This document shows positions 1 to 64,000 of a stretch of 64,000 nt of DNA, piece by piece. A program made the position numbers and the translations under genes. Each line of letters opens with the position of its first letter. The first letter of the stretch is position 1. The DNA is from Patescibacteria group bacterium UBA3531. GTDB lineage: Bacteria; Patescibacteriota; Minisyncoccia; Phycocordibacterales; UBA3531. Where the stretch lies: assembly GCA_002376885.1 (NCBI GenBank), contig DFOW01000001.1, positions 15,381-79,380 on the forward strand, read 5' to 3'. Under the pieces are notes generated by a model. The model was not told the DNA's origin. It did no database searches and was given only the letters and a program-made list of their open reading frames with translations.

Positions 1-356
1 GGGGCATCCCCTTCTTTGTCATAGAGATACTTGGCGTAGGTAATGTTTCCGCCTTCGGTGTAGATGTCTACTCCGAGTGCATCAATTCGCTCTTGGTGAT
101 ACAGCTTATTGATCTGACAGATTCCAATGTCGAATGGATTAACTCGCCCACGTAATACGCTTCCGTCATCGTTGTACTGATTCAGGTTACTTTCGCATGA
201 ACAAATCGCACGAAGCGTTGGGTATCCATAGAATGGATCTTTAATCTCAATTAAGTTGCTATCAACACTTGCAAAGAATGCACTTGGTGAAATAACGAGT
301 GACATAGCAAGAAGCGACGTAAGTACTCCCTTCTGTATGATTCTCGAAAAGATCAT
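1..356 (-). CDS. secreted protein with lysozyme/transglycosylase-like motif; 5' part only, gene continues beyond window edge
   Basis: Minus-strand ATG at ~356 gives MIFSRIIQKGVLTSLLAMSLVISPSAFFA (signal peptide). Then ...CESNLNQY..GRVNPFDIGICQIN, resembling the E-S...Q signature of SLT/lysozyme-like folds. The reading frame stays open to position 1. Not in the ORF track. Confidence 0.35.
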   Translation of the reverse strand, partial: MIFSRIIQKGVLTSLLAMSLVISPSAFFASVDSNLIEIKDPFYGYPTLRAICSCESNLNQYNDDGSVLRGRVNPFDIGICQINKLYHQERIDALGVDIYTEGGNITYAKYLYDKEGDA

Positions 357-542
357 ATTTGTTTTTCAATTAACAATATAATTTCTATATTGGCGCCTCG
401 ACTCGGAAATATATAAGCAAGCTTATTATTTCCTCATACTACGTTGCCAATAAAAAAACACCGGCGAAAACCAGTGATGCAAGAATTGTAGACTATAAAT
501 TTACTTTTGTCAATACCCTAAAAAGTATACCGTAAAATGGCT

Positions 543-806
543 CTACGGGGCCGTATTTTCAGTATTCACCCAATTATTAATTGGCTCTATGATAAACGGA
601 AAAAAGAGTGTATCCCATATCCAAATGAAGGGCTTCTTTAGGTAATCATTCCATAAGGTCTCAAGTACTTGCTTGGTATAGCTAAAATTATCTTGTACAG
701 TCCCCTCTTGGCTTACATCTCGTAAACTAATACCAAACAAGCTCACAATAAAGATTGCAATTGCAATAAGAATAATAAGTTTTACAAGTCCCCGCTCTGT
801 ATTCAT
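543..806 (-). CDS. small membrane protein (hypothetical)
   Basis: 87-aa ORF with a hydrophobic N-terminal helix (LVKLIILIAIAIFIVSLFGI). No recognisable motif. Confidence 0.3.
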   Translation of the reverse strand: MNTERGLVKLIILIAIAIFIVSLFGISLRDVSQEGTVQDNFSYTKQVLETLWNDYLKKPFIWIWDTLFFPFIIEPINNWVNTENTAP

Positions 807-818
807 AGGTTCAGTATA

Positions 819-2120
819 CTATGGCTCTGGCAGGTACGAAAGTGGATTAAGATACCCCCCTGTTTTTGTTAGAAGAGGAATACTGTACGTTACATTGGCA
901 CATGAACGACTATTAAGAGATCCTATCTTTACAGAATCACTAGCAAACACGGTAAAGTGAAGATGCGGACCTGTTGAGTACCCAGAATTACCGGTATAAC
1001 CAATAATTTGATCACTTGTTACCGTCTCTCCGCTTGAAACTCGAATGAGAGATAAGTGAGCATAGAGTGTAGTAAGACCATTATCGTGCTCTATTAAAAT
1101 CCATTTTCCATATGAAGCATTTGGACATGTTGCATCAGTGTTCCCTACTCCAAGTACTTTTCCTTGGCGTGCGGAGTATACGGTTGTCCCTATCCCTACC
1201 GCAAGGTCAATTCCATTATGTCCCCGTCCCGAATAAACCGATGGGTTGGCCGTCGCAAAAGGAGTGTTTCCATAGTATTGAGTGATAATAAAACTCTTAA
1301 GGGGCCATTCGAGTACTCCTGCTCTGGGGGTTGGAAGAAGTGATCGATCAAGTACATCTCGAAGTTCTTGCTCATAAGCGGTAAGCTCTTCCTCAAAGGC
1401 CTCTTTTTTAGCAACTCTGTCTTCTAAAAGTCGCTCAAACTCACTTTGGCGATTTTTTGTTTGATTAAGTAGGAATGCCTTCTCTTCTTTTGTGATTTCA
1501 GTGACCTCTTTTTTATCTATATACTCTCCCCTTAAATCAATAAGCTCTCCTCTGTATTCTGCTGCCTCTTTTGAAGCGGTCTCAAGTGCCAACTTATTTC
1601 TTTGAAGCTCTCCTAATTGGACGGTCATACTTTTTTGTATTGTTTGAAGATCGTTTACTGCACCCCAAAAATCAGACACGGTGTCATGAATAAAAAGTAC
1701 TTCTACAAGTGATGTAGATTCTGCCTCTTGAAGACGCAAGAGTGTTTCTCTAATCGCTTCTTTATTTCTATCAATTTTAGTTCCTGTATCGCCTATTTCA
1801 ATATCAAGGCGCTCAATGTTGAGTTCCGTATTCTCAATCCTTTTTCCTGTTACAACAATGTCTGTTTCAAGCTTTTGTTCAGTATATTGAAGCTCTTTGA
1901 TTGCGGTGTTTAGGGTTGTTGCCTCTTTTTTGGTCTCTTGGACCTTTCCTTCGTACTCTTTAATTTCTTTTTCAAGTTTTTGAACCTCACTTGCTGTTTC
2001 TGTAATCTTTGAACGAAGCTCATCCTCTCTGGAAGCATCAATAACACTTCCAGGCACCAATAAAAGAGATAGTATGAATAATAAAACTACCTGATATCGC
2101 ATACTCTTATTGTAACGCAT
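819..2120 (-). CDS. M23/LytM-family peptidase with long N-terminal coiled coil (EnvC-like murein hydrolase activator)
   Basis: The N-terminal 300 aa are heptad-rich in E, K and L. The C-terminus carries M23 motifs GHNGIDLAV...HLHFTV. Sits next to the cell-wall cluster. Confidence 0.75.
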   Translation of the reverse strand: MRYNKSMRYQVVLLFILSLLLVPGSVIDASREDELRSKITETASEVQKLEKEIKEYEGKVQETKKEATTLNTAIKELQYTEQKLETDIVVTGKRIENTELNIERLDIEIGDTGTKIDRNKEAIRETLLRLQEAESTSLVEVLFIHDTVSDFWGAVNDLQTIQKSMTVQLGELQRNKLALETASKEAAEYRGELIDLRGEYIDKKEVTEITKEEKAFLLNQTKNRQSEFERLLEDRVAKKEAFEEELTAYEQELRDVLDRSLLPTPRAGVLEWPLKSFIITQYYGNTPFATANPSVYSGRGHNGIDLAVGIGTTVYSARQGKVLGVGNTDATCPNASYGKWILIEHDNGLTTLYAHLSLIRVSSGETVTSDQIIGYTGNSGYSTGPHLHFTVFASDSVKIGSLNSRSCANVTYSIPLLTKTGGYLNPLSYLPEP

Positions 2121-3426
2121 TACAAGCTTTTGTAAGTCTCTTTATGGTCTCTTCTTTCCCCAGTATTTCAGCCAGAGTAAAAGGATCTGGGCTTTTTGGG
2201 GCGCCCGAAAGGCTGTAGCGCATGGGCCACAATACATTCCCACGGCCATGTTCTTCTGCGTAACTCCAAACGGCATTTTTTATATCTTCTTTAGTGAATT
2301 CGGCATTGTTAAGAGCCTCAATGAGGGCTTCTAAGTGTCGAATAGTCTCTTCTTTAGGTGGTGCTTTTTTGTTTCCTCCAATTAAGTCTGTATCAAGAGC
2401 TGGCTCTTTGTAGTAATAAGAAAGTTCTCCGTTTTCATGAAGTTCTTGAATATCAGATGCTTTATCGATCCTTTCTTTTAAAAGTTCGTAGATAGCTTCT
2501 TTTTTAGAATGATTAATTATCTCTTCTGGAACATAGTTTTGTATGTATTTTTCAAATTCGCTTTCGTTAAGGTTTCCAACGTAGTGGCGGTTTATCCAGT
2601 TAAGTTTCTCTGTATCAAATATGGCCCCACCCTTTTGGACACTCTCAAGCGAGAACAACTTTATCATCTCCTCAAGAGACAAGATTTCTTCCTCCCCTTT
2701 TGGATGCCATCCGAGGAGTACAAGATAATTAAGGAGAGCCTCTTTTAAGTAGCCCATCTTTTTATATTCAATAATAGATACTGCTCCGTGTCGCTTTGAA
2801 AGCTTAGTCTTATCGGGTGCCAAAATAAGTGGTAAATGAGCATAAATGGGGGTTTTGTAACCCAATGCTTGTTGAATCAAAATTTGACGTGGTGTATTTG
2901 AGATTCCATCTTCTCCACGGATTACATGAGTTACATTGTGATTTGCATCATCTGCAACAACTGCCAAATGATACAAAGGACTTTCCATGTCTTTTGCAAT
3001 AACAAAATCACCAAGTGATTCAGTTTCCATAGTCACCTCTCCACGAATAATGTCTTTAAACGTTATGGGGGTTTTTGGATTTTTAAAACGAATCACTTCT
3101 GGACGATCCCCTTCTTTTTTTACTTCTTCTTGTGACACGTATGCTGCACCTTTCTCAATAAGCTCTTCAAGAACTTTTTTATGGTGCTCCATTTCTGCTT
3201 GTTGTGTGTGGGTGTGGTCCCACTCGATACCAAGCCAAGAAAGGCCTTCTTTAATGTCGTCTTCAAATTCTTTTGTGGAACGTTCTTTGTCAGTATCTTC
3301 AATCCGAAGAACAAATTCCCCTTTATTTTGTTTTGCAAAAAGATAATTAAAAAGTGCTGTTCGAGCGGTACCGACATGTAAGTATCCTGTTGGTGATGGA
3401 GCAATTCGTGTTTTTATAGAAGTCAT
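2107..3426 (-). CDS. gltX: glutamyl-tRNA synthetase
   Basis: Class I HIGH-like motif APSPTGYLHVGTARTALFNY and KMSKS-like KLSKRHG. 439 aa. Confidence 0.9.
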   Translation of the reverse strand: MTSIKTRIAPSPTGYLHVGTARTALFNYLFAKQNKGEFVLRIEDTDKERSTKEFEDDIKEGLSWLGIEWDHTHTQQAEMEHHKKVLEELIEKGAAYVSQEEVKKEGDRPEVIRFKNPKTPITFKDIIRGEVTMETESLGDFVIAKDMESPLYHLAVVADDANHNVTHVIRGEDGISNTPRQILIQQALGYKTPIYAHLPLILAPDKTKLSKRHGAVSIIEYKKMGYLKEALLNYLVLLGWHPKGEEEILSLEEMIKLFSLESVQKGGAIFDTEKLNWINRHYVGNLNESEFEKYIQNYVPEEIINHSKKEAIYELLKERIDKASDIQELHENGELSYYYKEPALDTDLIGGNKKAPPKEETIRHLEALIEALNNAEFTKEDIKNAVWSYAEEHGRGNVLWPMRYSLSGAPKSPDPFTLAEILGKEETIKRLTKACNALQ

Positions 3427-3427
3427 A

Positions 3428-4549
3428 TTACTTGTGTGAACGCGTTATTCGAATAAGTTCTTCTGCGATTTGCTTACCTGCCTCGGGGTGGGCAAGAGAT
3501 TTTAAGGCGTCTCGCATAGCAACATATCCTCCTTGATTGTCAGTGATTCGTTTGAGTTCTGATAAAAATACTGCCTCAGTTAAGTTCTTTTCTTCTATCA
3601 CTGCTGCGCCTTTTCTTCGTGCCAAACTATAGGCGTTGGTTCTTTGATCTCGAGAGATCTCTTCTGGGATAGGAATCAAAATTGAAGGAATCCCCCAATG
3701 GGCGAACTCTAAAATACCAGACCCAGATCGGGAAACGATAAGCGTTGTGATCCCCGCCATTCGTCTCATTCCCTCTTCGTCTAGTGTTGGTACCGCTTTG
3801 TATCGTTCTTTTCCTTTAGCTTTCTCAAAAATAATACGAGCTCGTGCTTCCATATCTTTAAAATTCTTCTCTCCTGTTTGGTGGATTACCTGAAATTGTT
3901 CTACAAGCGTAGGGAGCATATCTAAAATAAAATCATTAATGCGTTGAGCTCCTTGGGAACCTCCTAATACACACAAAACAGGCCCTGGCTGGAATGAAAA
4001 GTGTTCAAACGAACCTTCTTTAATAGGGGTTCTGAGTGCTTCGCGCACTGGTTGCCCCGTAACAGCAGTTTTAGCTTCTGGGAAAAATTCTGCAGCCTCC
4101 TCCCACGATATTGCTACTCGACGAGCAAATTTGCCTGCCCATTTATTTACACGCCCAGGCACCGTGTCTGAATCATGAATCACAACAGGAATTGCTAAAA
4201 GACGTGCCGCAAAAAGTGTTGGGAAGCTTGCATACCCCCCTTTTCCAAAAATAACGTCGGGATAAATAATAAGGAGTCGGATGATGGCAACTAAAATACC
4301 AATGCTGGTTACAAAAAAATCTAAAATGTTTCGAGGGGAAAAATACGTACGAACCTTTCCCGCCGGAATTTTTATAAACTGAATTGAATGACTATCTAAC
4401 AGTTTTTGGTCGTAAGGAGTATTTGATAAAAAATAAAGAGAAAGATCGTTCAATCCTTCTTGTTCTTTTATTTTTTGTATTTCTTCAGCAACGGCAAGGA
4501 TGGGGTAAAAATGTCCTCCTGTGCCACCACCGGTAAATGCGATCTTCAT
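3428..4549 (-). CDS. murG: UDP-GlcNAc:undecaprenyl-PP-MurNAc-pentapeptide GlcNAc transferase
   Basis: N-terminus MKIAFTGGGTGGHFYPILAVAEE is the MurG G-loop. 373 aa. Neighbours are ftsW and mraY. Confidence 0.9.
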   Translation of the reverse strand: MKIAFTGGGTGGHFYPILAVAEEIQKIKEQEGLNDLSLYFLSNTPYDQKLLDSHSIQFIKIPAGKVRTYFSPRNILDFFVTSIGILVAIIRLLIIYPDVIFGKGGYASFPTLFAARLLAIPVVIHDSDTVPGRVNKWAGKFARRVAISWEEAAEFFPEAKTAVTGQPVREALRTPIKEGSFEHFSFQPGPVLCVLGGSQGAQRINDFILDMLPTLVEQFQVIHQTGEKNFKDMEARARIIFEKAKGKERYKAVPTLDEEGMRRMAGITTLIVSRSGSGILEFAHWGIPSILIPIPEEISRDQRTNAYSLARRKGAAVIEEKNLTEAVFLSELKRITDNQGGYVAMRDALKSLAHPEAGKQIAEELIRITRSHK

Positions 4550-4551
4550 TC

Positions 4552-5652
4552 TTAATGTTGATATTTGGAGATATTGAGGATGATCCCTACCTCAAGGAGC
4601 GTAAATAAAAGTGCTGTTCCGCCCTGACTCACAAATAAAATAGGGACTCCAGAGAGCGGAAACACTCCAAGCATCGCGCCAATATTCAAAAATGACTGCG
4701 ACACAACTAGTATAACAATTCCCAAAACAAACAGTCTACTAAAGGAATCGGGTGCCCGAGCAGCTATTTTAAACCCTAAAAGTGCGAATAAAAAGAAGAG
4801 TAGTATCAGTAAAAAGCTTCCAATAAATCCAGATTCTTCACCCCATACCGCAAAAATAGAGTCCCCGATTGGTTCAGGTAAGTAGTTAAATTTTTGAATA
4901 CTCTGCCCCAATCCCCTTCCGGAGACCCCTCCTGATCCAATAGCAATAAGCGATTGTCTAATTTGGTACCCCTCATTAAGCGGATCAACCAAGTTTGGAG
5001 TAATAAAGGTTAAGAGCCTATCTTTAACATAGGGCCTCGCAACAGCAAGTCCGGCGATTCCAAGAAGCATAATAAGAGCAATAATTACAAAATGCGCAAA
5101 GCGTCCTCCTGCTATAAAAAACATGGTGAGACCAGTAATTACAATCACCACAAAAAGTCCCGTATTTGGTTGTGCTAAAAGAAGCGCACCAATTAATCCA
5201 AACATAACAAGCATAGGAAGTGTTCCATACTTTAAATCTTTAATTTTGTCTCGCACAGCAGAAAGCCATGCCGAAAAATATAAAACAAAACCAAACTTTA
5301 AAAACTCTGCCGGCTGGAACGATAACGGCCCTAGGTTAATCCATCGCTTTGCACCACCAAGCTCAAGTCCAACCCCCGGGATAAATACAAGGAGTGTCGC
5401 AATAAGAGACAATATAAAAATTAAAAAAGCATACTGCTTCCAAACTTTATAATTTATTTTGGACGCAACAAAAAGTGCCAAAAGTCCACCAACTACTCCA
5501 ATCAATAATTGTTTTGCAAGAACCCAGGTAAAGTTAGCACCGTCGCGAACAAGAAGTCCTAAAGAAGCACTTACAAAAATACCAAGTCCAAATAAAAGTA
5601 GTAAAAGCGTGACAATGAGGAATGACCTATCGACATTGCTTCGTGCCCCCAT
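4552..5652 (-). CDS. ftsW: SEDS-family peptidoglycan glycosyltransferase FtsW/RodA
   Basis: Polytopic 10-TM protein of 366 aa between mraY and murG. SEDS-like loop motifs. Confidence 0.8.
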   Translation of the reverse strand: MGARSNVDRSFLIVTLLLLLFGLGIFVSASLGLLVRDGANFTWVLAKQLLIGVVGGLLALFVASKINYKVWKQYAFLIFILSLIATLLVFIPGVGLELGGAKRWINLGPLSFQPAEFLKFGFVLYFSAWLSAVRDKIKDLKYGTLPMLVMFGLIGALLLAQPNTGLFVVIVITGLTMFFIAGGRFAHFVIIALIMLLGIAGLAVARPYVKDRLLTFITPNLVDPLNEGYQIRQSLIAIGSGGVSGRGLGQSIQKFNYLPEPIGDSIFAVWGEESGFIGSFLLILLFFLFALLGFKIAARAPDSFSRLFVLGIVILVVSQSFLNIGAMLGVFPLSGVPILFVSQGGTALLFTLLEVGIILNISKYQH

Positions 5653-5655
5653 ACT

Positions 5656-6717
5656 CTATCCAATGAGTGCAATAATCATTCCAAAGATAGCAAAAACTAC
5701 TCCCACTACCCAAAATCGCATGGTTACTTTGTGTGCTGGCCATCCAAGCGCTTCAAAATGATGATGAATCGGCGCAACAAGAAATACCTTTTTACCGTTA
5801 CGCATTTTTTTAGAGCTAGTTTGAATGATCACTGATGCTGAAGCAAGGTAAAGTGGAAAGGCAATTACCAAAAGCGGTACCACTGCCTCTGTTAAAAAGG
5901 CAATTACAGAAAGCGTTGCCGTAAGTCCAATCATTCCTGTCTCTCCCATATAAAATCGTGCTGGTGGAATATTGAACCATAAAAAGGCAAGTATTCCTCC
6001 TGCTATCACTGCAGAAAGCGCCGCAATATCAATTTGATCTTGAAAGAAAGCAATACCAGCATATGCTGCAAAAATTGATGCCATGGTCCCTCCTGCTAAT
6101 CCATCCAAACCATCAATTACTCCACCCGAGAAAAGCGAGAGCATAACCATCATAAAGAATGGAATAAAGAGGATTCCAAGCTCAAAACTTTCACTCAAAA
6201 ATGGAATAGGGATAGCAGAGTATTCAAGTTTAAAGTAAAACCACCATGCCCCTACAAGCCCGATTAAAAGCACGAGCCCAATTCTTCGTGTAAGTGACAG
6301 CCCGCCTGCAATATAGGTTCCCCCTCCGCGAACCATTAAAATGTCGTCAATTAAACCAACAAGAGACGCTGCAAATAAAGTAAAGAGCGGGAGCCACGTT
6401 TGATTATTTGAGAGAAAGTTTATTTTTTCAGAAAAAGGAGTTGGAAATACCATAGAAATAGCCCAGAACAAAAAAGTTGTTAGAAGGACACTTCCCCAAA
6501 TAACAATGCCTCCCATGCGTGGTGTTCCTACTTCTTTTTCTTTATGAAGCTTATTAAAGATAGGAGTTCCTCCACCTGCCAAGCCTTCTGTCCTTGCCTT
6601 CTTTTTCCATGCTTTGTACTTGTACAAATAGTGAGCAACAATGGGTGTGATAGCAATTCCAATAACAAAAGCGGTTGTTGATGGAAGTAAAATTTTTACA
6701 AAGCTATCAATTGGCAT
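5656..6717 (-). CDS. mraY: phospho-N-acetylmuramoyl-pentapeptide transferase
   Basis: 353-aa polytopic protein. MraY-like motifs DDxxD (GLIDDILMVRGG) and HHHFE (APIHHHFEALGW). Confidence 0.9.
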   Translation of the reverse strand: MPIDSFVKILLPSTTAFVIGIAITPIVAHYLYKYKAWKKKARTEGLAGGGTPIFNKLHKEKEVGTPRMGGIVIWGSVLLTTFLFWAISMVFPTPFSEKINFLSNNQTWLPLFTLFAASLVGLIDDILMVRGGGTYIAGGLSLTRRIGLVLLIGLVGAWWFYFKLEYSAIPIPFLSESFELGILFIPFFMMVMLSLFSGGVIDGLDGLAGGTMASIFAAYAGIAFFQDQIDIAALSAVIAGGILAFLWFNIPPARFYMGETGMIGLTATLSVIAFLTEAVVPLLVIAFPLYLASASVIIQTSSKKMRNGKKVFLVAPIHHHFEALGWPAHKVTMRFWVVGVVFAIFGMIIALIG

Positions 6718-6729
6718 ACTAAGATAACG

Positions 6730-7623
6730 TTAATATTTAAAAGTTGCCCACACTAATTCTTCAACATCAGTAAAACGATCTTCTTTGGTTGAGCCAAGAA
6801 CAACAACTGCAATAGGGTGTCCTGGTTCTTTTTCAAACACAACAGCTAGGTTTCCTCCTGCAAGGTCGGTAAAACCAGTTTTCCCTGCTAAAAGTGAAGG
6901 AATATTGTTGGTAATAACGTTAGTGTTGCTTATTGTGTGTGCTCCGTAATTTAACGAGTATACCGTTGCGCTTTCGTTTTTTGTTTTCCCAAACAAGTCG
7001 TAATGATTTTGAACTGCATATCCTAAAAGATCAGCGGTGTCTTCTGCAGAACCATAGGACCCACCAATATAGTCGGTAACATCAAGACCTGACTCGTTTA
7101 AATAGTAGGTATTAGACAGCCCAAGTTCTTCTGCCTTTTTATTCATCTCTTCAATAAGATCAACATTAAATGATGATTCAACGGTTGATTTAATAGCACT
7201 ACTTCCGTCATTTGAAGAAATCAAAAGAGTAAGTCCTAAAAGCTCTTTACTTTCCCATAGCTCATCCAAAAAAAGTCCGCTATCCCCTTCAGTCATTAAG
7301 TCACGTTCTTCTATAGAGACAAGTGCTGTATCTCCCAAATATTCACGAGCAACAATCGATGACATTACTTTGGTAAGAGACGCTAGTGGATGTTTTTCAT
7401 TTTTATTTTTTGCATATAAAACTTCTCCTGTCTTTAGGTCTTTTACAATCCCTGCTTGCCCAACAATGGTAACACTTGGGAAGGTGCGTGCTGGTTCTAT
7501 AACTTCCGCCTCTGTTTCTACTTGCAAATCATCAACAAATGGCAAGAAGGTAAGTAAAACAAGCAAAAGAATGCCTACACCGTAGAAAATTTCGTCCTTG
7601 TATTCTTTAAAGCGATTCATCAT
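6730..7623 (-). CDS. serine-type D-Ala-D-Ala carboxypeptidase (PBP5/DacA-like)
   Basis: Signal/TM N-terminus. SxxK active-site motif ASLTKVMS, SxN (ISSNDG) and KTG (AGKTGFT). Confidence 0.75.
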   Translation of the reverse strand: MMNRFKEYKDEIFYGVGILLLVLLTFLPFVDDLQVETEAEVIEPARTFPSVTIVGQAGIVKDLKTGEVLYAKNKNEKHPLASLTKVMSSIVAREYLGDTALVSIEERDLMTEGDSGLFLDELWESKELLGLTLLISSNDGSSAIKSTVESSFNVDLIEEMNKKAEELGLSNTYYLNESGLDVTDYIGGSYGSAEDTADLLGYAVQNHYDLFGKTKNESATVYSLNYGAHTISNTNVITNNIPSLLAGKTGFTDLAGGNLAVVFEKEPGHPIAVVVLGSTKEDRFTDVEELVWATFKY

Positions 7624-8149
7624 CTCGTGTTTCTAATGACTGTTGCATTGTAGCATTATATTGCTCGTATTCTGGGAGCTCTTTTTGCTCTTTTATACCC
7701 AAATGAGAGAAAAGATCGTTAGTGGGCCGATATAAAAAGGTTCTGGCGTCGGCTGGGTTTGGAGTCTTTTCAATAAGTCCGCGAATTAAAAGGTTCCGCA
7801 AAATAAACCCCGAATTTACCCCTCTTACATAATCAATGTCGCTTTTGGTAATAGGGGCTCTGTATAAAATAATAGAAAGTGTTTCAAGCGCTGCTTTAGT
7901 AAGCGGCCCAGTGACTTCTTCTTTCGCAAGCGTATCAATAAGTTCAGAAACGTCTTGATGTGTTCCGAGTGTTATATCTTGATCCCGAATAACAGCAACA
8001 ATCCCCCGGTCTTCAAGCGACTGACTAAGTTCGTGGCATGCATTTTTTATCTCTTCCTCACTTTTGTTAAGCGTTTTTGCAAGGTATTTAAACATGAGAG
8101 GTTCTCCCTTAAAAAATAGTAATGCTTCTATGGTTTGGTTTAGGTTCAT
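7607..8149 (-). CDS. scpB: segregation and condensation protein B
   Basis: 180 aa. Winged-helix ScpB-like N-terminus (IEALLFFKGEPL), directly downstream of scpA with an overlapping stop/start. Confidence 0.75.
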   Translation of the reverse strand: MNLNQTIEALLFFKGEPLMFKYLAKTLNKSEEEIKNACHELSQSLEDRGIVAVIRDQDITLGTHQDVSELIDTLAKEEVTGPLTKAALETLSIILYRAPITKSDIDYVRGVNSGFILRNLLIRGLIEKTPNPADARTFLYRPTNDLFSHLGIKEQKELPEYEQYNATMQQSLETRDDESL

Positions 8150-8880
8150 GCTTCTTGTTTGTGAGTTTCTATCGTAATATCGTCAAACTTTTCAGATTGG
8201 GTTGCGTGTACTACCTCTTGCTTCACAAGCTCAAGGATTGCTAAAAAGCTTACCACAACATTAAGCTTCTCTTCCTTCCCCATTGGTTCTTCTTTATGTC
8301 CTGAGATTTTTTTAAAGCTCGTAGAAAGACTCACCTGGACTTTTTCTCGTAAGTTATCAATCATCTCTTCAAGACTCATTACTTTTGCAATGGTTGCCTC
8401 GGGAGTTTTTTCAGTCCCTGGAAGAGTTTTTAAACAACTTGCCAAAAGAGAACTAAGTTCGTTCACATTGGTTCGTTCGTCAGGAGAAAAGAATGGTTCG
8501 GGAGTAAAGCTTCGTTTGCCCCAAAAGATTTTTCTTTTTCCATACTGTTTATCTATATGTTCAGAAAGTCGTTTGATTTCTTTATAATCACGTAAACGTT
8601 TCTCCAACTCTTCGATACTTTGCTCTTCCTCTTCAGATAGTTCGAGGGTTGGCAGCAAAGAGAGTGATTTAAGAAGCAAAAGAGCGCTTGCCACCAATAA
8701 AAAGTGCGCGGTTTGTGCAATAGGAAGGTTTTCTAGCTTTTGTAGGTGCTCGATATATCCGTCTGCTACTTCTTTAAGAGAGACTTCATTGATAGAAAGT
8801 TGTTTTTTTTCGATTAAATCAAGAAGGAGTTCGAGGGGTCCCTCAAACTCCCCCACGCGCGCAGTAAAGGTTTCTGTCAT
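8146..8880 (-). CDS. scpA: segregation and condensation protein A
   Basis: 244 aa. ScpA-like N-terminal motif FEGPLELLLDLIEKKQL. Overlaps scpB by 4 nt. Confidence 0.8.
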   Translation of the reverse strand: MTETFTARVGEFEGPLELLLDLIEKKQLSINEVSLKEVADGYIEHLQKLENLPIAQTAHFLLVASALLLLKSLSLLPTLELSEEEEQSIEELEKRLRDYKEIKRLSEHIDKQYGKRKIFWGKRSFTPEPFFSPDERTNVNELSSLLASCLKTLPGTEKTPEATIAKVMSLEEMIDNLREKVQVSLSTSFKKISGHKEEPMGKEEKLNVVVSFLAILELVKQEVVHATQSEKFDDITIETHKQEA

Positions 8881-8918
8881 GGCAAAATAGTACCATTTTA
8901 AGCCATTTTTTCAAGGTT

Positions 8919-9860
8919 TTAGAGTGTTGATAGTGCTTTGTCTATCGAAGGATATTTATAGGCAAATTGGGCTTCTTTAAGCTTCTTGGGTGTAACCTTC
9001 TGACTCCCTAAAATAACACTTCCAAGTTCCCCCATCACGAGTTTTAATGCAAACCCGGGAACAAAAAAGAGAGTTGGTCTCTTGAGGGCTTTCCCCAATG
9101 CTTTAGTAAACACTTTATTTCTTACTGGTTCAGGAGAGACCGCATTAATAGGCCCTTCGAGTGAATCATCTATAAGAGCTTTTTTATATACCTCAATAAG
9201 ATCATCAATGTGGATCCATGAAAACCATTGCTCTCCATTCCCAAGCTTCCCCCCTAAAAACCATTTAAATACAGGAACAAGTTTTTTAAGCATTCCCCCA
9301 CCCGGACCAAGCACAATCCCTGTCCGTACCGAAACGGTCCGCATACCTAAATCATTAAATTGTTCTCGGGCACGTTCCCATGCAATACACACGGTAGCTA
9401 AAAAATCCCCTCCCGGCGGCAAACTCTCGGTCAATTCGGTCTCTCCTTGTGCTCCGTAATAACCAATAGCTGATGCACTTATAAAAATAGATGGCCTTGT
9501 ATCGCCCTCTTTACACTTCTCATATAAAGCCTCTGCTGTTTTTACGCGACTCTCAACAATGAGCTCTTTGTAGTCTTTAGTCCACCTTCCAAAAATATTT
9601 ACTCCCGCTAAGTGCACAATTGCATCACACTCCAAAACTCTTTCAGGAACTTCTTCCTTCATTAAATCTACTTTTACAAACGAAGCCCCTTGGACTGATT
9701 GTTTGGGTGGATGAAGATCAAGAATTAAAACGGCATGACCGTCACGCGCAAGAGATTCTGAAAGTTTAGAGCCAACAAATCCGGCTCCTCCGGTAATAGC
9801 GATGTTCATGTATTGAAGTATACCAAAATGTATGATTGTATTGCGTATAGAAAGGAGCAC
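8919..9860 (-). CDS. NAD-dependent epimerase family protein (YfcH/TIGR01777-like, N-terminal Rossmann + C-terminal DUF1731)
   Basis: GxxGxxG Rossmann motif ITGGAGFVGSKL near the N-terminus. The C-terminal region resembles DUF1731. Confidence 0.65.
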   Translation of the reverse strand: MLLSIRNTIIHFGILQYMNIAITGGAGFVGSKLSESLARDGHAVLILDLHPPKQSVQGASFVKVDLMKEEVPERVLECDAIVHLAGVNIFGRWTKDYKELIVESRVKTAEALYEKCKEGDTRPSIFISASAIGYYGAQGETELTESLPPGGDFLATVCIAWERAREQFNDLGMRTVSVRTGIVLGPGGGMLKKLVPVFKWFLGGKLGNGEQWFSWIHIDDLIEVYKKALIDDSLEGPINAVSPEPVRNKVFTKALGKALKRPTLFFVPGFALKLVMGELGSVILGSQKVTPKKLKEAQFAYKYPSIDKALSTL

Positions 9861-9862
9861 TC

Positions 9863-10084
9863 ATGGAGGGCCTTACCCCGAAAGAGATCGGTATTGCAAT
9901 CGCAGTCATTGTATGGGTTGCTTTCTGGATTACTCTCATCATCGTAATGTGGGGCCAGAGGTGCAGTGTATGCAATGAGAAGATCGCCATCCTTGAACCG
10001 CGCTACTTCGATGAGGAGGAGAAGCCCTACCACATCGACTGTGCAAGGGTACGTCGTTTCAAGGAGAAAGCCACCGGAGACTAA
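9863..10084 (+). CDS. small membrane protein with C-terminal Cys/His cluster (hypothetical; first gene of GC-rich island 1)
   Basis: Strong SD (AAAGGAGCACTC-ATG). One TM helix (IAIAVIVWVAFWITLIIVMW), then CSVC...HIDC. Local GC is clearly higher than the flanks. Confidence 0.4.
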   Translation: MEGLTPKEIGIAIAVIVWVAFWITLIIVMWGQRCSVCNEKIAILEPRYFDEEEKPYHIDCARVRRFKEKATGD

Positions 10085-10142
10085 ACCGGTGGTTCTCTTT
10101 TTTTGTATGTATGATATAACGCTATTTAGAAGGGGGGGTCCT

Positions 10143-10619
10143 TTGAATAGTAAAATCTTGTATGTATTGGTATTTCTTCTCATCTTCTTTTTCCCCGTTC
10201 ACGGGGCAACTGAAGAAGTCGAGATGGACACACCGACGAAGACCTACTACCGTTTTGCCACTCTCGGAAAGCAAGAGCGCTACTACGAGATGTGGCTCAT
10301 GACGGATCCGGATACCCGGTACGAGGCCATGGACCGGGTCAAGAGGGCGCTTGCAGCACGAGCGTTCGACCCCGAGCTCAGAGCCTTCATCATGGGTCTC
10401 CCGCCCGATGAGATCTTCGAGCTTCTTGTGTCCCAGTCAAGCATGGAGCTCATCGTCCTCTCCGAACAACAAGATGGGCCACGGGCATGGCTTGAGGTTC
10501 AGTCGCCAATGCGTGGTAAACCTCAAGGGTACTACGTCGTCAACAAGGTTGAGATGCGTCTCCTCAAAGAGAGGTGGCTCATCGTCTTCACCAACGTCAA
10601 GGTGGAAGACCATCACTAG
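10143..10619 (+). CDS. secreted hypothetical protein (GC-rich island 1)
   Basis: Probable TTG start after AGGGGGGG. Signal peptide LNSKILYVLVFLLIFFFPVHGATEE. A rho-independent terminator follows. The longer 9966 start in the ORF track overlaps the upstream gene and is unlikely. Confidence 0.4.
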   Translation: MNSKILYVLVFLLIFFFPVHGATEEVEMDTPTKTYYRFATLGKQERYYEMWLMTDPDTRYEAMDRVKRALAARAFDPELRAFIMGLPPDEIFELLVSQSSMELIVLSEQQDGPRAWLEVQSPMRGKPQGYYVVNKVEMRLLKERWLIVFTNVKVEDHH

Positions 10620-10624
10620 CCCAA

Positions 10625-10666
10625 CGGCCCGGTATCAAACGATACCGGGCCGGGTTTCTTTTTATA
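10625..10666 (+). terminator. rho-independent terminator
   Basis: Hairpin CCCGGTATC-AAACG-ATACCGGG followed by a T-run (GTTTCTTTTT) immediately after the stop codon. Confidence 0.6.
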
Positions 10667-10742
10667 TAAATTCTCAATTTTTCTACTATTGACCGAGACT
10701 AATTTAAATGTTATTATAAGTACAGACAAGGAGGTATTTAAC

Positions 10743-11162
10743 GTGAAGAATACGGCTCTGTATACCACCCTCATCGCTCTCTCCTCCATGCTTGTCTTTG
10801 CATGTACACCGCCCACCACTCGGGAATCGGTGACCGAGGAGATCACGGCTCGCGTTCTCACCAAGGGTGAGATCGAGAGTTTCGACCTGGGTGGAGCCCT
10901 CATCGGCTACATGATTGGCGAATCCATGTGCTGTGGCGGGGGGCTGTACGGCGGTTTCATCGGTGGCGTTGCTGCCGCCGATGACTGCGAGGTTCCCGTC
11001 ATGGTGGAGGGAGAAGCCCTCACCTTGAGCGCCCCTGATCGTGCCTGTCGCGACTCGGAGGAGAACCAGATCGTCACCGTCAACAAGACGACCACCACCG
11101 TTCGTGACCGAGAGACCGGCGAGGTCAAGAGCACTCGCATCCGCTACCGCTGGAAGCGATAA
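10743..11162 (+). CDS. lipoprotein with Gly-rich segment (hypothetical; GC-rich island 1)
   Basis: GTG start after AGGAGG. Signal plus lipobox LVFA-C, then CCGGGLYGGFIGGVAAADDCE. A terminator hairpin follows. Confidence 0.45.
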   Translation: MKNTALYTTLIALSSMLVFACTPPTTRESVTEEITARVLTKGEIESFDLGGALIGYMIGESMCCGGGLYGGFIGGVAAADDCEVPVMVEGEALTLSAPDRACRDSEENQIVTVNKTTTTVRDRETGEVKSTRIRYRWKR

Positions 11163-11171
11163 ACCCAAACC

Positions 11172-11212
11172 AGAGGGCCCCGATTCATTTCGGGGCCTAC
11201 TTTTTTGTATAC
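11172..11212 (+). terminator. rho-independent terminator
   Basis: GGCCCCGATTCATTTCGGGGCC hairpin followed by TACTTTTTTG. Confidence 0.6.
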
Positions 11213-11226
11213 ACCTCAACTTCAAA
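11200..11226. repeat. 27-bp direct repeat copy 1 (CTTTTTTGTATACACCTCAACTTCAAA) flanking the Doc cassette
   Basis: 25/27 identical to the copy at 11875-11901. On the minus strand it reads FEVEVYTKK*, a duplicated gene 3' end. Confidence 0.6.
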
Positions 11227-11719
11227 CACTTTTTGTAGTGAACTTTAGAAACTTTTCCACCTTCTTTTTAAGAGCTTCAAAATCAGGCTCGTGCGCAACA
11301 CTATCAGCAACAATAATAGATAAATTATACAAACCAAACTCTTCAGGATTAAAATCTCCAAAATCTTGATATTTATTAAAGCTCGGGAATAGTTCTTTTA
11401 CCAAGGAAGAATACTCTTCCTTGGTATGTTCAGAAAACTGAGCGTTATTAATAAGAAGAAATCCCAAGGTCGTAACAAGGGCAAGACGTTTATTTCCATT
11501 TTCAAAAAAATGTCCCTTGTTGATTTGAACCAATAAATACGCCGCCTTCTCTAGCAATGTTGGGTAATAAATGTCGTTTGTAACTTGAATAAGTACCCCC
11601 TTCAGTTTTTTGCATCCCTCCTCTTGAGAATCATAAGGAGGCATCGGCTCCTGTTTAGAGTAATGCCGATAAATGAGGTCAAAGAGGGTTGGGAGATCCT
11701 CTTCTTTAAAATAATTCAT
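11222..11719 (-). CDS. doc: Fic/Doc-family toxin (death-on-curing-like)
   Basis: Fic/Doc motif HFFENGNKRLAL (HxFx[D/N]GNKR). 165 aa. Its ATG lies 2 nt after the stop of the small upstream ORF. Confidence 0.7.
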   Translation of the reverse strand: MNYFKEEDLPTLFDLIYRHYSKQEPMPPYDSQEEGCKKLKGVLIQVTNDIYYPTLLEKAAYLLVQINKGHFFENGNKRLALVTTLGFLLINNAQFSEHTKEEYSSLVKELFPSFNKYQDFGDFNPEEFGLYNLSIIVADSVAHEPDFEALKKKVEKFLKFTTKSV

Positions 11720-11721
11720 AC

Positions 11722-11835
11722 TTAGCGATCAGCAAGACGCTCAAGAGCACGCCCCAAGCGTTTTTCTATGGTCTTTATAGCCTCTTCTACTCTTTGGGTA
11801 TGAGTATCCTTTTTTCTCTTGAAAATCTTAAACAT
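11722..11835 (-). CDS. small ORF immediately upstream of doc (37-42 aa; antitoxin by position only, no motif evidence)
   Basis: Unlisted minus-strand ORF MFKIFKRKKDTHTQRVEEAIKTIEKRLGRALERLADR*. An alternative ATG lies 15 nt upstream. Its stop is 2 nt from the doc ATG. No strong SD. Confidence 0.35.
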   Translation of the reverse strand: MFKIFKRKKDTHTQRVEEAIKTIEKRLGRALERLADR

Positions 11836-11862
11836 ATGTACAGTATACATTTTTCATTATTA

Positions 11863-12135
11863 TCAAACAAGATCATTTTTTGTATAAACCTCAACTTCAA
11901 ATTCTGGGAAGTAGTTGTAGATCTCAGGGAGATCAAACTTTTTTAAAATACTTTCTTTTTGCTCGCGCGCGAGCAAAAACTCAAAACTCCTCCGTATCAA
12001 ATCTTCTGGGACCACCTCCTCTCTCGTGAGTTTTTTATAATAGTCTTCTGTCAGCCCTACCGTATACACACTCCCCTCAACACCCACCTCAAACTCCGCG
12101 TTTGGGAATTCTTTTGTTTGCTTGATTTGTATCAT
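11863..12135 (-). CDS. hypothetical protein (C-terminus is the source of the 27-bp repeat)
   Basis: 90-aa ORF ending PEFEVEVYTKNDLV*. Its last codons are copy 2 of the direct repeat. Confidence 0.4.
   Translation of the reverse strand: MIQIKQTKEFPNAEFEVGVEGSVYTVGLTEDYYKKLTREEVVPEDLIRRSFEFLLAREQKESILKKFDLPEIYNYFPEFEVEVYTKNDLV
11875..11901. repeat. 27-bp direct repeat copy 2 (ATTTTTTGTATAAACCTCAACTTCAAA)
   Basis: Matches 11200-11226 at 25/27 positions. Lies inside the 3' end of CDS 11863..12135. Confidence 0.6.
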
Positions 12136-12353
12136 TCAAAAAAATAAACTAAATCCCGGTCATTTCCCGGGTTCTAGTTTACATTAGTGTGTATATGCTC
12201 TCTGGTCCGCGCTTGCTTTTTTCGCAACTTCCAAAAAGACCTTTTTTCTTTTGCGGGAAGGAGCCTTTCTAAAGAAATCAGAAAAGGCACTTGACGAAGG
12301 TTTTTCACTCTTCGCAATAGAAGCCCCCTTTCTAGGCCAAAATTCAAAAACAA

Positions 12354-13064
12354 TCATTTCAAAATATCGTGTAACTTATCACTAGAATACTCTTCTGGAA
12401 TATAGCTGTCAATCTTTGAAATATTCTCATGGTACTTAAAATCTGTTCCATCAATGTTCTTCACGATTAGATCCACTTGTAAATTGCCCACAAATTGGGC
12501 CTTTATCTTGTTTACGTTTTCCCTGGCCAAAAAATACTGTTCAATAAAGGCCTCCCTGGGAATAATCCTACCATCTTTAGAGGCCCTTATCTTCACAAAC
12601 TCCCAGGCTTGTATCGGATCCTGATACACATAAACTATAAAAACATCTCTGGACTTTTTAAGTGATCTACTAATGTTATCAACTGCTCTATTAAAATTGG
12701 TTAGAGTACCATCAAAAACAAAACTCTGCTTTTGTTTCAATGCAAGATCATGTATTTTATCTACAACAATAGAGGTAGCCCCCTGAAATAAAGAAGAATT
12801 CTTTCCGTTATATGCCTCAAACTCAACTCTTAATTCATCAGGATCTATATGCAAAACCAAGTCATTATTTGAGATTTTTTGAATCAAGGCCTTAGCAGAC
12901 TCTGTCTTTCCCGCCCCAGGAGAACCAGCCATAAACACTGAAACTGGGTGGTCCTCTGGTTTATATATGGAGGAATCCACAAGCCTTTTTGCTATTTCTT
13001 TTTTATTTTTTTGTGCAAATACAATAGCTTCAGCTTCTATATCGGCATCTGAAATATTAGACAT
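12354..13064 (-). CDS. zeta-toxin-like P-loop kinase (AAA_33/Zeta_toxin family)
   Basis: Walker A MAGSPGAGKTES. Then HIDPDELR and FVFDGTL motifs with zeta/PezT-like order and spacing. Preferred start is ATG 13064 (MSNISDADIE, GGGAGA upstream). The longer 13169 start overlaps the antitoxin gene. Confidence 0.6.
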   Translation of the reverse strand: MSNISDADIEAEAIVFAQKNKKEIAKRLVDSSIYKPEDHPVSVFMAGSPGAGKTESAKALIQKISNNDLVLHIDPDELRVEFEAYNGKNSSLFQGATSIVVDKIHDLALKQKQSFVFDGTLTNFNRAVDNISRSLKKSRDVFIVYVYQDPIQAWEFVKIRASKDGRIIPREAFIEQYFLARENVNKIKAQFVGNLQVDLIVKNIDGTDFKYHENISKIDSYIPEEYSSDKLHDILK

Positions 13065-13074
13065 TATTTTCCAT

Positions 13075-13260
13075 TTATTTCTCCCAATCTTCAATGATAA
13101 GTTTTTTGCCGGATTTTTTAACGGTGACTTTTTGGCGTTCTCGCCAGCCGAGTTCACGAACAACCTCAATAGGAATAGTCACCGAGATACTGTGTTTCCC
13201 TACTTTGGTTAATTTTCGTATTGTTTTGTCCCTCTTTTTTCTTCGTACCATATAAACCAT
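13075..13260 (-). CDS. AbrB/MazE/SpoVT-type (swapped-hairpin) antitoxin
   Basis: 61 aa. KVGKHSISVTIPIEVVRELGWRERQKVTV matches the AbrB/MazE fold signature. Ends 10 nt before the kinase start. Confidence 0.65.
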   Translation of the reverse strand: MVYMVRRKKRDKTIRKLTKVGKHSISVTIPIEVVRELGWRERQKVTVKKSGKKLIIEDWEK

Positions 13261-13294
13261 TTACGTAAGGATTTACGTAAATCCTTACGTAAAT
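13259..13294. promoter_or_regulatory. perfect 36-bp palindrome ATTTACGTAAGGATTTACGTAAATCCTTACGTAAAT (putative autoregulatory operator of the AbrB-type antitoxin operon)
   Basis: Three TACGTAA half-sites in perfect dyad symmetry. Lies between a TATATT -10-like element and the antitoxin start codon on the minus strand. Confidence 0.6.
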
Positions 13295-13358
13295 ATACTA
13301 CTCCTTTGCCCTTATTTTTCAAACAAGAACGCCCCGCAAAGGAAACGTCCCTGCGGAG

Positions 13359-13622
13359 CTATGTCCTACTGCTGGCTTCACTCCACAAAGCTAGCAGACG
13401 TTGCTGTTTCTTCCCTTCAAACTTCTCTGCGAGTGCTTCTACTGCATCAGCAAGATCCGTCATCTCGCATTCGGTCTGCATGGCGTATCCAAGACATGTA
13501 AGAGCCCATGTCTCTGGATCGTCATCAGGGTCGAGTTCTAGGGAGTTGATGATCGCTTCCCCCAAGGCACGAAAGAACTCCTCTTCGTCAACTTCCACGA
13601 TGTCGACTTCTCCAGACTCCAT
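13359..13622 (-). CDS. acidic hypothetical protein (GC-rich island 2)
   Basis: 87 aa, strongly acidic (VEVDEEEFF...DPDDDPE). RBS GAAGGGAGG. GC-rich codon usage unlike the backbone. Confidence 0.35.
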   Translation of the reverse strand: MESGEVDIVEVDEEEFFRALGEAIINSLELDPDDDPETWALTCLGYAMQTECEMTDLADAVEALAEKFEGKKQQRLLALWSEASSRT

Positions 13623-13718
13623 CTTTTCAGCCTCCCTTCTAGTTTTACCCTACCTTATTTATTTTTATTTTTCAAATTAAACAAGAGCAGCCCGGAACTT
13701 GCGTTCCGGGCTGTACCC

Positions 13719-14111
13719 CTAGTAGATGAAATCTTCAGGCTTCTCCTTCTGTGGCTCGAGGCCGTACCAGCGAAGAACTTCCTTGTTACGGGCAGTGTGC
13801 GTGAGTCCGAAGAGTTCTTCGGCGATCCGCAGCTGATCCCCAGCATCCGTATGGTACGGATGCTGATTGCAGTCGATGCGAATCAAAAGGTCAGGAACAA
13901 TGCCGAACATGGGGCCATGCTTGTAGATCCTGAGCTCAAATCCTAAAACGTTCGATACCAGTTGACACGGAAGCTCCAGGCGTCTGGTGATCTCGTCCAC
14001 TCGCGCCCACTCTTCCGTCCGAAGCTGGTGGCAGCCCCATCCACCCTCGTTATGGATCTTCCTTTCCATCTCCTTGAGCCACGCGATGTCGGCTTCTCTG
14101 CAATCTGTCAT
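13719..14111 (-). CDS. hypothetical protein (GC-rich island 2)
   Basis: 130-aa ORF. A terminator-like hairpin (CAGCCCGGAAC..GTTCCGGGCTG) lies downstream. No motif recognised. Confidence 0.35.
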   Translation of the reverse strand: MTDCREADIAWLKEMERKIHNEGGWGCHQLRTEEWARVDEITRRLELPCQLVSNVLGFELRIYKHGPMFGIVPDLLIRIDCNQHPYHTDAGDQLRIAEELFGLTHTARNKEVLRWYGLEPQKEKPEDFIY

Positions 14112-14205
14112 GGCTAAAACACCTCCATTCCCAACATTACCCTTTTCATTATATTTTTCAAACCATATGAAAGGTCCGGCGCTCAGCGCCGGACCTGGGC
14201 TCTTT

Positions 14206-14787
14206 TCAGCCCTTGAGTTCTTCCAAATACGTCTCCCAAAGAGGCAACCAGTCTTCCCTACTCACACTAAGAAGGATCTCATCGTAGTAGGTTCCGTTCC
14301 GGAAATGCCAACCATCTCTTCGTCCCACTTCCTTGTACCCACACCCCATAAGGTACCGATGACTTCGCTCGTTGAAGCCAATCACTGCGGCCCCCACCTG
14401 TCGCAGATTGAGTGTAAGGAATGCAAAGGCAAGCTGGAGCATCTTGGCATCCGTACCGTACCCCTTCCCCCAATATTCCTTCTCACCGATGATGGTTCCC
14501 GAAGCGGCTGTCCGATTGATCGGATGGATTCGGTGAAGACCGATATTCCCGATCAGCTTCTTTCCTTTGAGTGTCTCGATTGCAAAGACAATCTGCTCGT
14601 CAGAGCCCTTGCCGAGCCTGTCGAACCAGGCCTCTTCCTGCGATCGCATCACTGGATTGTTTGATCCAACGAACTGTGTCACCTCTGGATCGTTCAACCA
14701 CTTAAGAAAGTGACTCAGATCGTGCCTCTTGTCGAGCGGACGGAGCCGAACAAGTCTGCCTTCGCGAATCACGTGATTGTCTTCCAT
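14206..14787 (-). CDS. GNAT-family N-acetyltransferase (RimJ/RimL-like)
   Basis: Preferred start MEDNHV at 14787 with SD GAGGAG. GNAT motif A-like region (QVGAAVIGFNERSHRYLMGCGYKEVG) and general RimL-like architecture. The N-terminal 130 codons of the track ORF look non-coding (R/S/P-rich). Confidence 0.65.
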   Translation of the reverse strand: MEDNHVIREGRLVRLRPLDKRHDLSHFLKWLNDPEVTQFVGSNNPVMRSQEEAWFDRLGKGSDEQIVFAIETLKGKKLIGNIGLHRIHPINRTAASGTIIGEKEYWGKGYGTDAKMLQLAFAFLTLNLRQVGAAVIGFNERSHRYLMGCGYKEVGRRDGWHFRNGTYYDEILLSVSREDWLPLWETYLEELKG

Positions 14788-14844
14788 GTTCTCCTCACAT
14801 TGTTTTGGAATTATTAAAAGAACTTCCATTTCGAGAAAGGTGGG

Positions 14845-14876
14845 TAAAAAAACACCCTGACGCTTTCTCGCCAGGG
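14845..14876 (-). terminator. rho-independent terminator (minus strand) upstream of the GNAT gene
   Basis: Minus strand: GCCCUGGCG-AGAAAG-CGUCAGGG followed by UGUUUUUUUACCC. Confidence 0.55.
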
Positions 14877-15118
14877 CATTCCTCAGACTAGTGTTGTTAG
14901 CTTTTATATAACCATAAGAGTAAGAGAATCTTGACCAGGCGAAACAGCCTCCTGTGCTTCGGTGCACACGAGATATGAAATCCCCGCATTCATTTTTCGC
15001 AAAAATTCTCTTTGCATAATTAAAAAATACCCTGTTTAGGGTATTTGTCAAGAGGACAGCCCCGGTCGCAACATTAACGACCGGGGCTGTGTCAACTTGA
15101 GAAGGCGCGGTAGAGTGC

Positions 15119-15376
15119 CTATTGGGTCTCGGCCGGATTCTCCGTATAGACGAAGATCTCCTGGATCGAGGCTCCACTCCTGATAGTCACCCTGAGCCCC
15201 GCCTGGATAGGCGTGAACTTGATCCGTCGAGGGGCACCGCGTGCCTTCTTGATGATCCCCAAGACGACTTTCGAAGTATAGGGGCACTTCTATGCTGTGT
15301 CTACGACACCTACTGCGGCATTGATGGTGGTTGTGTGGCTTCCGGCCACTTTGCCACCGGCACGATGTTTCGGCAT
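15119..15376 (-). pseudogene. bL27-like small ORF interrupted by an in-frame TAG (possible pseudogene or read-through gene)
   Basis: SD AAGAGGA 6 nt before the ATG. MPKHRAGGKVAGSHTTT...TA-TAG-KCPYTSKVVLGIIKKARGAPRRIKFTP.... Weak resemblance to bL27 (AHKKAGG N-terminus; V.LAG.IIVRQRGTKF core). Total read-through length 85 aa equals bL27. Two hairpin terminators downstream at 15030-15091. Confidence 0.25.
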
Positions 15377-15462
15377 AATTCCTCTTTTACCGGTGGTTTT
15401 ACCTGCCTATTTAATATAATAATTTAAAATAAGTGTCAAGAATATAGATTTCTGTATCCCTA

Positions 15463-15491
15463 TTGACAAAATAGTACTTCCCTACTATTAT
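15463..15491 (+). promoter_or_regulatory. sigma-70-like promoter TTGACA-N17-TATTAT
   Basis: Consensus -35 and near-consensus -10 with a 17-nt spacer in an AT-rich intergenic region, about 215 nt upstream of the ABC exporter start. Confidence 0.55.
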
Positions 15492-15649
15492 CCCAATATT
15501 ATGAATATATACCGAACAAAAACACTGTTCATGCGAACCACGCAATTTATGTGTGGGCGTCTTGGCGTAGTCATTTCTACCGTACACCGTTTTTGTGCCA
15601 GGCAATATGTTCTGAGGGCTTAAATTCTCATCTCTAATCTGAGCGTTTG

Positions 15650-15686
15650 AAACATCTTGTCTGGCTGACAAGATGTTTTTGTTCTT
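15650..15686 (+). terminator. intrinsic terminator/attenuator inside the 5' leader of the ABC exporter gene
   Basis: Perfect 11-bp stem AAACATCTTGTC-TGGCTG-ACAAGATGTTT followed by TTGTTCTTTC, ending about 20 nt before the SD GAGAGGG and the ATG at 15707. Confidence 0.6.
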
Positions 15687-15706
15687 TCACAACGAGAGGG
15701 TTAACC

Positions 15707-17548
15707 ATGGAAAAGCGCTTGCGTAAGTACTGCGACGATCTTGCTGAAACGCGGGAAGTGATTCAGTGGATCAAGAGTGAATTTGTCACTCAAGAGGCAT
15801 GGGCATGGGCAAAGAAGATGTTCTTTGTTTTTGCTATCATGATCGGCCTTGACGCACTCCAGCCGTTTGCGGTTCGGTATGTGTTTGATGGGCTCGTTTC
15901 GGGCAACTCTTCATGGGTTATCTTTGGCTTCGTTGGTTTTCTTGTGTGCTTTACGGCACAGAAGGTTACTGACTATCTGAAGAACACCTATCGGGAGTGG
16001 TTCATTGGTCTTAACATTGCAACCATCGATCGTCGTATTACCGAGCTTTTCTTCGAGAAGTCGCTTGGTCAATACGTTACCCATAGTTCTCTTTTGAACG
16101 TGGCGACGATGGACCGCGGGAGGAGCAGTATCAACAACATTCAGGGTACGCTCGTTTTTTACGGGACCTCTTCCTTTTTGTACATGACACTGTCTTGGGT
16201 TGCTGTTGCTCTCTTGAGTCCGCTCTCGGGCGCGCTCTTTTTGCTAGTTGCAACCATCTACCTTCTTTCGGGTTTTTATCTGAACAGTCGTGTAGAAACG
16301 GAGTGTCACGAAATTGAGGAAGATTTTAGGCGTCTTCGTCGTCACCGCTTTGAACGGTGGGAAAAGCTTGAGCGTGTTGCGCTCACTGGAAAGAAGCATC
16401 ACGAGCTTTCCTTCATGACGGAGCGCTTTGACGACATCCTTTCCAAAGACCGAGCATTTTGGTTGGGATTTATTCGTCACTGTGGTTTACGTGAAGGAGT
16501 GAACATTCTGGTGCTTGCGCTCATCTTTGGGATCGGCGCATGGAATGTGTGGACCGGAGTGTGGAGTGTGGGACTTTTGTACCCACTCTACAGTTTGTCG
16601 TCTCGCATCAGTCATAACATGTGGCAGATTGGCGACATTTATCTGGATCTTTCACGTGAGGTTCCTCGTGTTCGCTCAATGATGCGTGCACTCTCGCTCA
16701 CACCAGAAGTGACTGACGCCCCGAACGCGCAAGAGCTTGACCTTACACGTGCTCCGGAAATTCGGTTTGAGGGGGTCTCGCACCGATACCCAGCAGAAGA
16801 CACACGCACTGCAAACGATGGTGTACACACTCTGAAGAATGTCTCGTTTGAGATTGGGCAGGGTGAGAAGCTTGCTGTCATTGGGCCAAGCGGCGCTGGT
16901 AAAACCAGCATTGCAAAACTCCTTTTGCGGTACATGGATCCTGAAGAGGGTGCCATTACTGTAAACGGTATCAGCCTGAAAGACATTGCGCTTTCTTCGT
17001 GGATGCGTCATGTGGGAGTAATTGCCCAAGACCCGCAAGTGTTCGACAACACGTTGCGTTACAACATTACGTATGGTCTTTCCGAAGATCATCGGGAGGA
17101 AATCAAAGACGAAGACGTATGGCATTTGATGAAGCTTCTTCATATCGATTTTGGAAAGCGACTCACTGCAGGACTTGAAACCCGAGTCGGCAGAAGCGGT
17201 ATGAAGCTTTCGGGTGGAGAAGCACAACGCCTTATGATTGGAGCGGCGGCAATCAAGCGCCCCCACTTCATGATCATTGATGAGGCAACCAGCAGTCTCG
17301 ATTCTACAACCGAGAAGGAGGTCCAGAAGGGATTGGCAGATGTGCTTTCGGGTGATGTTGGTGCTCTTGTGATTGCGCATCGGCTTTCAACCGTACGAGA
17401 CCTGTGTGATAAGTTCATGGTACTGAAGCGCAGTACCGACGCGAACACCACTCCGCAGGTTGAAGCAATTGCCGGGAGCTTTGAGGAGCTCTACGAACTC
17501 TCTCCTACGTTCAGGCGTCTATGTGATGACCAAGGGGTCATCATTTAG
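15707..17548 (+). CDS. ABC transporter, fused permease/ATP-binding exporter (type I half-transporter)
   Basis: N-terminal 6-TM domain. Walker A GPSGAGKTS, ABC signature LSGGEAQRL, Walker B MIIDEATSSLD and H-loop. Preferred start MEKRLRKY with SD. The track start at 15647 lies inside the terminator hairpin. Confidence 0.85.
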   Translation: MEKRLRKYCDDLAETREVIQWIKSEFVTQEAWAWAKKMFFVFAIMIGLDALQPFAVRYVFDGLVSGNSSWVIFGFVGFLVCFTAQKVTDYLKNTYREWFIGLNIATIDRRITELFFEKSLGQYVTHSSLLNVATMDRGRSSINNIQGTLVFYGTSSFLYMTLSWVAVALLSPLSGALFLLVATIYLLSGFYLNSRVETECHEIEEDFRRLRRHRFERWEKLERVALTGKKHHELSFMTERFDDILSKDRAFWLGFIRHCGLREGVNILVLALIFGIGAWNVWTGVWSVGLLYPLYSLSSRISHNMWQIGDIYLDLSREVPRVRSMMRALSLTPEVTDAPNAQELDLTRAPEIRFEGVSHRYPAEDTRTANDGVHTLKNVSFEIGQGEKLAVIGPSGAGKTSIAKLLLRYMDPEEGAITVNGISLKDIALSSWMRHVGVIAQDPQVFDNTLRYNITYGLSEDHREEIKDEDVWHLMKLLHIDFGKRLTAGLETRVGRSGMKLSGGEAQRLMIGAAAIKRPHFMIIDEATSSLDSTTEKEVQKGLADVLSGDVGALVIAHRLSTVRDLCDKFMVLKRSTDANTTPQVEAIAGSFEELYELSPTFRRLCDDQGVII

Positions 17549-17562
17549 CTGCCTTAACAGCA

Positions 17563-17600
17563 ACCGCCCTGGGTTTTTACCCAGGGCGGTTTTGTTTTTA
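17563..17600. terminator. bidirectional rho-independent terminator between convergent ABC and NUDIX genes
   Basis: ACCGCCCTGGG-TTTTT-ACCCAGGGCGGT, flanked by an A-run and a T-run. Confidence 0.65.
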
Positions 17601-18122
17601 TAGATATTTAAGATGTTCCCTAAAGAATCTTGCATCCCGCACGATATTAAAAGTTGTATTATAAAAACTTATTTCCCTTTTTTTGACTTTTTCTTCTTGC
17701 GAAGATAAAACCTTTAAGGCTTCACCCTTTTGTATCCATACAGGCTTTAGATTATTTTCTTTTTCTTCCTCAGTCCGGGTATCTTTGGGTAGTTCCTTCA
17801 AAACCTTAACAAAAAAGCAAGTTGTAACACTCTCTCTTTCTTCCTTGTTTCTGAACTCATGAGCTGTTCCAATTTTTTTTACTATTTTTACTCCAACATT
17901 CAACTCTTCATCACACTCACGCATAATCTCTTTTTCTAAATCATCAGACTCCGCTCCTCCTCCAGCAAGAAGGTAGCATCCATGTTTTGGGTTGGTCACA
18001 AAACCATATTCTCCCCGGCTATTAATAACAATAGCTTTTACTGTTTGCCTATTTTTATACTTGTTAGGAATTGAGTAATTAGAATCTGGATCTATGTCCT
18101 TATCTGTGAGGGTAAAGTCCAT
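17598..18122 (-). CDS. NUDIX hydrolase
   Basis: Nudix box GGGAESDDLEKEIMRECDEELNV (GX5EX7REUXEEXGU). Confidence 0.75.
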   Translation of the reverse strand: MDFTLTDKDIDPDSNYSIPNKYKNRQTVKAIVINSRGEYGFVTNPKHGCYLLAGGGAESDDLEKEIMRECDEELNVGVKIVKKIGTAHEFRNKEERESVTTCFFVKVLKELPKDTRTEEEKENNLKPVWIQKGEALKVLSSQEEKVKKREISFYNTTFNIVRDARFFREHLKYL

Positions 18123-18123
18123 A

Positions 18124-19506
18124 CTAAAGCCCTAGCTCCTTTTTTTGCTCGGGTGAAAGTTCTGACGGGGCGTCTACTACTGACGTTGCCCCTCCTCGTG
18201 TCATAGGGAATGCTTGGACTTCTCGCAAGTATTCCTCCCCTGCCAAAATCATTACGTTACGTTCCACACCAATCGCAATTCCTCCGTGTGGTGGTGTTCC
18301 AAAAGTAAACGCATCAAGTAAGTGCCCAATGCTTTCTTTTAAGTCTTCTGGGCCATAACCCATGGTTTTATATACTGCCTCCAAAACATCTTTTTTATGG
18401 ATTCGAATTCCTCCGCCCCCTACTTCAAACCCATTACAGACAAGGTCGTACTGGAGCGACAAAAGATTTTCGGTATCTTCGCCTTTCAATAATTTTTCTT
18501 CATCTTCTTTACGTGGTGCAGTAAAAGGGTTATGGCTAAAGGTCCATTTGTCCTTGCCTTCTTCTGTTCGTTCAAACACTGGTTGGTCGATTACCCATGC
18601 GTATGCCAAGATTCTTTTTTGCTTTTCTTCATTGCTACGGAGATCAAACTTATCGTCTCCGTGTTTCTCGAGTGCTTCTTTATATGAGATTCGTGGGAAA
18701 GGCTTCTCTTTAATCGTGTATCCCATGCCCTCAACCGTTGTGGTAATCATCTCTTCAATCAAGTTCAATACGTCTTCGCGATTTACAAACGACATTTCAA
18801 GGTCGATTTGTGTGTGTTCAAAACCACGGTCCGCTCGCAGGTCCTCATCTCGAATGGCTCGTGCTACTTGGAAGTACCTCTCAAACCCTGCTGTCATAAG
18901 CATTTGTTTATATTGTTGAGGAGATTGCGGGAGTGCGTAAAACTTTCCTTTATGAAGCCGAGATGGCACCACAAAGTCTCGTGATCCTTCTGGGGTACTC
19001 TTTGTTAAAAGTGGTGTCTCGATCTCAGTAAAATTATGGTTTTCTAAATAATCCCTACACAAACGCACAAACTCACTGCGGAGCTTCATATTTTTTTGCA
19101 TTCGAGGACGTCGCAAGTCTAGGTAGCGATACTTAAGACGGGTTTCTTCATCAATATCGTGCCCGTCTTCGTGTAGGTCAAACGGTGGAGTATCTGATTC
19201 GTTTAATACTTCAATATTTAAAATTTCAATCTCAATGTCTCCGTTTGGCTGATCTTCATTTACATTTTTTTCTGGACGTTTATTAACCTTGCCAGTAATA
19301 GCAAGTACCCATTCTGGGCGGACAGTGTCGGCAACTTTTACAGCCTCCTCGTGATTTGGAAGCGCTACCATTTGTACATTTCCGGTTACATCACGTAAAT
19401 CCAAAAAAACCATCTTGCCTTGATCACGACGAACATCTACCCATCCCATGGTAGTTACCTCTTGATCTATATGCTCGTGTAAATCTTTTATAAGTGTGCG
19501 TTTCAT
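18124..19506 (-). CDS. aspS: aspartyl-tRNA synthetase (short form lacking GAD insertion domain)
   Basis: Class IIb motifs FVVPSRLHKGKFYALPQSPQQYKQMLM...ERYFQVARAIRDEDLRADRGFEHTQIDLEMSF and GGGIRIH. 460 aa, against about 590 for the bacterial type. Confidence 0.85.
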   Translation of the reverse strand: MKRTLIKDLHEHIDQEVTTMGWVDVRRDQGKMVFLDLRDVTGNVQMVALPNHEEAVKVADTVRPEWVLAITGKVNKRPEKNVNEDQPNGDIEIEILNIEVLNESDTPPFDLHEDGHDIDEETRLKYRYLDLRRPRMQKNMKLRSEFVRLCRDYLENHNFTEIETPLLTKSTPEGSRDFVVPSRLHKGKFYALPQSPQQYKQMLMTAGFERYFQVARAIRDEDLRADRGFEHTQIDLEMSFVNREDVLNLIEEMITTTVEGMGYTIKEKPFPRISYKEALEKHGDDKFDLRSNEEKQKRILAYAWVIDQPVFERTEEGKDKWTFSHNPFTAPRKEDEEKLLKGEDTENLLSLQYDLVCNGFEVGGGGIRIHKKDVLEAVYKTMGYGPEDLKESIGHLLDAFTFGTPPHGGIAIGVERNVMILAGEEYLREVQAFPMTRGGATSVVDAPSELSPEQKKELGL

Positions 19507-19662
19507 ATTTAAATATTACCAGATTACACTTTTGAAAGAGCTCTCGGAGCCCGAGCGGGCATGGTGTCCTGTTTTATAGGACGAGCGAGGGCGAGAGGAG
19601 CAAAGAAATTCTCGCTGGGAATTTCTAATGCGTGTCTTTCAAAAGTCGTAATCAAAATCATA

Positions 19663-20685
19663 TTAGGTAAAGTAATTAATTTTCATTGCTGCTTTGGCTT
19701 CTTCGAGTGTTTTTTGTGCTACCTTTTGCGCTTCTTCCGTTCCCTTTTCTAAAATCTTCATGACTTCGTCTGGATTTTTTGAAAGGTATTCCCTTTTTTC
19801 TCTAATTGGTTCGATAACATCTTGAAGAACTTTTGTGAGTCTTTTTTTAAGCTCTACATCTCCCAAGCCCCCTTTTTGATATTGCTCTTTTAGTTGTGCA
19901 ACTTGATCTTTATTTGGATCAAAAATATCTAAATAGGTAAACACGACATTGCCCTCTACTTTTCCTGGCTGGTCTACATTAATATGCTCTGGATCGGTGT
20001 ACATTTTCATTACCTTCTCTTCAATTTCTTCGTTTGAGTCTGAAAGTAAAATTGCATTGCCGAGAGACTTACTTGCCTTACCTTTGCCATCAATTCCTGG
20101 GAGGCGTGCACCATGCTCTGGGACCATTGCTTTTACTTTATTAAACACTGGTGGCTCACTAGGATAAAGGCGATTAAACTTTTCTACAATTTCATTGGTT
20201 TGTTCAATCATAGGGAGTTGATCTTCTCCAACCGGCACAAGTGTTGGTTTGAATGCCAAAATATCTGCTGCTTGCGATACCGGATACGCCAAAAATCCTG
20301 CGGGGACATCTTCGTCAAAGCCTTTCTCTTTCATTTCATTCTTTACGGTTGGGTTTCGTTTTAGACGGGCAAGAGTAACTAAGTTCAAAAAATAGGTAAA
20401 GAGTTCTGGGAGCGCGGTAATCTCTGATTGAATAAACAGGGTGGATTTTTGTGGATTGAGCCCTGCGGCCAGGTTGTCTACCGCCACTTCAAATACCGAG
20501 CTACGAACCTTCTCAGGATTGTCGGCATTATCGGTAAGAGCCTGAACATCAGCAATCATAACAAACTGCTTATGGCTGTCTTGGAGTTCTACCCGATTTT
20601 TTAAGGAACCAACAAGGTGGCCCAAATGGAGCTTTCCGGTGGGCCTATCCCCCGTTAAAATTGTCTGAACATTATCTTTGTCCAT
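19663..20685 (-). CDS. trpS: tryptophanyl-tRNA synthetase (AT-rich, native-composition copy)
   Basis: 340 aa. GDRPTGKLHLGHLVG (HIGH region), LFIQSE...LVPVGEDQ, KMSKS-like GKGKASKS. Confidence 0.8.
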   Translation of the reverse strand: MDKDNVQTILTGDRPTGKLHLGHLVGSLKNRVELQDSHKQFVMIADVQALTDNADNPEKVRSSVFEVAVDNLAAGLNPQKSTLFIQSEITALPELFTYFLNLVTLARLKRNPTVKNEMKEKGFDEDVPAGFLAYPVSQAADILAFKPTLVPVGEDQLPMIEQTNEIVEKFNRLYPSEPPVFNKVKAMVPEHGARLPGIDGKGKASKSLGNAILLSDSNEEIEEKVMKMYTDPEHINVDQPGKVEGNVVFTYLDIFDPNKDQVAQLKEQYQKGGLGDVELKKRLTKVLQDVIEPIREKREYLSKNPDEVMKILEKGTEEAQKVAQKTLEEAKAAMKINYFT

Positions 20686-20703
20686 TCCGCTACTATAGCA
20701 GAT

Positions 20704-21420
20704 TTAGACGTTGGTATCTATACGATTTTCCTGTCTTCTGCCGACAATACGTGCCCACCAAAAGACGATCGCTGTGGCAAAAAATGATACCAGAGCCAAG
20801 ATAAAAGCAATGGCCGTATTTGCAGCGCTCTCTGATGGAAAGTAAAAAAATGAAGCAATTCCCCAGGCAAAACCATCAAGAGAGAGTACATATGCTTTTG
20901 CACGAGCTATTTTTGATTCTGCAATACGTGCTGTTTGAAACAGTACAAAACCAAACACACTCCCCCATACAATACTGGCAACAGCAAGCGTCCATCTAAC
21001 AAACGGGTGCGCATTCCAAAAAATAAATCCACTGTCATCTATAATTGGCTCTCTGATTTCTTGAAATGAAAAAAAGAGTGTACTAATGATCGCAAAAACA
21101 ATAACACCTAAAATGTATGGTCGATATTTAAGTATTGCTTCTCGAGCCGCAACAAACTTTGTAAAAAAGATATGGAAGTGTACAAAATAAATAAGAATAG
21201 CAGACACAATAAACCATATACCCATTATTCTAAGATCGCCGCCCGAGAGATAGAACGGCAAGCTTTGTGTATACGCATACAATGCTACCCAAATAAAAAA
21301 GAGCATCATTCCCAAGACCTCTTTTTGACGTGTCCGCAAGTACGAAACAAAAACAGAAAACACCACGAGCGTCATAACAATCGCCATAATTAACTGGAAA
21401 AGCGCCGTAAGGTTTATCAT
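20704..21420 (-). CDS. stand-alone 7TM sensor-domain paralog (no kinase domain)
   Basis: 238 aa, about 7 TM helices. Collinear similarity to the N-terminal membrane domains of the adjacent histidine kinases and to 21422..22120. Confidence 0.5.
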   Translation of the reverse strand: MINLTALFQLIMAIVMTLVVFSVFVSYLRTRQKEVLGMMLFFIWVALYAYTQSLPFYLSGGDLRIMGIWFIVSAILIYFVHFHIFFTKFVAAREAILKYRPYILGVIVFAIISTLFFSFQEIREPIIDDSGFIFWNAHPFVRWTLAVASIVWGSVFGFVLFQTARIAESKIARAKAYVLSLDGFAWGIASFFYFPSESAANTAIAFILALVSFFATAIVFWWARIVGRRQENRIDTNV

Positions 21421-21421
21421 T

Positions 21422-22120
21422 CTATTCTAGATTGTTTGGCAAAAAGCGTGGCACCCAAAATACGAGCGCCGAGAGAATGAGCGAAATAAGAGTAATGATG
21501 ATTGCAAACGAGATTTGAGAAGGGTCTGCTGACGGAAAGTATAAAACCACTGCAAGTGCCCAAATAATCCCGTTTAAGCTCAAAATATAGGCTTTTACAC
21601 GCGCTACAAGGCTCTCTGTGAAGCGTGCACTATCGAAATAGGCAAAGCTCCATAAAAGTGCCGTAAAGCCAGTTATAAGGCTAAATGCCCAGATGGCGAG
21701 AGGGTTTACATTCCATAAAATCCATCCACTTTCATCGAGTATAGGAAGCCTAAAGTCGGTAATTAAAAGCGCCATAATAAACACCCCCGACACCACCACG
21801 AGCAATCTAAAGAAGGGTCTGATTCTTTTAATAAGAGGGTTTAGGTAAAACACTTTTGTTTCAAAAAGTACGAGAACCATGACCAAAACCAAATAAACTG
21901 AAAGAATAAATCCCCATGCAACGTACTCTAAGGTTCCTACAATTAAAAACGGTAAGCTTTGTGCAAACGAATACGCAGCAAACAATGTAAAAAAGAGTCC
22001 AAGCTTAGTAAGCTCTCCTTTATGTACATCTTTTTTCCAATACGAAACAAAAAGTCCAAGCGCTGCAATGCTTGAGACAAGCGCCATAATAAATTGGAGT
22101 GCAACCGTATAATTCAGCAT
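21422..22120 (-). CDS. stand-alone 7TM sensor-domain paralog
   Basis: 232 aa. Paralogous to 20704..21420 (LFQLIMAIV../LQFIMALV.. and conserved W..P motifs). Confidence 0.5.
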   Translation of the reverse strand: MLNYTVALQFIMALVSSIAALGLFVSYWKKDVHKGELTKLGLFFTLFAAYSFAQSLPFLIVGTLEYVAWGFILSVYLVLVMVLVLFETKVFYLNPLIKRIRPFFRLLVVVSGVFIMALLITDFRLPILDESGWILWNVNPLAIWAFSLITGFTALLWSFAYFDSARFTESLVARVKAYILSLNGIIWALAVVLYFPSADPSQISFAIIITLISLILSALVFWVPRFLPNNLE

Positions 22121-22141
22121 ACTCCTATGATACTAACGTTT

Positions 22142-23824
22142 CTAAATATCCTCAAGAAAATCTTTGATCTCTTTTCGTTTTTGCACATATTCCGGGTTTG
22201 GATACTCAACAATAAATCGAGTTCCTTTTCCGCGTCCTGTAGACTCTGCCCAAATTTTACCCCCATGCGCCTCAACAATTTGCTTTGCAACATAGAGTCC
22301 CAATCCCCGCCCTTCGGTGTGCAATCTAAATGATCCTTGTGTTCGACTAAACTTCTCAAAAAGTCTACTCATCATCTCTGGCTGGATTCCCATTCCGGTA
22401 TCGGTAATAGATGTTCTGATTACTTTGTCTTGCGTGTCATTTTCAATATCAATTTTAATGGTTCCTCCTGCTGGTGTGTACTTAATAGCGTTATCAAGAA
22501 TGTTTGAATACACTTGTTCCAACTTTTCTCTGTCCCCTTCTATAATGTAATTCCCGCCAAGCGAGGCATTTAAAATTACATCAAACTTTTGTTCTTTAAG
22601 AGTGTCTCTAAAGTATTCAATCGAGGCACTTACCACATTGCGCACATTAGTTTTATCAAAAACGTATTTCATCTCCCCCTTCTCGATCCGAGAGATGTTA
22701 GTAAACTCCTGAATCACAAGCACGAGTCGCTGGCTCCCTTGAAAGATTTGATCGATTGCATTTGTTTGTTTTTTGTTATCAATTTTTCCAAACGCACCCT
22801 CAAGGAGCATTGAGGCGTATCCTTTAATCACCGTAAGGGGGGTTCTTAATTGGTGGGATGTAATAGATACAAAATCAGACTTCTCGATATCAATTTGCTC
22901 AAGGCGCTTGTTGGCAGTTTGAAGCTTTATTGCTAACTGTTCCATCTCCTCCCGCAAGTCAACCTCTTTTAAGAGTCCGCGAACCAAGTAAAAACTAAAT
23001 CCAGATACCACAAGGAAGATGGCTGTTTTAAGTGCTGTTTCAACGGGTCCTTCTGCAACAAAAATCTGAAGCAAAAGAATCACGACCATGAGTGCAATAA
23101 AGAATTGGAGCGCAACAATTTTAAAGTCCCACAACTTGTGCCGAATAATGGCGTAAGCAATAAACGATACAAAAATAAGAGTACCCACTGGTCCCATCCA
23201 GTCATTCCCTTGTACCCCAAAAGCTGGAAGAACAAGGTTAGTTAAAAGCCCTAAAACGATCGAAATTCCGGTTCCGGTAACAATAAATTTAAGTTGGTTT
23301 TTAACGTTTCCTGATGCAGTGAAGTATTTTTTAGTAAGCCATACAAGACCACCAAAAAAGTATGCAAACACAAACACTGTGTAATACCAAAATGCCCATC
23401 CAAATTCTTGTGCTTTTGCATACGGCGCAATCTCGGTTACATCAGTAATTACAGAACGCGGAATCCCTGGACTCAAAATAAGAAAAATAAGAACAATCAT
23501 TGACCCAATAACAATCCATGCTTGTCGTTTATCAAGCTTTTTATCTTCTGTTCCAAAATAATATCCAAAAAAATAAAACGCTACTGAGAAGATTGCGGCA
23601 ATCATATAGTTCATGTCACTCCAAAAAAGAGTGAGCGCATTTACCCCTGGCTGAATATAAAAGTTAATACCAATAGCCCAAATTCCTACCCCCGTAATGG
23701 TGAGCACGAAAAAGATACTACTTTTAAGTTTGCTACGAAGATAGATAAGAGACGCCAAAATAAAGTTCGTAACCGAGACGATTGCTAAAATAATGGTTCT
23801 AAAATCTACTCCTAAAAATTCCAT
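22142..23824 (-). CDS. sensor histidine kinase with N-terminal 7TM domain (HisKA + HATPase_c)
   Basis: H-box ITSHQLRTPLTVIKGY, N-box NILDNAIKYT, G1 DTGMGI, G2 GRGLGLYVAKQIVEAHGG. About 250 aa of polytopic N-terminus. Confidence 0.85.
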   Translation of the reverse strand: MEFLGVDFRTIILAIVSVTNFILASLIYLRSKLKSSIFFVLTITGVGIWAIGINFYIQPGVNALTLFWSDMNYMIAAIFSVAFYFFGYYFGTEDKKLDKRQAWIVIGSMIVLIFLILSPGIPRSVITDVTEIAPYAKAQEFGWAFWYYTVFVFAYFFGGLVWLTKKYFTASGNVKNQLKFIVTGTGISIVLGLLTNLVLPAFGVQGNDWMGPVGTLIFVSFIAYAIIRHKLWDFKIVALQFFIALMVVILLLQIFVAEGPVETALKTAIFLVVSGFSFYLVRGLLKEVDLREEMEQLAIKLQTANKRLEQIDIEKSDFVSITSHQLRTPLTVIKGYASMLLEGAFGKIDNKKQTNAIDQIFQGSQRLVLVIQEFTNISRIEKGEMKYVFDKTNVRNVVSASIEYFRDTLKEQKFDVILNASLGGNYIIEGDREKLEQVYSNILDNAIKYTPAGGTIKIDIENDTQDKVIRTSITDTGMGIQPEMMSRLFEKFSRTQGSFRLHTEGRGLGLYVAKQIVEAHGGKIWAESTGRGKGTRFIVEYPNPEYVQKRKEIKDFLEDI

Positions 23825-23825
23825 A

Positions 23826-25511
23826 TTAGCGTGTACTTATTTCGGTTACTGTTTCTGGAATCTCGACCCTGTGGCGTGCCACAAACTCGGCGAGTTCTAA
23901 ATGGAAGGTGCTCCCCGCACCCTCTCCTTTTGACTCCACCCAAATCTTTCCCCCATGCGCACGAACAATTTGCCGTGCAACATACAATCCCAATCCACGT
24001 CCTTCTTTACGTAATTTTTCTGCAGATTCGGTACGAGTATATTTTTGGAAGAGTTTTTCTTGTGCCTCTTTGCTAATACCAATCCCGTGATCTTTTACGC
24101 TCAAGTACACTTTGTGATCTCGTTTTTTAAGTGCTACTTCAATATCTGTGCCTTTAGGACTGTACTTAATGGCATTATCTATTAAGTTATTGATTACTTG
24201 GCGTAACTTAAGCGCATCTCCAATAACTGGATACTGCTGGCCTTCTCCGATATGAATTTTTAAGCGCTCGCCAACCTCAGGGGACGCTGCCTTAAGCTCG
24301 TTTACCACACTCCATAAAAGTGTCGCTACCTCAATACGGGTAAACTTATACGACATCTTCCCTTGTTCGATTCGTGAAATATTAAGAAAGTCTTCAATCA
24401 TACCAACGAGTCTTTCGCTCGCATCAAAAATATTACGGATAACTTTTTTAGCCTCTTTATTTTCGATCGGTCCAAATGTTCCCTCTAAAAGCATGGCGGC
24501 GTACCCCTTAATTACCGTAAGTGGTGTACGCAATTGGTGCGATGCGATTGACACAAACGTTGATTTTTCGACATCAATTTCTTTAAGTCGAATATTGGCA
24601 CGTTCAAGCTCTTCAGTAAGCTCTCTCACATCCTCCCGAGCCTCAACTTCTTTAAAAATTCCACGAATAAGTAAGTAACTAAAGATAGCGGTAAAAATAA
24701 AGGCGATAGATTTAAAAATAACCTTACTTAATACATCTGCAGCAACAAAAATATCTACCAAAAGAGTAAGTAACACTGCCACTACCACAATCTCGGTAAT
24801 AACGAGTTTAAAGTCCCATAACTCGCGCCTGGTAATGGCATATCCCACAATCATTAAAAGCACGATCGCAACAAGCGGCCCAAGCCACACCACGTTAGTA
24901 ACTCCAAAGAGTGGTAGAAAAAGATTTGCTGTTACCGCAACCGTGATAGAGAAGAAGGTTCCAAAAATAATGTAACGGAGTCTAATGCGCAAATCATTAC
25001 TTACTCGAGAATATTTATAAATAAGGATTGGAAACATTCCAAAAAGATACACGGCCAAAAGCGGTAAGTAGACTTTAAAAAAGAGTGGGCCATACACCAC
25101 CACATTTTGCCCGCCTTGAAACACAACATCACGAGCTGTTGCCCCTGGCGACAAAGTAAACAATAAAAGAGCAATCCATGGGCCAAATATAAAGATCTTT
25201 TGTAAAGGACTTATAACTCTATTCTCTCGTCCAATATAAAAGGCAAACAAAAACAAAAAGAGCGCCATTACAATGGGCGGGATAAATAAATAATACCCCC
25301 ACACAGGGGCAAGCCCCGTTACACTAGAGAGCTGCAAAAAGGCTCGCCCTAAAACCCAAAAACCGGCTGCAATACCTACAATCCCAAAATATCGAGTTGA
25401 GCGCTTTGTTTTATCGTGCCGATAAATACTAATCCCAATTGCAAACGATGCAAGTGCAACTAACAATAAAAGAAGTGTAATGAGTGTGTTGGCATTAAGT
25501 TCGGGAATCAT
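23826..25511 (-). CDS. sensor histidine kinase with N-terminal 7TM domain (paralog 2)
   Basis: IASHQLRTPLTVIKGY, NLIDNAIKYS, DHGIGI, GRGLGLYVARQIVRAHGG. Separated from HK1 by 1 nt. Confidence 0.85.
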   Translation of the reverse strand: MIPELNANTLITLLLLLVALASFAIGISIYRHDKTKRSTRYFGIVGIAAGFWVLGRAFLQLSSVTGLAPVWGYYLFIPPIVMALFLFLFAFYIGRENRVISPLQKIFIFGPWIALLLFTLSPGATARDVVFQGGQNVVVYGPLFFKVYLPLLAVYLFGMFPILIYKYSRVSNDLRIRLRYIIFGTFFSITVAVTANLFLPLFGVTNVVWLGPLVAIVLLMIVGYAITRRELWDFKLVITEIVVVAVLLTLLVDIFVAADVLSKVIFKSIAFIFTAIFSYLLIRGIFKEVEAREDVRELTEELERANIRLKEIDVEKSTFVSIASHQLRTPLTVIKGYAAMLLEGTFGPIENKEAKKVIRNIFDASERLVGMIEDFLNISRIEQGKMSYKFTRIEVATLLWSVVNELKAASPEVGERLKIHIGEGQQYPVIGDALKLRQVINNLIDNAIKYSPKGTDIEVALKKRDHKVYLSVKDHGIGISKEAQEKLFQKYTRTESAEKLRKEGRGLGLYVARQIVRAHGGKIWVESKGEGAGSTFHLELAEFVARHRVEIPETVTEISTR

Positions 25512-27181
25512 TATGTAGCTTGATTATTAGCGGGCGTAGCCTCTTCTTCTCGCTTTCGTTCTTGTACTGGGTTTGTGTTGGGTGGAACAAACGGAAGCTC
25601 TACACTAAACACACTTCCCTTTCCGTCACCTTCTGACTCTGCCCAAATGCGCCCTCCATGCGCCTCAACCATTTCTCGTGCAATATAGAGTCCTAACCCA
25701 GAACCACCGACTTGAATCTTCCCCACATCTTTTGCTCGGCTGAACCGCTTAAAGAGGCGTCCCGTTGTTTCCTTATTCATTCCAATACCCCTATCAACAA
25801 CTGATATTTTTATTTTTTTCTGCTCTTTGTTGTTTTCAAGAATAATTTTTACCTCTCCTTGTTTGCTGTATTTAATAGCGTTATCAACAAGGTTAGTGAT
25901 AATTTGCCGAATTTTTCCATAATCTGCTGTTACATGAATGTCCCCTTCTTGTTTTATTTCTGACACAAGCGTAAGTCCGGCAGACGAAGCAACGTGCTTC
26001 ATGCTCTCAGTTATTTCAGTAACAAGTTTTCTAACATCTACAATTCCAAAGTCATATTTCATGCGTCCTTGTTCAATGCGTGACACATTCAAAAAGTCAT
26101 CCAAAATAACATTTTGCCGTTGTGCAGAATCAAACACACGCCCCAGCATTTCTTTTGCCTTGTCGTTAATTTCTCCAAGAGACCCTTCCAACATCAAAGA
26201 GACAGCGTTTCGAATTTCTGAAATAGGAGTTTTTAGTTGGTGTGTTGCAATAGACAAGAACTCCGACTTCTCCAAATTAAGCCGCTCCAATTGCTTATTC
26301 GCCGCCGCAAGAAGCTCCCGAGCCTGCACTTCTCTAATAACGTTACGAATCAAGAGGATACCAATAATGATCGTTCCCAACAAAAGAAGTCCATCAGAAA
26401 TAATTTGTGAGAAGTCGTCTTGCGTCAGTATCCTTAAGAAAATGAATCCCCAAAGCATGAAAACAAAGAACTCTGCCAAAACAACTTTAGTATTAAAGAG
26501 CTGGTGCTTCAAAACAGCATAAAAGAGTGCTGACACCATAAAAATGACTGTTATCTGTCCCGTCCAGTTATAATCAAAATTTCCTGTTAGAGGTAAAGAT
26601 AAGTTTGTTGTAGTCCCCAAAATAGCCGTTATTAGAATTCCAAAAAAAACATAAGCAACTCGTTTTCGTTTTAAACCTGTATTGAAATAAAGTTTTTTCC
26701 CAAGAATAAAAAAGACCCATGCAAAGGTAAGGTTTAGATAAACTGCGTACATATAATGGTATAAATCTGTGAAAACAATTGTATGCTCTTTGCCGGGAGT
26801 TACAATAATTTCTCTAATCAAAAAACCATCCCACAACGAGACAAAAACTATAAAAAAGTATGGGAAAACAATTAAAAGCTTTCTCTTAAGGTCAAAGGCA
26901 TATCCTTCGTCCATAAAAATATGGGCAAAAAATATAAGGGTAATTGGTGTTCCTGCGGCGGCAAAATAAAGCACTTTTGCGTAAAGTAGTCGTAACGATT
27001 CACTTTCTACACCCCTGAACAAAACCATTGAAATTATCCATCCCAAAACAGCCAAAATAAACATCAAGAACCAAAAGTTGGTCCTTGACTTGTAATCAGA
27101 CAAAAAGACAATGGTACCGAAAGCAAGCGTAATCAAACCAACTGTTGAAATCGCTATATTTATAAGGTCAAAGTTAAACAT
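25511..27181 (-). CDS. sensor histidine kinase with N-terminal 7TM domain (paralog 3)
   Basis: IATHQLKTPISEIRN, NLVDNAIKYS, DRGIGM, GSGLGLYIAREMVEAHGG. Start overlaps the HK2 stop. Confidence 0.85.
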   Translation of the reverse strand: MFNFDLINIAISTVGLITLAFGTIVFLSDYKSRTNFWFLMFILAVLGWIISMVLFRGVESESLRLLYAKVLYFAAAGTPITLIFFAHIFMDEGYAFDLKRKLLIVFPYFFIVFVSLWDGFLIREIIVTPGKEHTIVFTDLYHYMYAVYLNLTFAWVFFILGKKLYFNTGLKRKRVAYVFFGILITAILGTTTNLSLPLTGNFDYNWTGQITVIFMVSALFYAVLKHQLFNTKVVLAEFFVFMLWGFIFLRILTQDDFSQIISDGLLLLGTIIIGILLIRNVIREVQARELLAAANKQLERLNLEKSEFLSIATHQLKTPISEIRNAVSLMLEGSLGEINDKAKEMLGRVFDSAQRQNVILDDFLNVSRIEQGRMKYDFGIVDVRKLVTEITESMKHVASSAGLTLVSEIKQEGDIHVTADYGKIRQIITNLVDNAIKYSKQGEVKIILENNKEQKKIKISVVDRGIGMNKETTGRLFKRFSRAKDVGKIQVGGSGLGLYIAREMVEAHGGRIWAESEGDGKGSVFSVELPFVPPNTNPVQERKREEEATPANNQAT

Positions 27182-28338
27182 TACCTTTGGTTAATTATTT
27201 TTTGAATATTTTTTAAGTGCTCTTCCGAAATTATTTCTTTGAAGTTTTGTGGTTTTGACAACTCAAAACCAAGACCTTCACTCATTTCAATAATTGAATC
27301 AATCAAGGGTAAATCTGCCCTATTTACTACGTAATTTCCTTTCCATTCATTTGCAGCAAGAACCATAATTTCACACATGCAACAAAAATTATCGTACTTG
27401 TCTTTTAGGCCAAAATTAAAATGGTTATCTACTCCTGGTGTGTGTACAGCACCTGCCTCGAGAACAAGTACGTCGTAATTATCCAACACTTCTGGTGCAA
27501 CATCAGACGGCTGAGCATCGTCTACAATAATGGCTCCTTTTTTGAGGTGGTTACTATTAACAACAGCATCGGGCGCATTAGTTGCAGTAACTATAATGTC
27601 TGCATCTTTTATCGAATTCATGTCGGAATCTTTGGTGACTTTAACACCGGGTCCAACCTTCTTTAGAGTTTCAATGACGGGAGTTAATCGATCAGTTTTT
27701 CTAGCCACCTCTACAAGATGTATATTTTTGTAACCCTCTCTTGCAAGAAGTTGTCCAGTTGTTGAACCAACAGAACCGCTTGCACCCACAATTGCCACCT
27801 TCATATTTTCTTTCGAGAAACCAAAGGTTTCTGTCATCTTGAAAACATTAGAAGCAACTGTGAAAGCCGTATAAGCATGTCCAGTAGTCACGTTTATATC
27901 CACCTGATCAACAATATCTAAACCACCCTTACTTAGCGAAGACATTAAACCCCCAAGTCCTACAATCTCAACTCCCATTTTTTTTGCTAGAGTTGCAGAG
28001 TCAATAATTTTCTTAAGTGCTAATTCCCTGTCTTCCATCATTTGTTGAGCAGTAATAATGACACCAATAACAAGTCCCTGCACTTCTTCACCGGTTTTTT
28101 TAGATCTAAGACCCGTAACTTTTGATATAACCACTGGCCACATTCGTTTAGCAATACCTGCTACAAATGCTTTGGGAAAAATTCTTAAAAAAGGATATTT
28201 TCTATAGATATCAGAAATTTCTCTTGCGTGAACAAGAAAAGCATATCCATACTTTTTTCTAGAAAAAGACACCGGAGAAATCCTTATAAAAAGGTCTCTA
28301 AACATCGTAAAAAAAGACCAAAAATGTTTTGCTTTCAT
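27181..28338 (-). CDS. NAD(P)-binding Rossmann-fold oxidoreductase (shikimate/amino-acid dehydrogenase-like, COG5322-like)
   Basis: VAIVGASGSVGSTTGQLLA dinucleotide-binding motif and ADIIVTATNAPDAVV. Family assignment is tentative. Confidence 0.4.
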   Translation of the reverse strand: MKAKHFWSFFTMFRDLFIRISPVSFSRKKYGYAFLVHAREISDIYRKYPFLRIFPKAFVAGIAKRMWPVVISKVTGLRSKKTGEEVQGLVIGVIITAQQMMEDRELALKKIIDSATLAKKMGVEIVGLGGLMSSLSKGGLDIVDQVDINVTTGHAYTAFTVASNVFKMTETFGFSKENMKVAIVGASGSVGSTTGQLLAREGYKNIHLVEVARKTDRLTPVIETLKKVGPGVKVTKDSDMNSIKDADIIVTATNAPDAVVNSNHLKKGAIIVDDAQPSDVAPEVLDNYDVLVLEAGAVHTPGVDNHFNFGLKDKYDNFCCMCEIMVLAANEWKGNYVVNRADLPLIDSIIEMSEGLGFELSKPQNFKEIISEEHLKNIQKIINQR

Positions 28339-28378
28339 GCAATTATTATAGCCAATACGGCCCTAGATATAAACGTAT

Positions 28379-29071
28379 TTATCCTAACTCTGGTTTTGCG
28401 GTGACGTATCTTCGGATACTTGGCATTACTATAGACACCAAAACAAAAACATACCCAACAACACCAATACTTGATCCTAAGAAACTAGTTTCTATGTTCT
28501 GGGATAAAGTATAAGAAATATCACTTATTCCCAACATTACGCCTCCGATACACAATAAGTATGAACGTGTCTTGAAAACTAGACTTACTCTCTCAGGAAG
28601 ATTTTTCATGTATTGCCAATACCACATAACAGAAACGAACATTGCCGGGAAACCTGAAAGAAAACCAACCCAGAGAGGTAAATTAAGTGCAATCACTCCA
28701 AACTCTGAAATAGTTGGCTCAACAGGAAAGAGTAACCTAAACCCAGTTACAACTAAAGCAATCACAATCAGGAGGTACGTAATAGCATTAGAATTTAAGA
28801 AAGTTAATTTAAAAATTGGTGTTTTAAATAAGAATATAACTGCCACAAAAATAAACATTCTTGTCATACTCATCAGTTTCCCCACAATCAGAGGTTCTAA
28901 GTTTAAAACAAGAAAAACAGGGAGCGAACCAAGATATATTCCTATACTTATAAAAGCAATTGAAAAATATAGTAGCGCCTTATCTTGTGTCTTTCTGTAA
29001 GAAATATTAGACCTCCAGCCAACACCAAGAGCCAAGAAAGACATCAGAGAATATAAAAATATAGCAGTCAT
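28379..29071 (-). CDS. stand-alone 7TM sensor-domain paralog
   Basis: 230-aa polytopic protein. Architecture as 20704..21420 and 21422..22120. Confidence 0.45.
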   Translation of the reverse strand: MTAIFLYSLMSFLALGVGWRSNISYRKTQDKALLYFSIAFISIGIYLGSLPVFLVLNLEPLIVGKLMSMTRMFIFVAVIFLFKTPIFKLTFLNSNAITYLLIVIALVVTGFRLLFPVEPTISEFGVIALNLPLWVGFLSGFPAMFVSVMWYWQYMKNLPERVSLVFKTRSYLLCIGGVMLGISDISYTLSQNIETSFLGSSIGVVGYVFVLVSIVMPSIRRYVTAKPELG

Positions 29072-29787
29072 TAAACTTTAGTATAACTTTGATTATTTCT
29101 AATTAAAAAGCGGCGGACGCTTGGCATCAAAATAGCAGTAACTATAAGAAGATCACCAACAAAAACGTTTGCCACACCAATCATACTATCAAAAGACCCT
29201 GTAGATGTTATGTAAAGAGAATAGCCAAACAACATAACAAGCATACCCACTGAGAACAAATATATCTTTGCACTAAAAAAAGAAAGATACCGTGGGAGGG
29301 CACTCATTAAATAGCAAACAAAAAAACCAACTAAAAAATACAATGGTAGAAGGATAGAAACATACAAAAGCGGATTAGAGATATTCTCAACAATAAAGCC
29401 GTTTTCTGTAACATAGATAGGGCTCTCTGAAACATATTGGTAATAAGCTCCTAACAAAGACAGGAGCACAATTACAATCACAACAAAACCGTTGTATTTT
29501 TGAAAAAACTTCCTCTTTTGAAATAAGGGCGCCTGAAGCAAAAAAAGGACTCCCCCATGCAACAAAACTTTTGCCAAAATAGCTGATGGTTTTAATATGC
29601 CCATATTTAAAACTTCACTCATCAAAACACCTGAGACAAGCGTCCATGAATGGAGCGAGAAGAACAAAAAAGCCAAGGCAAAAAACTTTAAGGATATGTC
29701 TTCTGTTCTTTCGAAAGATTTAAAGGAATTCCACGCAACAATGGCAGAAAATAGCCCTATAGTAGCTTGCAAATATATACCTATCAT
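29071..29787 (-). CDS. stand-alone 7TM sensor-domain paralog
   Basis: 238-aa polytopic protein, tandem with 28379..29071 (overlapping stop/start). Confidence 0.45.
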   Translation of the reverse strand: MIGIYLQATIGLFSAIVAWNSFKSFERTEDISLKFFALAFLFFSLHSWTLVSGVLMSEVLNMGILKPSAILAKVLLHGGVLFLLQAPLFQKRKFFQKYNGFVVIVIVLLSLLGAYYQYVSESPIYVTENGFIVENISNPLLYVSILLPLYFLVGFFVCYLMSALPRYLSFFSAKIYLFSVGMLVMLFGYSLYITSTGSFDSMIGVANVFVGDLLIVTAILMPSVRRFLIRNNQSYTKV

Positions 29788-29829
29788 AAACCCATACTAT
29801 ACAAACTAGAGTGTGTGGCAAGGTTTTTA

Positions 29830-30471
29830 CTAAGGTTTTCGAGCAATCATGTGGGCCAGCACATTCTTCATAGGGGTTCCGTCTGCCCGTGTTTCGTGCG
29901 CAGTTCCTTCTTGTTCTTTGTACACAAGAACATCCCAATCTGCATAGAGATCCTTTAGTTCGTTTTCTTCTAGATAGAAAAAAAGTTTACTAATAGGAAG
30001 TTTATAAAAATCACCTTTTTTTGTAAAAACACTTATTACATTAAAACCTCCTTTTTTTGTTGCCTCTTTAATTTTTGACACAACTTGGAATCCCTCTTTC
30101 ACCTTCAGGTGGTGAAAGACAAATGTAGACAAGACAACATCATATTCCTTAGAAAACTTTACGCTTCTAACATCTTCTGTATTGGTTTTGATATCTAAGT
30201 TTAATTCTTTTGCTTTATTTTCAACCGCACCAATCCCCGCATCAGAAGTATCGTTTATCTCAACATCAAAACCTTTGGAAGCCAAAAATAAACTATTCCT
30301 CCCATTTCCTGCGCCAATTTCATAAACAGAACCATTACTAATATAATCAAGAAGCATTGTTGTAAGTTTTGATGGCCCCACACCAAATGGGTCAGTTTCC
30401 TTCTTGTATAAATCATTGTAGTGATTTTTAGTTGTCATTGTTCTATCTTTTTTAATGGGTACGAACCCCAC
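29830..30471 (-). CDS. class I SAM-dependent methyltransferase (TehB-like)
   Basis: Motif I VYEIGAGNGRNSLFLASKGFDVEINDTS. 213 aa. Confidence 0.7.
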   Translation of the reverse strand: MGFVPIKKDRTMTTKNHYNDLYKKETDPFGVGPSKLTTMLLDYISNGSVYEIGAGNGRNSLFLASKGFDVEINDTSDAGIGAVENKAKELNLDIKTNTEDVRSVKFSKEYDVVLSTFVFHHLKVKEGFQVVSKIKEATKKGGFNVISVFTKKGDFYKLPISKLFFYLEENELKDLYADWDVLVYKEQEGTAHETRADGTPMKNVLAHMIARKP

Positions 30472-31790
30472 AGAAGGCCTGTGACGTTGTTCTTTTTATC
30501 TAGTCTAAAAGTCACGTTTTCTCCAACTTGACTAAAGACAGATGTTCCATTAACTCCAAAGACTTTTTTACTTTGAGGAATAAGAATCTCCACACCTTCA
30601 GAAGGTTGGTTTGTTCCTGGACTTGTGGAAAAGATAAAATTTTTGAGAGACACAAGTATTGTCTCACCATCAATTGATTGATAGGTGCCGGCATATTTAT
30701 CTAGTTTTACCTTTGAAGGTTTTTCATCTTTTTTATCAATAAAATAGTAAATAAGCTTTAATATTCCTGAATTAATCATCCCAAGTGGTATAGCAGAAGT
30801 GTTAGAAAGAGTAATAACACCGATATCGTTTTCAAGATCTAATGAAAAAAACGAAGCAAATCCAGGAAAACCACCGCTGTGTGCAGCTACTTTTCTGTTT
30901 TTTATCTTATAGATCTCGACACCCAAACCGTACCAATCATCTTCAACTGTCCTCCAGTGTTCCCTTAACATTTCTTTTTTAGTTTCTCGAGAAAGAATAG
31001 TATCTTTAGCCTCTTCTCTTAAGGAGAGGGCTCCAACAACTCTTGCCAAATCTTCGACATTAGAAATAAAACCAGCTGCGGGTATATAACTATTTGCTTT
31101 GCATTGTTTAAAAATTTGTCTATTGTTTTCCTCACCAGGAATAACTCTTCCATACCCTAGGGTTTCTAAGGAGTCCCCTAAGTCCACTTGTGTCGAAACC
31201 AATCCCAAAGGTTTAATTATAAACTTCCTAATATAGTCTTCGTATGAAAGACCGGAAGCTGATTTGATAACCTCCCCAAGAAGAGAAAAGGCATAATTTG
31301 AATATTTAAAATGTTTTTGGTTTTCTATCACCAAAGAATTCTTTTTTAACTCTTTTTTAAACTCATTTAGATTAGGAAATTTTCCGTTAGACCAGTGTGC
31401 TGTGGTTCCATCTCTAAAAATTCCCCCTGAGTGGGTAAGTATTTGTCGAATAGTAATATTCTCAGCTCCTTTTACCTTACCTTTTGCCGCCTTAAACCAA
31501 GGGATGTGTTTGATGAGTGGATCGTCGAGATTTAATTTCTTCTTTTCATACAATTGCAAGATTGCAATAGAAGTAAGCGTTTTTGAAATAGAAGCAATCC
31601 GATAGGGAGTTTTAGAGGTTGTTTTCTTTTTATTTTTTATATCAGAAAAGCCAAAGCCAGCCTTATAAACGAGCCTTCCTTTGTAAGTAATACCAACTGA
31701 AATACCAGGAATACGCCCATAGAATATTTTCCTGGGCATCCAAGCATTAATAACTTTTTTTGTATTTTGTATTGCTTCTTGGGTTTTCAT
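30435..31790 (-). CDS. serine hydrolase, beta-lactamase/PBP4*-family (class C-like)
   Basis: SxxK motif ASISKTLTSIAIL. YxN-like and HSGG motifs. 451 aa. Confidence 0.7.
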   Translation of the reverse strand: MKTQEAIQNTKKVINAWMPRKIFYGRIPGISVGITYKGRLVYKAGFGFSDIKNKKKTTSKTPYRIASISKTLTSIAILQLYEKKKLNLDDPLIKHIPWFKAAKGKVKGAENITIRQILTHSGGIFRDGTTAHWSNGKFPNLNEFKKELKKNSLVIENQKHFKYSNYAFSLLGEVIKSASGLSYEDYIRKFIIKPLGLVSTQVDLGDSLETLGYGRVIPGEENNRQIFKQCKANSYIPAAGFISNVEDLARVVGALSLREEAKDTILSRETKKEMLREHWRTVEDDWYGLGVEIYKIKNRKVAAHSGGFPGFASFFSLDLENDIGVITLSNTSAIPLGMINSGILKLIYYFIDKKDEKPSKVKLDKYAGTYQSIDGETILVSLKNFIFSTSPGTNQPSEGVEILIPQSKKVFGVNGTSVFSQVGENVTFRLDKKNNVTGLLWGSYPLKKIEQ

Positions 31791-31799
31791 GACACTAAA

Positions 31800-32282
31800 T
31801 TAAATTTTTTTGCAAAATATAAAATATTCATCTGGGTCCCAAAAGTTATCTTTATGTTTATGGTCTCCAGCTAGCCATAGTTTACCATCGACAGCATGGA
31901 CAACACGAAACTCACTTTTATACCCTTTAGTGTCTTCTTGTTGTCTCATTCCAATCTGTAATGATTCTAATAAGGGTTGGTTTTTATATTGTAATCTCAA
32001 TTGAGGCCCGACTTCTAGAGGACACAAACTCAGCCCGAAATCAAATATCTTATTATAAATAACTTCTGTTGTAACACCAGTAGGGTACCCTAACTCTTTT
32101 GGAGTGATACGGAACAAGTCAAGACTAGTTTTATTGTTGGATAGTATGAACTCCTTACTATAGAGAACATCCTTTGCCCATGATCCAATAATCATCTTAC
32201 TTTTTTGAATAGCTGTCTCTAGGTCGTTGATATTTTTATGCGTGCCAAGTTCTATAGTTTTCCAAATTTTGAAATCTTTCAT
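31800..32282 (-). CDS. hypothetical protein
   Basis: 160-aa ORF with backbone-like composition. No motif recognised. Confidence 0.35.
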   Translation of the reverse strand: MKDFKIWKTIELGTHKNINDLETAIQKSKMIIGSWAKDVLYSKEFILSNNKTSLDLFRITPKELGYPTGVTTEVIYNKIFDFGLSLCPLEVGPQLRLQYKNQPLLESLQIGMRQQEDTKGYKSEFRVVHAVDGKLWLAGDHKHKDNFWDPDEYFIFCKKI

Positions 32283-32351
32283 GATTGAGTATTAAAGATA
32301 TGGATAAGTCTCAGTAATACAATATGATTATATTCTAGTTTTTACATCTAT

Positions 32352-32388
32352 AAATAAAAGGTGCTATTTTCGAGCACCTTTTATTGCT
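32352..32388. terminator. hairpin terminator flanked by A- and T-runs
   Basis: AAAAGGTGCT-ATTTTCG-AGCACCTTTTATT immediately downstream (minus sense) of the GC-rich ORF 32413..32826. Confidence 0.55.
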
Positions 32389-32412
32389 GTGGGTTGCAGG
32401 TACATCCTCCTC

Positions 32413-32826
32413 TTATCGGTGCTGGTAGTAGTCGCACATGGCGCAGTTGCCGACGGCTTGCGTCTCTCCATCCCAGCGCCACATCACAGGGATGGCGGAC
32501 TCCAACCTGTCGCTTCCTTCCTGCACGAAGGAAACCTTGAGCCCAGACTCGAACGAGACTGTGCCCTTCGGAAGAGGCATGAAGTTGCCATCTTCTCCGT
32601 GCAGGTGAGGCAGCGCAACCGCAAGACCATGTTCGGAAAGGCTCTTCATCAGCTCCTGAACTTCAGGAGTCTGAACAGCTTCCAGTCCCCTCTTGATTTC
32701 CGGATGAATATCGTGCAAATTGCTCACAGCTTTTCCTTTATTTTGAACGCCTGGAAACGACCCCAGGTCTACACCCAAATTACTAAAGTCCCCTACTGTT
32801 GTCAAATCTTGACAACAGTAGGCCAT
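32413..32826 (-). CDS. hypothetical protein encoded by a 450-bp GC-rich islet
   Basis: 137-aa ORF with a sharp GC shift against the flanks. Balanced composition, ending CAMCDYYQHR. Strand choice is uncertain: a + ORF (32389..32841) overlaps it. Confidence 0.3.
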   Translation of the reverse strand: MAYCCQDLTTVGDFSNLGVDLGSFPGVQNKGKAVSNLHDIHPEIKRGLEAVQTPEVQELMKSLSEHGLAVALPHLHGEDGNFMPLPKGTVSFESGLKVSFVQEGSDRLESAIPVMWRWDGETQAVGNCAMCDYYQHR

Positions 32827-32894
32827 AGGTATAAAATATAGTCAAATTGTGTTGTTAGTATACATCAACTGGTGTATAATAAAAGCCCAAGACA

Positions 32895-33677
32895 ATGAAG
32901 AATTTACGAGAAAACCTTATACAATTTGGACTCTCAGACAAGGAGGCGGACGTCTACCTTGCCCTGCTTTCTGCTGGTCCATCACTTGGTAGTGTAATCG
33001 CCCAAAAGGCAAAGATTAATAGGAGCACCACCTATCTTCATCTAGACACCCTTATCAAAAAAGGTCTTGTAAGCGTGAGCGAAGAGAACAAAATTAAAAC
33101 TTTTACCCCTGCCCCACCGGACAGAATCATCCACCTTCTTGAGGAATCTCTTTCTAAATATACCGAGCTTTTGCACGTTGCAGATGCAATGCTCCCTGAT
33201 CTTAAAAAAATGTACGCCACTGAAAAGAAGAAGGAGGATGCAAAACCAAAAGTACAACTTTTTGAAGGGACCCAAGGCCTAAAAAGTGCTTACGAGGACA
33301 TGCTAGAGACCAATGATGATGTGCGTACTTATGCCTCAATGGAAGACATACACACCCTTTTGCCAGAATACTTCCCTAAATACTACAAACGTAGAGCTGA
33401 AAAAGGTACTCAAATACGAGTAATCTTCCCTGACATTAAAAAAGTAACAGAGCGCGTAAAAGCTATCCCCTCAAAAATTAGAGACGCACGGGTGCTTTCA
33501 AAAGAAGCTCACGACTTTTCTCCTGAGATTAATATCTATGGAAGCAAAATTGCATTTATTTCTCCTAAAGAACAGTTTGGACTCATTATTGATAGTTCTG
33601 AACTCTCAAACGCACTCAAAACAATCTTTGAGATCTCTTGGCTTGCTGCCAAAAAACTAAGTCTCCAAACCGCTTAA
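32895..33677 (+). CDS. TrmB-family transcriptional regulator
   Basis: N-terminal wHTH LGLSDKEADVYLALLSAGPSLGSVIAQKAKINRSTTYLHLDTLIKKGLV. 260 aa. Upstream TTGTTA-N17-TATAAT promoter with a TATACA..TGTATA inverted repeat. Confidence 0.7.
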   Translation: MKNLRENLIQFGLSDKEADVYLALLSAGPSLGSVIAQKAKINRSTTYLHLDTLIKKGLVSVSEENKIKTFTPAPPDRIIHLLEESLSKYTELLHVADAMLPDLKKMYATEKKKEDAKPKVQLFEGTQGLKSAYEDMLETNDDVRTYASMEDIHTLLPEYFPKYYKRRAEKGTQIRVIFPDIKKVTERVKAIPSKIRDARVLSKEAHDFSPEINIYGSKIAFISPKEQFGLIIDSSELSNALKTIFEISWLAAKKLSLQTA

Positions 33678-33682
33678 AATTT

Positions 33683-34363
33683 TTAGTCTTTGTTATATAA
33701 TTCTTCTGCTCTCCGATGGAGCCACTTGGAAGATTCTATCTCGTTTAAAGGAGTGTGTTCAGAAAAATAGGTGTGTTCTTTGTCCCACCGAATGGTTCTT
33801 TTAGACCATGGTAACCACCATGGGCCTTTAATTTTAATTGTCGTTAACAGTATTGGTGCTTTTGATTTGTAATGTATATGTTGTGGGCCTCGTTTAAATT
33901 CTCCAATTCCATCTTTTTTATGGACTCTCCCTTCGGCAAAAATCATTACTGCCTCACCCTTTTGTAGTCTGTCGACAGTTGATGCCGTTTTGTCTTCAAT
34001 AGTAAGAACCCCGTCTTTATCGCGAGGAGGAAGGATTAATACACCATTTGGCCAATAAATAAATGGATAGGTGATCACCCAATAAATTATTTTTAAAAAC
34101 CAGTGCCGAGGGCTTTGTGTCGCTAAAAAACGAATGGGTAGTATGCTCCAGTAATATTTAAAAGGAAGACTTTGAACAAACAACCAAGGGTCAATAACTG
34201 TCTTATGGTTCCCTACAATCAAAAGGGGTCGTGTTTTAATATCTTCGTATCGGGGCAAAACAACCTTTGTGTACAAAATAGTTTTTAAAACAGGATGAGC
34301 AACGAGCCATTCAAAAACCTGCCAGGAAATGACAATAAAACGTTTAATTTTTGATTCTTTCAT
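33683..34363 (-). CDS. 1-acyl-sn-glycerol-3-phosphate acyltransferase family (PlsC-like), AT-rich copy
   Basis: HX4D motif VGNHKTVIDP and FAEGRV (FPEGTR-like) motif. Confidence 0.7.
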   Translation of the reverse strand: MKESKIKRFIVISWQVFEWLVAHPVLKTILYTKVVLPRYEDIKTRPLLIVGNHKTVIDPWLFVQSLPFKYYWSILPIRFLATQSPRHWFLKIIYWVITYPFIYWPNGVLILPPRDKDGVLTIEDKTASTVDRLQKGEAVMIFAEGRVHKKDGIGEFKRGPQHIHYKSKAPILLTTIKIKGPWWLPWSKRTIRWDKEHTYFSEHTPLNEIESSKWLHRRAEELYNKD

Positions 34364-34431
34364 CTAGGGTAAGTATATAAAAGATGGATAAATGAAACGG
34401 ACGGAGGTTTGTGTAGCTGTGGAAACTACAC

Positions 34432-35091
34432 CTAACTCCGTCCGTGTGCCTCTGCCTCCCGATAGAGCGCAGAGAGCCGCGCATGAATGAACTCGACGCC
34501 CTCTTCTCCCGACATGCCCGAAGGCACGACAAGAGGAGCGATGTCCCAGTTCATCACGACTCGCCACCTGAAGGCGCTCACCTTCTGGCGATAGAGCGCA
34601 ACGAGCCAGATGGACGCACCGCTCTGCCGATGAACCGCCACGATCCCCTTCCGAAGCGGGCCAACCCCAGGACCCTTCCAGATCTTCCCTTCGGGATAGA
34701 TGAGGACGGACGTCTTCTGCTCGACGAGAGCTTCGACCGCGCCAGGGATTGCATGCTGCTTGGGGATGATCATGTTCCTCCGGTAGAACCACCGGTAGAA
34801 CTGACGGAACGGCGGCCACCAGAAGAGCTCCTTCCACGTGAACCTCTCCTTGGCGACGAACCGAATCGGCGCGATGGACTTGAAGCTTGCAAGGACAAGC
34901 GTCAGGACCGCGAAGGGGTGGTCGAGAGTCGACCGGTGGGTGGACCCGATGATCCGAGGCTCGCTCCCAAGAGCCGGGCCCGGATCGTTCAAGACCGTCA
35001 CCTTGTGGAAGGGAGCCAGAAGCCGGGGAAGCCACCAGTGTTCCTTCACCTGGAACCTGGCCGTCTCGCTAAGCTGTGTCTTGATCGACAT
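34432..35091 (-). CDS. PlsC-like acyltransferase, GC-rich paralog
   Basis: HX4D THRSTLDHP, PEG motif IYPEGKIWKG. SD AAGGAGG. Extended -10 (TGGTATAGT) upstream. GC-rich codon usage. Confidence 0.65.
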   Translation of the reverse strand: MSIKTQLSETARFQVKEHWWLPRLLAPFHKVTVLNDPGPALGSEPRIIGSTHRSTLDHPFAVLTLVLASFKSIAPIRFVAKERFTWKELFWWPPFRQFYRWFYRRNMIIPKQHAIPGAVEALVEQKTSVLIYPEGKIWKGPGVGPLRKGIVAVHRQSGASIWLVALYRQKVSAFRWRVVMNWDIAPLVVPSGMSGEEGVEFIHARLSALYREAEAHGRS

Positions 35092-35157
35092 GCCAGATTC
35101 CTCCTTAGGGTTTGGATGAACTTACTGACAAGCACTATACCACATATTTATAAAAAA

Positions 35158-35212
35158 GGAAAGGCCCTGCGGGTAATCACATTGATGTACACCCACAGGG
35201 CCCTTTTTGGCA
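35158..35212. terminator. bidirectional hairpin terminator between MMPL stop and PlsC2 promoter
   Basis: GGCCCTG-26 nt loop-CAGGGCC, flanked by AAAAAAGG and CTTTTTGG. Confidence 0.5.
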
Positions 35213-35228
35213 GTTGCCTGCCCTTCTC

Positions 35229-37559
35229 CTACGCCGCCTCGCCGTAGACCGGCCGGATCCGCGACCGCATCTCCTGGATCCTGCGTTCGAGGTCTCGCCT
35301 GAAGAACGTCTCCGGCGCAACCCGAACGATCGACGGAACGATCACGAGCGTTGCGACGAGACTCGCCACCATCGCGAGCGCGAGGAAGAACCCCAACACC
35401 CGAATGGGAACGAACGCCGAGAGCACGAGCGCGATGAACGCCAGGTTCGAACAGCAATCGAAGACGATCGGCATGCCGACGTCCTTGATGGCCACCCGAA
35501 GCGAGTTGTTCACGTTGCCAAAACTTCTCACCAGAAGACCCGTGCGGGTCACCAGGTGGATGTAGAAGTCGATAGCGGTCGCACCCACGATCAGCGTGAT
35601 AGCGAAGTTCGCAATGTCGATCGTGATGCCGAAGGCACCCATGAGGGCATAGACCAGCCCGTTGGCAAACGTCACGGGGACGAGGGCCAAGAAGGCGAGC
35701 CGCATGCTCCCCAAGAACCACCAGCACACGAGGACGAGAAGGATGGTCAGGAGCCCGTTGCTCCGTGCCCACGACTCGCCCAAGACATCGATCATCGCCG
35801 CCCATTCGAGGAACTCGCCGGTGATCCACAGGGAACCACCAAGGTCGTGTTCCTCCCGATACTCCCGGAGGGAGTCGCGGATGGCGTTGATCCGGTCGCT
35901 CGAGAACGCGTAGATGAACGGGTTCAAGACGAGGTACTCCTCGCCGTCATCCCGAAACTCGGACAGGACGTCCGGGTTGTCGAAGAGCGCGAACTGAGCG
36001 ATCGCATTCTCGTCGTTCGGGATCCGCTCGTCTGCCAGGTCCCCGTCGCGGAGCTCGCGGTTCATGCGAGCCACGCGCTCGTGGAGACCCGTACAGAAGG
36101 TGACGTCGGCGTGAGCCGACGCGTACCCGCAGACCTCGCGTGCCGTCTTGAGACATTCGGGGTCGTTCGTGCTCGTCTCGCACTTCAGCATGACCTGCAC
36201 GAACATCGTACCCCCGAAGTACTTCTCGAGGATGTCGAAGCCGTCGCGAGCCTTCTCCCCCTTCGGGATGAAGTGCGGCGGGTTCGAGCTCACGTTGACC
36301 TCTCTGATGAAGGGGGCCGCAATGATTACGGTCACCGCAACACCAGCGAGGACTCGTCTGCGTGAGTTGCTGAAGAGCGACATCTGGTGCGCCTTCTGCA
36401 AGAACCGCGCAAGCCGACTCCTGACGCGTTTCGACCGAATGGTCTCCGGCGTCGTGATGAGAGACGGAATGAACCAGACCGCTGCGGGAATGACCAGGAG
36501 GCTCGTAGCCGCACCGGTCAGGATCCCCACGATGGCGAACCAGCCGAAGTCGTGATGCGCCTGGACCGGGACACCCACCACCAGGGAAACGAATCCCAAG
36601 GTGCTGGTGAATGCCGCGGCCCGAACGGGACGGCTGACCAGCTCGAACGGGCTCTTGATGGCCTGCTCGAGGCCTTCGTAGTTCCTGTACGACCGCAGCA
36701 TGCACTCGAACACGTGGTACGCGTGCGATGACACGATTGCGAACAGGAGCACCGGAAGGCTTGAAGTCAGCACGTTCTGGAGGACACCGAAGTGCCCCAC
36801 CACACCGAGCGCCCCGACGATCGAGGTCGGGATCACGACGAAGACAGTGAAGACGGCTGCACGCCACCCAAGCACCGTCGACATGGTGATCCACAAGAAC
36901 ACGAGCGCCACTGCACCGAGCATCGCGAACTCTCGATTCGCGAGGATCTCGAACCAGCGGTTCTGGTAGTGGTTGGCGTACGGACCCGCACGGAAGGTGG
37001 CACCCTCCGTAAACGAATCTGCGAGACGCTCGAGTTCGTCGAAGACCTCGTTCTGCCCCTTCTTTCCGTCGAGACGGAAGACCATGAGGCTTGCGTAGCT
37101 GTCGGTCGAGACGATGCGCCCGTAGAGGAGCGGATCGCTTTCGATCTTTGCCCGAAGCGCACGCTCCTCTTCGCGCGTGGCGGGGACCTCTCGAATGAGA
37201 TCACCCACGCGCACCTCGCCCTCGCCCACGTTCTCGATGTAGTCGTAGCCCGTAAGCGAATGGACCACGGCTCCCGGCGCCAGGATCGAGGAGGTCTCGA
37301 CCTCGGCGTGGAGTGCCATGATCTTCTGGATGCAGCTGGCCGAGTAGGAACCCATGGGGCCCTTGCACTCGAGTCCGATGACCGCGTAGTCGTAGTCGAC
37401 GAAGACGCGATCGAACGCTGCGTTCTCGATGGCCTGGGGATGATCCGACTCGAGGTGACCCTCGAGAACCGGCGTCATCTCCGGACTGATCCCCAGAAGG
37501 GATACGGCCCAAAAGACCACGAGAGCGGTCAGAATGAAACCTGCCGTCTTTTTGCTCAC
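35229..37559 (-). CDS. RND-superfamily MMPL-type exporter (two 6-TM bundles)
   Basis: 776 aa. Duplicated 6-TM MMPL/SSD-like modules with large periplasmic loops. GTG start with SD AAAGGAG. GC-rich. Confidence 0.7.
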   Translation of the reverse strand: MSKKTAGFILTALVVFWAVSLLGISPEMTPVLEGHLESDHPQAIENAAFDRVFVDYDYAVIGLECKGPMGSYSASCIQKIMALHAEVETSSILAPGAVVHSLTGYDYIENVGEGEVRVGDLIREVPATREEERALRAKIESDPLLYGRIVSTDSYASLMVFRLDGKKGQNEVFDELERLADSFTEGATFRAGPYANHYQNRWFEILANREFAMLGAVALVFLWITMSTVLGWRAAVFTVFVVIPTSIVGALGVVGHFGVLQNVLTSSLPVLLFAIVSSHAYHVFECMLRSYRNYEGLEQAIKSPFELVSRPVRAAAFTSTLGFVSLVVGVPVQAHHDFGWFAIVGILTGAATSLLVIPAAVWFIPSLITTPETIRSKRVRSRLARFLQKAHQMSLFSNSRRRVLAGVAVTVIIAAPFIREVNVSSNPPHFIPKGEKARDGFDILEKYFGGTMFVQVMLKCETSTNDPECLKTAREVCGYASAHADVTFCTGLHERVARMNRELRDGDLADERIPNDENAIAQFALFDNPDVLSEFRDDGEEYLVLNPFIYAFSSDRINAIRDSLREYREEHDLGGSLWITGEFLEWAAMIDVLGESWARSNGLLTILLVLVCWWFLGSMRLAFLALVPVTFANGLVYALMGAFGITIDIANFAITLIVGATAIDFYIHLVTRTGLLVRSFGNVNNSLRVAIKDVGMPIVFDCCSNLAFIALVLSAFVPIRVLGFFLALAMVASLVATLVIVPSIVRVAPETFFRRDLERRIQEMRSRIRPVYGEAA

Positions 37560-37675
37560 CGTTTGCTCCTTTGGCGGACTTTCAAAGAACGCCTAAAAAG
37601 GTATGAATCTAGGTTAAAAGTGCCATAAATATATAAAAAAGTCAATAGTTATCGTGCCCCTGTGGATAGAGAAAG

Positions 37676-37712
37676 AGAAAAGGCGGCACGCGCGCGTGCC
37701 GCCTTCCTTGTC
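37676..37712 (-). terminator. rho-independent terminator after the LolA-like gene
   Basis: Minus sense: GGCGGCACGCG-CG-CGTGCCGCC followed by UUUUCUCUUUCUC. Confidence 0.6.
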
Positions 37713-37715
37713 CCC

Positions 37716-38540
37716 CTACTTCTTCGGGGGCTTCCTTCCCTGCTGGAGTGCTTGTTGGGTGCAGACAGGCACCCTGATCGTGGGGTCAATGACCCGCTCC
37801 TTCCACGTCACCTCGGTGGTACGCTCGGGAGTCTTTGGATCCCAGGCCACAAGCTTTGTGGGGAGTGCTCGCCCACCCACAGCCATGATGTTCTTGCGCC
37901 CAATGTCGATCATTCGCACCGGCACAAGCTCCGTGCCTTGCATCTTCTCTTGCGTGACACGAAGAAGAGCGCCGTCGCTCTTCGCAATCATCATCGTGGT
38001 CTGGTCGTACCCGCTCGCAAACCGCGGGCGGAGCACAAAGACGTACACGGGTTCATCGTCGAGCATGCTCTCCTCCATCCGAAGGACAGAGAAGTGCTCA
38101 CCTCGCCTGAACTCCATGTCGCCCTGCGAGAGCTCCGTTCCGAAGAACGCGTCACCCCGACTTGCGCCGCTGATGCGTCTCCGGTTCCGAATGGACGGGA
38201 GATACATCCAGTAGTCGTTCGATCCTTCGTCGATCGCGCGCTCCATTACGAGCATGGTGGTGTTGCGTACCGTTGTCGGGGCAAAGAACTGCCCAAACAA
38301 GCAGTACTCGTTGTCACGCTCTACCGTCCACACACCAAGCTCGCCCTTGAGTCGCCGCTTACCTCGCTTGGTATCGACGTTCTCGAGCGTTACTCGAGCG
38401 TAGTTGGGAGCGAAGTTCTGACGAAGAGCACGTTCCAGGATCTGTTCCGGGTTCACCGGAATGGCGTCTTCGATCGCTCGGGCGGTGCTCTCGCCACCAA
38501 GGAGAGAGCCTACCAGAAACAAAATGATAGCAAGCCGCAT
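37716..38540 (-). CDS. LolA-like periplasmic lipoprotein-sorting fold protein (partner of MMPL exporter)
   Basis: Signal peptide MRLAIILFLVGSLLGGESTA. 274 aa. The LolA/DUF1329-like assignment rests on size, the signal peptide and recurrent genomic pairing with MMPL exporters. Low sequence certainty. Confidence 0.4.
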   Translation of the reverse strand: MRLAIILFLVGSLLGGESTARAIEDAIPVNPEQILERALRQNFAPNYARVTLENVDTKRGKRRLKGELGVWTVERDNEYCLFGQFFAPTTVRNTTMLVMERAIDEGSNDYWMYLPSIRNRRRISGASRGDAFFGTELSQGDMEFRRGEHFSVLRMEESMLDDEPVYVFVLRPRFASGYDQTTMMIAKSDGALLRVTQEKMQGTELVPVRMIDIGRKNIMAVGGRALPTKLVAWDPKTPERTTEVTWKERVIDPTIRVPVCTQQALQQGRKPPKK

Positions 38541-38659
38541 GGCTCACCTCCTTGGAGTTTCGAAGATCCATGCGCGAAATGCGCATATCCAGTATTAAAA
38601 TAACACGTAAATTTTATTTGTCAATTAAACTGCCCTCCTTTAGGCCTTTTAAAGAATGC

Positions 38660-39454
38660 TTAAAGTTTTATATTCTTTTTATCTGTGACAAGAGAGAAGG
38701 TCTCATCATATCTACCTGCTGAAACAAAAAGTGGGTAGAAACTTATACTTGAAAAAATAACTGATTTTCCATTTTTACCGAGCGGTGTGTTTTTTTTAAT
38801 TTTTTGAAACTCTTTAAATTTATACTGATGAAATGGTTTGGGTGTTTTTAAGACGTCTTTTACTATATAAAGCTCTTTGTTGCGATGTCGTTTTCTCTGA
38901 TTTTTTAACATTTCTAGATTGCCAAGGATTTCCTCTATATCTCTTGCTACTATTTTATATCTCCTAGTTGATTTATCTGGTCCATATTCTAGAGAAACAC
39001 CGCATTTTGATGCACCTATTAAAGACCCCTTACCAAATTTATTTTTTCTAATTAGGGCTACTTTTGATATTGCAGAACAAGAAAGAAGTCTTTTTTTATT
39101 TTTATTAAAATCTGTAGTTATAAGAAGTCTATCTAGTTTTGAACTTGTACCATGAATATCTAAAACATAATCACATTTAGATATAATTTTTCGGATATGA
39201 TATGCGAGTTGTTGTTCCTGATTCCCACTTTTTTTACCAGGAAAACTTCTATTGAGATCTTGATGGATGTGTCGTGTCTTTGACTTCACTCCTTCTGGGT
39301 GAGCAATTATAAAAGTTATTGAGCCCTTTTTAAGGTCAATATTTTTTCTTAAGTATTTTATAGCCTCAATACCAATTGGTTCATCACCGTGGACGGCACC
39401 GACAATGGCAATTGATGGCCCTTTGATTTTACTTGTAGTTTTATACAGTTTCAT
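38660..39454 (-). CDS. succinylglutamate desuccinylase/aspartoacylase (AstE/AspA) family zinc deacylase
   Basis: SIAIVGAVHGDEPIG (the GxHGNE zinc motif of the AstE_AspA family). 264 aa. AT-rich, unlike the GC-rich neighbours. Confidence 0.65.
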   Translation of the reverse strand: MKLYKTTSKIKGPSIAIVGAVHGDEPIGIEAIKYLRKNIDLKKGSITFIIAHPEGVKSKTRHIHQDLNRSFPGKKSGNQEQQLAYHIRKIISKCDYVLDIHGTSSKLDRLLITTDFNKNKKRLLSCSAISKVALIRKNKFGKGSLIGASKCGVSLEYGPDKSTRRYKIVARDIEEILGNLEMLKNQRKRHRNKELYIVKDVLKTPKPFHQYKFKEFQKIKKNTPLGKNGKSVIFSSISFYPLFVSAGRYDETFSLVTDKKNIKL

Positions 39455-39518
39455 TATCTAAAAAAAATTTGGGGAGGGGCGGTGGTGTCATCATACGACG
39501 ACACCACCGCACATGCCC

Positions 39519-40277
39519 CTAGAGGTACTTCGCACACAGATCTTTGCATGTGAAGGCCCACGTAGCCACTTCGGCGGGACACCCGCTTGCACCGAAGACT
39601 CGAAACTCGATGGTCCCGTGCCCAGTGATTCGGATGTAGTGCCAGCAGCTTCGCAGATCTTCCGACCATCCGTCGGCGCGTGCCTTCTCGTGAACTTCTT
39701 CCCATCCCTTGAACTTGGGAGGTCGGAAGTTAGGGGCGACAACCTGGTAGAGCCTGTGACGCTCTCCGTTCGAGTGGTCCCCGACATTTCGAAGCTCGTC
39801 GACATGATCCACTACCCCATTGTAGACACGCAGAGCAGATTCATGATCGGGCATACCCACATGGATGTGGGTTCCCGTTACACGACATGCCGCATCGAGA
39901 ACTTCTCTGGGCATGTCTTTGGTGATCTCCGCGTACCTGCCAGTCGGGTCGGGGTACACCGAGAGACACATACCAGGAGGGGCTACCTCCAAGAATTGCA
40001 CCGAGAGCCCTAGGAACGAACATGCTCGGTTGAGCGCACGATCATTCCTCATGAGAGTACCGAGCACGTCTTTGGGAAGAACAGGCCCGATACGATCTTC
40101 AATCTGACATGCCGACAGCTCGAAACCGAATTCCTCACACTCTCCAAGAGAGGCAAGAACTTCGTGAGCTCTCGGAACGATCTCTCCCTTGTCATCGGTA
40201 ACGAAACGTTCCCGTTCGATACCGAGAAACAAGGACCTCTCTCTGTCGAAAGAGAAGCGATCCAAGAATTCTTTCAC
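39519..40277 (-). CDS. GCS2/YbdK-like carboxylate-amine ligase, C-terminally short (252 aa)
   Basis: LFLGIERERF (the GCS2 FTLGIELE metal-binding motif) and HIHVGM (the HVHVG motif) at YbdK-like spacing. GTG start 8 nt after GAAGGAGG. Preceded by a T-box leader. Confidence 0.45.
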   Translation of the reverse strand: MKEFLDRFSFDRERSLFLGIERERFVTDDKGEIVPRAHEVLASLGECEEFGFELSACQIEDRIGPVLPKDVLGTLMRNDRALNRACSFLGLSVQFLEVAPPGMCLSVYPDPTGRYAEITKDMPREVLDAACRVTGTHIHVGMPDHESALRVYNGVVDHVDELRNVGDHSNGERHRLYQVVAPNFRPPKFKGWEEVHEKARADGWSEDLRSCWHYIRITGHGTIEFRVFGASGCPAEVATWAFTCKDLCAKYL

Positions 40278-40299
40278 GAGAGTATCCTCCTTCTAAAGA

Positions 40300-40575
40300 A
40301 CTATTCGGGAACAAAAAATCCCGTCCTCACGACACAACCATCTGTATTGTGTCAAAAGGACGAGAGTTTTCCCGCGGTACCACCTTTTTTATCCCATTAA
40401 TGAAATGGGATCACTTAACTGACTCATAAAGATATCAGTTTTCCTATGATTACGGAGGAAGCCGAGCTACCACTATCGCAGTAGCCATCCTGCCTACGGA
40501 GGCGATACAAGCCCAACCCCGAATCCTTGTTCGGGACCTGCATCAAGGATTTTATTTCTTAAATATACTTCTATT
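40300..40575 (-). promoter_or_regulatory. T-box riboswitch leader (tRNA-sensing transcription attenuator)
   Basis: Minus-strand RNA carries the T-box sequence AAAAAAGGUGGUACCGCGG (consensus AGGGUGGNACCGCG, N=U). Antiterminator: AAGG/CCUU helix with a UGGUACC bulge and a CGGGA-AAAC-UCUCG helix. A competing 17-bp terminator hairpin CUCGUCCUUUUGACACA...UGUGUCGUGAGGACGGG plus AUUUUUUGUU follows. There is a Stem-III-like hairpin GAUCCCAUU-UCAUU-AAUGGGAU and a distal Stem-I hairpin GGCUACUGCGAUAGUGGUAGCUC. Confidence 0.75.
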
Positions 40576-40579
40576 GAAA

Positions 40580-40609
40580 GTATAAACACCAACAGTTTAA
40601 CTGTCAATA
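40580..40609 (-). promoter_or_regulatory. sigma-70-like promoter TTGACA-N18-TATACT driving the T-box leader, overlapped by the 13-bp palindrome ACAGTTTAACTGT
   Basis: Minus sense: CTGTATTGACAGTTAAACTGTTGGTGTTTATACTTTC. The palindrome spans the -35 and spacer region. Confidence 0.5.
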
Positions 40610-40620
40610 CAGAAAAGCAG

Positions 40621-40652
40621 GGGGCGCAGACCTTGACGCCTGCGCCCCCACT
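40621..40652 (-). terminator. rho-independent terminator of the trpS2/CM-MTase operon
   Basis: Minus sense: GGGGGCGCAG-GCGUCAAGGU-CUGCGCCCCC followed by UGCUUUUCUGU. Confidence 0.65.
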
Positions 40653-40654
40653 TT

Positions 40655-41776
40655 CTAGACACGAGTCGCTACCACGATCGTGTATGCACCATGCTCATTA
40701 CCTTCGTTGGAAAGACCTCGGTCAATCTTCTCGATCTCTTCACCGAGAAGCCCCTCCACCAGAAGGTTGCCTGGAAGCACGGACGACACTGTCGGATAGG
40801 TGTACATTTCGTCGATGACGAAATGTTGGTCGCTCACCATACTCTCGACGTCCGCAAAGGTGTACGGCCGTGCGAACACGGAGAACACCTCAGGTCCCGT
40901 CTCGGTATCCAGGTGGACATCGAGGCATTCCTCGTCGAGGTTGATCTGGGCTGCGAGACCCAGGGGCCACGGAAGGAATTGCTTGTAGACGAGAGCATCC
41001 AGGTTATAGAACGAGGCGAACAGCTTTCCACCCGGGGAGAGGACGTCGTGAAGGTTCGCAAGAAGCTTGCGGATCTCCCTGATGTCACTCCCTGTGCCCA
41101 TGGAAAGCGCTGCAAACGAGACAGAAGTCTGCGGGAACGAAAGGTTTCCTTCGTCCAGGTCATGGACGAAGAACTCGGCATTTCCGATGGACTTCTTCTT
41201 GGCCTCTCTGATCATGTGAGGACTGATGTCATAGCCCACCACACGATCGAACCTTGCCGCAAGGCGAGCGGCCTGAATCCCTGTAGCACAGCCAAGATCA
41301 AGGGCGCGCTCACGCTCGTCCTTGCTCATGTTCTCGACGATTCGATCGAGTACCTCTCTTTCGAACCTGAGATACGAGTCCGTGCTGAAGGTACCCCCCA
41401 GGAACTTCTCCTCGTACCATGGGGCGACACGCTCGGTTAGGTCGAGAAGCGCTTGCTTACGATCCCTCGGAGTCTTCTCCAGGGAATGGTCTCCCTGGAG
41501 AAGTCGAAGCTGTTCGTGACACGACTGAAGGATGGAGAAGTACATCAGCGCCCCAGCAAAATGGGAACGTACTCCGTACTTCTTTGCCCACTCCTGGGCT
41601 GCCTTCATCACACGAGCATCCTCGATTTCCTCTCGGATGATCGGCTGACCCTGGGAACGCTTGTAACGTTCCACCTGTGCCGCAAGCTCCATCCGACGAG
41701 CAAAGATCGCAAGGATCGTCTCGTCGACTGCCCCAAGCCTCTTTGCGAGGATCTCGAGGTTGGGTAGTTCTGTCAT
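40655..41776 (-). CDS. chorismate mutase (AroQ/CM_2) domain fused to class I SAM-dependent methyltransferase
   Basis: The N-terminal 90 aa, LEILAKRLGAVDETILAIFARRMELAAQVERYKRSQGQPIIREEIEDARVM, align to AroQ catalytic positions (Arg11, Arg28, Lys39, Glu52, Gln88 equivalents). Central MTase motif I LDLGCATGIQAARLAARFDRVVGYDIS and motif II/III GGKLFASF. Start is 13 nt after the trpS2 stop. Confidence 0.6.
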   Translation of the reverse strand: MTELPNLEILAKRLGAVDETILAIFARRMELAAQVERYKRSQGQPIIREEIEDARVMKAAQEWAKKYGVRSHFAGALMYFSILQSCHEQLRLLQGDHSLEKTPRDRKQALLDLTERVAPWYEEKFLGGTFSTDSYLRFEREVLDRIVENMSKDERERALDLGCATGIQAARLAARFDRVVGYDISPHMIREAKKKSIGNAEFFVHDLDEGNLSFPQTSVSFAALSMGTGSDIREIRKLLANLHDVLSPGGKLFASFYNLDALVYKQFLPWPLGLAAQINLDEECLDVHLDTETGPEVFSVFARPYTFADVESMVSDQHFVIDEMYTYPTVSSVLPGNLLVEGLLGEEIEKIDRGLSNEGNEHGAYTIVVATRV

Positions 41777-41789
41777 CTCTTGGATCCTT

Positions 41790-42788
41790 CTAGTACTGCC
41801 TGATTCCCATCAGGTCGCGTACTTGTTCGGTCGTTTCCTTGATCATGGCTCGGGCGGTCTTTCCACCTTCTACCAGAACTTCTTCGACGTAATCTCGCTT
41901 CTTGGCGAGTTCACGTCGTCTCTCCTGGAACGGCTCGATGACCGACGCAAGGCTTTCGATGAGGAGAGTCTTGCATTCACCGCAACCGATCGAGGCAGAT
42001 TGACACGCATGTGCAATCTCTCGGTTGCCTTTTTCGCCAGGAGTGATGAGCTCGTGAACCGGATACACGGACTTGCATCCGTGATACGGGTCACCGGGAT
42101 CGGTTCGTGTCCTTCGTGCAGGGTCCGTGACTCCGCGCTTCTTGTACAAGTTACCGATTTCGGCGATAGGAAGATTGATGTCGACAGCGTTACTGGCGTC
42201 TGACTTTCCCATCTTCCCACCGTCGAGACCAGGCACCTTCACCATTTCGGAGAGCATTCGCGGTTCTGCGAAAACATCTCCGAAGCGGCTGTTGAAACGA
42301 CGAGCAATGGAGCGCGCCATCTCAACGTTCGGGACCTGGTCCTCGCCACACGGCACAAGGGTCGCCTGCGGACCAAGAATGTCCGCAGCCATCAGCACGG
42401 GGTAGGAAACCAAACCGAGACTCACACGGTCCGGATTCCTCTTCACCAGATCCTTGAAGGTCGGAACCCTCTGCAGATCTCCAAGCGGTTGAAACATGGA
42501 GAGATACAGGAAGAGTTCCACCGTCTCGGGAACGCTCGACTGAGCGTAGATGACGGACTGCTCCGGGTCGAGACCCGCAGCGAGGTAGTCCGTAACGATC
42601 TCGAGGAGGTTCTTTCGAAGCTCTTCGGGGTCGTCGAGCGTCGTCAAGGTGTGCAGATCTGCAACGAAGTAGAGGCAGCGATTTCCTTCCGCCTGATGCT
42701 CCACAAAGTTCCTCACTGCACCCAGGAAGTTTCCGAAATGGAGTCTTCCTGTAGCCCTGATTCCAGAAAGCACGGTCTCTTTATTCAC
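41790..42788 (-). CDS. trpS: tryptophanyl-tRNA synthetase, GC-rich second copy (possible Fe-S type)
   Basis: LSGIRATGRLHFGNFLGAV (HIGH region), SYPVLMAADIL, KMGKS. C-terminal Cys cluster HGC...HAC...CGEC. GTG start after GGAGGAG. Confidence 0.8.
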   Translation of the reverse strand: MNKETVLSGIRATGRLHFGNFLGAVRNFVEHQAEGNRCLYFVADLHTLTTLDDPEELRKNLLEIVTDYLAAGLDPEQSVIYAQSSVPETVELFLYLSMFQPLGDLQRVPTFKDLVKRNPDRVSLGLVSYPVLMAADILGPQATLVPCGEDQVPNVEMARSIARRFNSRFGDVFAEPRMLSEMVKVPGLDGGKMGKSDASNAVDINLPIAEIGNLYKKRGVTDPARRTRTDPGDPYHGCKSVYPVHELITPGEKGNREIAHACQSASIGCGECKTLLIESLASVIEPFQERRRELAKKRDYVEEVLVEGGKTARAMIKETTEQVRDLMGIRQY

Positions 42789-42895
42789 GTCTACTCCTCC
42801 GAAGGTTTCTAACTCTAGGTGACAAGCACGATGCTTGGCAAAGACCTTGTTCTGATCAGAAGTCTAACAATTAAAACTTTGTTGTCAATGTTTAA

Positions 42896-43969
42896 CTACA
42901 CCCCCTCTTCCTTTAACTCTTCAATGAGTTTTTTTGCTTTTTTAGAAAGCTTGCCTGGAGTTTTTACAATGAGTTTTATAAGTAGGTCTCCTCGTTTATT
43001 GTCACTTACCGGTACTCCTTTGCCACGCAAACGAAGCACCTCGCCACTTGAAGCACCTGCAGGGATCGTTACTTTTAGGTTTCCTTCAAGTGTCTCTACG
43101 CTGTAGTCTGCACCAAGCACGGCATCGGTAAGTTTTACATTTAAATCCATAAGAAGATCTGATGCTTGCCGTTTAAAGGCTTCGTGTGCTTCTACATGCA
43201 CTCGCAAATACAGATCTCCTGTTACCCCATGTGGCACAGCCTCTCCTTTCCCGGAAAGCCTAATCATTTCGCCATGTTGGATACCTGCTGGGATAGTGAT
43301 ATTAATTTCTTCATCACTTTTTACTACGCCAGAGCCGTTACAGTCTTTACACTTTTCTTTAGGAATTGAACCCTTTCCAAAACAATCAGAACACTCTTTA
43401 ACTTGTGTAAAGGTCCCTAACAGAGATTTTCTTGTTTCGTGGAGTTTACCCTTACCGTTACAGGTATTGCAGGTGATTGTCTCCTTTTCATTCTTTGCCC
43501 CCGTACCATTGCAGGTTTTACACTGAGAGTTTTTAGTGAGTTTTATGATGCGAGTCGTTCCAAAAATGCTTTCCTTAAAAGGCAGTTGAATATCTACTTG
43601 GATGTCGCTCCCTCGGCGGACATTTGCACCACGGCCACCAAACGGACCACCCCCGGTAAAGATGTTTTCAAAAATATCACCCAAGTCGACATTAAACCCA
43701 TCTGCTCCTTGGAAACCAGAGAAATCAAAACCACCAAAACCTTGTCCACCGCCACCAGAAAATGCCTGGCCGTAGGTATCGTATTCGGCTCGTTTTTTAT
43801 CGTTTGAAAGGACTGTGTAGGCCTCGTTTACTTCTTTGAATTTTGCTTCGTCTCCCCCTTTGTCGGGATGGTATTTATGCGCAAGACGTCTAAAGGCTTT
43901 TTTGATTTCGTCTTTAGAAGCCTTTTTATCTACCCCCAATACTTGATAGTAGTCTTTATTGGCTGACAT
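42896..43969 (-). CDS. dnaJ: chaperone DnaJ
   Basis: J-domain with HPD (YYQVLGV...KYHPDK). G/F-rich linker. Four CxxCxGxG zinc-finger repeats. Confidence 0.9.
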
Positions 43970-44571
43970 TATTTTTGGATATTTAATTTAGTTTTAGGAA
44001 AAAGTTTTTTTATTATACTCTCATACCCATCTCTCTCAACAATTTCCCAGGCCTCCTTATATGCTGGGAACATTTGGGATTTTTCTATATCACGCTCTAA
44101 TCGACTCGGTTCATTTAATACATCTTTGTAGAGAGCTTTTAAAACAGCATGCACCGCAACATGGATAATTACCAGATTCTCTTTATTTGGATACATTTCT
44201 TTAAGAATTTGAAAAAAACTGTATTCTTCTTTGTCTCTACTAAACAATCGATGTATCAACTCATGAGAAAGAATATCAATATAGCGGTCAGGCTCCAGGT
44301 AGGAACCAGTAACAAGGGGTGTGCTAAAACCACCCTTATAAGCAGGTAGTAAATACACATTAATCGTATCTTCTTTGTATGTCAGACCACATATGTCTTG
44401 TAGTCCGAGTAGTATTTTCTCTTCTACCTGCGACCACCTCTTTTTATATTCTTCAGCTCGTTCCTGTAATTTTTCTAAAGAAAGGGGTTCCCACTTTTTT
44501 TCTTGGGCATATAATGCAGCCATCTGGTGAAGTTTATGCTGCGTTATAAACTCTACCTTAGGAATATTCAT
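43969..44571 (-). CDS. hypothetical protein with HExxH motif inside the grpE-dnaK-dnaJ operon (putative small metallopeptidase)
   Basis: 200 aa. [12 protein letters not shown] contains HELIH. Start and stop overlap the dnaK and dnaJ boundaries. Confidence 0.35.
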
Positions 44572-46499
44572 TATTCTTTTTTATCTTCCTCTTTGAAGTC
44601 TGCGTCTTTTACGTTACTGTCTCCATTCTGGGTGCTATCCTGATCTTCTTTGCCTGCTTGGTTTTGATTTTGTTCTGGGGCGGTTTGTTTTTGCATTGCC
44701 TCTCCTATTTTTTGCATTTCTTTAGAAAGATCTTCTGTTGCTTTTTTGATTGCTTCGTTATCGTTACCAGCAAGTGCCTTTTTGGTTTCGTCTACTTTTT
44801 CAGTAACTGCTTTTTTAATATCATCACTAATTTTACCTTCTGCATCTTTAAGCGCCTTTTCTGCAGTATACACAAGAGATTCTGCAATATTTTTTGTTTC
44901 TGCTCCTTCCTTTTTCTTTTTATCTTCTTCTGCGTGGAGCTCTGCATCTTTTTTCATCTTCTCAATGTCTTCTGCTGACAAGCTTGATTTAGCTTCAATC
45001 CTAATTGATTGTTCTTTACCACTTGCCTTGTCTACTGCCTTAACAGAAAGGATTCCGTTTGCATCGATATCAAATGACACCTCTACTTGTGGAGTTCCTC
45101 TCGGTGCTGGTGGAATACCATCTAAAATAAAGCGTCCAAGACTTTTATTGTCTCCTGCCATTTCTCGTTCCCCTTGCACCACATGCACTTCAACACTGGT
45201 TTGGTTGTCTGCTGCAGTTGAGAAGGTTTGAGATTTACTTGCAGGAATAGTGGTATTTTTTTCGATAAGTTTTGTGGCTACTCCTCCAAGAGTTTCGATT
45301 CCTAGCGAAAGCGGTGTAACATCGAGCAAAAGAACATCTTTAACGTCTCCTTGGAAGATTCCTCCTTGTACAGCGGCGCCAATAGCCACCACCTCGTCTG
45401 GGTTAATGGTTCGGTTTGGATCTTTGCCGAAGAGTTCTTTTACCTTTTCTTGAATAATCGGCATTCGGGTTTGCCCACCGACTAAAATAATTTCATCAAT
45501 GTCACTAATTGCAAATCCTGAAGCTTCTACTGCTTGTTTTGTGATATCAATTGATCGATCTACAAATTTGCTTGCTAAATCCTCAAGTTGCGTTCTTGTC
45601 ATTTTTAGTAGCAAATGTTTTGGGCCATCTGCGTCGCTTGTAATGAAGGGAATATTGATTTCTGTTTCTGTTGTAGTTGAGAGCTCGTGCTTTGCCTTCT
45701 CTGCTCCTTCTTTAAGACGTTGAAGAGCAAGTTCATCTTTTAAGATGTCTACACCGTTTTCTTTTTTAAATTCTTCTCCAATCCATTTAATGATTTCTTG
45801 ATCGATATCTTCCCCACCCATGTGAGAATCTCCATCGGTTGATTTGACTTCGATACTTTGACCTTCCTCGTCCCCTGTTCCAATTTCAAGAACTGACACA
45901 TCAAAGGTTCCTCCACCAAAGTCATACACCACTACTTGCTCATTCTTTTTTTTGTCGAGGCCGTAAGCAAGTGCAGCTGCGGTTGGTTCGTTAATAATTC
46001 TACGAACTTTGAGCCCTGCGATTTCTCCTGCATTTTTAGTTGCTTGTCGTTGAGAGTCATCAAAGTATGCAGGCACGGTAATAACTGCTTCTTCTACTTT
46101 CTCTCCTAATTTTGCTTCTGCATCTTTTTTAAGTTTTTGGAGAATTTTTGCGCTGATTTCTTCTGGACGGAAGAACTTGTCTCCCATTTTTACCTTTACA
46201 CCGCCATCGTCTGATCGCTCCATTTCGTAGGCGACAATATCTTTTTCTTCCTTAACGACACTATCTTCAAACCGGTGTCCCATAAGGCGCTTGATTCCGT
46301 GAATGGTATTTTTTGGGTTGGTAACTGCCTGTCGTTTAGCTAAAAGACCAACAAGTGTCTCACCTGATTTTGAGAGCGCAACAACTGATGGTGTTGTTCG
46401 GTTTCCTTCTTGGTTTTCAATAACTTTTGGTTCACCACCCTCAACCGCAGCAACAGCAGAATTAGTGGTTCCCAAATCAATTCCAATGATTTTTGCCAT
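44571..46499 (-). CDS. dnaK: chaperone DnaK (Hsp70)
   Basis: [23 protein letters not shown] and the rest of the Hsp70 signature set. 642 aa. Confidence 0.95.
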
Positions 46500-46652
46500 G
46501 ATATTTAGTGGTTAATTAGTAATGAAAGTGTCTTATTAAGCGACGTAGAGTGAGATCCGATACTACTTTTTATAAAAGTGGGTGTCGGGCGAGCCGAGGA
46601 GCTTATATAGTTCCAAGGATATACAACTCTACTCTTAAGGGACTATATACTA

Positions 46653-47204
46653 TCACGATTTTTTGTATTCGGCCACTTTGACTCGCGCCGGCCGAACAAT
46701 GTGATTATTTAACATAAAACCTTTTTGAATAATGTCAGTAATTTTCCCGTCGTCTCCTTTTTTGTCTGCCTCTACAACTTCTGCTGACACATGACGATTA
46801 GGGTCAAAAGGCTTTCCAAGGTCTTCGTAAGGCTCGAGTCCATGGTTTTTTAGGGTTTCCATCAAGTGATTATAAATATACTCAACCCCTGTTCGCCATA
46901 CTTGGTCTACCTTCTCCCATGCCTCTTTATCTTTAAAGGCCATATCGAAGCTATCGATAACCGGGAAAAGATCATTAATTAAATCTTCTTTAGCAAGAGA
47001 ACGAAGACGGGTTTTATCGTCCTCAAAATTACGTTTTGCATTAACAAAATCCGCTTTTGAGCGTTGCCATCCTTCGAGATACTCACCCTTTTCCTTTCGG
47101 CAGGCTTCGAGTTCTTTTTTTAGTTTCTTTAGCTTTTTGGCGTACTCGGGAGTATCTTCAAGGGATTCGTATTCAATGTCATCGTATGAATCCTTTTTAG
47201 ACAT
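46653..47204 (-). CDS. grpE: nucleotide exchange factor GrpE
   Basis: 183 aa. GrpE-like coiled-coil N-terminus and the C-terminal ..DPNRHVSAEVV... beta-sheet domain motif. Confidence 0.8.
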   Translation of the reverse strand: MSKKDSYDDIEYESLEDTPEYAKKLKKLKKELEACRKEKGEYLEGWQRSKADFVNAKRNFEDDKTRLRSLAKEDLINDLFPVIDSFDMAFKDKEAWEKVDQVWRTGVEYIYNHLMETLKNHGLEPYEDLGKPFDPNRHVSAEVVEADKKGDDGKITDIIQKGFMLNNHIVRPARVKVAEYKKS

Positions 47205-47222
47205 AGATTATATGGGGCGAGA

Positions 47223-47630
47223 TTATCGCTTGCTCCACTGTGGCGACTTCCGTGCCTTCTTCTTACCAAACTTACGTCGCTCTTTAATTCGTGCGTCTCG
47301 GGTAAGGAGTCCTGACTTTTTGAGTGATTTGCGGAGTTCTCCATCGAATGAAAGAAGCGCTCGAGAAAATCCATGGCGAACTGCCTCTGCTTGAGAGTGG
47401 ATTCCACCACCTGATACTTTTACTGAAACACTAAACTTTTCGCCTGGCGCAGACTTTTCGATCGGCTCATGGACAATCTTTTTAAGTTCTTCTGTTGGGA
47501 AGTACTCATCTAAAGACTTATCATTTACACTCAAGGTATTTTTACCAGCGGGAGTAATACGAACTCGCGCGACAGACTCCTTTCGTTTTCCTACTCCTTC
47601 GGTATATTGTTTATCTTTTGTGGTTGCCAT
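47223..47630 (-). CDS. rpsI: 30S ribosomal protein S9
   Basis: C-terminus ...KKARKSPQWSKR typical of uS9. 135 aa. Confidence 0.85.
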   Translation of the reverse strand: MATTKDKQYTEGVGKRKESVARVRITPAGKNTLSVNDKSLDEYFPTEELKKIVHEPIEKSAPGEKFSVSVKVSGGGIHSQAEAVRHGFSRALLSFDGELRKSLKKSGLLTRDARIKERRKFGKKKARKSPQWSKR

Positions 47631-47631
47631 A

Positions 47632-47994
47632 TTAGTCCGTAATAGTTAAATTCTTTAACATTTCTTTTCGTAATTTGTTTCCGGGAAGCATTCCATATAC
47701 TGCCTTCCGTACCGCCTCACCGTGCCCCTTTTTAGCAATAAGCTCTTCAAGCGTTTGTTCTCGCAATCCCCCTGGATAACCGGTGTACCGTGTATACACT
47801 TTTCCTTTTGCTTTTCGTTCAGTAATGTTTAGCTTACTTGCATTTACTACATGCACTTTAACTTTTGGAGCAACATTTGCTTTAAAATCTGGAGTCGTTT
47901 TGCCTCGCAATAAAAGCGCAGCTTCGCTTGCTACTCGTCCTAATTGTCTATCTTGTGCGTCAATCGTAAATGTTGCCATATTATACAAATTCAA
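47632..47994 (-). CDS. rplM: 50S ribosomal protein L13
   Basis: N-terminus TFTIDAQDRQLGRVASEAALLLRGK is the uL13 signature. Short at 120 aa. Confidence 0.8.
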   Translation of the reverse strand: MNLYNMATFTIDAQDRQLGRVASEAALLLRGKTTPDFKANVAPKVKVHVVNASKLNITERKAKGKVYTRYTGYPGGLREQTLEELIAKKGHGEAVRKAVYGMLPGNKLRKEMLKNLTITD

Positions 47995-48331
47995 TTACTG
48001 CCATTTTTGCAGCATCCCCTTTACGTGCCGGTAATTTTATAACTCGGGTGTAGCCACCTTCTCGCTTTTCGTACTTTGGGGCGATTTCATCGATAAGTTT
48101 TTTTGCTGCAGTCTTTGATCCAAGGCGTGCCACCAAAATTCGGTGAGCAGCAACATCGCCCTTTCGTGCTCGTGTTACAAGCTTTTCAATAAAGCTTTTG
48201 AGTTCTTTTGCTTTTGCTTCGGTCGTCTCAATTTTTTCATAACGCACCAAAGACTCTGCAAGGTGCTTCAAAAGAGCATTCCTTTGATTTCGTGTCCTTC
48301 CAAATTTTCGGTTAGCGTTATGATGTCGCAT
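47981..48331 (-). CDS. rplQ: 50S ribosomal protein L17
   Basis: MRHHNANRKFGRTRNQRNALLKHLAESL... is the canonical bL17 N-terminus. Confidence 0.9.
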   Translation of the reverse strand: MRHHNANRKFGRTRNQRNALLKHLAESLVRYEKIETTEAKAKELKSFIEKLVTRARKGDVAAHRILVARLGSKTAAKKLIDEIAPKYEKREGGYTRVIKLPARKGDAAKMAVIEFV

Positions 48332-48344
48332 GATTCTATTGCTT

Positions 48345-49373
48345 CTATTGTTTCAGGGTCAATCCGAAGTTACTTAATACTCGTTTAATCTCGGTGATTC
48401 CTTTTGCTCCAAGACCATCTACATCAAGAAGATCCTCTTCTCCTTTTCGTACCAATCCACCAATGGTTCGGATTCCTGAATTACCGAGCGCTTTCATGGT
48501 TCTAACAGAAAGGCTAAGGTCTTCGATTCGGGTCTTCAATACATCGTCATCTGGTTGTTCAACCATTGCTTCTGCCTCGCCCTTCAATTCTTCTTTAATT
48601 TCTTCTGCGAGTTCTGCTGGTTCTGGCTCTTCTTCTTTAAATCCAACAATTGCTTTTAATTGCTTGATCATGATCTCGATAGCCTTCTCAAGAGCCTCTT
48701 TTGGAGAAACGGTTCCGTCTGTTTCGATAGCAAGTCGCAATCGGTTAAAGTCGGTTCGGTCTCCTACTCGCATGTTCTCTACCTCGTAGTTTACGCGCCG
48801 TACGGGAGTAAAGGTTGCATCAAGTGCAATCATTCCAATGTCTACCTTCTCTTTAGAAAGCGCCTCTTTTGGCATGTAACCAAGACCTTTTTCAATCGTT
48901 GCCTCCATTACAAAATGAGTATCTTTTGAGGTAACAGTAAGGATGTGTTCATCTGGATTACCTACCTCTACTTGTCCTGGCAAGGTAAGATCTTTTGCTT
49001 TTACTTCTTTGTCTCCTTTAATATCGAGCTTAATTACTTGTGGCTCGTCAACGGTCATATTAAACCGAACCTTTTTAAGGTTAAGAATAATGTTAAGAAC
49101 ATCCTCTTTAACACCGGTGAGTGTTGAGAACTCATGATCTACTCCGTCAATTTTTACTGACGTAATAGCAGCTCCTGGGAGACTTGAAAGAATGATCCTT
49201 CGCAAAGAGTTACCAAGAGTATGACCGTACCCTGGGTAAAGCCCTTCAATCTCATAGACACCCTTGGTTCCTTCCTCGTGGGTTATCTTTGGCTTTGATG
49301 GCAATACAATGTTGTAATCTGGCATAGTATTTAAAATTACTCGTTTAGATTTATACTCGGCTATAAAACTCAA
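48345..49373 (-). CDS. rpoA: DNA-directed RNA polymerase subunit alpha
   Basis: N-terminal domain GYGHTLGNSLRRIILSSLPGAAITSVKIDGV, plus a C-terminal alpha-CTD. 342 aa. Confidence 0.9.
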   Translation of the reverse strand: MSFIAEYKSKRVILNTMPDYNIVLPSKPKITHEEGTKGVYEIEGLYPGYGHTLGNSLRRIILSSLPGAAITSVKIDGVDHEFSTLTGVKEDVLNIILNLKKVRFNMTVDEPQVIKLDIKGDKEVKAKDLTLPGQVEVGNPDEHILTVTSKDTHFVMEATIEKGLGYMPKEALSKEKVDIGMIALDATFTPVRRVNYEVENMRVGDRTDFNRLRLAIETDGTVSPKEALEKAIEIMIKQLKAIVGFKEEEPEPAELAEEIKEELKGEAEAMVEQPDDDVLKTRIEDLSLSVRTMKALGNSGIRTIGGLVRKGEEDLLDVDGLGAKGITEIKRVLSNFGLTLKQ

Positions 49374-49968
49374 TCACGGTTGCAAGGTCGAGTGTTTCGT
49401 CTTGCGCACCTTCTTGTGCTGGAGTTCCTTTAATGGCTACTTCGCCCTTCTTTTTGTCGTAACTAAACCAGGTTGGTGTTGCTACGTCTTTTGTTTTTTC
49501 ACCAATTCCAGCAAAAATGTGATTTTCTTTACTTTCAGGACGAATCGACACGACGTCCCCAACTTTTAGCTTGTATGATGGCACGGTTACTTTTCTTCCA
49601 TTTACGTGAATGTGTCCGTGACTTACGATTTGCCGTGCAAAGGCTCGTGTATTGGCAAACCCTGATCGGAATACAACATTATCGAGTCGTGATTCAAGCG
49701 ATGCAAACAATGACTGTGTAGGAGTGGTTTCTTTTTGGTTTCTGGCTTTTTTAACGTAGTTAGAAAGTTGCTTTTCATTAATGTAGTAGGAGTATCGTAC
49801 TTTTTGCTTTTCAAGAAGTTGGATTCCATACTCGGTTCGAGATTTTCGGAATGTTCTTTGAGCTCCTTGTTTTTTGCTTTTAGCAAGCTGAAATTTTTGT
49901 GTTTGGCATTGCCCAAACACATCGCTTCCTAGTCGTCTACAAATTTTATATTTTGGTCCTACTTTCAT
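49351..49968 (-). CDS. rpsD: 30S ribosomal protein S4
   Basis: MKVGPKYKICRRLG... N-terminus. S4 domain (RQIVSHGHIHVNGRKV). Confidence 0.9.
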   Translation of the reverse strand: MKVGPKYKICRRLGSDVFGQCQTQKFQLAKSKKQGAQRTFRKSRTEYGIQLLEKQKVRYSYYINEKQLSNYVKKARNQKETTPTQSLFASLESRLDNVVFRSGFANTRAFARQIVSHGHIHVNGRKVTVPSYKLKVGDVVSIRPESKENHIFAGIGEKTKDVATPTWFSYDKKKGEVAIKGTPAQEGAQDETLDLATVIEFYSRV

Positions 49969-49970
49969 GG

Positions 49971-50402
49971 TTATACTCGTCGTGGTTTTTTAGCTCGCGG
50001 ACCATTGTGTGGAATAGGGGTAATATCTTTAATACTTGAAACGTCCATTCCTCGTCCTACGAATGTTCTAATTGCTGACTCTCGGCCTGAACCAACTCCT
50101 TTTACTACAATATCAACTTCTTTTACTCCCATGCCTTCTGCCTTCTCTAGTACGATTTCTGCAACCTTCCCAGCAGCAAAGGGAGTTCCTTTTTTGGCTC
50201 CTTTGAAACCAAGTGATCCACTTGAGCTCCATGCAAGAGCGTTTCCTTTTGTGTCAGAAAGAAGAAGCTTTGTATTATTGAAGGTAGCTTGAACGTGGAG
50301 CACTCCTTGTGCCACACGCTTTTTTGAACCTCGAGCACTAGCGCGGCGTACGCCCTCTCCAGATTCTCCACCTGATTTTGTGATAATACGCTTCTTTCCC
50401 AT
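49971..50402 (-). CDS. rpsK: 30S ribosomal protein S11
   Basis: GVLHVQATFNNTKLLLSDTKGNALAWSSSG...GSGRESAIR is the uS11 signature. Confidence 0.9.
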   Translation of the reverse strand: MGKKRIITKSGGESGEGVRRASARGSKKRVAQGVLHVQATFNNTKLLLSDTKGNALAWSSSGSLGFKGAKKGTPFAAGKVAEIVLEKAEGMGVKEVDIVVKGVGSGRESAIRTFVGRGMDVSSIKDITPIPHNGPRAKKPRRV

Positions 50403-50403
50403 A

Positions 50404-50784
50404 CTATTTCTTTTCTAACTTTCGTTTACCTGAACCCATGGTCTTTCGTACGTTTCCACGAACGGTTCGTGAATTGGTTTTGGTTCGTTGACCACGGCTT
50501 GGCAAGTTATGTGAATGACGTGCCCCTCGGTAACTTTTAATATCTTTCAATCGCTTAATGTTTCCAGAAACTTCTCGTTTTAAATCTCCTTCGATAGCAA
50601 AAGCTTCAATCTCTTTTCGGATCTTATTTTCATCTTCTGGTTTAAGATCCTTTGGCTTTGAACCTCGTTCAATTCCTGTTTTATCTAAAATTTGATGCGC
50701 TCTGGTCCGCCCAACACCAAAAACGGCGGTGAGGCCGATTTCGAGTCTTTTTTCATCTGGAATGGTAATACCTGCGATTCGCAT
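50404..50784 (-). CDS. rpsM: 30S ribosomal protein S13
   Basis: MRIAGITIPDEKRLEIGLTAVFGVGRTRA is the uS13 N-terminus. Confidence 0.9.
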   Translation of the reverse strand: MRIAGITIPDEKRLEIGLTAVFGVGRTRAHQILDKTGIERGSKPKDLKPEDENKIRKEIEAFAIEGDLKREVSGNIKRLKDIKSYRGARHSHNLPSRGQRTKTNSRTVRGNVRKTMGSGKRKLEKK

Positions 50785-50786
50785 AT

Positions 50787-50900
50787 TTATCCTTGTCGTT
50801 GTTTATGTTTTGGATTGGTGCACAAAACATACAGCCGACCAGAACGTCTGACCAGCTTGCAATTCATGCACATTTTTTTGACTGATGCCCTTACTTTCAT
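50787..50900 (-). CDS. rpmJ: 50S ribosomal protein L36
   Basis: Unlisted 37-aa [40 protein letters not shown] (the bL36 C-x2-C...C-x4-H zinc ribbon). Its ATG overlaps the infA TGA (ATGA). Confidence 0.85.
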
Positions 50901-51112
50901 AGTCTTTTAATGATCCTCCCTTTTTCGCCGTAATCATCTAATTTTACGGTTACTTTATCGCCAACAAGGACCTTGATTCTATGCATTCGCATCTTCCCAG
51001 AGAGGTAGGTAAGAATTTCTTTACCCGGCTCAAGTTCTACCCGAAACATAGTGTTCGGAAGAGCCTCGAGAACTACTCCCTCTTTCAAATCAATGGAATC
51101 GTTTGTTGTCAT
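50897..51112 (-). CDS. infA: translation initiation factor IF-1
   Basis: 71-aa S1-like fold. [50 protein letters not shown]. Confidence 0.9.
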
Positions 51113-51178
51113 TAGGGTTTAGGTATAGTAGCAAAAGATATCCCCAGACGTCAAGGGTTTTAGCCTTAAAAATCGGGC

Positions 51179-52465
51179 TTATTTTAAGACCTCTACAATC
51201 TCTATTTTTTCACTATTTGAGGGGAATCGTCGAGCCCAGAAAGGGTCAAATTGAGTGACTTGGGCTTGAATAATGTCAGGGAATTCTTCAATAAACATAC
51301 GCTGATAGGTGATTTCATCCTTCGGGAGTCCTGAAAGAGCGCTCTGTACGGCCATTTTATCGATATCCCAGACGAAGACGGCTTCGCCAGAAATCGTGAC
51401 TTGGGCATCGCCTGGATCATTAAAATCAATTTCATTCTTGTTTTGAAGACTGAAGGAAAGGTCTGCCAAGTTCCCTACTGAGACGATTCCGCTATCCACG
51501 CCAGAGAGTGCTTCTCCTGCAATATAGGCATCAAGACTGTCTTGGTGGAGGGCGATTCCTTCAAGTTCTCCGCTCACAATAAAGGTTACGGGCTCATCTT
51601 CTTTAGAAACGTCCTCTTCTCTGGATTCTGTGAAGTTAATAAAGATAGCATCATCCAAAAGAATGTAACCTTCGGGGAGTCCTTCGAGTGCTTCTTCCTT
51701 CAGGCTCCCCGTGAGAGCATTTTCAAGCTCGCTTCGGGCAGCGTCCTCGTCCTCCTTCTTTACCTCCTTGGTGAGACCAGAGAATCCTCCTGTCATAGGT
51801 GTCTTTGAACGAGCATATACGGCATCAAAAAGCGGTGTTCCTTTAAGGCCTGGGACCGTAAAGTCTACAAAATCAATATTGTAATTATCTCCTGGTTCAT
51901 CTGCCTGGACTGTTACCTCAAGTGATCCAGGGCCACTATTTGTTCCTGCCGGAACCGTAACGGCATCAGAGATTCTATATACAAGACCATTTGGTGCTTC
52001 AAACCGAGTCCTGGCAATAAGGCGTTGTGTGCTTCCATTATCATTGAAAATAACTATTTTCCCGGAAGCTTTTCGTTCAATATCTTTTACTCCTTGTGCT
52101 CGTACATCCTTTTCCATTGATCCTGATGCACTCACTACTTGTACCACGGGGTTTGCACTCAAAGACGAAATATCTGAAAGCGTGAACTCAAGATCAATTG
52201 CTTGGGTTTCGGTTCGTGGTGTTACCTCAACCACTACCTTTCCAGTAAATGAGAAAAAGATAATCGCAACAACAATAAGAGCAAGGACTGCCCATAACCA
52301 TTTTTTAGAGAAAAACCCCCCGAGGTTCATTGAACGTCTTCGTCTTGGTGGTTTTGGTGGAAGCGGTCGGCGCATTGGTGGCGGAGTATTTTCTTCCGTC
52401 ACGGGCGGTTTTTTCATCGGTACGTTTTTATGAATGACAACGTCTTGTATAGCGCTTTTAGGCAT
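51179..52465 (-). CDS. membrane-anchored hypothetical protein with Pro-rich cytoplasmic N-terminus
   Basis: PPVTEENTPPPMRRPLPPKPPRRRR, then one TM helix, then about 330 aa of extracytoplasmic domain. It occupies the position usually held by secY-adk-map upstream of infA. Confidence 0.35.
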   Translation of the reverse strand: MPKSAIQDVVIHKNVPMKKPPVTEENTPPPMRRPLPPKPPRRRRSMNLGGFFSKKWLWAVLALIVVAIIFFSFTGKVVVEVTPRTETQAIDLEFTLSDISSLSANPVVQVVSASGSMEKDVRAQGVKDIERKASGKIVIFNDNGSTQRLIARTRFEAPNGLVYRISDAVTVPAGTNSGPGSLEVTVQADEPGDNYNIDFVDFTVPGLKGTPLFDAVYARSKTPMTGGFSGLTKEVKKEDEDAARSELENALTGSLKEEALEGLPEGYILLDDAIFINFTESREEDVSKEDEPVTFIVSGELEGIALHQDSLDAYIAGEALSGVDSGIVSVGNLADLSFSLQNKNEIDFNDPGDAQVTISGEAVFVWDIDKMAVQSALSGLPKDEITYQRMFIEEFPDIIQAQVTQFDPFWARRFPSNSEKIEIVEVLK

Positions 52466-52480
52466 GGATTTTATACTAGT

Positions 52481-53632
52481 CTATTTTAATCCGTTTGTAA
52501 AAAGAGACAAGAGGATAAGCATAGGGTCAAGTGACTCTTTATGAGCATTATCGATTTTTTTTGAAAATACGGCTGTATCAAGCTCTTTTATAGAGAAGTT
52601 TTCGCTGTCTTCGGTGCTAAAGAGCTCACGCCTAGATTCCTTAAACCATTCGGGGAAAAACGAGGAAACTGAGGGGTCGCTCACAATTAAAATGCGTGCC
52701 GGTAACCCTCCACGGAGCTTTCCTTCTTCAATGGTTCTTTTAAAGCTCTCTTTCCACATTCCTTGAATTACAGCGAGCGCTCCTTCTGTTCGTGTTCTGC
52801 TTTTTTCATTTAACTTTTCACTTTTATAGAGTCCTAGGATTGAGTGAGCTTCACTCATCTCTACTCCCATCTCTCGTGCTAAGAGCCGTAAAAAAGTGTT
52901 TCTCCCAAACGGGAATGAAATAATTTGTGTAAGGTCGTTATCTACTGAAACAATAAGGTCAGAGACTTCGCTCGACACGTTAAGAAGCGTAAAGTTTTCT
53001 TCTTTAGGGAAGAGCATTCCTACTGTTGCGTATAAAGAAAGCGGTGTTCCGTGGAAGAGTGTATTGTCAGTATGAAATACTTGATGAACAATATTTTTTA
53101 ATTTCTCAACAATTACTTTTTCGGTATAACTCACAAAGAGTGTCACCATCATACTGTCTGCTTGTTTATTGTAAGGATCAGCAATTGAATAGCCGTTCAG
53201 CTGGATATCGAGAATCTTTTGTTCTAATAGAACCTTGTCTTTTTTTGCTGGGTCTTCTCCGGCAAGTGTCTCTATTTCTTTTTTTACAAGATTTGCAACA
53301 AGGTCGTGCGTAACCTTAAATGAGGCTCCTTTGTAATGTATCTTCCTTACTTCTCTATAGGTTAAGAGCGAAGGAATAAAACAATGAACCTCTTTAAATG
53401 AAGAGAACTCTTTATTCATTGCCATCTCAGTCGCGGCGCTCGTGGCTGCCCACAGTACTCGAGAAAGATATCTGTCTACACTTGGTTTTTCGCGCTCTTC
53501 AAAAAAACGTCGTTTAGCGTAGTGAACAGTTGGTTTTTCTTTGCCCAGATCAGTGTAGGCAATACCAACGCTCCCTGAACCGATATGAAAAAGCGCGGCA
53601 CCATTATCTTTGCCTCGTTTAGTTCCAAACAT
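52481..53632 (-). CDS. hypothetical protein with possible actin-like ATPase (ASKHA) N-terminus
   Basis: AALFHIGSGSVGIAY resembles the phosphate-1 motif of FtsA/PilM/Ppx-GppA families. Remainder unassigned. Confidence 0.3.
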   Translation of the reverse strand: MFGTKRGKDNGAALFHIGSGSVGIAYTDLGKEKPTVHYAKRRFFEEREKPSVDRYLSRVLWAATSAATEMAMNKEFSSFKEVHCFIPSLLTYREVRKIHYKGASFKVTHDLVANLVKKEIETLAGEDPAKKDKVLLEQKILDIQLNGYSIADPYNKQADSMMVTLFVSYTEKVIVEKLKNIVHQVFHTDNTLFHGTPLSLYATVGMLFPKEENFTLLNVSSEVSDLIVSVDNDLTQIISFPFGRNTFLRLLAREMGVEMSEAHSILGLYKSEKLNEKSRTRTEGALAVIQGMWKESFKRTIEEGKLRGGLPARILIVSDPSVSSFFPEWFKESRRELFSTEDSENFSIKELDTAVFSKKIDNAHKESLDPMLILLSLFTNGLK

Positions 53633-53657
53633 GATTTAAGTATAACAGACGCTTGTA

Positions 53658-54188
53658 TTAGAATCCTGCTTTGTTTGTTGATTTTTTTAATGCGCGATCG
53701 ACGTGTTCTGCAATTTTGTTTCGTGCACCGTATGGATCGGGAACTTGTTTAAATACAAAGTCTCGAGACTTACCGGCAGTTTGCACATGCACATCTCCAA
53801 AATTAAGAAGTGTAGGAATGATACCTTTTACTTCAACAGTAATGTCTTGAATTCTATCGAGACGAAACTCTGAAACATCTCGAGAGAAAAGCGCATATTG
53901 TTCAATGTCGTATACACGAGTGGTGGTAATTACCCATAAATCAAGGGCGTAGTTAACCCATTTTACAAATAAAATAGACCATTCAATAAGAAGGATAGAT
54001 GCCACTACAATAACAACCAACCTTCGCGCGTCAGGAACATATTGAGAAAGCGCTTCTCCTGCAATAAATGCAAGAGGAATAAGAATGATTACTGCGACAA
54101 TACTTGGGAAGGACGATATAAAGTAGACAAACCAATGCCTTCTAAAAAACATTTCTAACTTTTCGCCTTCTGGAACGGTAAAACTCAT
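53658..54188 (-). CDS. membrane protein with bacterial PH (YdbS/YdbT-like) domain
   Basis: Two N-terminal TM helices, then a bPH_2-like soluble domain (...LDLWVITTTRVYDIEQYALFSRDVSEFRL...). Confidence 0.5.
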   Translation of the reverse strand: MSFTVPEGEKLEMFFRRHWFVYFISSFPSIVAVIILIPLAFIAGEALSQYVPDARRLVVIVVASILLIEWSILFVKWVNYALDLWVITTTRVYDIEQYALFSRDVSEFRLDRIQDITVEVKGIIPTLLNFGDVHVQTAGKSRDFVFKQVPDPYGARNKIAEHVDRALKKSTNKAGF

Positions 54189-54189
54189 A

Positions 54190-54465
54190 TTAAATACTTA
54201 AAAGCACACTTAAAATAACCACGAGCGGAACAAATGAGACGACCAAGTAAATCACCTCTGCCTTAATAGCAAATGTTTTAGTAAGACTATAACGACGCAA
54301 ATGATACGTAGTGGTAATAAGCGTCACAATAAAAACAATAAATACAAGCAAAAAAAGTACTGCAGATATCCACCGTATTGCATCAATACTCAAAACTGTC
54401 CCCAAATAGTCATAAGAAAACCCTGGGATTCCAAAGTCTAAGCTGTCTAAATTTGGTTCTGGCAT
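54190..54465 (-). CDS. small membrane protein (hypothetical)
   Basis: 91 aa, two predicted TM helices. Confidence 0.3.
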   Translation of the reverse strand: MPEPNLDSLDFGIPGFSYDYLGTVLSIDAIRWISAVLFLLVFIVFIVTLITTTYHLRRYSLTKTFAIKAEVIYLVVSFVPLVVILSVLLSI

Positions 54466-54466
54466 A

Positions 54467-56224
54467 TTACTCTAAAGTTGCTTTGATTCTTCTTACTCCT
54501 GCACTGCTCGCCTCTTCTTTTTTTATTTTGAAGGTTCCCATGGCGCCAGTACTCTCTACATGAGGACCACCACAAATTTCGTAACTAAAGCGGTCATCTC
54601 CTTCACCTACACTATACACTTTTACCTTGTCTCCATATTTTACCCCGAATTCACCAAGGGCTCCGCTTTCGAACGCAACACCCGTGGACATCTCGGTAAA
54701 CGAGACAGGGAGATCTTTTTTAATGATCTCGTTTATCATGTCTTCTACCTTTTGCTTTTCTTCATCGGTCATTTTTTGTGTATGAGAAAAATCAAACCGC
54801 AAGCGTTCGCTCGTTATGTTTGAACCTCTCTGATGAACATGATCACCTAACACACGACGGAGTGCCTCGTGCAACAAGTGTGTTGCGGTATGGTATGCAA
54901 TTGTTTTTGGATTTGTGTCGGCAAGACCACCTTTAAACTTCCCTTCTGCACCACTCCGAGACTTGTCTTGGTGCTCCCTCATTTCTTTTTTAAATCCTTC
55001 TTCGTCTACCTCAATTCCCTCTTCTTGTGCTAACTCTTGTGTGAGCTCCAGAGGAAATCCATACGTAGTAAAAAGAGTAAATGCTTCTTTGCCAGAGATG
55101 CCATCGCTTCCCATCTTTTCAAACTGTTTTAGTCCTTGATCGAGTGTTTTTTTGAATGCTTCTTGCTCTTTTTGGATTACTTGAATAAACTGCGACGTGT
55201 TTTGCATGTTCTCATATACTGCTTCATATTTGAACACAATGGCCCCAACAATAGCAGCAAGAGATTCTTCTGGAATTTCTTTATTGTCTGTATTAAAAAT
55301 GGCACGTCTTAGGAGTCGCCGTAAAATGTATCCTTGTTCAGTATTACTTGGAACAACACCGTCTGAAATAAGAAGGACGGCTGTGCGCACATGGTCTGCA
55401 ATGATTCTTTGTTTTTTTGTATCGCTTGCAAGACCCTCTACTTCTTTCATAATGCCTGCAAAAAGGTCGGTATCAAAAATGTTGTCTTTGTCTTGCATAA
55501 CCATTGCAAGGCGTTCGAGTCCAGCACCGGTGTCTACATTTTGCTGGGTTAGTTTTCCTGTTACTTTTCCGTCTTTCTTTTCGTACTCCATAAAGACATC
55601 GTTCCATACCTCAACCACGCGACTCTGGTCATCTGCTTTTTTAAATTCTTCTTTATTGGTGATGGGTCCTACTTCTGGGCGAAGGTCATAAAACATTTCA
55701 CTATCAGGACCACACGGGCCATTATCTCCTGGGCTCCACCAGTTGTCTTCTTTCCCTAAGAAATAGATCCGCTCCTCTGGAATACCCAAAGACTTCCAAA
55801 TCTCTGCGCTTTCTTCGTCTTTAGGGGCATCTTCGTCTCCTTCAAATACTGTTACATACAGCCTGTTTGGATCAAGACCGAGGCCTTCATCTTTGCTCGT
55901 TAAAAACTCATAACTCCAGGTAATGGCGTCTTTTTTAAAGTAGTCCCCTAAAGACCAATTCCCCAGCATTTCAAAAAAGGTATCGTGGGTTGCGTCGCCC
56001 ACTTCTTCAATGTCTTGTGTCCGTACACACTTTTGAACATTTACCAGGCGTTTCCCAGCAGGATGTTCTTGCCCTAAAAGATACGGCACGAGTGGTTGCA
56101 TTCCGGCGGTCGTAAAAAGGACCGAAGGATCGTTTTCAGGAACAAGAGATGCGCTTGGAATTACAGTATGATTTCGAGCCTCAAAAAAAGCTAAAAATCG
56201 CTTTCGTATTTCATCTGAAGTCAT
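54467..56224 (-). CDS. alaS: alanyl-tRNA synthetase, short form (catalytic + editing domains, no C-Ala domain)
   Basis: N-terminus FLAFFEARNHTVIPSASLVP..FTTAGMQP, editing HxxxH (HLLHEALRRVLGDHVHQRGS) and CGGPHV. 585 aa, against about 870 typical. Confidence 0.85.
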   Translation of the reverse strand: MTSDEIRKRFLAFFEARNHTVIPSASLVPENDPSVLFTTAGMQPLVPYLLGQEHPAGKRLVNVQKCVRTQDIEEVGDATHDTFFEMLGNWSLGDYFKKDAITWSYEFLTSKDEGLGLDPNRLYVTVFEGDEDAPKDEESAEIWKSLGIPEERIYFLGKEDNWWSPGDNGPCGPDSEMFYDLRPEVGPITNKEEFKKADDQSRVVEVWNDVFMEYEKKDGKVTGKLTQQNVDTGAGLERLAMVMQDKDNIFDTDLFAGIMKEVEGLASDTKKQRIIADHVRTAVLLISDGVVPSNTEQGYILRRLLRRAIFNTDNKEIPEESLAAIVGAIVFKYEAVYENMQNTSQFIQVIQKEQEAFKKTLDQGLKQFEKMGSDGISGKEAFTLFTTYGFPLELTQELAQEEGIEVDEEGFKKEMREHQDKSRSGAEGKFKGGLADTNPKTIAYHTATHLLHEALRRVLGDHVHQRGSNITSERLRFDFSHTQKMTDEEKQKVEDMINEIIKKDLPVSFTEMSTGVAFESGALGEFGVKYGDKVKVYSVGEGDDRFSYEICGGPHVESTGAMGTFKIKKEEASSAGVRRIKATLE

Positions 56225-56269
56225 TATTCAATAGATTAAACTGAATTTAGCTAAAAAGAAAGCGCCGCG

Positions 56270-56479
56270 TCATTCGACACGGCGGTCCCCTTCTTCTCCC
56301 AGGTCCTCGAGGATCGCAGTGTCTGCGTCCTGATTCCCTCGATTGATGGTGACGTAGAGCACCGCCGTGAGAATCACGGTAACGCCAAGAGCCACCAGAA
56401 ACGAAAGGAGAAGCTTCTTCGTGACGAGGCCCACGAGGGAAAACAAGACCACGAAGAGTGCGATTGCTAAACGCTCCAT
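56270..56479 (-). CDS. small 2-TM membrane protein encoded by a GC-rich islet
   Basis: Preferred start MERLAIALFVV after SD AGAGGGGG. About 55% GC against the AT-rich flanks. Confidence 0.35.
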   Translation of the reverse strand: MERLAIALFVVLFSLVGLVTKKLLLSFLVALGVTVILTAVLYVTINRGNQDADTAILEDLGEEGDRRVE

Positions 56480-56529
56480 GTACACCCCCTCTGTCTCGGA
56501 GAATACCTTACTTATGTTGCATCGTAAAG

Positions 56530-57603
56530 CTACCCAATTACTCCTCCACCTAAACACTCTTTACCTTTATAGAGCACTAACGACTGCCCACGAGCAATCC
56601 CTGTTTGAGGTTTTTTAAATTGTACGTAATATTTGCTTCCCTTCTTTTTAAGAATGCCTTTTACGAACTTCTGTCTGTACCGGCTTCTAGCAGAATATTC
56701 TTCATTTAAAGCAGGCGTCTTTCCTTCGGTCCAATTAGTGTCACCAAGAGAAACTTCTTTTACAGCACTCTCTTCTATATCTTTCTTCTCTGCAACAATG
56801 AGTTCATTCTTTTTTATATTTTTATCGACAATATAGTAGGGAGTATCATTTGGAGTTTTTTTGGTTACCGTAAAACCGTGTCGTTCACCGATTGTATAGA
56901 ACACTGCACCTTCATGCCAACCAATAACTTCTTTTTTAAGATTAAGAACATTCCCCTTCTTTGTTTTTATGTATCGTTTAAGGAATTTTTTAAAATTAAT
57001 TTTTCCTACAAAACAAAGTCCTTGGCTATCTTTTTTACGAGCTGTTACAAGTCCGCGCTTTTCTGCCTCACGTCTTACTGCACTTTTCTCTAAATGACCG
57101 ATAGGAAAAAGAGTGTGCTTAAGATGTTTTTGTTGTAGGTTCCATAAAAAGTACGTTTGATCTTTATTGTCGTCTTTGCCTTGATACAGACAGTACATGC
57201 CACCCTTTTCCTTCACTTGCGCATAATGCCCTGTTGCAACATAATCTGCCCCTTCTTTACGTGCCCACTTGAAAAATGCTCCAAACTTAATAGTTTTATT
57301 ACACATAACATCAGGGTTGGGAGTTTTACCTTTTTTGTATTCACTCAAAAGATAATCAATAACTTCTTTTTTATATTCTTTAGAGAGATTAATGGTTTTA
57401 AATGGAATATTTAAATGGGTTGCCACACGAAGCGCATCGAGTCTGTCTTCCTTCCATGGACACTCGAGGAACGGCGGATGCCAGGTTTTTATAAATACCC
57501 CAACCACATTAAAACTAGCCTCTTTTAAAAGGCTTGCCGAAAGTGAGCTGTCTACGCCACCAGACATGGCAACGTATACCGTTTTTGTCTCTTTTTTTGT
57601 CAC
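56530..57603 (-). CDS. mnmA: tRNA-specific 2-thiouridylase MnmA
   Basis: PP-loop VYVAMSGGVDSSLSASLL and the catalytic Cys region. 357 aa. Confidence 0.85.
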   Translation of the reverse strand: MTKKETKTVYVAMSGGVDSSLSASLLKEASFNVVGVFIKTWHPPFLECPWKEDRLDALRVATHLNIPFKTINLSKEYKKEVIDYLLSEYKKGKTPNPDVMCNKTIKFGAFFKWARKEGADYVATGHYAQVKEKGGMYCLYQGKDDNKDQTYFLWNLQQKHLKHTLFPIGHLEKSAVRREAEKRGLVTARKKDSQGLCFVGKINFKKFLKRYIKTKKGNVLNLKKEVIGWHEGAVFYTIGERHGFTVTKKTPNDTPYYIVDKNIKKNELIVAEKKDIEESAVKEVSLGDTNWTEGKTPALNEEYSARSRYRQKFVKGILKKKGSKYYVQFKKPQTGIARGQSLVLYKGKECLGGGVIG

Positions 57604-57612
57604 GAGCCTACT

Positions 57613-58164
57613 TTATAGGGCGGCGATCTTTTTGTAAACCTCAAAGGTTGCTCGAGCATCAGAGAGTGCTGTATGAGCATTTTCGTTTACTACACCAAAG
57701 TGTTCACACAAACTCCTCATGGTGAATTTTTGAATAGAGTCATCGTCTTTAAGAGCTCCGAATGCAATAGAGGCAAGATCCCATTTATGGTAGTTCATCT
57801 CTTCTTTCATTCCATGTTCATGGAGAGCTTTTGCAATAAAGGCCCAGTCAAAGGATACATTTTGAGCAACAATAATGGCATCCTTTGTTTTTTCTGCTAG
57901 TGTCTTGATTGCGTCTTCTGGTTCAGTTGCAAAAAGCCATTCTGACTCTGAATATTTATTAACTCTCAGTGCCCCCGGTTCTGCGTCTTCAATTCGCTTT
58001 GGTTTTACTTTAATATCAAACTCTTCTATCTTTTCTACTTGAGGCTTTCCATCAGGGCCCGGTTCTTGTCGTGCAACAACACATCCGATTTCAATAATTT
58101 CGTGTTTTTGTGGGTTGGTTCCGGTTGTCTCCAAATCTAAAAAGACTAGTTTTGCTTTCTTCAT
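57613..58164 (-). CDS. DnaQ-like 3'-5' exonuclease (DEDDh)
   Basis: Exo I motif LVFLDLETTG and Exo III H...D near the C-terminus (HTALSDARAT). Confidence 0.75.
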   Translation of the reverse strand: MKKAKLVFLDLETTGTNPQKHEIIEIGCVVARQEPGPDGKPQVEKIEEFDIKVKPKRIEDAEPGALRVNKYSESEWLFATEPEDAIKTLAEKTKDAIIVAQNVSFDWAFIAKALHEHGMKEEMNYHKWDLASIAFGALKDDDSIQKFTMRSLCEHFGVVNENAHTALSDARATFEVYKKIAAL

Positions 58165-58177
58165 TATTTTTAATTAG

Positions 58178-59134
58178 TTAGCGCAAATATTTTGCTTTAT
58201 TTGCTTTGTGGGTTTCAAAATCTTCTGCGTAATGAGTGACTCCGCTATTGTCTGAAAGGTAAAATAAGTACGGAGTTTCCTCATAATATATCGCAGCCTC
58301 AATTGAATCAAGCCCTGGGTTACTTATTGGGCCGATAGGAAGCCCTGCATATTTATATGTATTGTAAGGAGAATCAACTTCTAAATCATCGAGGGTAATA
58401 TCAAGACCATTAATATCTAAAATATAAGTAAAGACAGCATCTACTTGGAGTGGCATTCCAATTTCTAAACGCTTCCATAAAATTCCCGCGATCTTCTTTT
58501 TTGTTTCAAGTTGTCTTGCTTCTTCTTCAAGAAGTGATGCCATGATGATTACATCATTCCAATCAATTCCTTTTTCTTCTGCCGCTAATTGTAAATCTTT
58601 TGTTTTTTGTTTAAACGTTGTATTGAGTATTTCAATTACTTCGCTTGTTTGTTGTGTTGGAAGGACATAGTAAGTGTCTGGGAAAAGATACCCTTCAAGC
58701 GCTTGTGCTTCTTCTAAAAAGAGTTCTTTGTCAAATTCAGGGAGTGCATTTGCCAATACTCCTGCAACCTCTCTATTGTGTTGACCTTCAAAAATAGTTA
58801 CGCGTATTGGGTCGATTCCAAACGATCCGCGTGTTGTTCTCCATACCACCGTAAAAAGATTGTCTCTGTTAGGGAAAAAGTATGTCCCCCACAATACTCC
58901 AGAGTCCCCCGGCATAAGCACTGCAAACACTTTAAAAAGGAACTGATTTTTTATAACTCCTTCATCATCAAGTATTTTTGCCGCTTCAGAGAGCGTTGCA
59001 CCCTCTGGGACAATAACTACATCGTTTGTTGGAAAACTAAATGGTGCCGCCAAAAAAATTATATACACAAGAAAAACTCCGACAAAAAAGGACTTCAAAA
59101 AGGTTTTGTTGTAAAAAATAGCAGGTAATTTCAT
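58178..59134 (-). CDS. mltG: endolytic murein transglycosylase MltG (YceG-like)
   Basis: N-terminal TM helix. YceG-like domain with a conserved catalytic Glu region (...ASLLEEEARQLETKKKIAGILWKRLEIGMPLQVDA...). Confidence 0.7.
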   Translation of the reverse strand: MKLPAIFYNKTFLKSFFVGVFLVYIIFLAAPFSFPTNDVVIVPEGATLSEAAKILDDEGVIKNQFLFKVFAVLMPGDSGVLWGTYFFPNRDNLFTVVWRTTRGSFGIDPIRVTIFEGQHNREVAGVLANALPEFDKELFLEEAQALEGYLFPDTYYVLPTQQTSEVIEILNTTFKQKTKDLQLAAEEKGIDWNDVIIMASLLEEEARQLETKKKIAGILWKRLEIGMPLQVDAVFTYILDINGLDITLDDLEVDSPYNTYKYAGLPIGPISNPGLDSIEAAIYYEETPYLFYLSDNSGVTHYAEDFETHKANKAKYLR

Positions 59135-60372
59135 TATCGTGGCAAATCTCGCGGTGGTTCTCCGGTTCGTGATGGCAACCGGTGAACCGTAGGGGTGGTT
59201 ACTACCTGTCCTGGCAAATGATAAATAGTTGCAAGTTCTTCGGTGCTCAAAACAATTGGTGTGCGTTCGTAAGGAGGATGGAAGAATGATCGTTTTTTGT
59301 ATGCATTAAAAATAATTCTTTTTCGTTTTGCGAGTCGCACCCCCATAAAATCTTCCCATGGATAGTCAAAGTCAGTTAAGTATTTACCGTTTGGTTTAAA
59401 GCCGTTCATGTCTTCTGAATTATATTGCTTAACCGCCATAATAATACCAGGCTTATTGTAGTGGTTCACCGCATCTTTTTTGTGTAAATAAATGCCACGC
59501 AAGCCGACGTCAAATGCTAGTTTTGAAAGACTTCTCTGGAGGCTTTTAATGACACGCTCTTCCCCAGGAGAAAGAAGTTTTGTATCGTACACAATTGTTT
59601 GCCCCGGTTTTGCTTCTGGCTTGCGTAATTTTTTAACAAGTTCTTCTCCCTCTTTTTTCCAATCACGTCCCTTGTTCCACCATGTTTTTCCATATTTCTT
59701 CTCTGAGGCACGAACTAGTATTTGAAACCATAACTGTTCTCCTTTCCCAATTGATCCAAAAAATTCAATAAAGGGAGTGAGGGGGTCCACTTTTTCTATC
59801 TCTTCTTTTGATCCCTTTTTATCGAGCTCATAATCAATATACGTTCTAATTGGATAGGCGTCTGCTTCTGTATGTTTAAATTCTGTTCCCCACACATCCC
59901 AGTCTGATCCATCTTCTCCAAAATTAACTCCGTGAGTATAGTCATCAACTTCTTGAATCTCGATATTTGGATATTGAGAATAAAAGTGTGATTGAATTAG
60001 TTTTGAATGAAATTTTTGTGTGTATACAAAAAAGTGCACAGAGCCCTCTATTGAAACAATTTCAAGTGAGAACCATGCACGAACTTTTCCATTCCACCAC
60101 TGGTCTACCCATGACCCTTTTGAGGTTTGATGCAAAATGGTAAGAGCAAGCTCCATTGCTTGTGGAGACTTTTCAATCTCTTGGGGAAGTTTAATTTCAA
60201 GAAGCACCCACTCCATCTCATGAATAAAGTGTGCGACTACATAGTTTTTCCACACAACCATAAAAACTCCAAACGCCGCAATAGGAATTAAGTACGGTGC
60301 AAAAAGTACAAGTATGTCGTATGTGTCTCCAAAAATTGCAATGATTTCTGGAGGAACAAAATCAAAAAGCAT
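59134..60372 (-). CDS. hypothetical protein with N-terminal TM helix
   Basis: 412 aa, no motif recognised. Overlaps the mltG start. Confidence 0.3.
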   Translation of the reverse strand: MLFDFVPPEIIAIFGDTYDILVLFAPYLIPIAAFGVFMVVWKNYVVAHFIHEMEWVLLEIKLPQEIEKSPQAMELALTILHQTSKGSWVDQWWNGKVRAWFSLEIVSIEGSVHFFVYTQKFHSKLIQSHFYSQYPNIEIQEVDDYTHGVNFGEDGSDWDVWGTEFKHTEADAYPIRTYIDYELDKKGSKEEIEKVDPLTPFIEFFGSIGKGEQLWFQILVRASEKKYGKTWWNKGRDWKKEGEELVKKLRKPEAKPGQTIVYDTKLLSPGEERVIKSLQRSLSKLAFDVGLRGIYLHKKDAVNHYNKPGIIMAVKQYNSEDMNGFKPNGKYLTDFDYPWEDFMGVRLAKRKRIIFNAYKKRSFFHPPYERTPIVLSTEELATIYHLPGQVVTTPTVHRLPSRTGEPPRDLPR

Positions 60373-60386
60373 GTGCTTATTATACC

Positions 60387-61427
60387 CTAGACAGGCTTGT
60401 AGCGACCACTCTTGTCCTTCTTAAAGTACTTACTGTTTTGTAAGTTAACAAGAATAGTGTTTTCTTTTACGTGTCGTTCTTTAAGAACCTTATCTACAAT
60501 GTCTTCTTTTTTAAGCGGTCCTTCTTCGTTCAAAATATCTTTAATAACATCACGTACCACACCGCGTTCATACCCCCATTCTCGCAAGGCATAGAGTCCT
60601 CGTCCCACCAAAACAAAACGCTTATCTTTAATGAGTTCGTTGTGGACTGTTGCTTGGTGTGCCTTTTTACCAAATCGTTCAGTGATTGAGCTTGCAACTT
60701 CAGTAAAGTGCATTGGCGAACCATGGTCACGAATCACCAAGTACGCTAAGTCGCGAACCCCTCGCGCTTTTACATTTGGTGAGTGTGATACTCCCCATTC
60801 TCCCAATGGATTTTGACCAATAAACTTAGCGAGAGTAAGCCATCGCTTTGCAATTTCCTCATCGCGAAGATCTTTCATCTCTTTACGCAAGTGTGTCATG
60901 AACTTACTTACAATATCAGTGCCAGACACAAGATCATCGTCTGAGAGCTCTTTGTAAAGATTTTTAAGTCCTTTGTGTACCTTTTCTGCTAGATCTTCAT
61001 CAACAGTCCAACGATGGAAAAAGTCATCGTCTTCGCGGAGTTTTTCAAAATAATCTCCAAGAACAAGCAAGAAGTGCACATGATTTTGGAAACCTTGATC
61101 TTCTGAAAGATGGTCTAAATAACTACTTTCTTTTACCACCTTCCCATAATCATCCATTGAATCACGAAGTTCTTCAAAAAAGGGTTCTGCCTTAACGAAT
61201 TCGTCTGAACGACGAATGGTTGAGAGGGAAAAGTTTTCAATCTGACGAACTCGCTCTCGAGTAATACCATACTCTTTTCCGATTGCTTCAAGCGTTTGCC
61301 TTTCCGTTTCAGCCCCCAAGCCATAGCGCTTTTTCATGATGTCTTGTGCGCGCTCAGAAAGCGTCCCCAAAAGTTCTTTGGTAACTGCCTTTGGTTTGAA
61401 TGATAGAATTACACTACTTTTTGGCAT
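60387..61427 (-). CDS. sigma-70 region 4 domain protein with C-terminal HTH-like domain
   Basis: N-terminus RAQDIMKKRYGLGAETERQTLEAIGKEYGITRERVRQIE is a textbook sigma-70 region 4.2. No regions 2 or 3. C-terminal about 120 aa are HARE-HTH-like. Confidence 0.55.
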   Translation of the reverse strand: MPKSSVILSFKPKAVTKELLGTLSERAQDIMKKRYGLGAETERQTLEAIGKEYGITRERVRQIENFSLSTIRRSDEFVKAEPFFEELRDSMDDYGKVVKESSYLDHLSEDQGFQNHVHFLLVLGDYFEKLREDDDFFHRWTVDEDLAEKVHKGLKNLYKELSDDDLVSGTDIVSKFMTHLRKEMKDLRDEEIAKRWLTLAKFIGQNPLGEWGVSHSPNVKARGVRDLAYLVIRDHGSPMHFTEVASSITERFGKKAHQATVHNELIKDKRFVLVGRGLYALREWGYERGVVRDVIKDILNEEGPLKKEDIVDKVLKERHVKENTILVNLQNSKYFKKDKSGRYKPV

Positions 61428-61526
61428 ATTTGTACACTATTTTTAGCATTATTTATATCTCTCGTCAACCCTGTCAAATAATTTTGGGGACAAAATTAGC
61501 TTCGCTATTTGACAGGGTCAAGCCTA

Positions 61527-63965
61527 TCACACCACAATGTTGATAATCTTCCCTTCCACATAGATCACCTTTTTAATCTCCTTTCCGTCTGTCCATTTTT
61601 TAATAACAGGAAGAGCAAGTGCTTCTTCTTTAACATCTTCTTCTTTTGTGTCCGTTTTGACCGTAAGTGTCTCTCTTACCTTCCCATTTACCTGGACAGC
61701 GAGCGCATATGATTCCTCTTGTAAGTGCTTTTCGTCTGCAACCGGCCAGGCACTTGTGTGCACAGAACCTTCTCCTCCTACTATTTCCCACAATTCCTCT
61801 GCCATATGTGGTGCAAAAGGAGCAAGAACTTGAACAAATAATTTTTTATCTTCTTTTGTCGCTCCTGTTTTTTTAAAGGTATTTACACAAATCATCATTT
61901 GAGACACAGCAGTATTAAAATCCATATTCTCAATATCGTCGCTCACTTTTTTGATAGTTTTATGAAGGGTAGCCTTATATTCATCAGTTTCTTTGTCTTC
62001 TGCTACAACTACACCCCAGGCGCGTTCTAAAAACTTCCGAGCACCAAGAATATCTTGAGTGCTCCATGCAATAGCTTGGTCAAATGGCCCCATAAACATT
62101 TCATATACCCGCAAAGTGTCTGCCCCGTATTGTGTAACCACATCATCCGGGTTAACAACATTTCCTTTTGATTTAGACATTTTTACCCCGCCTTCTGCCA
62201 AAATAAGTCCATGAGCTGTACGTTTTTTATAGGGCTCTTCAGTTGGCACTGCCCCAATGTCATATAAAAACTGGTTCCAAAAGCGCGAGTAAAGAAGATG
62301 GAGTGTTGTGTGTTCCATTCCTCCGTTATACCAATCTACTGGCATCCACTGTTTTAATAACTCTTTGCTTGCAAGCTCAGTATCATTTTTTGGATCAATG
62401 TAGCGCAAAAAGTACCATGAAGACCCTGCCCAGTTTGGCATTACGTCAGTCTCTCTTTTTGCGGGACCCTTACATTCTGGACACTCTACATTCACCCATT
62501 CTTCAATGTTTGCCAGTGGTGATTCTCCATCGTCTGTTGGTTCATATTTTTCCACATCAGGAAGCTCAAGCGGGAGCTCATTTTCTGGTACAGGAACCAT
62601 TCCGCACTTGTTGCAGTAAATAATAGGAATAGGTTCTCCCCAATACCTTTGCCGAGAGAATACCCAATCACGAAGTTTATACGTTGTTTTTAACTCCCCT
62701 CCTGCTTTTTTAGTAATTTTTTCTTTGGCTTCTCCGTTTGAAATACCATTGAATTCTCCTGAATTTGTAAGGTTTCCTTCTCCAGTCCAACATTCAACTT
62801 TTATTTTATTATCTAGGTGCCCAAATGCTGGGGCCCCTGGTACAGGATCTGGAATTGGTTGGGGTGGCTCAATAACAGAAACAATAGGAAGATTGAACTT
62901 TTTAGCAAATTCATAATCACGCTCGTCGTGTCCCGGTACCGCCATAATGGCTCCTGTCCCATATTCATAGAGGACATAATCGGCAACCCAAATAGGAATC
63001 TCTTCTCTGTTTACAGGATTAACGGCCTTCAAACCTTTTAACTCAACGCCAGTTTTTTCTTTTGTTTCATCAGTTCTATCTTGTTCGGTCTTTTTGGATG
63101 CTTCTTTTATATAAGTAGAAACCTCATCAAAATTCTCTAACGTGGTATGGAGTTCTCCTATTAGTGGATGTTCTGGGGCAAGTACTACATAGGTTGCTCC
63201 ATATAAAGTATCTGGTCGTGTTGTAAATACCTTTATTTCTTTATCGGTATCTTTGATTTTAAACGAAAGCTCTGCTCCTTCGCTTTTTCCAATCCAATTT
63301 CTTTGCTGAATTTTTATTGGCTCAAGATAATCAAGATTATCCAAATTATTTAAAAGTCGTTCGGCATGCGCGGTAATCTTTAACATCCATTGTTCTTTGT
63401 CTCGTTTTTCTGTTTCTCCCCCACAACGCTCGCACCTGCCTTCAATCACCTCTTCATTGGCAAGTCCAATCTTGCACGACAAACACCAGTTAATAGGCAT
63501 CTTTGCTTTATATGCCAAGTCTTTTTTAAAAAGCTGTAAAAAGATCCACTGTGTCCATTTGTAATATGACGGATCGGTAGTATTTATTTCCCTATCCCAA
63601 TCAAATGACACTCCTATAGACTGGACTTGCCTTCTATAATTATCAGTATTTTTTTTAGTAACTTCTTTAGGGTGAACTCCTGTTTTTATAGCAAAATTCT
63701 CAGTCGGTAATCCAAAGGCATCCCACCCAAAAGGGTACAGAACATTAAAGCCTTCCATCCTCCTTTTACGAGAAATAATATCAAGTGCCACATACGGCCT
63801 TACATGACCCGTATGGAGTCCGTCTCCTGAAGGATAAGGAAACTCTACAAGAGCATAATATTTTTCTTTTTTAGATGAGTCGCTCGCAGAATAGGTTTTA
63901 TCCTCAAGCCACTTCTTTTGCCACTTCTTTTCTATTTTTGTATGGTCGTATGATTTCTGTGACAT
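61527..63965 (-). CDS. leuS: leucyl-tRNA synthetase
   Basis: HIGH region (FPYPSGDGLHTGHV), KMSKS (VKMSKSKGN), CP1 editing domain. 812 aa. Confidence 0.95.
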   Translation of the reverse strand: MSQKSYDHTKIEKKWQKKWLEDKTYSASDSSKKEKYYALVEFPYPSGDGLHTGHVRPYVALDIISRKRRMEGFNVLYPFGWDAFGLPTENFAIKTGVHPKEVTKKNTDNYRRQVQSIGVSFDWDREINTTDPSYYKWTQWIFLQLFKKDLAYKAKMPINWCLSCKIGLANEEVIEGRCERCGGETEKRDKEQWMLKITAHAERLLNNLDNLDYLEPIKIQQRNWIGKSEGAELSFKIKDTDKEIKVFTTRPDTLYGATYVVLAPEHPLIGELHTTLENFDEVSTYIKEASKKTEQDRTDETKEKTGVELKGLKAVNPVNREEIPIWVADYVLYEYGTGAIMAVPGHDERDYEFAKKFNLPIVSVIEPPQPIPDPVPGAPAFGHLDNKIKVECWTGEGNLTNSGEFNGISNGEAKEKITKKAGGELKTTYKLRDWVFSRQRYWGEPIPIIYCNKCGMVPVPENELPLELPDVEKYEPTDDGESPLANIEEWVNVECPECKGPAKRETDVMPNWAGSSWYFLRYIDPKNDTELASKELLKQWMPVDWYNGGMEHTTLHLLYSRFWNQFLYDIGAVPTEEPYKKRTAHGLILAEGGVKMSKSKGNVVNPDDVVTQYGADTLRVYEMFMGPFDQAIAWSTQDILGARKFLERAWGVVVAEDKETDEYKATLHKTIKKVSDDIENMDFNTAVSQMMICVNTFKKTGATKEDKKLFVQVLAPFAPHMAEELWEIVGGEGSVHTSAWPVADEKHLQEESYALAVQVNGKVRETLTVKTDTKEEDVKEEALALPVIKKWTDGKEIKKVIYVEGKIINIVV

Positions 63966-64000
63966 AATGTCGCAAAATTATACCACACTTTTTAGTTCTT

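Follow-up and report, generated by a model that had tools for sequence, protein, structure and literature searches.

A cassette of about 650 bp lies within the last 27-28 nt of a gene for a 90-aa protein in the genome of a marine, ultra-small Patescibacteria bacterium, and several lines of evidence support well that it is a horizontally mobile, recombinase-less type II toxin-antitoxin (TA) unit. Equally well supported are its content, namely a putative promoter of its own, an antitoxin-like ORF of 37 aa with a predicted leaderless mRNA, and a putative toxin of the Doc type translationally coupled to it, and the state of its host gene, whose end is doubled, with one copy attached to the gene and the other left as an orphan. 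The observation is real, and the cassette seems to move without a mobility gene of its own. With moderate confidence, we favor the explanation that this is a mobile Doc cassette that entered by insertion with long target duplication, probably guided by homology, a mechanism that we infer. Throughout, the window designates the whole 64,000-nt stretch of DNA that was analyzed, of which the following features are relevant here.

10743-11162, plus strand: convergent high-GC lipoprotein gene, owner of the terminator hairpin
11175-11198, both strands: bidirectional terminator hairpin (z = -3.8 on both strands), which delimits the target gene on its downstream side in the original arrangement
11200-11226 (11197-11226 with the stop of the remnant), minus strand: repeat copy 1, CTTTTTTGTATACACCTCAACTTCAAA, orphaned 3′ end derived from the 90-aa gene
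11208-11921, minus strand: segment common to the window and contig L007, comprising the cassette, the repeat on each side of it and some 20 nt from the end of the 90-aa gene
11222-11719, minus strand: Doc-type Fic toxin of 165 aa with the motif HFFENGNKR and with Pfam, NCBIfam and PDB matches
11722-11835, minus strand: small partner ORF of 37 aa as read from the second ATG (11835), a putative mini-antitoxin
11842-11870, minus strand: putative cassette promoter, with a -35-like TTGTTT (11865-11870), a 17-nt spacer and a -10 TATACT (11842-11847)
11863-12135, minus strand: 90-aa target gene of an uncharacterized small-protein family
11875-11901, minus strand: repeat copy 2, ATTTTTTGTATAAACCTCAACTTCAAA, functional 3′ terminus of the gene for the 90-aa protein

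A preliminary description of this DNA, made from the sequence alone, had pointed out 27-bp direct repeats bracketing the Doc unit. Direct reading of the two copies confirmed that they are identical at 25 of 27 positions, and an independent repeat scan recovered the same pair with a spacing of 675 nt while detecting no terminal inverted repeats at the cassette ends. The repeat measures about 26-28 nt in the window and 29 nt in L007. A search tolerating up to three mismatches located only these two copies in the 64 kb, where dinucleotide shuffles lead one to expect 0.00. Copy 2 constitutes, on the minus strand, the end of the 90-aa ORF at 11863-12135 (...FEVEVYTKNDLV). Copy 1 reads FEVEVYTKK (11197-11226), ends with a TAG stop at 11197-11199 and is offset by one nucleotide from the frame of Doc, the TGA stop of which (11222-11224) falls within this repeat copy. 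The proposal that copy 1 is an orphan remnant is corroborated by its AAAAAAG run, which on the plus strand is the T-tract of the convergent terminator: the orphan gene end still lies in its original context, joined to the lipoprotein terminator. Likewise, copy 2 was correctly described as encoding the last residues of the 90-aa gene, yet its ...NDLV* tail is not the ancestral end. This tail results from a 1-nt deletion relative to both L007 and the orphan copy, which indicates that the gene originally ended with ...FEVEVYTKK*.

Contig L007 provides an independent occurrence of the same arrangement. The window and L007 are 85% identical over 715 nt, both repeat copies included, and the rest of L007 shares nothing with the window as determined by blastn and tblastx against the whole window. 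Presence of this 715-bp unit in an otherwise unrelated contig identifies it as a mobile cassette, which bears out the earlier suggestion of an inserted unit. At each locus, the two repeat copies vary in concert: TATATGAAGAAAT occurs twice in L007 and TATACAAAAAA twice in the window. The two 29-nt copies of L007 are identical. Junction positions are exactly equal at both loci. The orphan stops and the flanks downstream of them differ, with TAG followed by a hairpin in the window versus TAA followed by another hairpin in L007, and the stop of the gene-attached copy (TGATCTTGTTTG...) lies in the shared cassette. In L007, the target gene amounts to a remnant of about 15-30 codons only (tblastn E = 0.003), for which reason the unit may have moved there together with a fragment of the gene rather than by targeting the 90-aa gene.

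The T-tract supplied to the lipoprotein terminator by copy 1 would also suit a cassette that is ancestral at this position, the repeat then being a local duplication or part of an operator or terminator without any mobility. We give this reading next to no credence given that cassette and repeats recur together in the unrelated context of L007, that in L005 and L006 the 90-aa gene has homologues without the cassette, and that the repeats of other cassette lineages are entirely different, each matching its own neighboring gene. Neither recurrence of the repeat as a genome-wide motif nor Doc-less relatives carrying both copies emerged from the analysis. The close cassette lineage has only two members in the databases searched. 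Regarding the empty site that the preliminary description had recommended looking for, exact-protein searches with the 90-aa protein, Doc and the 170-aa neighbor returned contigs with the flanking genes that all belong to the same strain and all contain the cassette. Scans with the pattern TTTGAAGTTGAGGTNTATA returned 46 loci in metagenome_contigs and 5 in viral_contigs, all of them chance matches with no extended homology, and neither approach recovered an empty site. The junctions predicted for an empty site and for an excised form are as follows.

Empty-site junction: ...CCAGAATTTGAAGTTGAGGTGTATACAAAAAAGTAGGCCCCGAAATGAATCGGGG, with the 90-aa gene leading directly into the terminator
Circle (excision) junction: ...ACTACAAAAAGTG-TTTGAAGTTGAGGT-...-TGATCTTGTTTGATAA

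Three further cassette lineages were found in which the TA pair alone lies between copies of a duplicated gene end.

L063: 57-nt repeat, end of a Beta-Casp/RMMBL (RNase J-like) gene
L075-77: repeat of about 25-33 nt, end of a convergent XerC/D-like gene
L078-79: 54-nt repeat, tRNA-3′-half-like sequence

Four unrelated target sequences are used by this one cassette family, and in all four cases the pair is flush with the repeats: the gap is 0-48 nt on the side of the Doc stop and 23-112 nt, largely promoter, on the side of the small-ORF start. As a control, 659 random segments of about 660 bp were scored; one reached at least 31 and none at least 45, compared to 35-58 for the cassettes. The flanking repeat of L064 was not counted, its score being borderline (31) and its upstream copy lying within the promoter. 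No flanking repeat is detectable in 13-14 of the 18 cassette lineages.

The copies found in L076 and L063 are informative as to how the duplications arose. Those of L076 keep the reading frame and differ by four synonymous changes (including AGC/TCG serine codons and TAG/TAA stops) and two non-synonymous ones; those of L063 also keep the frame and differ by three synonymous and nine non-synonymous changes, with the synonymous changes spread across a conserved WEIT stretch. Both pairs retain a perfect core at the gene-proximal end. Such allele-like copies, combined with a gene-proximal perfect core, point to homology-guided insertion over fill-in duplication. The two copies in the window, which differ at only 1-2 positions, are too alike to separate fill-in duplication from homeologous recombination. 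Together with the identical copies of L007 and with repeat lengths varying from 25 to 57 nt, as in the long target duplications of restriction-modification (R-M) units (PMC2853133), this near-identity would agree with a true target-site duplication, in which an enzyme makes staggered cuts about 27-60 nt apart, followed by ligation and fill-in, so that both copies are host-derived and identical at birth. We find such a duplication improbable, as no candidate enzyme is present and the copies of L076 and L063 resemble two selected alleles rather than the product of neutral decay.

The preliminary description had interpreted the repeats as the att-like trace of a site-specific event. A circular cassette bearing an attP that mimics a gene end would then have integrated into an attB through a tyrosine or serine recombinase acting in trans, and the repeats would be attL and attR. 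The geometry is indeed that of classic 3′-end integrations, with the gene-end mimic on the gene and the displaced end orphaned. In addition, L063 and L076 exhibit a perfect core followed by diverged arms, one target is a tRNA-like 3′ half, one cassette abuts the XerC/D-like gene, and junction positions coincide in the window and L007. However, we detected no recombinase in the cassette itself, in the genes called up to 10 kb away on either side, or in the 25 commonest of the 61 Pfam families matched by 55 other ORFs of the window, and the XerC/D-like gene of L075-77 stands in a housekeeping context as a target and not as cargo. Moreover, the repeat lacks dyad symmetry, and the repeat with its flanks forms no hairpin or other secondary structure (fold z-scores of -0.16 and +0.65). 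Given also the four unrelated targets of one cassette family and the allele-like copies in two cases, which suit homology-guided insertion no less than an att site, we consider the site-specific interpretation unlikely.

The cassette also differs from several known classes of elements. Transposons, insertion sequences (IS) and MITEs were rejected because of the absence of terminal inverted repeats and because the duplications, at 25-57 nt, are variable instead of short and of fixed length. TA cassettes of integrons such as the Vibrio superintegron are likewise small promoter-bearing units that move without their own recombinase, but the repeats of the Doc cassettes are coding ends of housekeeping genes, with two copies and no array, and with no IntI. 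The integron hypothesis was discarded, as no attC-like imperfect palindrome is visible (same z-scores) and no integrase occurs among the called genes within 10 kb. Integrase-mediated islands at the 3′ ends of tRNA or protein genes, integrase-less satellites included, also duplicate the gene end, orphan the displaced original end and preserve gene function, whereas the Doc cassette has no integrase, measures about 0.65 kb and uses several unrelated targets for one family of cargo. It might be the relic of a larger integrase-bearing island at a gene end, from which everything except the addictive TA pair was later deleted. In its favor, TA pairs are not readily deleted, the AspRS-ScpA interval varies and is mosaic in its GC content, and a Zeta/MazE-like pair adjoins the cassette. 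Such an origin is nevertheless very unlikely, as the pair is flush against both repeats in four independent cases, which would take precise and repeated trimming, and as the same 715-bp unit is present in L007.

The closest known phenomenon is the 'insertion with long target duplication' of R-M gene units, which Nobusato reportedly described in 2000. Furuta, Abe and Kobayashi documented R-M insertions with long target duplication in 2010 using a repeat criterion of >30 bp (PMC2853133); the repeats of the window (27-28 nt) and L007 (29 nt) are below this value, and those of L063 (57 nt) and L079 (54 nt) are above it. As with those R-M units, a selfish module stands alone between unique direct repeats of variable length, without a mobility gene, and some of the repeats overlap the 3′ end of the neighboring gene. 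R-M units with long target duplications, some of them over gene 3′ ends, come mostly from naturally competent species (PMC2853133, PMC3874152), and natural competence is also known in the host group of the Doc cassettes, namely in Saccharibacteria (PMC10633639). The Doc cassettes differ from the R-M units by carrying a TA pair, by their shorter repeats (25-57 nt) and, in two cases, by diverged alleles in place of near-identical copies.

The identification of the toxin as Doc/Fic in the preliminary description is confirmed by matches above cut-off to Pfam Fic PF02661 (E = 1.6e-7, 32.5 bits, cut-off 24) and to NCBIfam TIGR01550 DOC_P1 (41.2 bits, cut-off 38.65), and the top PDB match is 9vzc, the Doc of E. 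faecalis. The protein, of about 165 aa, has a C-terminal extension past the 122-position DOC_P1 model. Residues H70, F72, N74, G75, N76, K77 and R78 are invariant in 37 homologues. Doc-type Fic proteins with the motif HxFx(D/N)(A/G)NKR phosphorylate EF-Tu, upon which translation stops, and from this family knowledge we infer that the Doc of the window is a putative EF-Tu-phosphorylating toxin. Its sequence conforms to the motif, with E at position 4 and N at position 5; in the Doc-type motif HxFx(D/N)(A/G)NKR, K replaces the second G of the Fic motif (PMC13034048). Read-through of the Doc TGA under genetic code 25 was dropped: Doc ends with TGA in L007 as it does in the window, and a read-through product would extend into the terminator hairpin.

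The small ORF, of 37 aa or of 42 aa in a longer reading (11722-11850), stops 2 nt ahead of the Doc ATG and ends with LGRALERLADR* (C-terminal peptide ...KRLGRALERLADR). In each of the 19 Doc loci examined, a homologous ORF of 36-59 aa that terminates with ...GRAxxRLxDR* adjoins the Doc start, its stop ranging from about 20 nt upstream of that start to overlapping it (≤8 nt in most). Judged from this sequence conservation, the small ORF is a genuine conserved partner of Doc, as initially proposed, with apparent translational coupling in keeping with the generic criterion for type II systems. Public gene calls treat it inconsistently, and it was absent from the ORF track available to the preliminary description. 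The -10 TATACT lies 6 nt before the ATG at 11835; in 13 of 19 loci, a TANNNT precedes the ATG of the small ORF at precisely this 6-nt distance, and TATACT is kept in L007. This position of the -10 box would explain why the small ORF has no SD, and the cassette mRNA is predicted to be leaderless. The promoter site is missing from the consensus-scan list because its -35 is weak.

Searches with the small ORF gave no Pfam or NCBIfam match at E ≤ 0.1 and none in PADLOC, and the profile search suggested at the outset, carried out with 14 homologues, gave no PDB match at E ≤ 10. Comparison with P1 Phd by hhalign gave a probability of 0.05, i.e. no similarity to the Phd query, an approximate sequence. 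The small ORF contains no DNA-binding domain, whether Phd/YefM, AbrB or other. The small ORF was rejected as a member of the Phd/YefM family, as its 37-42 aa do not include the N-terminal DNA-binding fold and have no profile matches. The system resembles Phd-Doc of phage P1 and E. faecalis (9VZC) in that its toxin passes the Doc HMM cut-offs and carries the Doc motif, and in that a coupled antitoxin gene lies upstream. It departs from Phd-Doc in having a partner from a 36-59-aa family with no DNA-binding domain and no detectable Phd similarity, a predicted leaderless mRNA and the C-terminal extension of Doc. In Phd, binding to Doc is confined to the C-terminal 22-28 residues (PMC13034048), and the conserved portion of the small ORF is about as long. 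By analogy, we propose that the conserved C-terminal helix ...GRAxxRLxDR may bind and neutralize Doc in a Phd-like manner.

Under homology-guided insertion, the cassette would carry along a duplicate of the 3′ terminal part of the gene behind which it previously sat. On arrival in a new genome, it would recombine with the ortholog of that gene through a perfectly matching core of only 14-17 nt at the gene's end, so that the gene acquires the donor-type end and the end native to the recipient is orphaned. In a subsequent transfer, this orphan repeat could act as a portable homology arm on the right-hand side, with DNA uptake by naturally competent Patescibacteria as a possible route. If the cassette were lost, the toxin would be set free, making the module addictive. 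As a tentative generalization, the Doc cassettes of Patescibacteria could form a recombinase-free mobile class in which the duplicated gene end is a transfer device instead of a passive scar and addiction depends on a new mini-antitoxin without a DNA-binding domain. With such a device, homologous recombination of the recipient may, following DNA uptake, install the pair behind the orthologous gene in any genome, whatever lies downstream.

How chromosomal TA modules without their own mobility genes spread is poorly understood, and so is gene acquisition by the streamlined genomes of Patescibacteria. Four independent TA-only insertions between duplicated gene ends, two of them with allele-like copies, suggest a concrete and testable route by which naturally competent cells would gain such modules, through insertions that are guided by homology and leave a long target duplication; this would extend the R-M phenomenon. 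The 36-59-aa Doc partners constitute an unannotated family, predicted to be leaderless, which could represent a minimal Doc-neutralizing peptide.

The 90-aa target protein has 55 homologues, mostly from metagenome sequences and with one match labeled Patescibacteria, and the conserved C-terminus of the family reads ...YFPEFExE(I/V). It belongs to no Pfam, NCBIfam or PADLOC family, and its AF2 model, a confident one (pLDDT 85), gave no significant match among PDB folds. No Rfam family reached the gathering score anywhere in the window. A 74-aa variant of the 90-aa gene (P0001) reflects a difference in gene calling, the DNA being 100% identical.

Direct reading of the plus strand locates a repeat at 11200-11226 (CTTTTTTGTATACACCTCAACTTCAAA, copy 1) and 11875-11901 (ATTTTTTGTATAAACCTCAACTTCAAA, copy 2), with a spacing of 675 nt in the repeat search. 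These are the only two copies in 64 kb with up to 3 mismatches (0.00 expected from shuffles), which confirms the repeat-bracketed Doc cassette of the preliminary description and does not fit a widespread motif. No terminal inverted repeats were found at the cassette ends by the repeat search of the window. The target gene, the small partner ORF and Doc are all encoded on the minus strand.

Features of the window locus
11863-12135, minus strand: 90-aa ORF (target gene), C-terminus ...FEVEVYTKNDLV*
11722-11850, minus strand: small partner ORF, 42 aa (37 aa from a second ATG at 11835)
11222-11719, minus strand: Doc ORF, 165 aa, containing HFFENGNKR
11197-11226, minus strand: repeat copy 1, translated FEVEVYTKK* in a frame different from that of Doc

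The ATG of Doc lies 2 nt past the stop of the small ORF, and its stop TGA (11222-11224) is inside repeat copy 1. The toxin half is of a known type: the 165-aa protein exceeds the curated cut-offs of Pfam Fic (32.5 versus 24 bits) and NCBIfam DOC_P1 (41.2 versus 38.65), and its closest solved relative is Doc of E. faecalis (9vzc). Residues H70, F72, N74, G75, N76, K77 and R78, invariant in 37 homologues, constitute the Doc-type motif HxFx(D/N)(A/G)NKR (PMC13034048). We infer the functions of both Doc and its partner.

We compared 19 Doc loci, comprising 13 genome loci obtained by Doc profile search, 4 metagenome lineages, the window and L007, an unrelated contig carrying the closest cassette relative. 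An ORF of 36-59 aa lies beside the Doc start in 19/19 loci, its stop ranging from ~20 nt upstream of the Doc start to overlapping it (≤8 nt in most), and all share the C-terminal motif ...[RK]xGRAxxRL[AS][DE]R*. A TANNNT hexamer located exactly 6 nt upstream of the small-ORF ATG in 13 of the 19 (TATACT at 11842-11847 in the window, ahead of the second ATG) predicts a leaderless transcript, which would account for the lack of a Shine-Dalgarno sequence and makes the 37-aa form the likelier one. This unannotated family of putative mini-antitoxins has no match in Pfam, NCBIfam, PADLOC or PDB. Phd contacts Doc through its C-terminal 22-28 residues only (PMC13034048). The window partner measures 37-42 aa overall and would be a minimal Doc-binding antitoxin devoid of a DNA-binding domain. 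Since hhalign against P1 Phd found nothing, synteny, coupling and size are the grounds for this reading.

For the 90-aa protein, a member of a conserved family of small proteins, 55 homologues were found, mostly unnamed metagenome sequences; the only labelled one is from Patescibacteria, as are the Doc homologues. Their alignment revealed the invariant pattern FEFLL...E..IL..F....YF..E, and no Pfam model was found. The confident AF2 model (pLDDT 85) contains three strands plus helices and matched no solved fold. In the window, the 90-aa gene owes its NDLV* tail to a 1-nt deletion.

The closest Doc homologue (87% identity) is on L007. Across all 64 kb of the window, the one segment in common with this contig is 11208-11921 (85% identity over 715 nt), which runs from ~20 nt of the 90-aa gene end through one repeat, the promoter, the small ORF and Doc to the other repeat. 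Unrelated high-GC genes flank it on both sides in L007, where the target gene is reduced to a short remnant (tblastn residues 59-86, E = 0.003). The cassette is thus apparently mobile. The Fic and DOC_P1 HMM matches, the partner ORF at 19/19 loci and the L007 copy indicate that the preliminary view of an inserted Doc and small-ORF unit was largely right. The databases searched contain only these two close copies, and neither DNA-pattern scans of contig databases nor exact-protein look-ups found an empty site. The two L007 repeat copies match each other over 29 nt (ATTTGAAGTTGAGGTTTATATGAAGAAAT), and the same three positions set them apart from both window copies; repeat copies therefore co-vary within a locus. 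In both contigs the gene-attached copy (copy 2) has TGA at its end and then TCTTGTTTG..., which is cassette sequence. The orphan copy (copy 1) ends with TAG in the window versus TAA in L007, then unrelated terminators, which are host DNA. Since the window orphan A-run doubles as the T-tract in the terminator of the convergent lipoprotein gene, the orphan is in the original context of the gene.

When the 400 nt preceding each cassette were compared with the 345 nt following it, similar repeats emerged in other Doc lineages.

Flank repeats and duplicated targets
Window: score 47, z 14; 26-27 nt; 90-aa gene end
L007: score 58, z 20; 29 nt; 90-aa gene end (remnant)
L063: score 54, z 21; 57 nt; upstream Beta-Casp/RMMBL (RNase J-like) gene end (IVPDFGQTWEITESSIKKI* versus orphan IVPDFDRSWEITKDSKKEL...)
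L075-77: score 35, z 6.5-8; 25-33 nt; convergent XerC/D-like gene end (VHKRFHSRSM* versus orphan AHKRFHSRSK*)
L078-79: score 45, z 12-14; 54 nt; tRNA-3'-half-like sequence just after tRNA-Gln

Among 659 random ~660-bp segments taken across these loci and the window, 1 scored ≥31 and none ≥45. At each locus the copies enclose the toxin-antitoxin pair and nothing else, and the orphan borders the DNA that originally followed the gene. The same comparison found no flank repeat in 13-14 of 18 cassette lineages, which could be older insertions or have used other routes. A borderline 24-26-nt repeat at L064 (score 31; 3813-3838 and 4656-4679) was left uncounted as a gene-end duplication; one of its copies falls in the promoter region of the cassette, the other 146 nt past Doc on the downstream side.

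The duplicated target at L079 560-734 (L078 is the same) resembles a tRNA 3' half, with T-arm GGTTCGATCC and GCTCCCC as acceptor strand. The 5' half that would pair with it (GGGGAGTGGTGTAATCGG...) is found upstream of an intact tRNA-Gln (612-682), the only call by ARAGORN and Rfam, as if a tRNA-like gene had been split by another tRNA. At L075-L077 (e.g. L076 1873-2151, minus strand), a 92-aa ORF containing only the GMP-synthase C-terminal domain (Pfam E=7.9e-9) adjoins the orphaned end of the XerC/D-like gene; this hotspot may thus hold a further remnant of a truncated gene.

The proposal that insertion was site-specific was not borne out. The cassette and the called genes within 10 kb contain no recombinase, folding analysis gave no structure for the repeat (z = -0.16 and +0.65), and the four targets (90-aa, RNase J-like, XerC/D-like and tRNA-like) are unrelated in sequence; together with the lack of terminal inverted repeats, this disfavours several mechanisms. 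Insertion by a site-specific recombinase acting in trans is a serious rival. In the favoured reading, the cassette would travel with a donor-type gene end and recombine with the recipient's orthologous gene end. The L076 copies differ by AGC/TCG serine codons, two more synonymous changes and a TAG/TAA stop change, and those of L063 are in frame with synonymous changes across a conserved WEIT stretch; both pairs resemble alleles that have diverged, not a duplicate in decay. Fill-in of staggered cuts, which would also generate a repeat, fits less well with such copies. Their allele-like character and a perfect core at the gene-proximal repeat end (17 nt in L063, 15-16 nt in L076, 14 nt in the window) favour donor/recipient gene-end recombination over fill-in, the window copies alone being too alike to discriminate.

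The closest described phenomenon is the "insertion with long target duplication" known for restriction-modification units, which lack mobility genes, have variable repeats, some overlapping gene 3' ends, and occur mostly in naturally competent hosts (PMC2853133, PMC3874152). The Doc cassettes likewise lack a mobility gene and have variable repeats, with gene 3' ends as targets. Natural competence occurs in Saccharibacteria (PMC10633639). The cassettes show, repeatedly and in Patescibacteria, a mode of insertion described to date for restriction-modification systems.

By exact-protein look-up, the locus occurs on marine (Tara) metagenome contigs as long as 245 kb, beside the housekeeping genes of MraY, FtsW, MurG, ScpAB and several aminoacyl-tRNA synthetases. 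The variable stretch between AspRS and ScpA holds the cassette and a Zeta-toxin/MazE-like pair; in L005, a relative contig without cassette, the 90-aa homologue is also a few genes downstream of AspRS, but its neighbours differ. That second toxin-antitoxin-like pair (12354-13260, minus strand), directly upstream of the cassette region, comprises a Zeta-toxin domain protein (Pfam E=3.7e-37, Walker A GSPGAGKT) preceded by a 61-aa MazE/AbrB-like ORF (13075-13260, minus strand; 23.4 bits, just below the cut-off of 24.7), and a 57-aa ORF (12184-12357) shares 4 nt with the end of the Zeta gene, at its stop.

GC content forms a pronounced mosaic: the window is at ~39-40%, with islands of 50-62% at 10000-11160, 13300-18000 and 34000-43000 in a ~39% GC genome, and L007 has high-GC blocks at 1-600 and 1430-2200. 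The low-GC cassette abuts high-GC genes in both. Identical junctions in several independent assemblies rule out an assembly chimera. Near-identical terminator hairpins (core CCCGGTATCAnnCGATACCGGG) at window 10626-10651 and L007 1430-1457, each 3' of otherwise unrelated high-GC genes, may point to one origin for the high-GC DNA or to a repeated element shared within it. Public gene calls place a 171-173-aa antisense ORF at 10704-11225 (minus strand), starting inside repeat copy 1; the plus-strand lipoprotein gene that they miss (10743-11162) has an RBS (aaggagg), a GTG start and a signal/lipobox (...LVFAC).

Follow-up and report, generated by a model that had tools for sequence, protein, structure and literature searches.

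A conserved candidate leader-peptide attenuator upstream of an ABC exporter family in Patescibacteria

Patescibacteria (the Candidate Phyla Radiation) are ultrasmall bacteria that for the most part have not been cultured. They possess few transcription factors, and very little is known about how they regulate their genes. Within a 64,000-nt stretch of DNA from Patescibacteria group bacterium UBA3531 (GenBank assembly GCA_002376885.1, contig DFOW01000001.1), which we refer to throughout as the window, the gene for an ABC exporter is preceded by a promoter, a small open reading frame (ORF) and an intrinsic terminator. This raises the question of whether the terminator belongs to a switch that controls the exporter and, if so, what that switch responds to.

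The exporter (15707 to 17548; all leader and exporter features are on the forward strand) is an ABCB-type half-transporter of 613 amino acids, with a transmembrane domain fused to an ATPase. Its only Pfam domain is ABC_tran, with no C39 peptidase domain, and among proteins of solved structure it most resembles ABCB1 and Atm1-type exporters. No NCBIfam model reached its cut-off for this protein, and the bacteriocin ABC models fell far below theirs. The exporter belongs to a distinct family whose members are 36 to 53% identical and come mostly from Patescibacteria-type metagenome-assembled genomes. It is the single exporter gene at its locus, and the next gene, a NUDIX gene, lies on the opposite strand.

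The original prediction had placed a consensus promoter, a possible 40-codon ORF near the transcription start and a perfect 11-bp terminator in front of the exporter, and the described features were all found. The sigma-70 promoter is present at 15463 to 15491, with the -35 hexamer TTGACA (15463 to 15468) and the -10 hexamer TATTAT (15486 to 15491) separated by a 17-nt spacer. A promoter scan scored it as an 11/12 match, the top of 6 promoter-like sites in 2 kb (1.9 expected). The leader ORF is also present, at 15501 to 15623; its 40 codons begin with an ATG at 15501, 9 nt downstream of the -10 box, end at a TAA stop codon (15621 to 15623) and encode MNIYRTKTLFMRTTQFMCGRLGVVISTVHRFCARQYVLRA. 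The terminator hairpin (15649 to 15679) starts 25 nt past this stop codon and consists of a 5' arm that we call C (15649 to 15661), a TGGCT loop (15662 to 15666) and a 3' arm that we call D (15667 to 15679). Here the description needed amending, in that the stem has not 11 perfect pairs but 13, of which 12 are Watson-Crick and 1 is G-U, with 4 G-C pairs and a predicted dG of -17.0 kcal/mol. The anticipated U tract forms the terminator tail, TTTTTGTTCTTTC (15676 to 15688), and includes a conserved GTTCTTT motif (15681 to 15687). The exporter's Shine-Dalgarno (SD) sequence, GAGAGGG (15694 to 15700), and the exporter ATG follow as expected, although the ATG is at 15707 and not at the implied 15708.

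Promoter-like and terminator-like sites are expected at 1.9 and 2.4 per 2 kb, respectively, and such parts could have come together by chance. Alternatively, the terminator could act unconditionally on a small upstream transcript while the exporter is transcribed from elsewhere. We find either version of this explanation barely credible. The exporter ATG follows the terminator stem after just 27 nt, too short a gap for a separate promoter, and the whole module is kept across exporters that are 36 to 53% identical and that sit in unrelated genomic contexts. At every locus that we examined closely (L005, L085-L090, approximately 16 loci with leaders of class A, 9 with leaders of class C, and L171-L175), a promoter leads into a short ORF, which is followed by a terminator, an SD and the exporter gene; this includes all five of the independently fetched loci L171-L175. 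Family members were recovered by searching metagenomes with the transmembrane part of the exporter only; a search of genome contigs with a full-length exporter alignment matched generic ABC motifs and returned mostly unrelated exporters, with L005-L009 as the only family members.

For class A, the 3' part of the leader that is conserved was described by a covariance model, R1. Its sole significant match in the 64-kb window is at 15591 to 15708 (81.7 bits; a seed sequence), and across 405 kb all of its matches lay upstream of a gene of this exporter family or of its operon. Matches outside the seed include L104 (2.5e-6), L142 (2.4e-5) and the independent locus L174 (9e-11). Upstream of the last ~7 leader codons, sequence and length vary among relatives, and we found no similarity between 14830-15462 and the other loci. 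The leader is identical in all four assemblies of the source genome. That the element is more than a chance arrangement is evident mainly from this conservation among relatives and not from single-sequence scans.

The terminator itself is strongly maintained. On alignment A3 its positions are 92% paired and 8 of its 13 pairs have changed on both sides, a result reached in 0 of 500 shuffles, and the hairpin is also the consensus structure that RNAalifold returns without bias. A scan of viral contigs for the terminator core gave no matches. Downstream of the terminator, GTTC[TC]TT is present at 11 of 18 class A loci, against 0.02 expected. We considered whether this motif could act as an anti-SD sequence and rejected the idea, since its pairing with the SD is weak (-4.3 kcal/mol) and occurs at some loci only.

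The leader ORF is maintained as well. Every one of the 16 class A relatives keeps at least 42 codons open in the equivalent frame, which is the longest frame in 15 of them; the median open length is 54.5 codons, compared to 2 and 17.5 in the other two frames. Across relatives, the ORFs range from 19 to 55 codons. TTGAC-type -35 boxes occur at the equivalent position in L086, L088, L090, L151, L175 and L104. At six loci (the window, L086, L088, L090, L151 and L175), the leader start codon follows the -10 box by 8 to 10 nt, which implies that the leader ORF is leaderless or nearly so, and in the window it is probably leaderless.

The content of the ORF argues against one familiar kind of sensor. 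Across the 20 leaders that we examined there were no tandem runs of one amino acid, and the strongest residue enrichments were those of Cys (2.0-fold, 16 residues), Arg (1.8-fold) and Phe (1.8-fold). We therefore rejected an amino acid-sensing attenuator of the trp/his/leu subclass, which would need runs of regulatory codons. No obvious stall site was found either.

In another reading, the ORF would simply be a gene for a small protein, such as a peptide that the exporter transports or partners with, and a leaky terminator would set the ratio of peptide to exporter, as in bacteriocin operons, without sensing anything. The constant linkage of a short ORF to this exporter family fits such a reading, as do the class C peptides, which can be aligned over their full length. 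The class A peptides, however, are unrelated to one another outside their final ~7 residues, and coding-type selection is weak. In class C, variable columns are distributed 20/21/27 over the three codon positions and synonymous changes make up 23% in frame versus 17 to 18% off-frame, and given the weakness of these tests we do not claim a functional peptide. The exporter lacks a C39 peptidase domain and the peptides lack a double-glycine leader. Finally, a small-protein gene would leave unexplained why the end of the ORF mimics the 3' arm of the terminator. Together these points make this reading improbable in our judgment.

Leader codons -7 to -3 (15599 to 15612), which we call segment B, nearly duplicate the 3' arm of the terminator. 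They can take its place in pairing with 15651-15663, forming the 5' strand of a predicted antiterminator. A folding check for such an alternative structure had been suggested along with the original prediction, and the pairing of B with C (B:C) that it turned up competes with the terminator, is conserved and covaries. On alignment A3, B:C is 77% paired, compared with 35 to 49% for slid controls, and 7 of its pairs have changed on both sides. On four of five measures, only 0 to 3 of 500 shuffles reached the observed value; the fifth, the number of further pair types, was not significant (158/500 shuffles).

We also asked where the C arm finds its partner at individual loci, using an energy-based RNAduplex search across the whole ORF and spacer of 24 loci. 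This search replaced an ungapped search for B, whose per-locus significance was weak and which could not handle bulged terminators. At 22 of 24 loci, the partner that best complements the C arm ended no more than 9 nt from the leader stop codon, and this placement holds across leader classes that are unrelated in sequence; in class C, for example, the antiterminator pairing joins CGGAAGCAGG-TAG with GGAAGGCAGGG. At single loci the B:C duplexes are only modestly better than shuffles (z of -0.1 to -5.9, with one locus at +1.1). The case for B:C as a predicted helix rests on its positional consistency and on covariation in 12 sequences.

Between B and C lies a hairpin, H2 (15613 to 15649), whose 5' arm (15613 to 15626) holds the last two leader codons and the stop codon and whose 3' arm (15636 to 15649) holds a conserved TTGA(A/G) motif. 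Stacked under B:C, H2 completes a 24-bp antiterminator (15599 to 15663) with a dG of -18.5, compared to -17.0 for the terminator. H2 is 76% paired on A3, and its covariation there is not significant, its conservation being one of sequence and not of compensatory change. The antiterminator 5' strand contains the leader stop codon, which is the geometry needed for ribosome-mediated attenuation.

We next consider how these folds relate to one another. The 221-nt leader folds better than 200/200 dinucleotide shuffles (z = -3.2), and in the window the minimum free energy (MFE) structure of the full leader flips between the two states with the choice of 3' end. A further segment, A (15503 to 15513), pairs with B when the MFE structure is computed for the full leader or for the transcript lacking the terminator, and may act as an anti-antiterminator before C is made, although this role is uncertain. 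A:B-like pairing is seen in only ~6/16 relatives, and given this inconsistency among loci, the fold adopted without any translation is ambiguous. Another complementarity, of 15514-15526 to the U-tract region, appeared in one MFE structure only and was not seen by eye in the relatives; we regard it as incidental. When we folded the window's leader with a segment masked as if by a ribosome, masking at the stop codon gave the terminator, and masking at the start or middle of the ORF gave the antiterminator, a result that tests geometry only.

In our view, the ABC exporter is likely controlled by this element acting as a ribosome-mediated (leader-peptide) transcription attenuator. The conditional read-through by a leader-peptide attenuator that was originally proposed is thus supported, in that the predicted antiterminator covaries, the ORF is open in 16/16 class A relatives and the stop codon lies within the antiterminator strand. 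Our analysis provides the parts and their conservation, covariation in the terminator as well as in B:C, a stop codon that keeps its place in the antiterminator strand, and the outcomes of masked folding. From these we infer that the ORF is translated, which way the regulation runs, that polymerase and ribosome are kinetically coupled, what the inducing signal is and that read-through is conditional.

In the model that we propose, transcription would start ~2 to 3 nt before the leader ATG or at the ATG itself. The antiterminator would be built from B and the stop-codon hairpin H2 as its 5' strand and the C arm of the terminator as its 3' strand. A ribosome moving at normal speed would occupy the end of the ORF, stop codon included, as RNA polymerase makes C and D, masking B and H2, such that C would pair with D and RNA polymerase would terminate at ~15688. 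If the leading ribosome were slowed or stalled farther upstream, B and H2 would pair with C first, the terminator would be blocked and polymerase would read through into the exporter. The variable being sensed would then be the progress of leader translation, and, by analogy with the bmrB-bmrCD system of Bacillus subtilis, the inducer may be a ribosome-targeting antibiotic or general translation stress.

This scheme shares features with several known attenuators. In the trpL-type attenuators of Escherichia coli (trp, his and leu), the ribosome that terminates on the leader covers the antiterminator 5' strand, known in trp as region 2. The leader described here similarly has mutually exclusive helices and a stop codon placed to mask the antiterminator 5' strand, and H2, a hairpin followed by U residues just upstream, could serve to synchronize polymerase and ribosome, as might the 1:2 hairpin in trp. 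It differs from trpL in having no tandem regulatory codons, in lying before an exporter and not a biosynthetic operon, and in lacking a consistently present equivalent of 1:2 as an anti-antiterminator.

A close parallel is bmrB-bmrCD, in which ribosome-mediated attenuation controls a multidrug ABC exporter (PMC4191407). In the bmrB model, efficient translation of the leader blocks the antiterminator and causes termination, whereas lincomycin, erythromycin and chloramphenicol slow translation and allow read-through (PMC4191407). Both systems have a leader ORF of ~40 to 53 codons before one or more ABC exporter genes, an intrinsic terminator and a competing antiterminator, and in neither does the leader contain runs of codons for a single regulatory amino acid. 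However, the bmrB terminator lies inside the leader coding region (PMC4191407) and not 25 nt past the stop codon, and bmrB has a 5' untranslated region, unlike the probably leaderless ORF described here. BmrC and BmrD also form a heterodimer encoded by two genes, whereas the window encodes a single half-transporter of a different, Patescibacteria-centered family.

Leaderless short ORFs can themselves act as attenuators in mycobacteria, where runs of Cys codons in polycysteine ORFs sense cysteine (bioRxiv 10.1101/834739). As in that system, the leader ORF here would be a leaderless first cistron of its transcript that regulates the genes downstream, but it has no codon runs, is followed by a canonical intrinsic terminator and belongs to a different phylum. 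In Streptococcus pneumoniae, a terminator-type attenuator likewise lies 5' of the ABC efflux genes patAB, and its disruption gives constitutive overexpression; the abstract describes no conserved leader ORF or role for the ribosome (PMC4319486). The patAB attenuator and the leader of the window are unrelated in sequence.

Could something other than the progress of the ribosome select the fold? A riboswitch had been named as an alternative, and both a metabolite ligand and an RNA-binding antiterminator protein would make use of a terminator/antiterminator expression platform like the one present here. Two conserved short motifs, TTGAAT preceding C and GTTCTTT following the terminator, also fit such a reading. 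Against this, a scan of Rfam 15, as had been suggested, gave no match: not at 15463-15710 with the threshold relaxed to E<=10, not in the window with gathering scores, and not at six related loci with E<=1. Nor is an aptamer-like core conserved, since everything upstream of B is variable, and neither a ligand nor a protein would explain the conserved open frame and the fixed position of its stop codon. The riboswitch alternative is thus not supported, and we hold this whole class of explanation to be very improbable.

Another rival keeps the ribosome and changes what it senses. The C-terminus of the leader peptide could act from within the exit tunnel to halt translation at the stop codon or close to it, much as in arrest leaders of the TnaC, SecM or Erm type. 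The trigger would be a small molecule, for instance the exporter's substrate or a drug, and the stalled ribosome would then set the RNA fold. A C-terminal motif, R-Q-x-I-M/L-R-x*, recurs in ~8 to 10 of 16 class A leaders whose peptides are otherwise unrelated, and the C-termini of the sister classes are conserved as well (...KRFAPCRTI* and ...GGPGSR*). The sequence of the terminator stem is also unusually conserved, as though constrained beyond pairing. Conservation of the last ~7 residues could therefore mean a peptide-specific role outside the attenuator model. On the other hand, the codons that show conservation coincide exactly with those needed for pairing to the C arm, so that constraint on the RNA would suffice; L095 (..TML*) and L129 (..GDVNI*) have lost the motif and kept B:C; and coding-type selection in class C is weak. 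Moreover, a stall at the stop codon would mask B and favor termination, and a ligand that represses the exporter would be an odd logic. We consider an arrest sensor doubtful, and equally doubtful the broader idea that the leader C-termini of class A and its sister classes are ligand-responsive arrest peptides that switch on a dedicated exporter. If that idea were true, Patescibacteria would sense a specific compound at the ribosome, such as an antibiotic from a host or neighbor or the substrate of the exporter, and the leaders would make up a family of nascent-chain sensors spanning the lineage, in bacteria for which hardly any regulators are known.

Returning to the ribosome-mediated attenuator, its mechanism is a textbook one, and what is new is the family and its phylogenetic setting, not the principle. 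As judged from sequence comparison, the leader is a conserved element and represents a real and previously uncatalogued family of predicted ribosome-sensing attenuators, for which a covariance model is now available. With it, an ABC exporter family specific to the lineage has a predicted cis-regulatory switch that is both defined and conserved. Such a switch would imply working transcription-translation coupling, to whatever extent, and intrinsic termination in these bacteria. Given that unrelated leader classes share one topology, in which the end of the ORF mimics the 3' arm of the terminator, the family also offers a natural experiment on how attenuators evolve. Finally, the arrangement suggests that these exporters are induced by translation stress, possibly caused by ribosome-targeting antibiotics from hosts or neighbors.

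Upstream of the ABC exporter gene (15707-17548, plus strand; bare coordinates are window positions), we found the consensus promoter that the original prediction had described, with a -35 hexamer TTGACA (15463-15468, plus strand), a 17-nt spacer and a -10 hexamer TATTAT (15486-15491, plus strand). Together these match the consensus at 11 of 12 positions and form the top-ranking promoter-like site in a 2-kb scan. The predicted 40-codon ORF near the transcription start is also present on the plus strand, running from an ATG at 15501, 9 nt 3' of the -10 box, to a TAA at 15621-15623 and encoding MNIYRTKTLFMRTTQFMCGRLGVVISTVHRFCARQYVLRA. A terminator hairpin (15649-15679, plus strand; loop TGGCT, dG -17.0 kcal/mol), followed directly by TTTTTGTTCTTTC, does lie ahead of the Shine-Dalgarno sequence GAGAGGG (15694-15700, plus strand), although its stem has 13 pairs and not the 11 first counted. 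The exporter start needed correction as well, because the correct ATG is at 15707 and the frame from 15708, implied previously, contains stop codons. With just 27 nt between the terminator stem and its ATG, the exporter can be transcribed by read-through only. The leader fold is more stable than 200 of 200 shuffles (z = -3.2), and the leader sequence is identical across all four assemblies of the genome (among them GCA_002708165.1, PAMJ01000009.1; Tara and ENA assemblies).

We collected DNA around homologous exporters, obtaining 4 loci by exact-protein look-up, 80 further loci by a metagenome scan with the family-specific transmembrane part alone, and 5 more by look-up as an independent set (individual loci carry L-numbers). 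In the closely inspected loci, a long noncoding gap precedes the exporter and contains, in order, a promoter of the TTGAC type, a short ORF of 19-55 codons, a strong hairpin trailed by a U tract, and a Shine-Dalgarno sequence. Leader classes were defined by their 3' ends. Class A, which includes the window leader, has peptides ending R-Q-x-I-M/L-R-x* and the terminator stem core ATATCTTGCC/GGCAAGATAT, while class C, from soil, has peptides of ~47 aa ending GGPGSR* and the terminator AACCCTGCTTCC/GGAAGGCAGGGTT. Class B, also from soil (L120, L124, L136, L152 and L162) and analysed in part, has peptides ending ...IKRFAPCRTI* and leaders without a canonical terminator; its stop-codon region GTACAATTTAG has alternative partners in the upstream CAAAATTGTC or the exporter start region TTTTGTGATTGTC, and the class may represent a version of the switch that acts on translation. 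Four singletons (L171, L172, L173 and L175) differ in sequence and keep the order of parts unchanged. We also observed a conserved GTTC[TC]TT motif 3' of the terminator in 11 of 18 class A loci, against 0.02 expected (window 15681-15687; L088, L090, L094, L095, L100, L106, L116, L151, L155 and L157). In some loci it is set apart from the U tract, and the window copy could pair weakly with the Shine-Dalgarno sequence (-4.3 kcal/mol).

Structure was tested in class A, using alignment A3 of 12 leaders. The terminator is 92% paired, against 40-49% in slid controls, with 8 of 13 pairs altered on both sides; none of 500 shuffles matched the observed values, and unguided RNAalifold yielded the same helix. 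Folding in silico also uncovered an alternative antiterminator, in which B, the last leader codons (codons -7 to -3; window 15599-15612), pairs with C, the 5' arm of the terminator. In the window, B:C stacks with H2, the hairpin between B and C, as one 24-bp helix (15599-15663, dG -18.5) with the stop codon midway along its 5' strand. B:C is 77% paired in A3 versus 35-49% in slid controls, with 7 pairs altered on both sides. On four of five measures the observed values were attained by 0-3 of 500 shuffles; the fifth (further pair types) was not significant (158/500). B effectively duplicates D, the 3' arm of the terminator, and B, C and D vary in concert among class A loci, with ATGTT/AACAT/ATGTT in the window and L095 versus ATATT/AATAT/ATATT elsewhere, and GGCAC/GTGCC in L102 and L095. 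The 5' arm of H2 carries the final two codons and the stop, and its 3' arm a conserved TTGA(A/G) motif; H2 is 76% paired in A3, and its covariation there was not significant.

RNAduplex was used to pick, from the entire leader ORF and spacer, the best partner of the terminator 5' arm in 24 loci (13 class A, 9 class C and 2 new; 6 others had no terminator by the strict caller). In 22 of these loci, the 3' end of the best partner lay no more than 9 nt from the leader stop. Given searched regions ~130-190 nt long, such agreement in position far exceeds chance, and it holds between classes of unrelated sequence. The spacer from stop codon to terminator is 12-29 nt, so that a ribosome at the stop cannot melt the terminator yet covers B and the 5' arm of H2. 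As indirect evidence of translation, the frame that terminates at the conserved stop stays open over 42 codons or more in 16/16 class A loci. Its median open length is 54.5 codons, versus 2 and 17.5 for the two alternative frames, and in 15 of the 16 loci no other frame is as long. A start codon 8-10 nt after a good -10 box suggests leaderless initiation in six loci (the window, L086, L088, L090, L151 and L175); in other loci a short untranslated leader lacks an obvious Shine-Dalgarno sequence.

The leader peptides are basic, unrelated apart from their last ~7 residues, and free of runs of any amino acid. In class C, the variable columns of the alignment are split 20, 21 and 27 over the three codon positions, and 23% of differences are synonymous in frame versus 17-18% out of frame, indicating that selection on the peptide is weak. 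The comparison fits an ORF whose translation would matter more than its product. A gene for a small protein with a leaky terminator behind it is disfavoured, since the peptides are not conserved, the exporter has no peptidase domain, and the end of the ORF mimics a terminator arm.

The conserved, competing B:C pairing and the fixed stop codon support the main reading of the original prediction, conditional read-through governed by a leader-peptide attenuator. When 15604-15636 of the window leader was masked, mimicking a ribosome at the stop codon, folding gave the terminator; masking the start region or mid-ORF gave the antiterminator. These outcomes make classic ribosome-mediated attenuation the best-supported model of how the leader may operate. 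Prompt leader translation would place the ribosome on B and H2 as C and D emerge, and with B and H2 occupied the terminator would form and the exporter would be OFF. A delayed or stalled ribosome would instead leave B and H2 free to capture C, giving read-through and turning the exporter ON. This polarity, a kinetic coupling of ribosome and polymerase and the nature of the signal that the leader would sense are all inferred, as is a possible pause site formed by H2 and the subsequent U residues, which would keep ribosome and polymerase in step. The same OFF/ON logic has been published for the Bacillus subtilis leader and ABC exporter pair bmrB-bmrCD, in which ribosome-targeting antibiotics induce read-through (PMC4191407). 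Once C is transcribed, the minimum free energy fold shifts from a possible anti-antiterminator (A:B, 15503-15513 with 15601-15612) to B:C; A:B pairing occurs in only ~6 of 16 relatives.

An arrest-peptide variant of attenuation is possible and would account for the semi-conserved final leader residues, but the codons concerned are exactly those constrained by pairing, and two loci have lost the motif while keeping the pairing. A riboswitch, the alternative offered earlier, or a protein-dependent antiterminator is disfavoured because a conserved core upstream of B is missing and the ORF and stop-codon constraints would be left unexplained; the scan of Rfam 15 gave no match to the window leader or to any of six relatives.

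We searched R1, a covariance model built on the 3' module of class A leaders, over both strands of 92 sources (405 kb). All plus-strand matches bar one lay directly upstream of family exporters, and reverse-strand matches, apart from the weak window match given below, were weaker echoes of the same sites. Matches outside the seed included L104 (E 2.5e-6), L142 (2.4e-5) and, from the independent set, L174 (9e-11). Within the 64-kb window, 15591-15708 was the only significant match; a weak one at 33517-33660 on the minus strand (20 bits, E 0.46) is probably noise. The exception was L103/L104, where a class A leader (188-317) stands ahead of a generic SAM-dependent methyltransferase gene (259 aa, 319-1098) that the ABC exporter follows, indicating that the leader can control a two-gene operon.

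The exporter, from a marine metagenome-assembled genome, is an ABCB-type fusion of permease and ATPase (613 aa) that reached no cut-off among curated NCBIfam models. Its relatives at 36-53% identity make up a distinct family, with named members in Parcubacteria, Patescibacteria, Peribacteria, Uhrbacteria, Buchananbacteria and Taylorbacteria genomes; outside it, identity falls to the ~30% of generic ABC exporters. The exporter and leader lie in a stretch (13250-17550) of ~50% G+C, versus ~39% for the genome, together with a divergent GNAT acetyltransferase gene (Acetyltransf_3, 14206-14829, minus strand) and a 130-aa ORF without assigned function (13719-14111, minus strand). Flanked by Zeta-toxin (12354-13169, minus strand) and Fic/Doc (11222-11719, minus strand) genes, this stretch resembles an acquired island.

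In L086, L088 and L090, related exporter cassettes adjoin toxin-antitoxin genes or a tRNA. Exporter relatives P0066 and P0083 (the latter 933 aa) have a precomputed Zeta_toxin Pfam match on the same protein; the Zeta-toxin gene of the window is separate from the exporter, 2.5 kb away. The 630 nt from the GNAT start to the leader promoter (14830-15462) gave no Pfam or Rfam match and no similarity to other fetched loci; their minus strand has a possible small gene or sRNA, made up of a promoter-like site (15303-15275), a 79-codon ORF (15287-15048) and a terminator-like hairpin (15046-15025). Elsewhere in the window (21422-25511, minus strand), two histidine kinases in tandem, each of ~560 aa and with a 7TM sensor (HisKA_7TM), are preceded by two paralogous ~235-aa membrane proteins without a Pfam domain.

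Precedents identified by text searches were Bacillus, pneumococcal and mycobacterial, and these searches yielded no account of this type of leader element or of Patescibacteria attenuators, an absence that is not proof. Judged by comparative sequence evidence, the element is a hitherto uncatalogued family of putative transcription attenuators of the leader-peptide kind, associated with a family of ABC exporters centred on Patescibacteria. Its principle of operation is already known; the family is newly recognised.

Follow-up and report, generated by a model that had tools for sequence, protein, structure and literature searches.

Why should a small marine bacterium of the candidate phyla radiation (CPR), a member of the Patescibacteria (Parcubacteria/Paceibacteria-like), carry two intact genes for bacterial tryptophanyl-tRNA synthetase (TrpRS)? 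Both genes lie in the 64,000-nucleotide stretch of DNA analysed here (the window), and both are on the minus strand, as are all other features for which we give coordinates; genomic loci that were compared with the window bear L-numbers as labels (L005, L031, L094 etc.). Copy A (19663-20685) begins with ATG and encodes 340 aa, and copy B (41790-42788) begins with GTG behind a GGAGGAG ribosome-binding site and encodes 332 aa.

Two TrpRS genes and their subfamilies

The products of both genes exceed the equivalog cut-off (176.75 bits) of the TIGR00233 trpS model, with 261.8 bits for copy A and 255.6 bits for copy B, while the tyrS models reach only 31–77 bits, under their own cut-offs, which argues against either copy being a different class I aminoacyl-tRNA synthetase. 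HIGH- and KMSKS-type motifs can be read in each sequence (copy A: HLGH, 20617-20628, and KASKS, 20065-20079; copy B: HFGN, 42729-42740, and KMGKS, 42201-42215), and so can the Trp-pocket residues Q80, Y125, D132, I133, V141, D146 and Q147. The numbering is that of Bs TrpRS, in a sequence which we take to be the reference and which matches all published residue names checked. The two proteins are 33% identical, and neither contains any Trp residue. Copy A has a GC content of 0.410 and a GC3 of 0.355, inside the backbone GC3 range of 0.264–0.399; copy B has a GC content of 0.556 and a GC3 of 0.637, above that range. The model scores and the composition bear out the original prediction of two full-length TrpRS genes of opposite composition, and to judge from their sequences both ORFs are real, complete bacterial TrpRS of different subfamilies.

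Copy A belongs to the cluster-free type-II enzymes. Its best PDB match is TrpRS II from Deinococcus radiodurans (2A4M/1YI8, E-value 4e-117, 57% identity), with which it shares HLGH, an Asp at Bs position 8, H43Q and M129Q, the last two being common to nearly all of its 120 type-II relatives as well. It contains no Cys residue, and the [4Fe-4S] motif is therefore absent. It differs from the D. radiodurans enzyme in having KASKS in place of KMSKS, a variant found in only 1 of 120 relatives, from which an altered or relaxed function could follow. The conserved downstream neighbour of copy A is an ORF for a 460-aa AspRS (18124-19506; also supported by synteny), and upstream lie two 7TM-only proteins and three tandem HisKA_7TM sensor kinases (20704-27181; Pfam domains identified on the L005 homologues, and synteny). 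Locus L005 is collinear with this block (TrpRS 72%, kinases 71, 67 and 47%, 7TM 72% identical) and has the same order of trpS followed by aspS; in L094 (Lloydbacteria) we found trpS, one ORF and aspS in a similar context, and the AspRS of the window is 66% identical to that of L031. Host-like codon usage and the kinase-7TM-trpS-aspS arrangement common to relatives mark copy A as the resident enzyme, as far as sequence comparison can tell, in agreement with its earlier description as a native gene at the end of a 7TM/kinase array (GC3, synteny with L005 and L094). The labels "native" and "auxiliary" applied to the pair at that stage hold only in part: copy A is resident, but the labels do not map onto known families as was assumed, since this "backbone" copy resembles D. 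radiodurans TrpRS II, the classic auxiliary enzyme. The latter is a stress-induced auxiliary and a partner of nitric oxide synthase (NOS), whereas the copy A type occupies the trpS-aspS place in many Patescibacteria, where it looks like an ordinary resident and not an accessory enzyme. No NOS-like gene was seen among the copy A neighbours examined.

Copy B finds its best PDB match in Thermotoga maritima TrpRS (TM0492, 2G36; E-value 1.2e-75, 43% identity). The published cluster motif C-x(21-24)-C-x6-C-x2-C, with ligands Cys236, Cys259, Cys266 and Cys269 in 2G36 (PMC2954223), is matched in the anticodon-binding domain of copy B by C238-x23-C262-x6-C269-x2-C272 (41973-42077); the spacing is inside the published range, and all four Cys residues align with the T. 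maritima ligands. The C-terminal Cys cluster (HGC..HAC..CGEC) to which the original prediction drew attention is thus real, and by its motif copy B is predicted to be an Fe-S-type TrpRS of the Thermotoga type. The motif is present in 120 of 120 copy B homologues and in 0 of 120 copy A homologues. Copy B differs from the T. maritima enzyme in having M129 where the latter has Q, and KMGKS for KMSKS; a coarse NJ tree puts it closer to the canonical enzymes, in a CPR Fe-S clade of its own, and TmTrpRS among the type-II enzymes. Many Parcubacteria have TrpRS that are 67–71% identical to copy B. Redox regulation of this predicted Fe-S enzyme is possible.

The tryptophan module around copy B

Copy B lies in a compositionally foreign tract, as had been proposed: its own GC3 and those of its operon partner, a chorismate-mutase::methyltransferase (CM::MT) fusion (0.663), and of a nearby ligase gene (0.589) stand out from the backbone range. 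Adjoining is a second, more GC-rich foreign tract (34432-38540; GC3 0.72–0.83), in which Pfam identifies an acyltransferase paralogue, an MMPL/RND-like transporter and a LolA-like protein. The module DNA would have come from a GC-richer relative, either by import or by overwriting. In L014, L020, L028 and L091, too, only a few kb separate the module from dnaJ, so the module and the two-copy state may be old and only the sequence replaced.

The gene for the CM::MT fusion (40655-41776) starts 13 nt after copy B. The two genes are predicted to form a two-gene operon, with a putative promoter upstream (TTGACA-16-TAGACT with an upstream TG, 42861-42888; a consensus match only, 10 of 12) and a strong intrinsic terminator after the fusion gene (40620-40649; a 12-bp stem with 10 G-C pairs, followed by a U-tract), in line with the co-transcription originally suggested. 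Such an operon is unreported for Thermotoga. The fusion consists of an AroQ/CM_2 domain (approximately aa 1–95; Pfam CM_2 42.4 bits, cut-off 27) and a class I SAM-methyltransferase domain (approximately aa 135–373; Pfam Methyltransf_25/23/11). Its AF2 model has a pLDDT of 93.6, and its names in databases are all generic. The family profile matches E. coli chorismate mutase (EcCM, 1ECM) over the whole domain with an E-value of 5e-13. The conserved polar site comprises R28, K39, E52, S85, Q89, R13, R48 and R55: equivalents of EcCM R28, K39, E52, S84 and Q88 are kept in 41–47 of 48 sequences, while the positions of R11', D48 and R51 are not kept and R13, R48 and R55 are conserved in their place. 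A SAM-binding motif, DLGCATG, is present in the C-terminal domain, which shares the MT fold with class I SAM methyltransferases such as TM1389 (2AVN) and CmoM (8JOZ). Foldseek searches of the PDB returned TM1389, CmoM, ToxA and DhpI as the nearest structures, with near-equal scores and a flat ranking, CmoM (8JOZ/4HTF) being at ranks 2, 18 and 32 (TM-score 0.71–0.74, normalised by the PDB chain). CmoA was neither among the top 50 of these matches nor among the NCBIfam hits listed; the identification of the fusion as a CmoA-type carboxy-SAM synthase is not supported by either search, and CmoA is retained solely as a mechanistic analogy.

A second transcription unit follows, behind another promoter-like site (TTGACA-17-TATACT, 40579-40607; again a consensus match only, 11 of 12). 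It begins with a T-box leader that has a short Stem I and a terminator/antiterminator (40306-40555), recognised by folding (z-score -5.4) and by a match to RF00230 at 40353-40555. This match (58.1 bits, E-value 2.7e-11 in E-value mode) is under the gathering score of 93, and a default Rfam scan of the window therefore gave no match. The leader contains the T-box sequence GGUGGUACCGCG and a conserved UUGGG element, read as a UGG specifier with a purine after it. Behind AAGGUGGUACCGCGGG come a strong stem and U6; the T-box sequence has a UGGN bulge for acceptor binding, and the antiterminator and the terminator exclude each other. Stem I is approximately 62–72 nt long, and the Rfam alignment omits 87 Stem I consensus positions, which are filled by 52 nt in the window; inspection by eye revealed no canonical GA motif (K-turn) in the leader, and no obvious K-turn or distal platform. 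Leaders of this kind give Rfam T-box hits of 34–58 bits in 9 loci and show the conserved core in 4 further loci, and a Y-UGG-G element atop the lower Stem I helix is invariant in all 13. RNAalifold analysis of four Stem I sequences supports the lower helix; it pairs part of the UUGG element, since the upper hairpins aligned poorly, and leaves the specifier-loop geometry ambiguous. With RF00230, including the Firmicutes Trp T-boxes, the window leader shares the T-box sequence, Stem II/IIA-B-like elements, Stem III, UGG plus purine and the discriminator match; leaders of the window type differ in the short Stem I and in controlling a ligase and a deacylase instead of an aminoacyl-tRNA synthetase, biosynthetic or transporter gene. 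We regard the leader, on these sequence and folding features, as a real but divergent T-box.

The acceptor-pairing base fits the discriminator of the tRNA-Trp encoded nearby in 6 of 6 loci (C:G in L010, L011 and L026, U:A in L019, a U.G wobble in L031 and L014), and we infer that the T-box senses tRNA-Trp. A specifier read as UUG/CUG (Leu) was rejected: several leaders carry UGGC, which requires G73, and tRNA-Leu, by generally known rules of tRNA identity, has A73. Readings as Val, Ile or Gly are likewise excluded by G73; the discriminator rules behind the rejection of Leu come in part from PMC5370408. That copy B adjoins a T-box-controlled gene, as originally noted, is confirmed with the sub-threshold RF00230 match: the predicted target of the T-box is not TrpRS but the next gene, which encodes a GCS2/YbdK-like carboxylate-amine ligase of 252 aa (39519-40277; Pfam GCS2 25.6 bits, cut-off 21, and weak NCBIfam matches to the YbdK family). 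A sequence search of the PDB with this ligase gave no match even at E ≤ 1; homologues with 44–49% identity stand behind T-boxes in L010, L011 and L031. The second gene of the unit encodes a zinc deacylase of the AstE/AspA family (M14-like, 264 aa, 38660-39454; Pfam AstE_AspA_cat and Peptidase_M99), whose nearest solved relatives are aspartoacylase and aminoacylase-3 and whose homologues accompany the ligase in L010, L011, L031 and L092. The deacylase gene is unusually AT-rich (GC3 0.200) inside the GC-rich tract. In the literature searched we came upon no T-boxes from Patescibacteria.

We surveyed full-length fusion loci of species-representative genomes within 8 kb on either side of pattern-matched loci, with 31 loci among the matches listed. 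In 19 of these 31 a TrpRS gene lies close to the fusion, in 14 of them on the same strand and with operon-like spacing; a tRNA-Trp(CCA) gene is nearby in 12 loci (with G73 in 11 of the 12), and a T-box of the window class in approximately 12. The fusion adjoins all 4 of the B-type TrpRS genes sampled in Parcubacteria. It also stands beside cluster-free TrpRS genes (L009, L017, L034-36), so the module is not strictly tied to the Fe-S cluster, and it occurs without a nearby TrpRS in Alpha- and Gammaproteobacteria, where the neighbours in the fusion-only loci L022, L025, L032, L033, L037 and L016 are heterogeneous, with noise from spurious high-GC ORFs and no pattern. A pair of one Fe-S and one cluster-free TrpRS is found in the window, L011, L020 and L031, the cluster-free copy of L031 being truncated. 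Together, trpS, CM::MT, the Trp T-box, the ligase, the deacylase and often a tRNA-Trp gene constitute a recurrent and apparently undescribed Trp module; its context (Fe-S TrpRS with CM::MT, tRNA-Trp and a Trp T-box on the ligase/deacylase) was not found in the literature searched.

Explanations for the pair

The reading that we favour, and hold somewhat more probable than all others taken together, is that copy A is a resident cluster-free enzyme and copy B a module-borne Fe-S enzyme, that the two serve as conditional isozymes, and that the Trp T-box governs a salvage response. Both enzymes would charge tRNA-Trp; the Fe-S copy B would work with the module, and the cluster-free copy A would sustain the supply of Trp-tRNA where conditions such as oxic or iron-poor seawater make an Fe-S cluster impossible to keep. 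Whenever uncharged tRNA-Trp accumulated, the T-box would turn on the ligase and the deacylase, making more tryptophan available, for instance Trp freed by the ligase/deacylase unit from N-acyl or peptide conjugates. A role of the ligase under Trp starvation is weakly indicated. We infer the division of labour between isozymes because Fe-S and non-Fe-S copies are paired repeatedly, and by analogy with further cases of synthetase duplication (PMC9437257).

The pair could also be a transitional redundancy, in which the module was transferred or replaced horizontally with its own TrpRS, the two enzymes are equivalent and one is to be lost, so that displacement is in progress. We consider this unlikely, though it accounts for several observations. 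The tract with copy B is foreign and shows no drift toward host composition, copy A has the rare KASKS variant, and related genomes hold three different TrpRS types at comparable positions. In L031 the module's Fe-S TrpRS is intact and the TrpRS beside aspS is reduced to a remnant of 289 aa that lacks the HIGH region, which is what the end of TrpRS displacement would look like. In the window, however, neither gene is shortened and no catalytic or specificity residue has been lost, and the pairing of an Fe-S with a cluster-free enzyme recurs (window, L011, L020) with different cluster-free partners. Han et al. noted the same pairing in 2010: where genomes hold several TrpRS genes, only one bears the motif (PMC2954223). 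Recurrence and this precedent suggest that the pair is maintained and not accidental.

It is doubtful, in our view, that the two enzymes are specialised for different tRNA pools, with CM::MT acting on tRNA-Trp or Trp-tRNA-Trp, for example in an anticodon-loop modification dependent on chorismate or prephenate and SAM, copy B adapted to that substrate and copy A serving the unmodified pool. The synthesis of cmo5U by CmoA, which uses prephenate and SAM, is a precedent for a path from chorismate to tRNA modification. The linkage of trpS, CM::MT and tRNA-Trp across phyla and the conservation of the CM-like site fit this proposal, as would the similarity of the modelled MT domain to the tRNA wobble methyltransferase CmoM and the role in recognising a modified anticodon on which Han et al. 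speculated for the cluster (PMC2954223). Against it, the Foldseek ranking is flat, with TM1389, ToxA, DhpI and other small-molecule methyltransferases scoring equally and no CmoA in the top 50, and the fusion occurs beside cluster-free TrpRS and, in Proteobacteria, with no TrpRS at all. CPR bacteria generally lack the shikimate pathway, which counts against a source of chorismate, and we know of no need for such a partner in Fe-S TrpRS of the T. maritima type.

It is very improbable that copy B is, as originally proposed, a self-resistance or immunity TrpRS of a biosynthetic island for Trp analogues of the indolmycin/chuangxinmycin type, or a protection against such inhibitors. Two TrpRS genes that are approximately 30% identical, one of them horizontally acquired, are indeed the pattern of inhibitor producers, as with S. 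coelicolor TrpRS1 and the indolmycin-resistance TrpRS of S. griseus (PMC9437257). Genes for a methyltransferase, an ATP-dependent ligase and a hydrolase are part of the island too, and the Trp T-box would likewise fire on inhibition of TrpRS. The contacts of indolmycin and chuangxinmycin are His43, Gln147, Asp132 and Met129 (bioRxiv 10.64898/2026.03.23.713518; PMC8814664). Unlike the acquired Streptomyces enzymes, copy B retains the sensitive-type pocket with H43, M129, D132 and Q147 and is of the TrpRS type of many relatives; many Parcubacteria have a B-type TrpRS in the same gene neighbourhood, often beside a tRNA-Trp gene. The search for resistance-associated substitutions that had been suggested found none at the tested contacts of copy B; H43Q and M129Q occur only in copy A, where they are clade-wide. 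H43N itself confers indolmycin resistance. Set against the ind and cxm gene sets as known to us, the module has no aminotransferase, PLP-dependent oxidase, reductase or P450, and no recognisable biosynthetic gene set was found near copy B, whose neighbours are CM::MT, the ligase, the deacylase and the LolA-like, MMPL-like and acyltransferase genes. A small-molecule pathway of the methyltransferase, ligase and hydrolase retains, strictly speaking, a little room. The context of copy B looks like primary tryptophan and translation biology and not like a biosynthetic gene cluster, and its place inside a recurrent module makes it part of a Trp gene set instead of an antibiotic-resistance gene.

An assembly or binning artefact, by which the GC-rich tract with copy B would come from another organism or be a contaminant, has a negligible probability in spite of the very sharp GC steps at gene boundaries: over 21 kb a 245-kb ENA contig shows no difference from the window and a 233-kb NCBI MAG contig differs by 1 nt, a 69-kb JGI contig has the same order (the genes for ribosomal proteins L13 and S9, grpE-dnaK-dnaJ, the tract, the GC-rich acyltransferase), and in assemblies from ENA, JGI and NCBI the fusion gene is present on 8 contigs or more. 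The order of genes across all composition junctions is the same in three contigs from three assemblies, which excludes a chimera, and a further five contigs are described as similar places; the GC content of the tract alternates (0.62, 0.31, 0.55), so that an artefact would need several independent joins.

Known systems and significance

The TrpRS pair itself is not new in kind, since synthetase duplicates have been described before, as have Fe-S TrpRS; its context is new. A parallel is found in Microgenomates, a CPR lineage in which archaeal-type TrpRS and tRNA-Trp(A73) operons coexist with bacterial TrpRS (Mukai et al. 2017, PMC5370408). There, too, a genome can hold two TrpRS genes, tRNA-Trp is linked to trpS, some signs point to regulation through Trp availability, and TrpRS is without Trp residues, but both copies in the window are of bacterial type, CM::MT is not their "ORF1", and a T-box stands in place of the trp repressor. 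What is new is that the Fe-S TrpRS of Parcubacteria travels with CM::MT, often with tRNA-Trp, and with a divergent Trp T-box on a ligase and a deacylase. With Rfam thresholds as now set, an entire class of T-box leaders goes unnoticed in CPR genomes.

It is conceivable, though we would not call it probable, that CM::MT is an unrecognised translation-coupled enzyme which, together with the class of Trp T-boxes with a short Stem I, makes up a dedicated Trp decoding and salvage module in CPR. If CM::MT were indeed coupled to translation, this could explain why some TrpRS carry an Fe-S cluster beside the anticodon, a question open since 2010. The locus offers a handle on the purpose of the [4Fe-4S] cluster in TrpRS and on how auxotrophic CPR bacteria perceive a shortage of tryptophan and react to it. 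It also offers one on the displacement of synthetases, as the window holds both enzymes intact and L031 keeps a remnant of one.

Two tryptophanyl-tRNA synthetases of different type

Copy A (19663-20685, minus strand, 340 aa) and copy B (41790-42788, minus strand, 332 aa, with a GTG start and a GGAGGAG ribosome-binding site upstream) both match the Pfam family tRNA-synt_1b. Scores of 261.8 and 255.6 bits, respectively, against TIGR00233 (trpS; curated equivalog cut-off 176.75 bits), with TyrRS models far below, identify both as TrpRS rather than any other class I aminoacyl-tRNA synthetase. They share 33% identity, and their composition is as opposite as originally noted (GC3 0.355 in copy A and 0.637 in copy B, against 0.264-0.399 in backbone genes). 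The pair as such adds one more case to kinds already known, namely Fe-S TrpRS, type-II TrpRS and duplicated synthetases. Copy A, copy B and an AstE-like deacylase (38660-39454) contain no Trp residues, which would fit synthesis during Trp starvation; this absence has already been remarked for TrpRS of the CPR bacteria studied by Mukai et al. (PMC5370408).

The nearest solved structure for copy A, which has no Cys at all, is Deinococcus radiodurans TrpRS II (2A4M/1YI8; E-value 4e-117, 57% identity), and for copy B the [4Fe-4S] TrpRS of Thermotoga maritima (2G36; E-value 1.2e-75, 43% identity). The C-terminal Cys cluster noticed earlier in copy B is borne out: all four cluster ligands of 2G36 are aligned with Cys, and, in likeness to the T. 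maritima enzyme, the spacing C238-x23-C262-x6-C269-x2-C272 falls inside the published Fe-S TrpRS motif C-x(21-24)-C-x6-C-x2-C (PMC2954223). This motif is present in 120 of 120 retrieved copy B homologues versus 0 of 120 for copy A, and a coarse neighbour-joining tree groups copy A with DrTrpRS II inside the type-II clade, whereas copy B falls in a CPR Fe-S clade. Copy A shares 64-72% identity with TrpRS of Lloydbacteria, Wolfebacteria and other Patescibacteria, and copy B 67-71% with TrpRS of Giovannonibacteria, Kaiserbacteria, Liptonbacteria and other Paceibacterota; Parcubacteria/Paceibacteria supply the top matches for both. Judging from these similarities, both types are at home in the phylum and neither is foreign to it.

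Pocket residues were numbered by mapping onto the sequence we take to be the BsTrpRS reference, whose numbering matches every published residue name checked. HIGH-type and KMSKS-type motifs are present in both copies, as are Q80, Y125, D132, I133, V141, D146 and Q147. Copy A carries the substitutions H43Q, M129Q and I8D, identical to those of DrTrpRS II, and a rare KASKS motif; copy B is unchanged at H43 and M129, with V143C and a KMGKS motif. KASKS (20065-20079, minus strand) replaces KMSKS in copy A alone among its 120 closest homologues; the only further example encountered is the type-II TrpRS (12419-13462) of L020, a locus from an unclassified metagenome-assembled genome (MAG), likewise paired with an Fe-S TrpRS.

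As noticed earlier, copy A has host-like composition and closes an array of 7TM proteins and HisKA_7TM kinases, being the last gene before aspS. This order is matched around its closest relative, P0122 (loci L005/L006), where TrpRS and the 7TM protein are each 72% identical to their collinear counterparts in the window, and the kinases 71, 67 and 47%; a Lloydbacteria contig has the order kinase, trpS, one unannotated ORF, aspS. From the shared gene order and host-like codon usage we infer that copy A is the vertically inherited TrpRS of the host. The DnaK of the window shares 65% identity with its counterpart in L014 (titled Candidatus Parcubacteria) and 70% with the one in L020. AspRS (18124-19506, minus strand) shares 66% with the protein of Parcubacteria group bacterium GW2011_GWA2_40_14 (L031, 14033-15454) and just 33% with that of the otherwise collinear L005 (9051-10385); aspS seems to have been swapped for a different version in one lineage. 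The AspRS match to L031, the DnaK matches and the top TrpRS matches put the source organism in or close to Parcubacteria/Paceibacteria.

A patchwork around copy B

Copy B lies in a GC-rich tract that is a patchwork: GC3 is 0.72-0.83 in the acyltransferase, MMPL-like and LolA-like genes (34432-38540), 0.20 in the deacylase gene (38660-39454), and 0.59-0.66 in the ligase, fusion and copy B genes (39519-42788). Contamination of the assembly is ruled out: the window agrees with the ENA contig at every base across 21 kb, an NCBI MAG contig (GCA_002708165.1) shows a single-base difference, and the gene order is unchanged in a JGI contig of 69 kb (the ribosomal-protein genes for L13 and S9, then grpE-dnaK-dnaJ, the tract and its acyltransferase). 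The fusion gene is present on at least eight contigs. In L014, L020, L028 and L091, too, dnaJ is no more than a few kb from the module of trpS-B and its neighbours, and L091 has an acyltransferase nearby as well. The simplest reading is that recombination brought in DNA from at least one GC-richer relative, at a site where a module may already have been present. This may have been a new insertion or an in-place replacement, and the two-TrpRS state is thus not necessarily recent.

The mosaic extends well past the TrpRS tract. Two PlsC-type acyltransferase paralogues stand side by side (33683-34363, GC3 0.32, and 34432-35091, GC3 0.79, both minus strand), and look like a scar left where the foreign tract borders resident DNA by recombination with a relative of high GC. 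The MMPL/RND-like transporter (35229-37559, minus strand, 776 aa, GC 0.62) and LolA-like (37716-38540, minus strand, GC 0.59) genes form a second, still more GC-rich foreign tract; the ENA and JGI gene calls give opposite-strand ORFs where the transporter gene stands. The deacylase gene has a lower GC3 than every backbone gene, though flanked by two GC-rich tracts, and could be a resident allele left over from an older module, or a gene from a third donor. More GC-rich patches (9966-11225, 13719-15177, 15647-17548 on the plus strand, and 32413-32826; GC3 0.54-0.66 where computed) encode, among others, a GNAT acetyltransferase and an ABC ATPase; the ATPase gene is among the few plus-strand ORFs of at least 120 aa that do not shadow a minus-strand gene. 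Between dnaK and dnaJ, overlapping the end of each, lies a 200-aa ORF (43969-44571, minus strand) with no Pfam match.

A recurrent module and its T-box leader

The fusion (373 aa, an AroQ chorismate-mutase domain joined to a class I SAM-methyltransferase, CM::MT) starts 13 nt after copy B. With a promoter-like site 5' of copy B (TTGACA-16-TAGACT, a consensus match only) and a terminator 3' of the fusion (12-bp G+C-rich stem), co-transcription of the two genes remains the prediction. The T-box-controlled gene expected beside this operon is a GCS2/YbdK-like ligase (252 aa), preceded by a leader (40353-40555, minus strand) with its own promoter-like site (TTGACA-17-TATACT, again a consensus match only); an AstE/AspA-family deacylase (38660-39454, minus strand, 264 aa) belongs to the same T-box unit.

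We scanned species-representative genomes for the fusion and fetched the flanks of the full-length loci, at least 31 among the matches listed, from Patescibacteria, Peregrinibacteria, Poribacteria, Nitrospinota, and Alpha- and Gammaproteobacteria. TrpRS lies inside the fetched flanks of 19 of the 31 loci listed, on the same strand with operon-like spacing in 14; three more loci end on the side where trpS usually sits, and those lacking TrpRS are chiefly from high-GC proteobacteria. A tRNA-Trp(CCA) gene occurs in the fetched flanks of 12 of the 31, directly adjoining the fusion or TrpRS in eight, and L010, L011, L031 and L092 also possess the ligase and deacylase pair. Conversely, the fusion adjoins all four sampled B-type TrpRS genes (P0002, P0004, P0035, P0052) and is absent from the fetched flanks of all three sampled A-type genes. 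The module-linked TrpRS comprise 16 with the Fe-S motif and five without (L009, L017, L034-36). The fusion, for which databases give generic names only, evolves fast (36-44% identity where TrpRS shows 70%).

The leader matches the Rfam T-box model with 58.1 bits, below the gathering score of 93, yet the match includes the canonical AAGGUGGUACCGCGGG and a terminator, and the folding z-score is -5.4 against shuffled controls. Sub-threshold matches (34-53 bits) occur in eight more loci, and the conserved core UCCUCCGUAAYCAUAGGAWAA recovers four additional ones. Stem I is short. Seven compensatory pairs back its lower helix, which closes with an invariant U.G pair just under an invariant (U/C)-UGG-G. 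The T-box base that pairs with the acceptor follows the discriminator of the same-locus tRNA-Trp gene in six loci: C with G73 in L010, L011 and L026 (C:G), U with A73 in L019 (U:A), and U with G73 in L031 and L014 (U.G wobble). Among the candidate codons (Val, Ile, Leu, Trp, Gly) bacterial tRNA-Trp alone has G73, and the leader is therefore read as a putative tRNA-Trp sensor. The archaeal-type A73 of L019 (15422-15496, minus strand) is the only one among the 12 tRNA-Trp genes in fusion loci, the other 11 having G73 (for discriminator identity rules, see PMC5370408). Short-Stem-I T-boxes were also seen at L007 (9460-9658, minus strand), L019 (8255-8475, plus strand), L017 (~9505, plus strand), L021 (~165, minus strand) and L026 (~5126, minus strand), before other genes (e.g. 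of the Glycos_transf_3 family in L007) or right after the fusion. All members of this class score far under the Rfam threshold, and standard annotation therefore misses them.

Why two enzymes

An Fe-S TrpRS is paired with a cluster-free one in the window, in L011 (Fe-S and canonical) and in L020 (Fe-S and type-II with KASKS), and the same one-Fe-S/one-cluster-free rule was stated by Han et al. (PMC2954223). Because this pairing recurs, we prefer, with modest support, to regard copies A and B as conditional isozymes: the Fe-S-dependent copy B would operate embedded in the Trp module, and the cluster-free copy A would safeguard charging whenever the cluster cannot be maintained. In L031 the gene beside aspS for a cluster-free, canonical-type TrpRS (11929-12798) encodes just 289 aa and lacks the HIGH region; this remnant looks like a displaced synthetase gene, and a 103-aa ORF (11730-12041), antitoxin-like by eye only, overlaps its start. 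The main rival to conditional isozymes is neutral redundancy of the two TrpRS during displacement.

A more novel, minority reading is that copy B is specialised for a substrate made by the fusion. The chorismate-mutase-like site (R28, K39, E52, S85, Q89, R13, R48, R55) is kept in 41-47 of 48 sequences, and the tRNA wobble methyltransferase CmoM is among the structural neighbours of the methyltransferase domain, but the Foldseek ranking that contains it is flat. The original suggestion that copy B confers self-resistance to tryptophan-analogue antibiotics fails the check proposed with it, as the pocket of copy B is of the sensitive type and keeps H43, M129, D132, I133, V141 and Q147, which include the indolmycin contacts D132, H43 and Q147 (bioRxiv 10.64898/2026.03.23.713518) and the chuangxinmycin determinants M129, D132, I133 and V141 (PMC8814664). 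The substitutions H43Q and M129Q are instead found in resident copy A, and are clade-wide in its TrpRS type. The original observation is confirmed and its interpretation partly supported.

In the searchable literature we found no report of a link between a chorismate mutase-methyltransferase fusion and trpS, nor of T-boxes in Patescibacteria. Neither the divergent T-box class nor the conserved arrangement in which trpS stands with CM::MT, tRNA-Trp, the Trp T-box, the ligase and the deacylase appears to have been described, and both are open to experimental testing.
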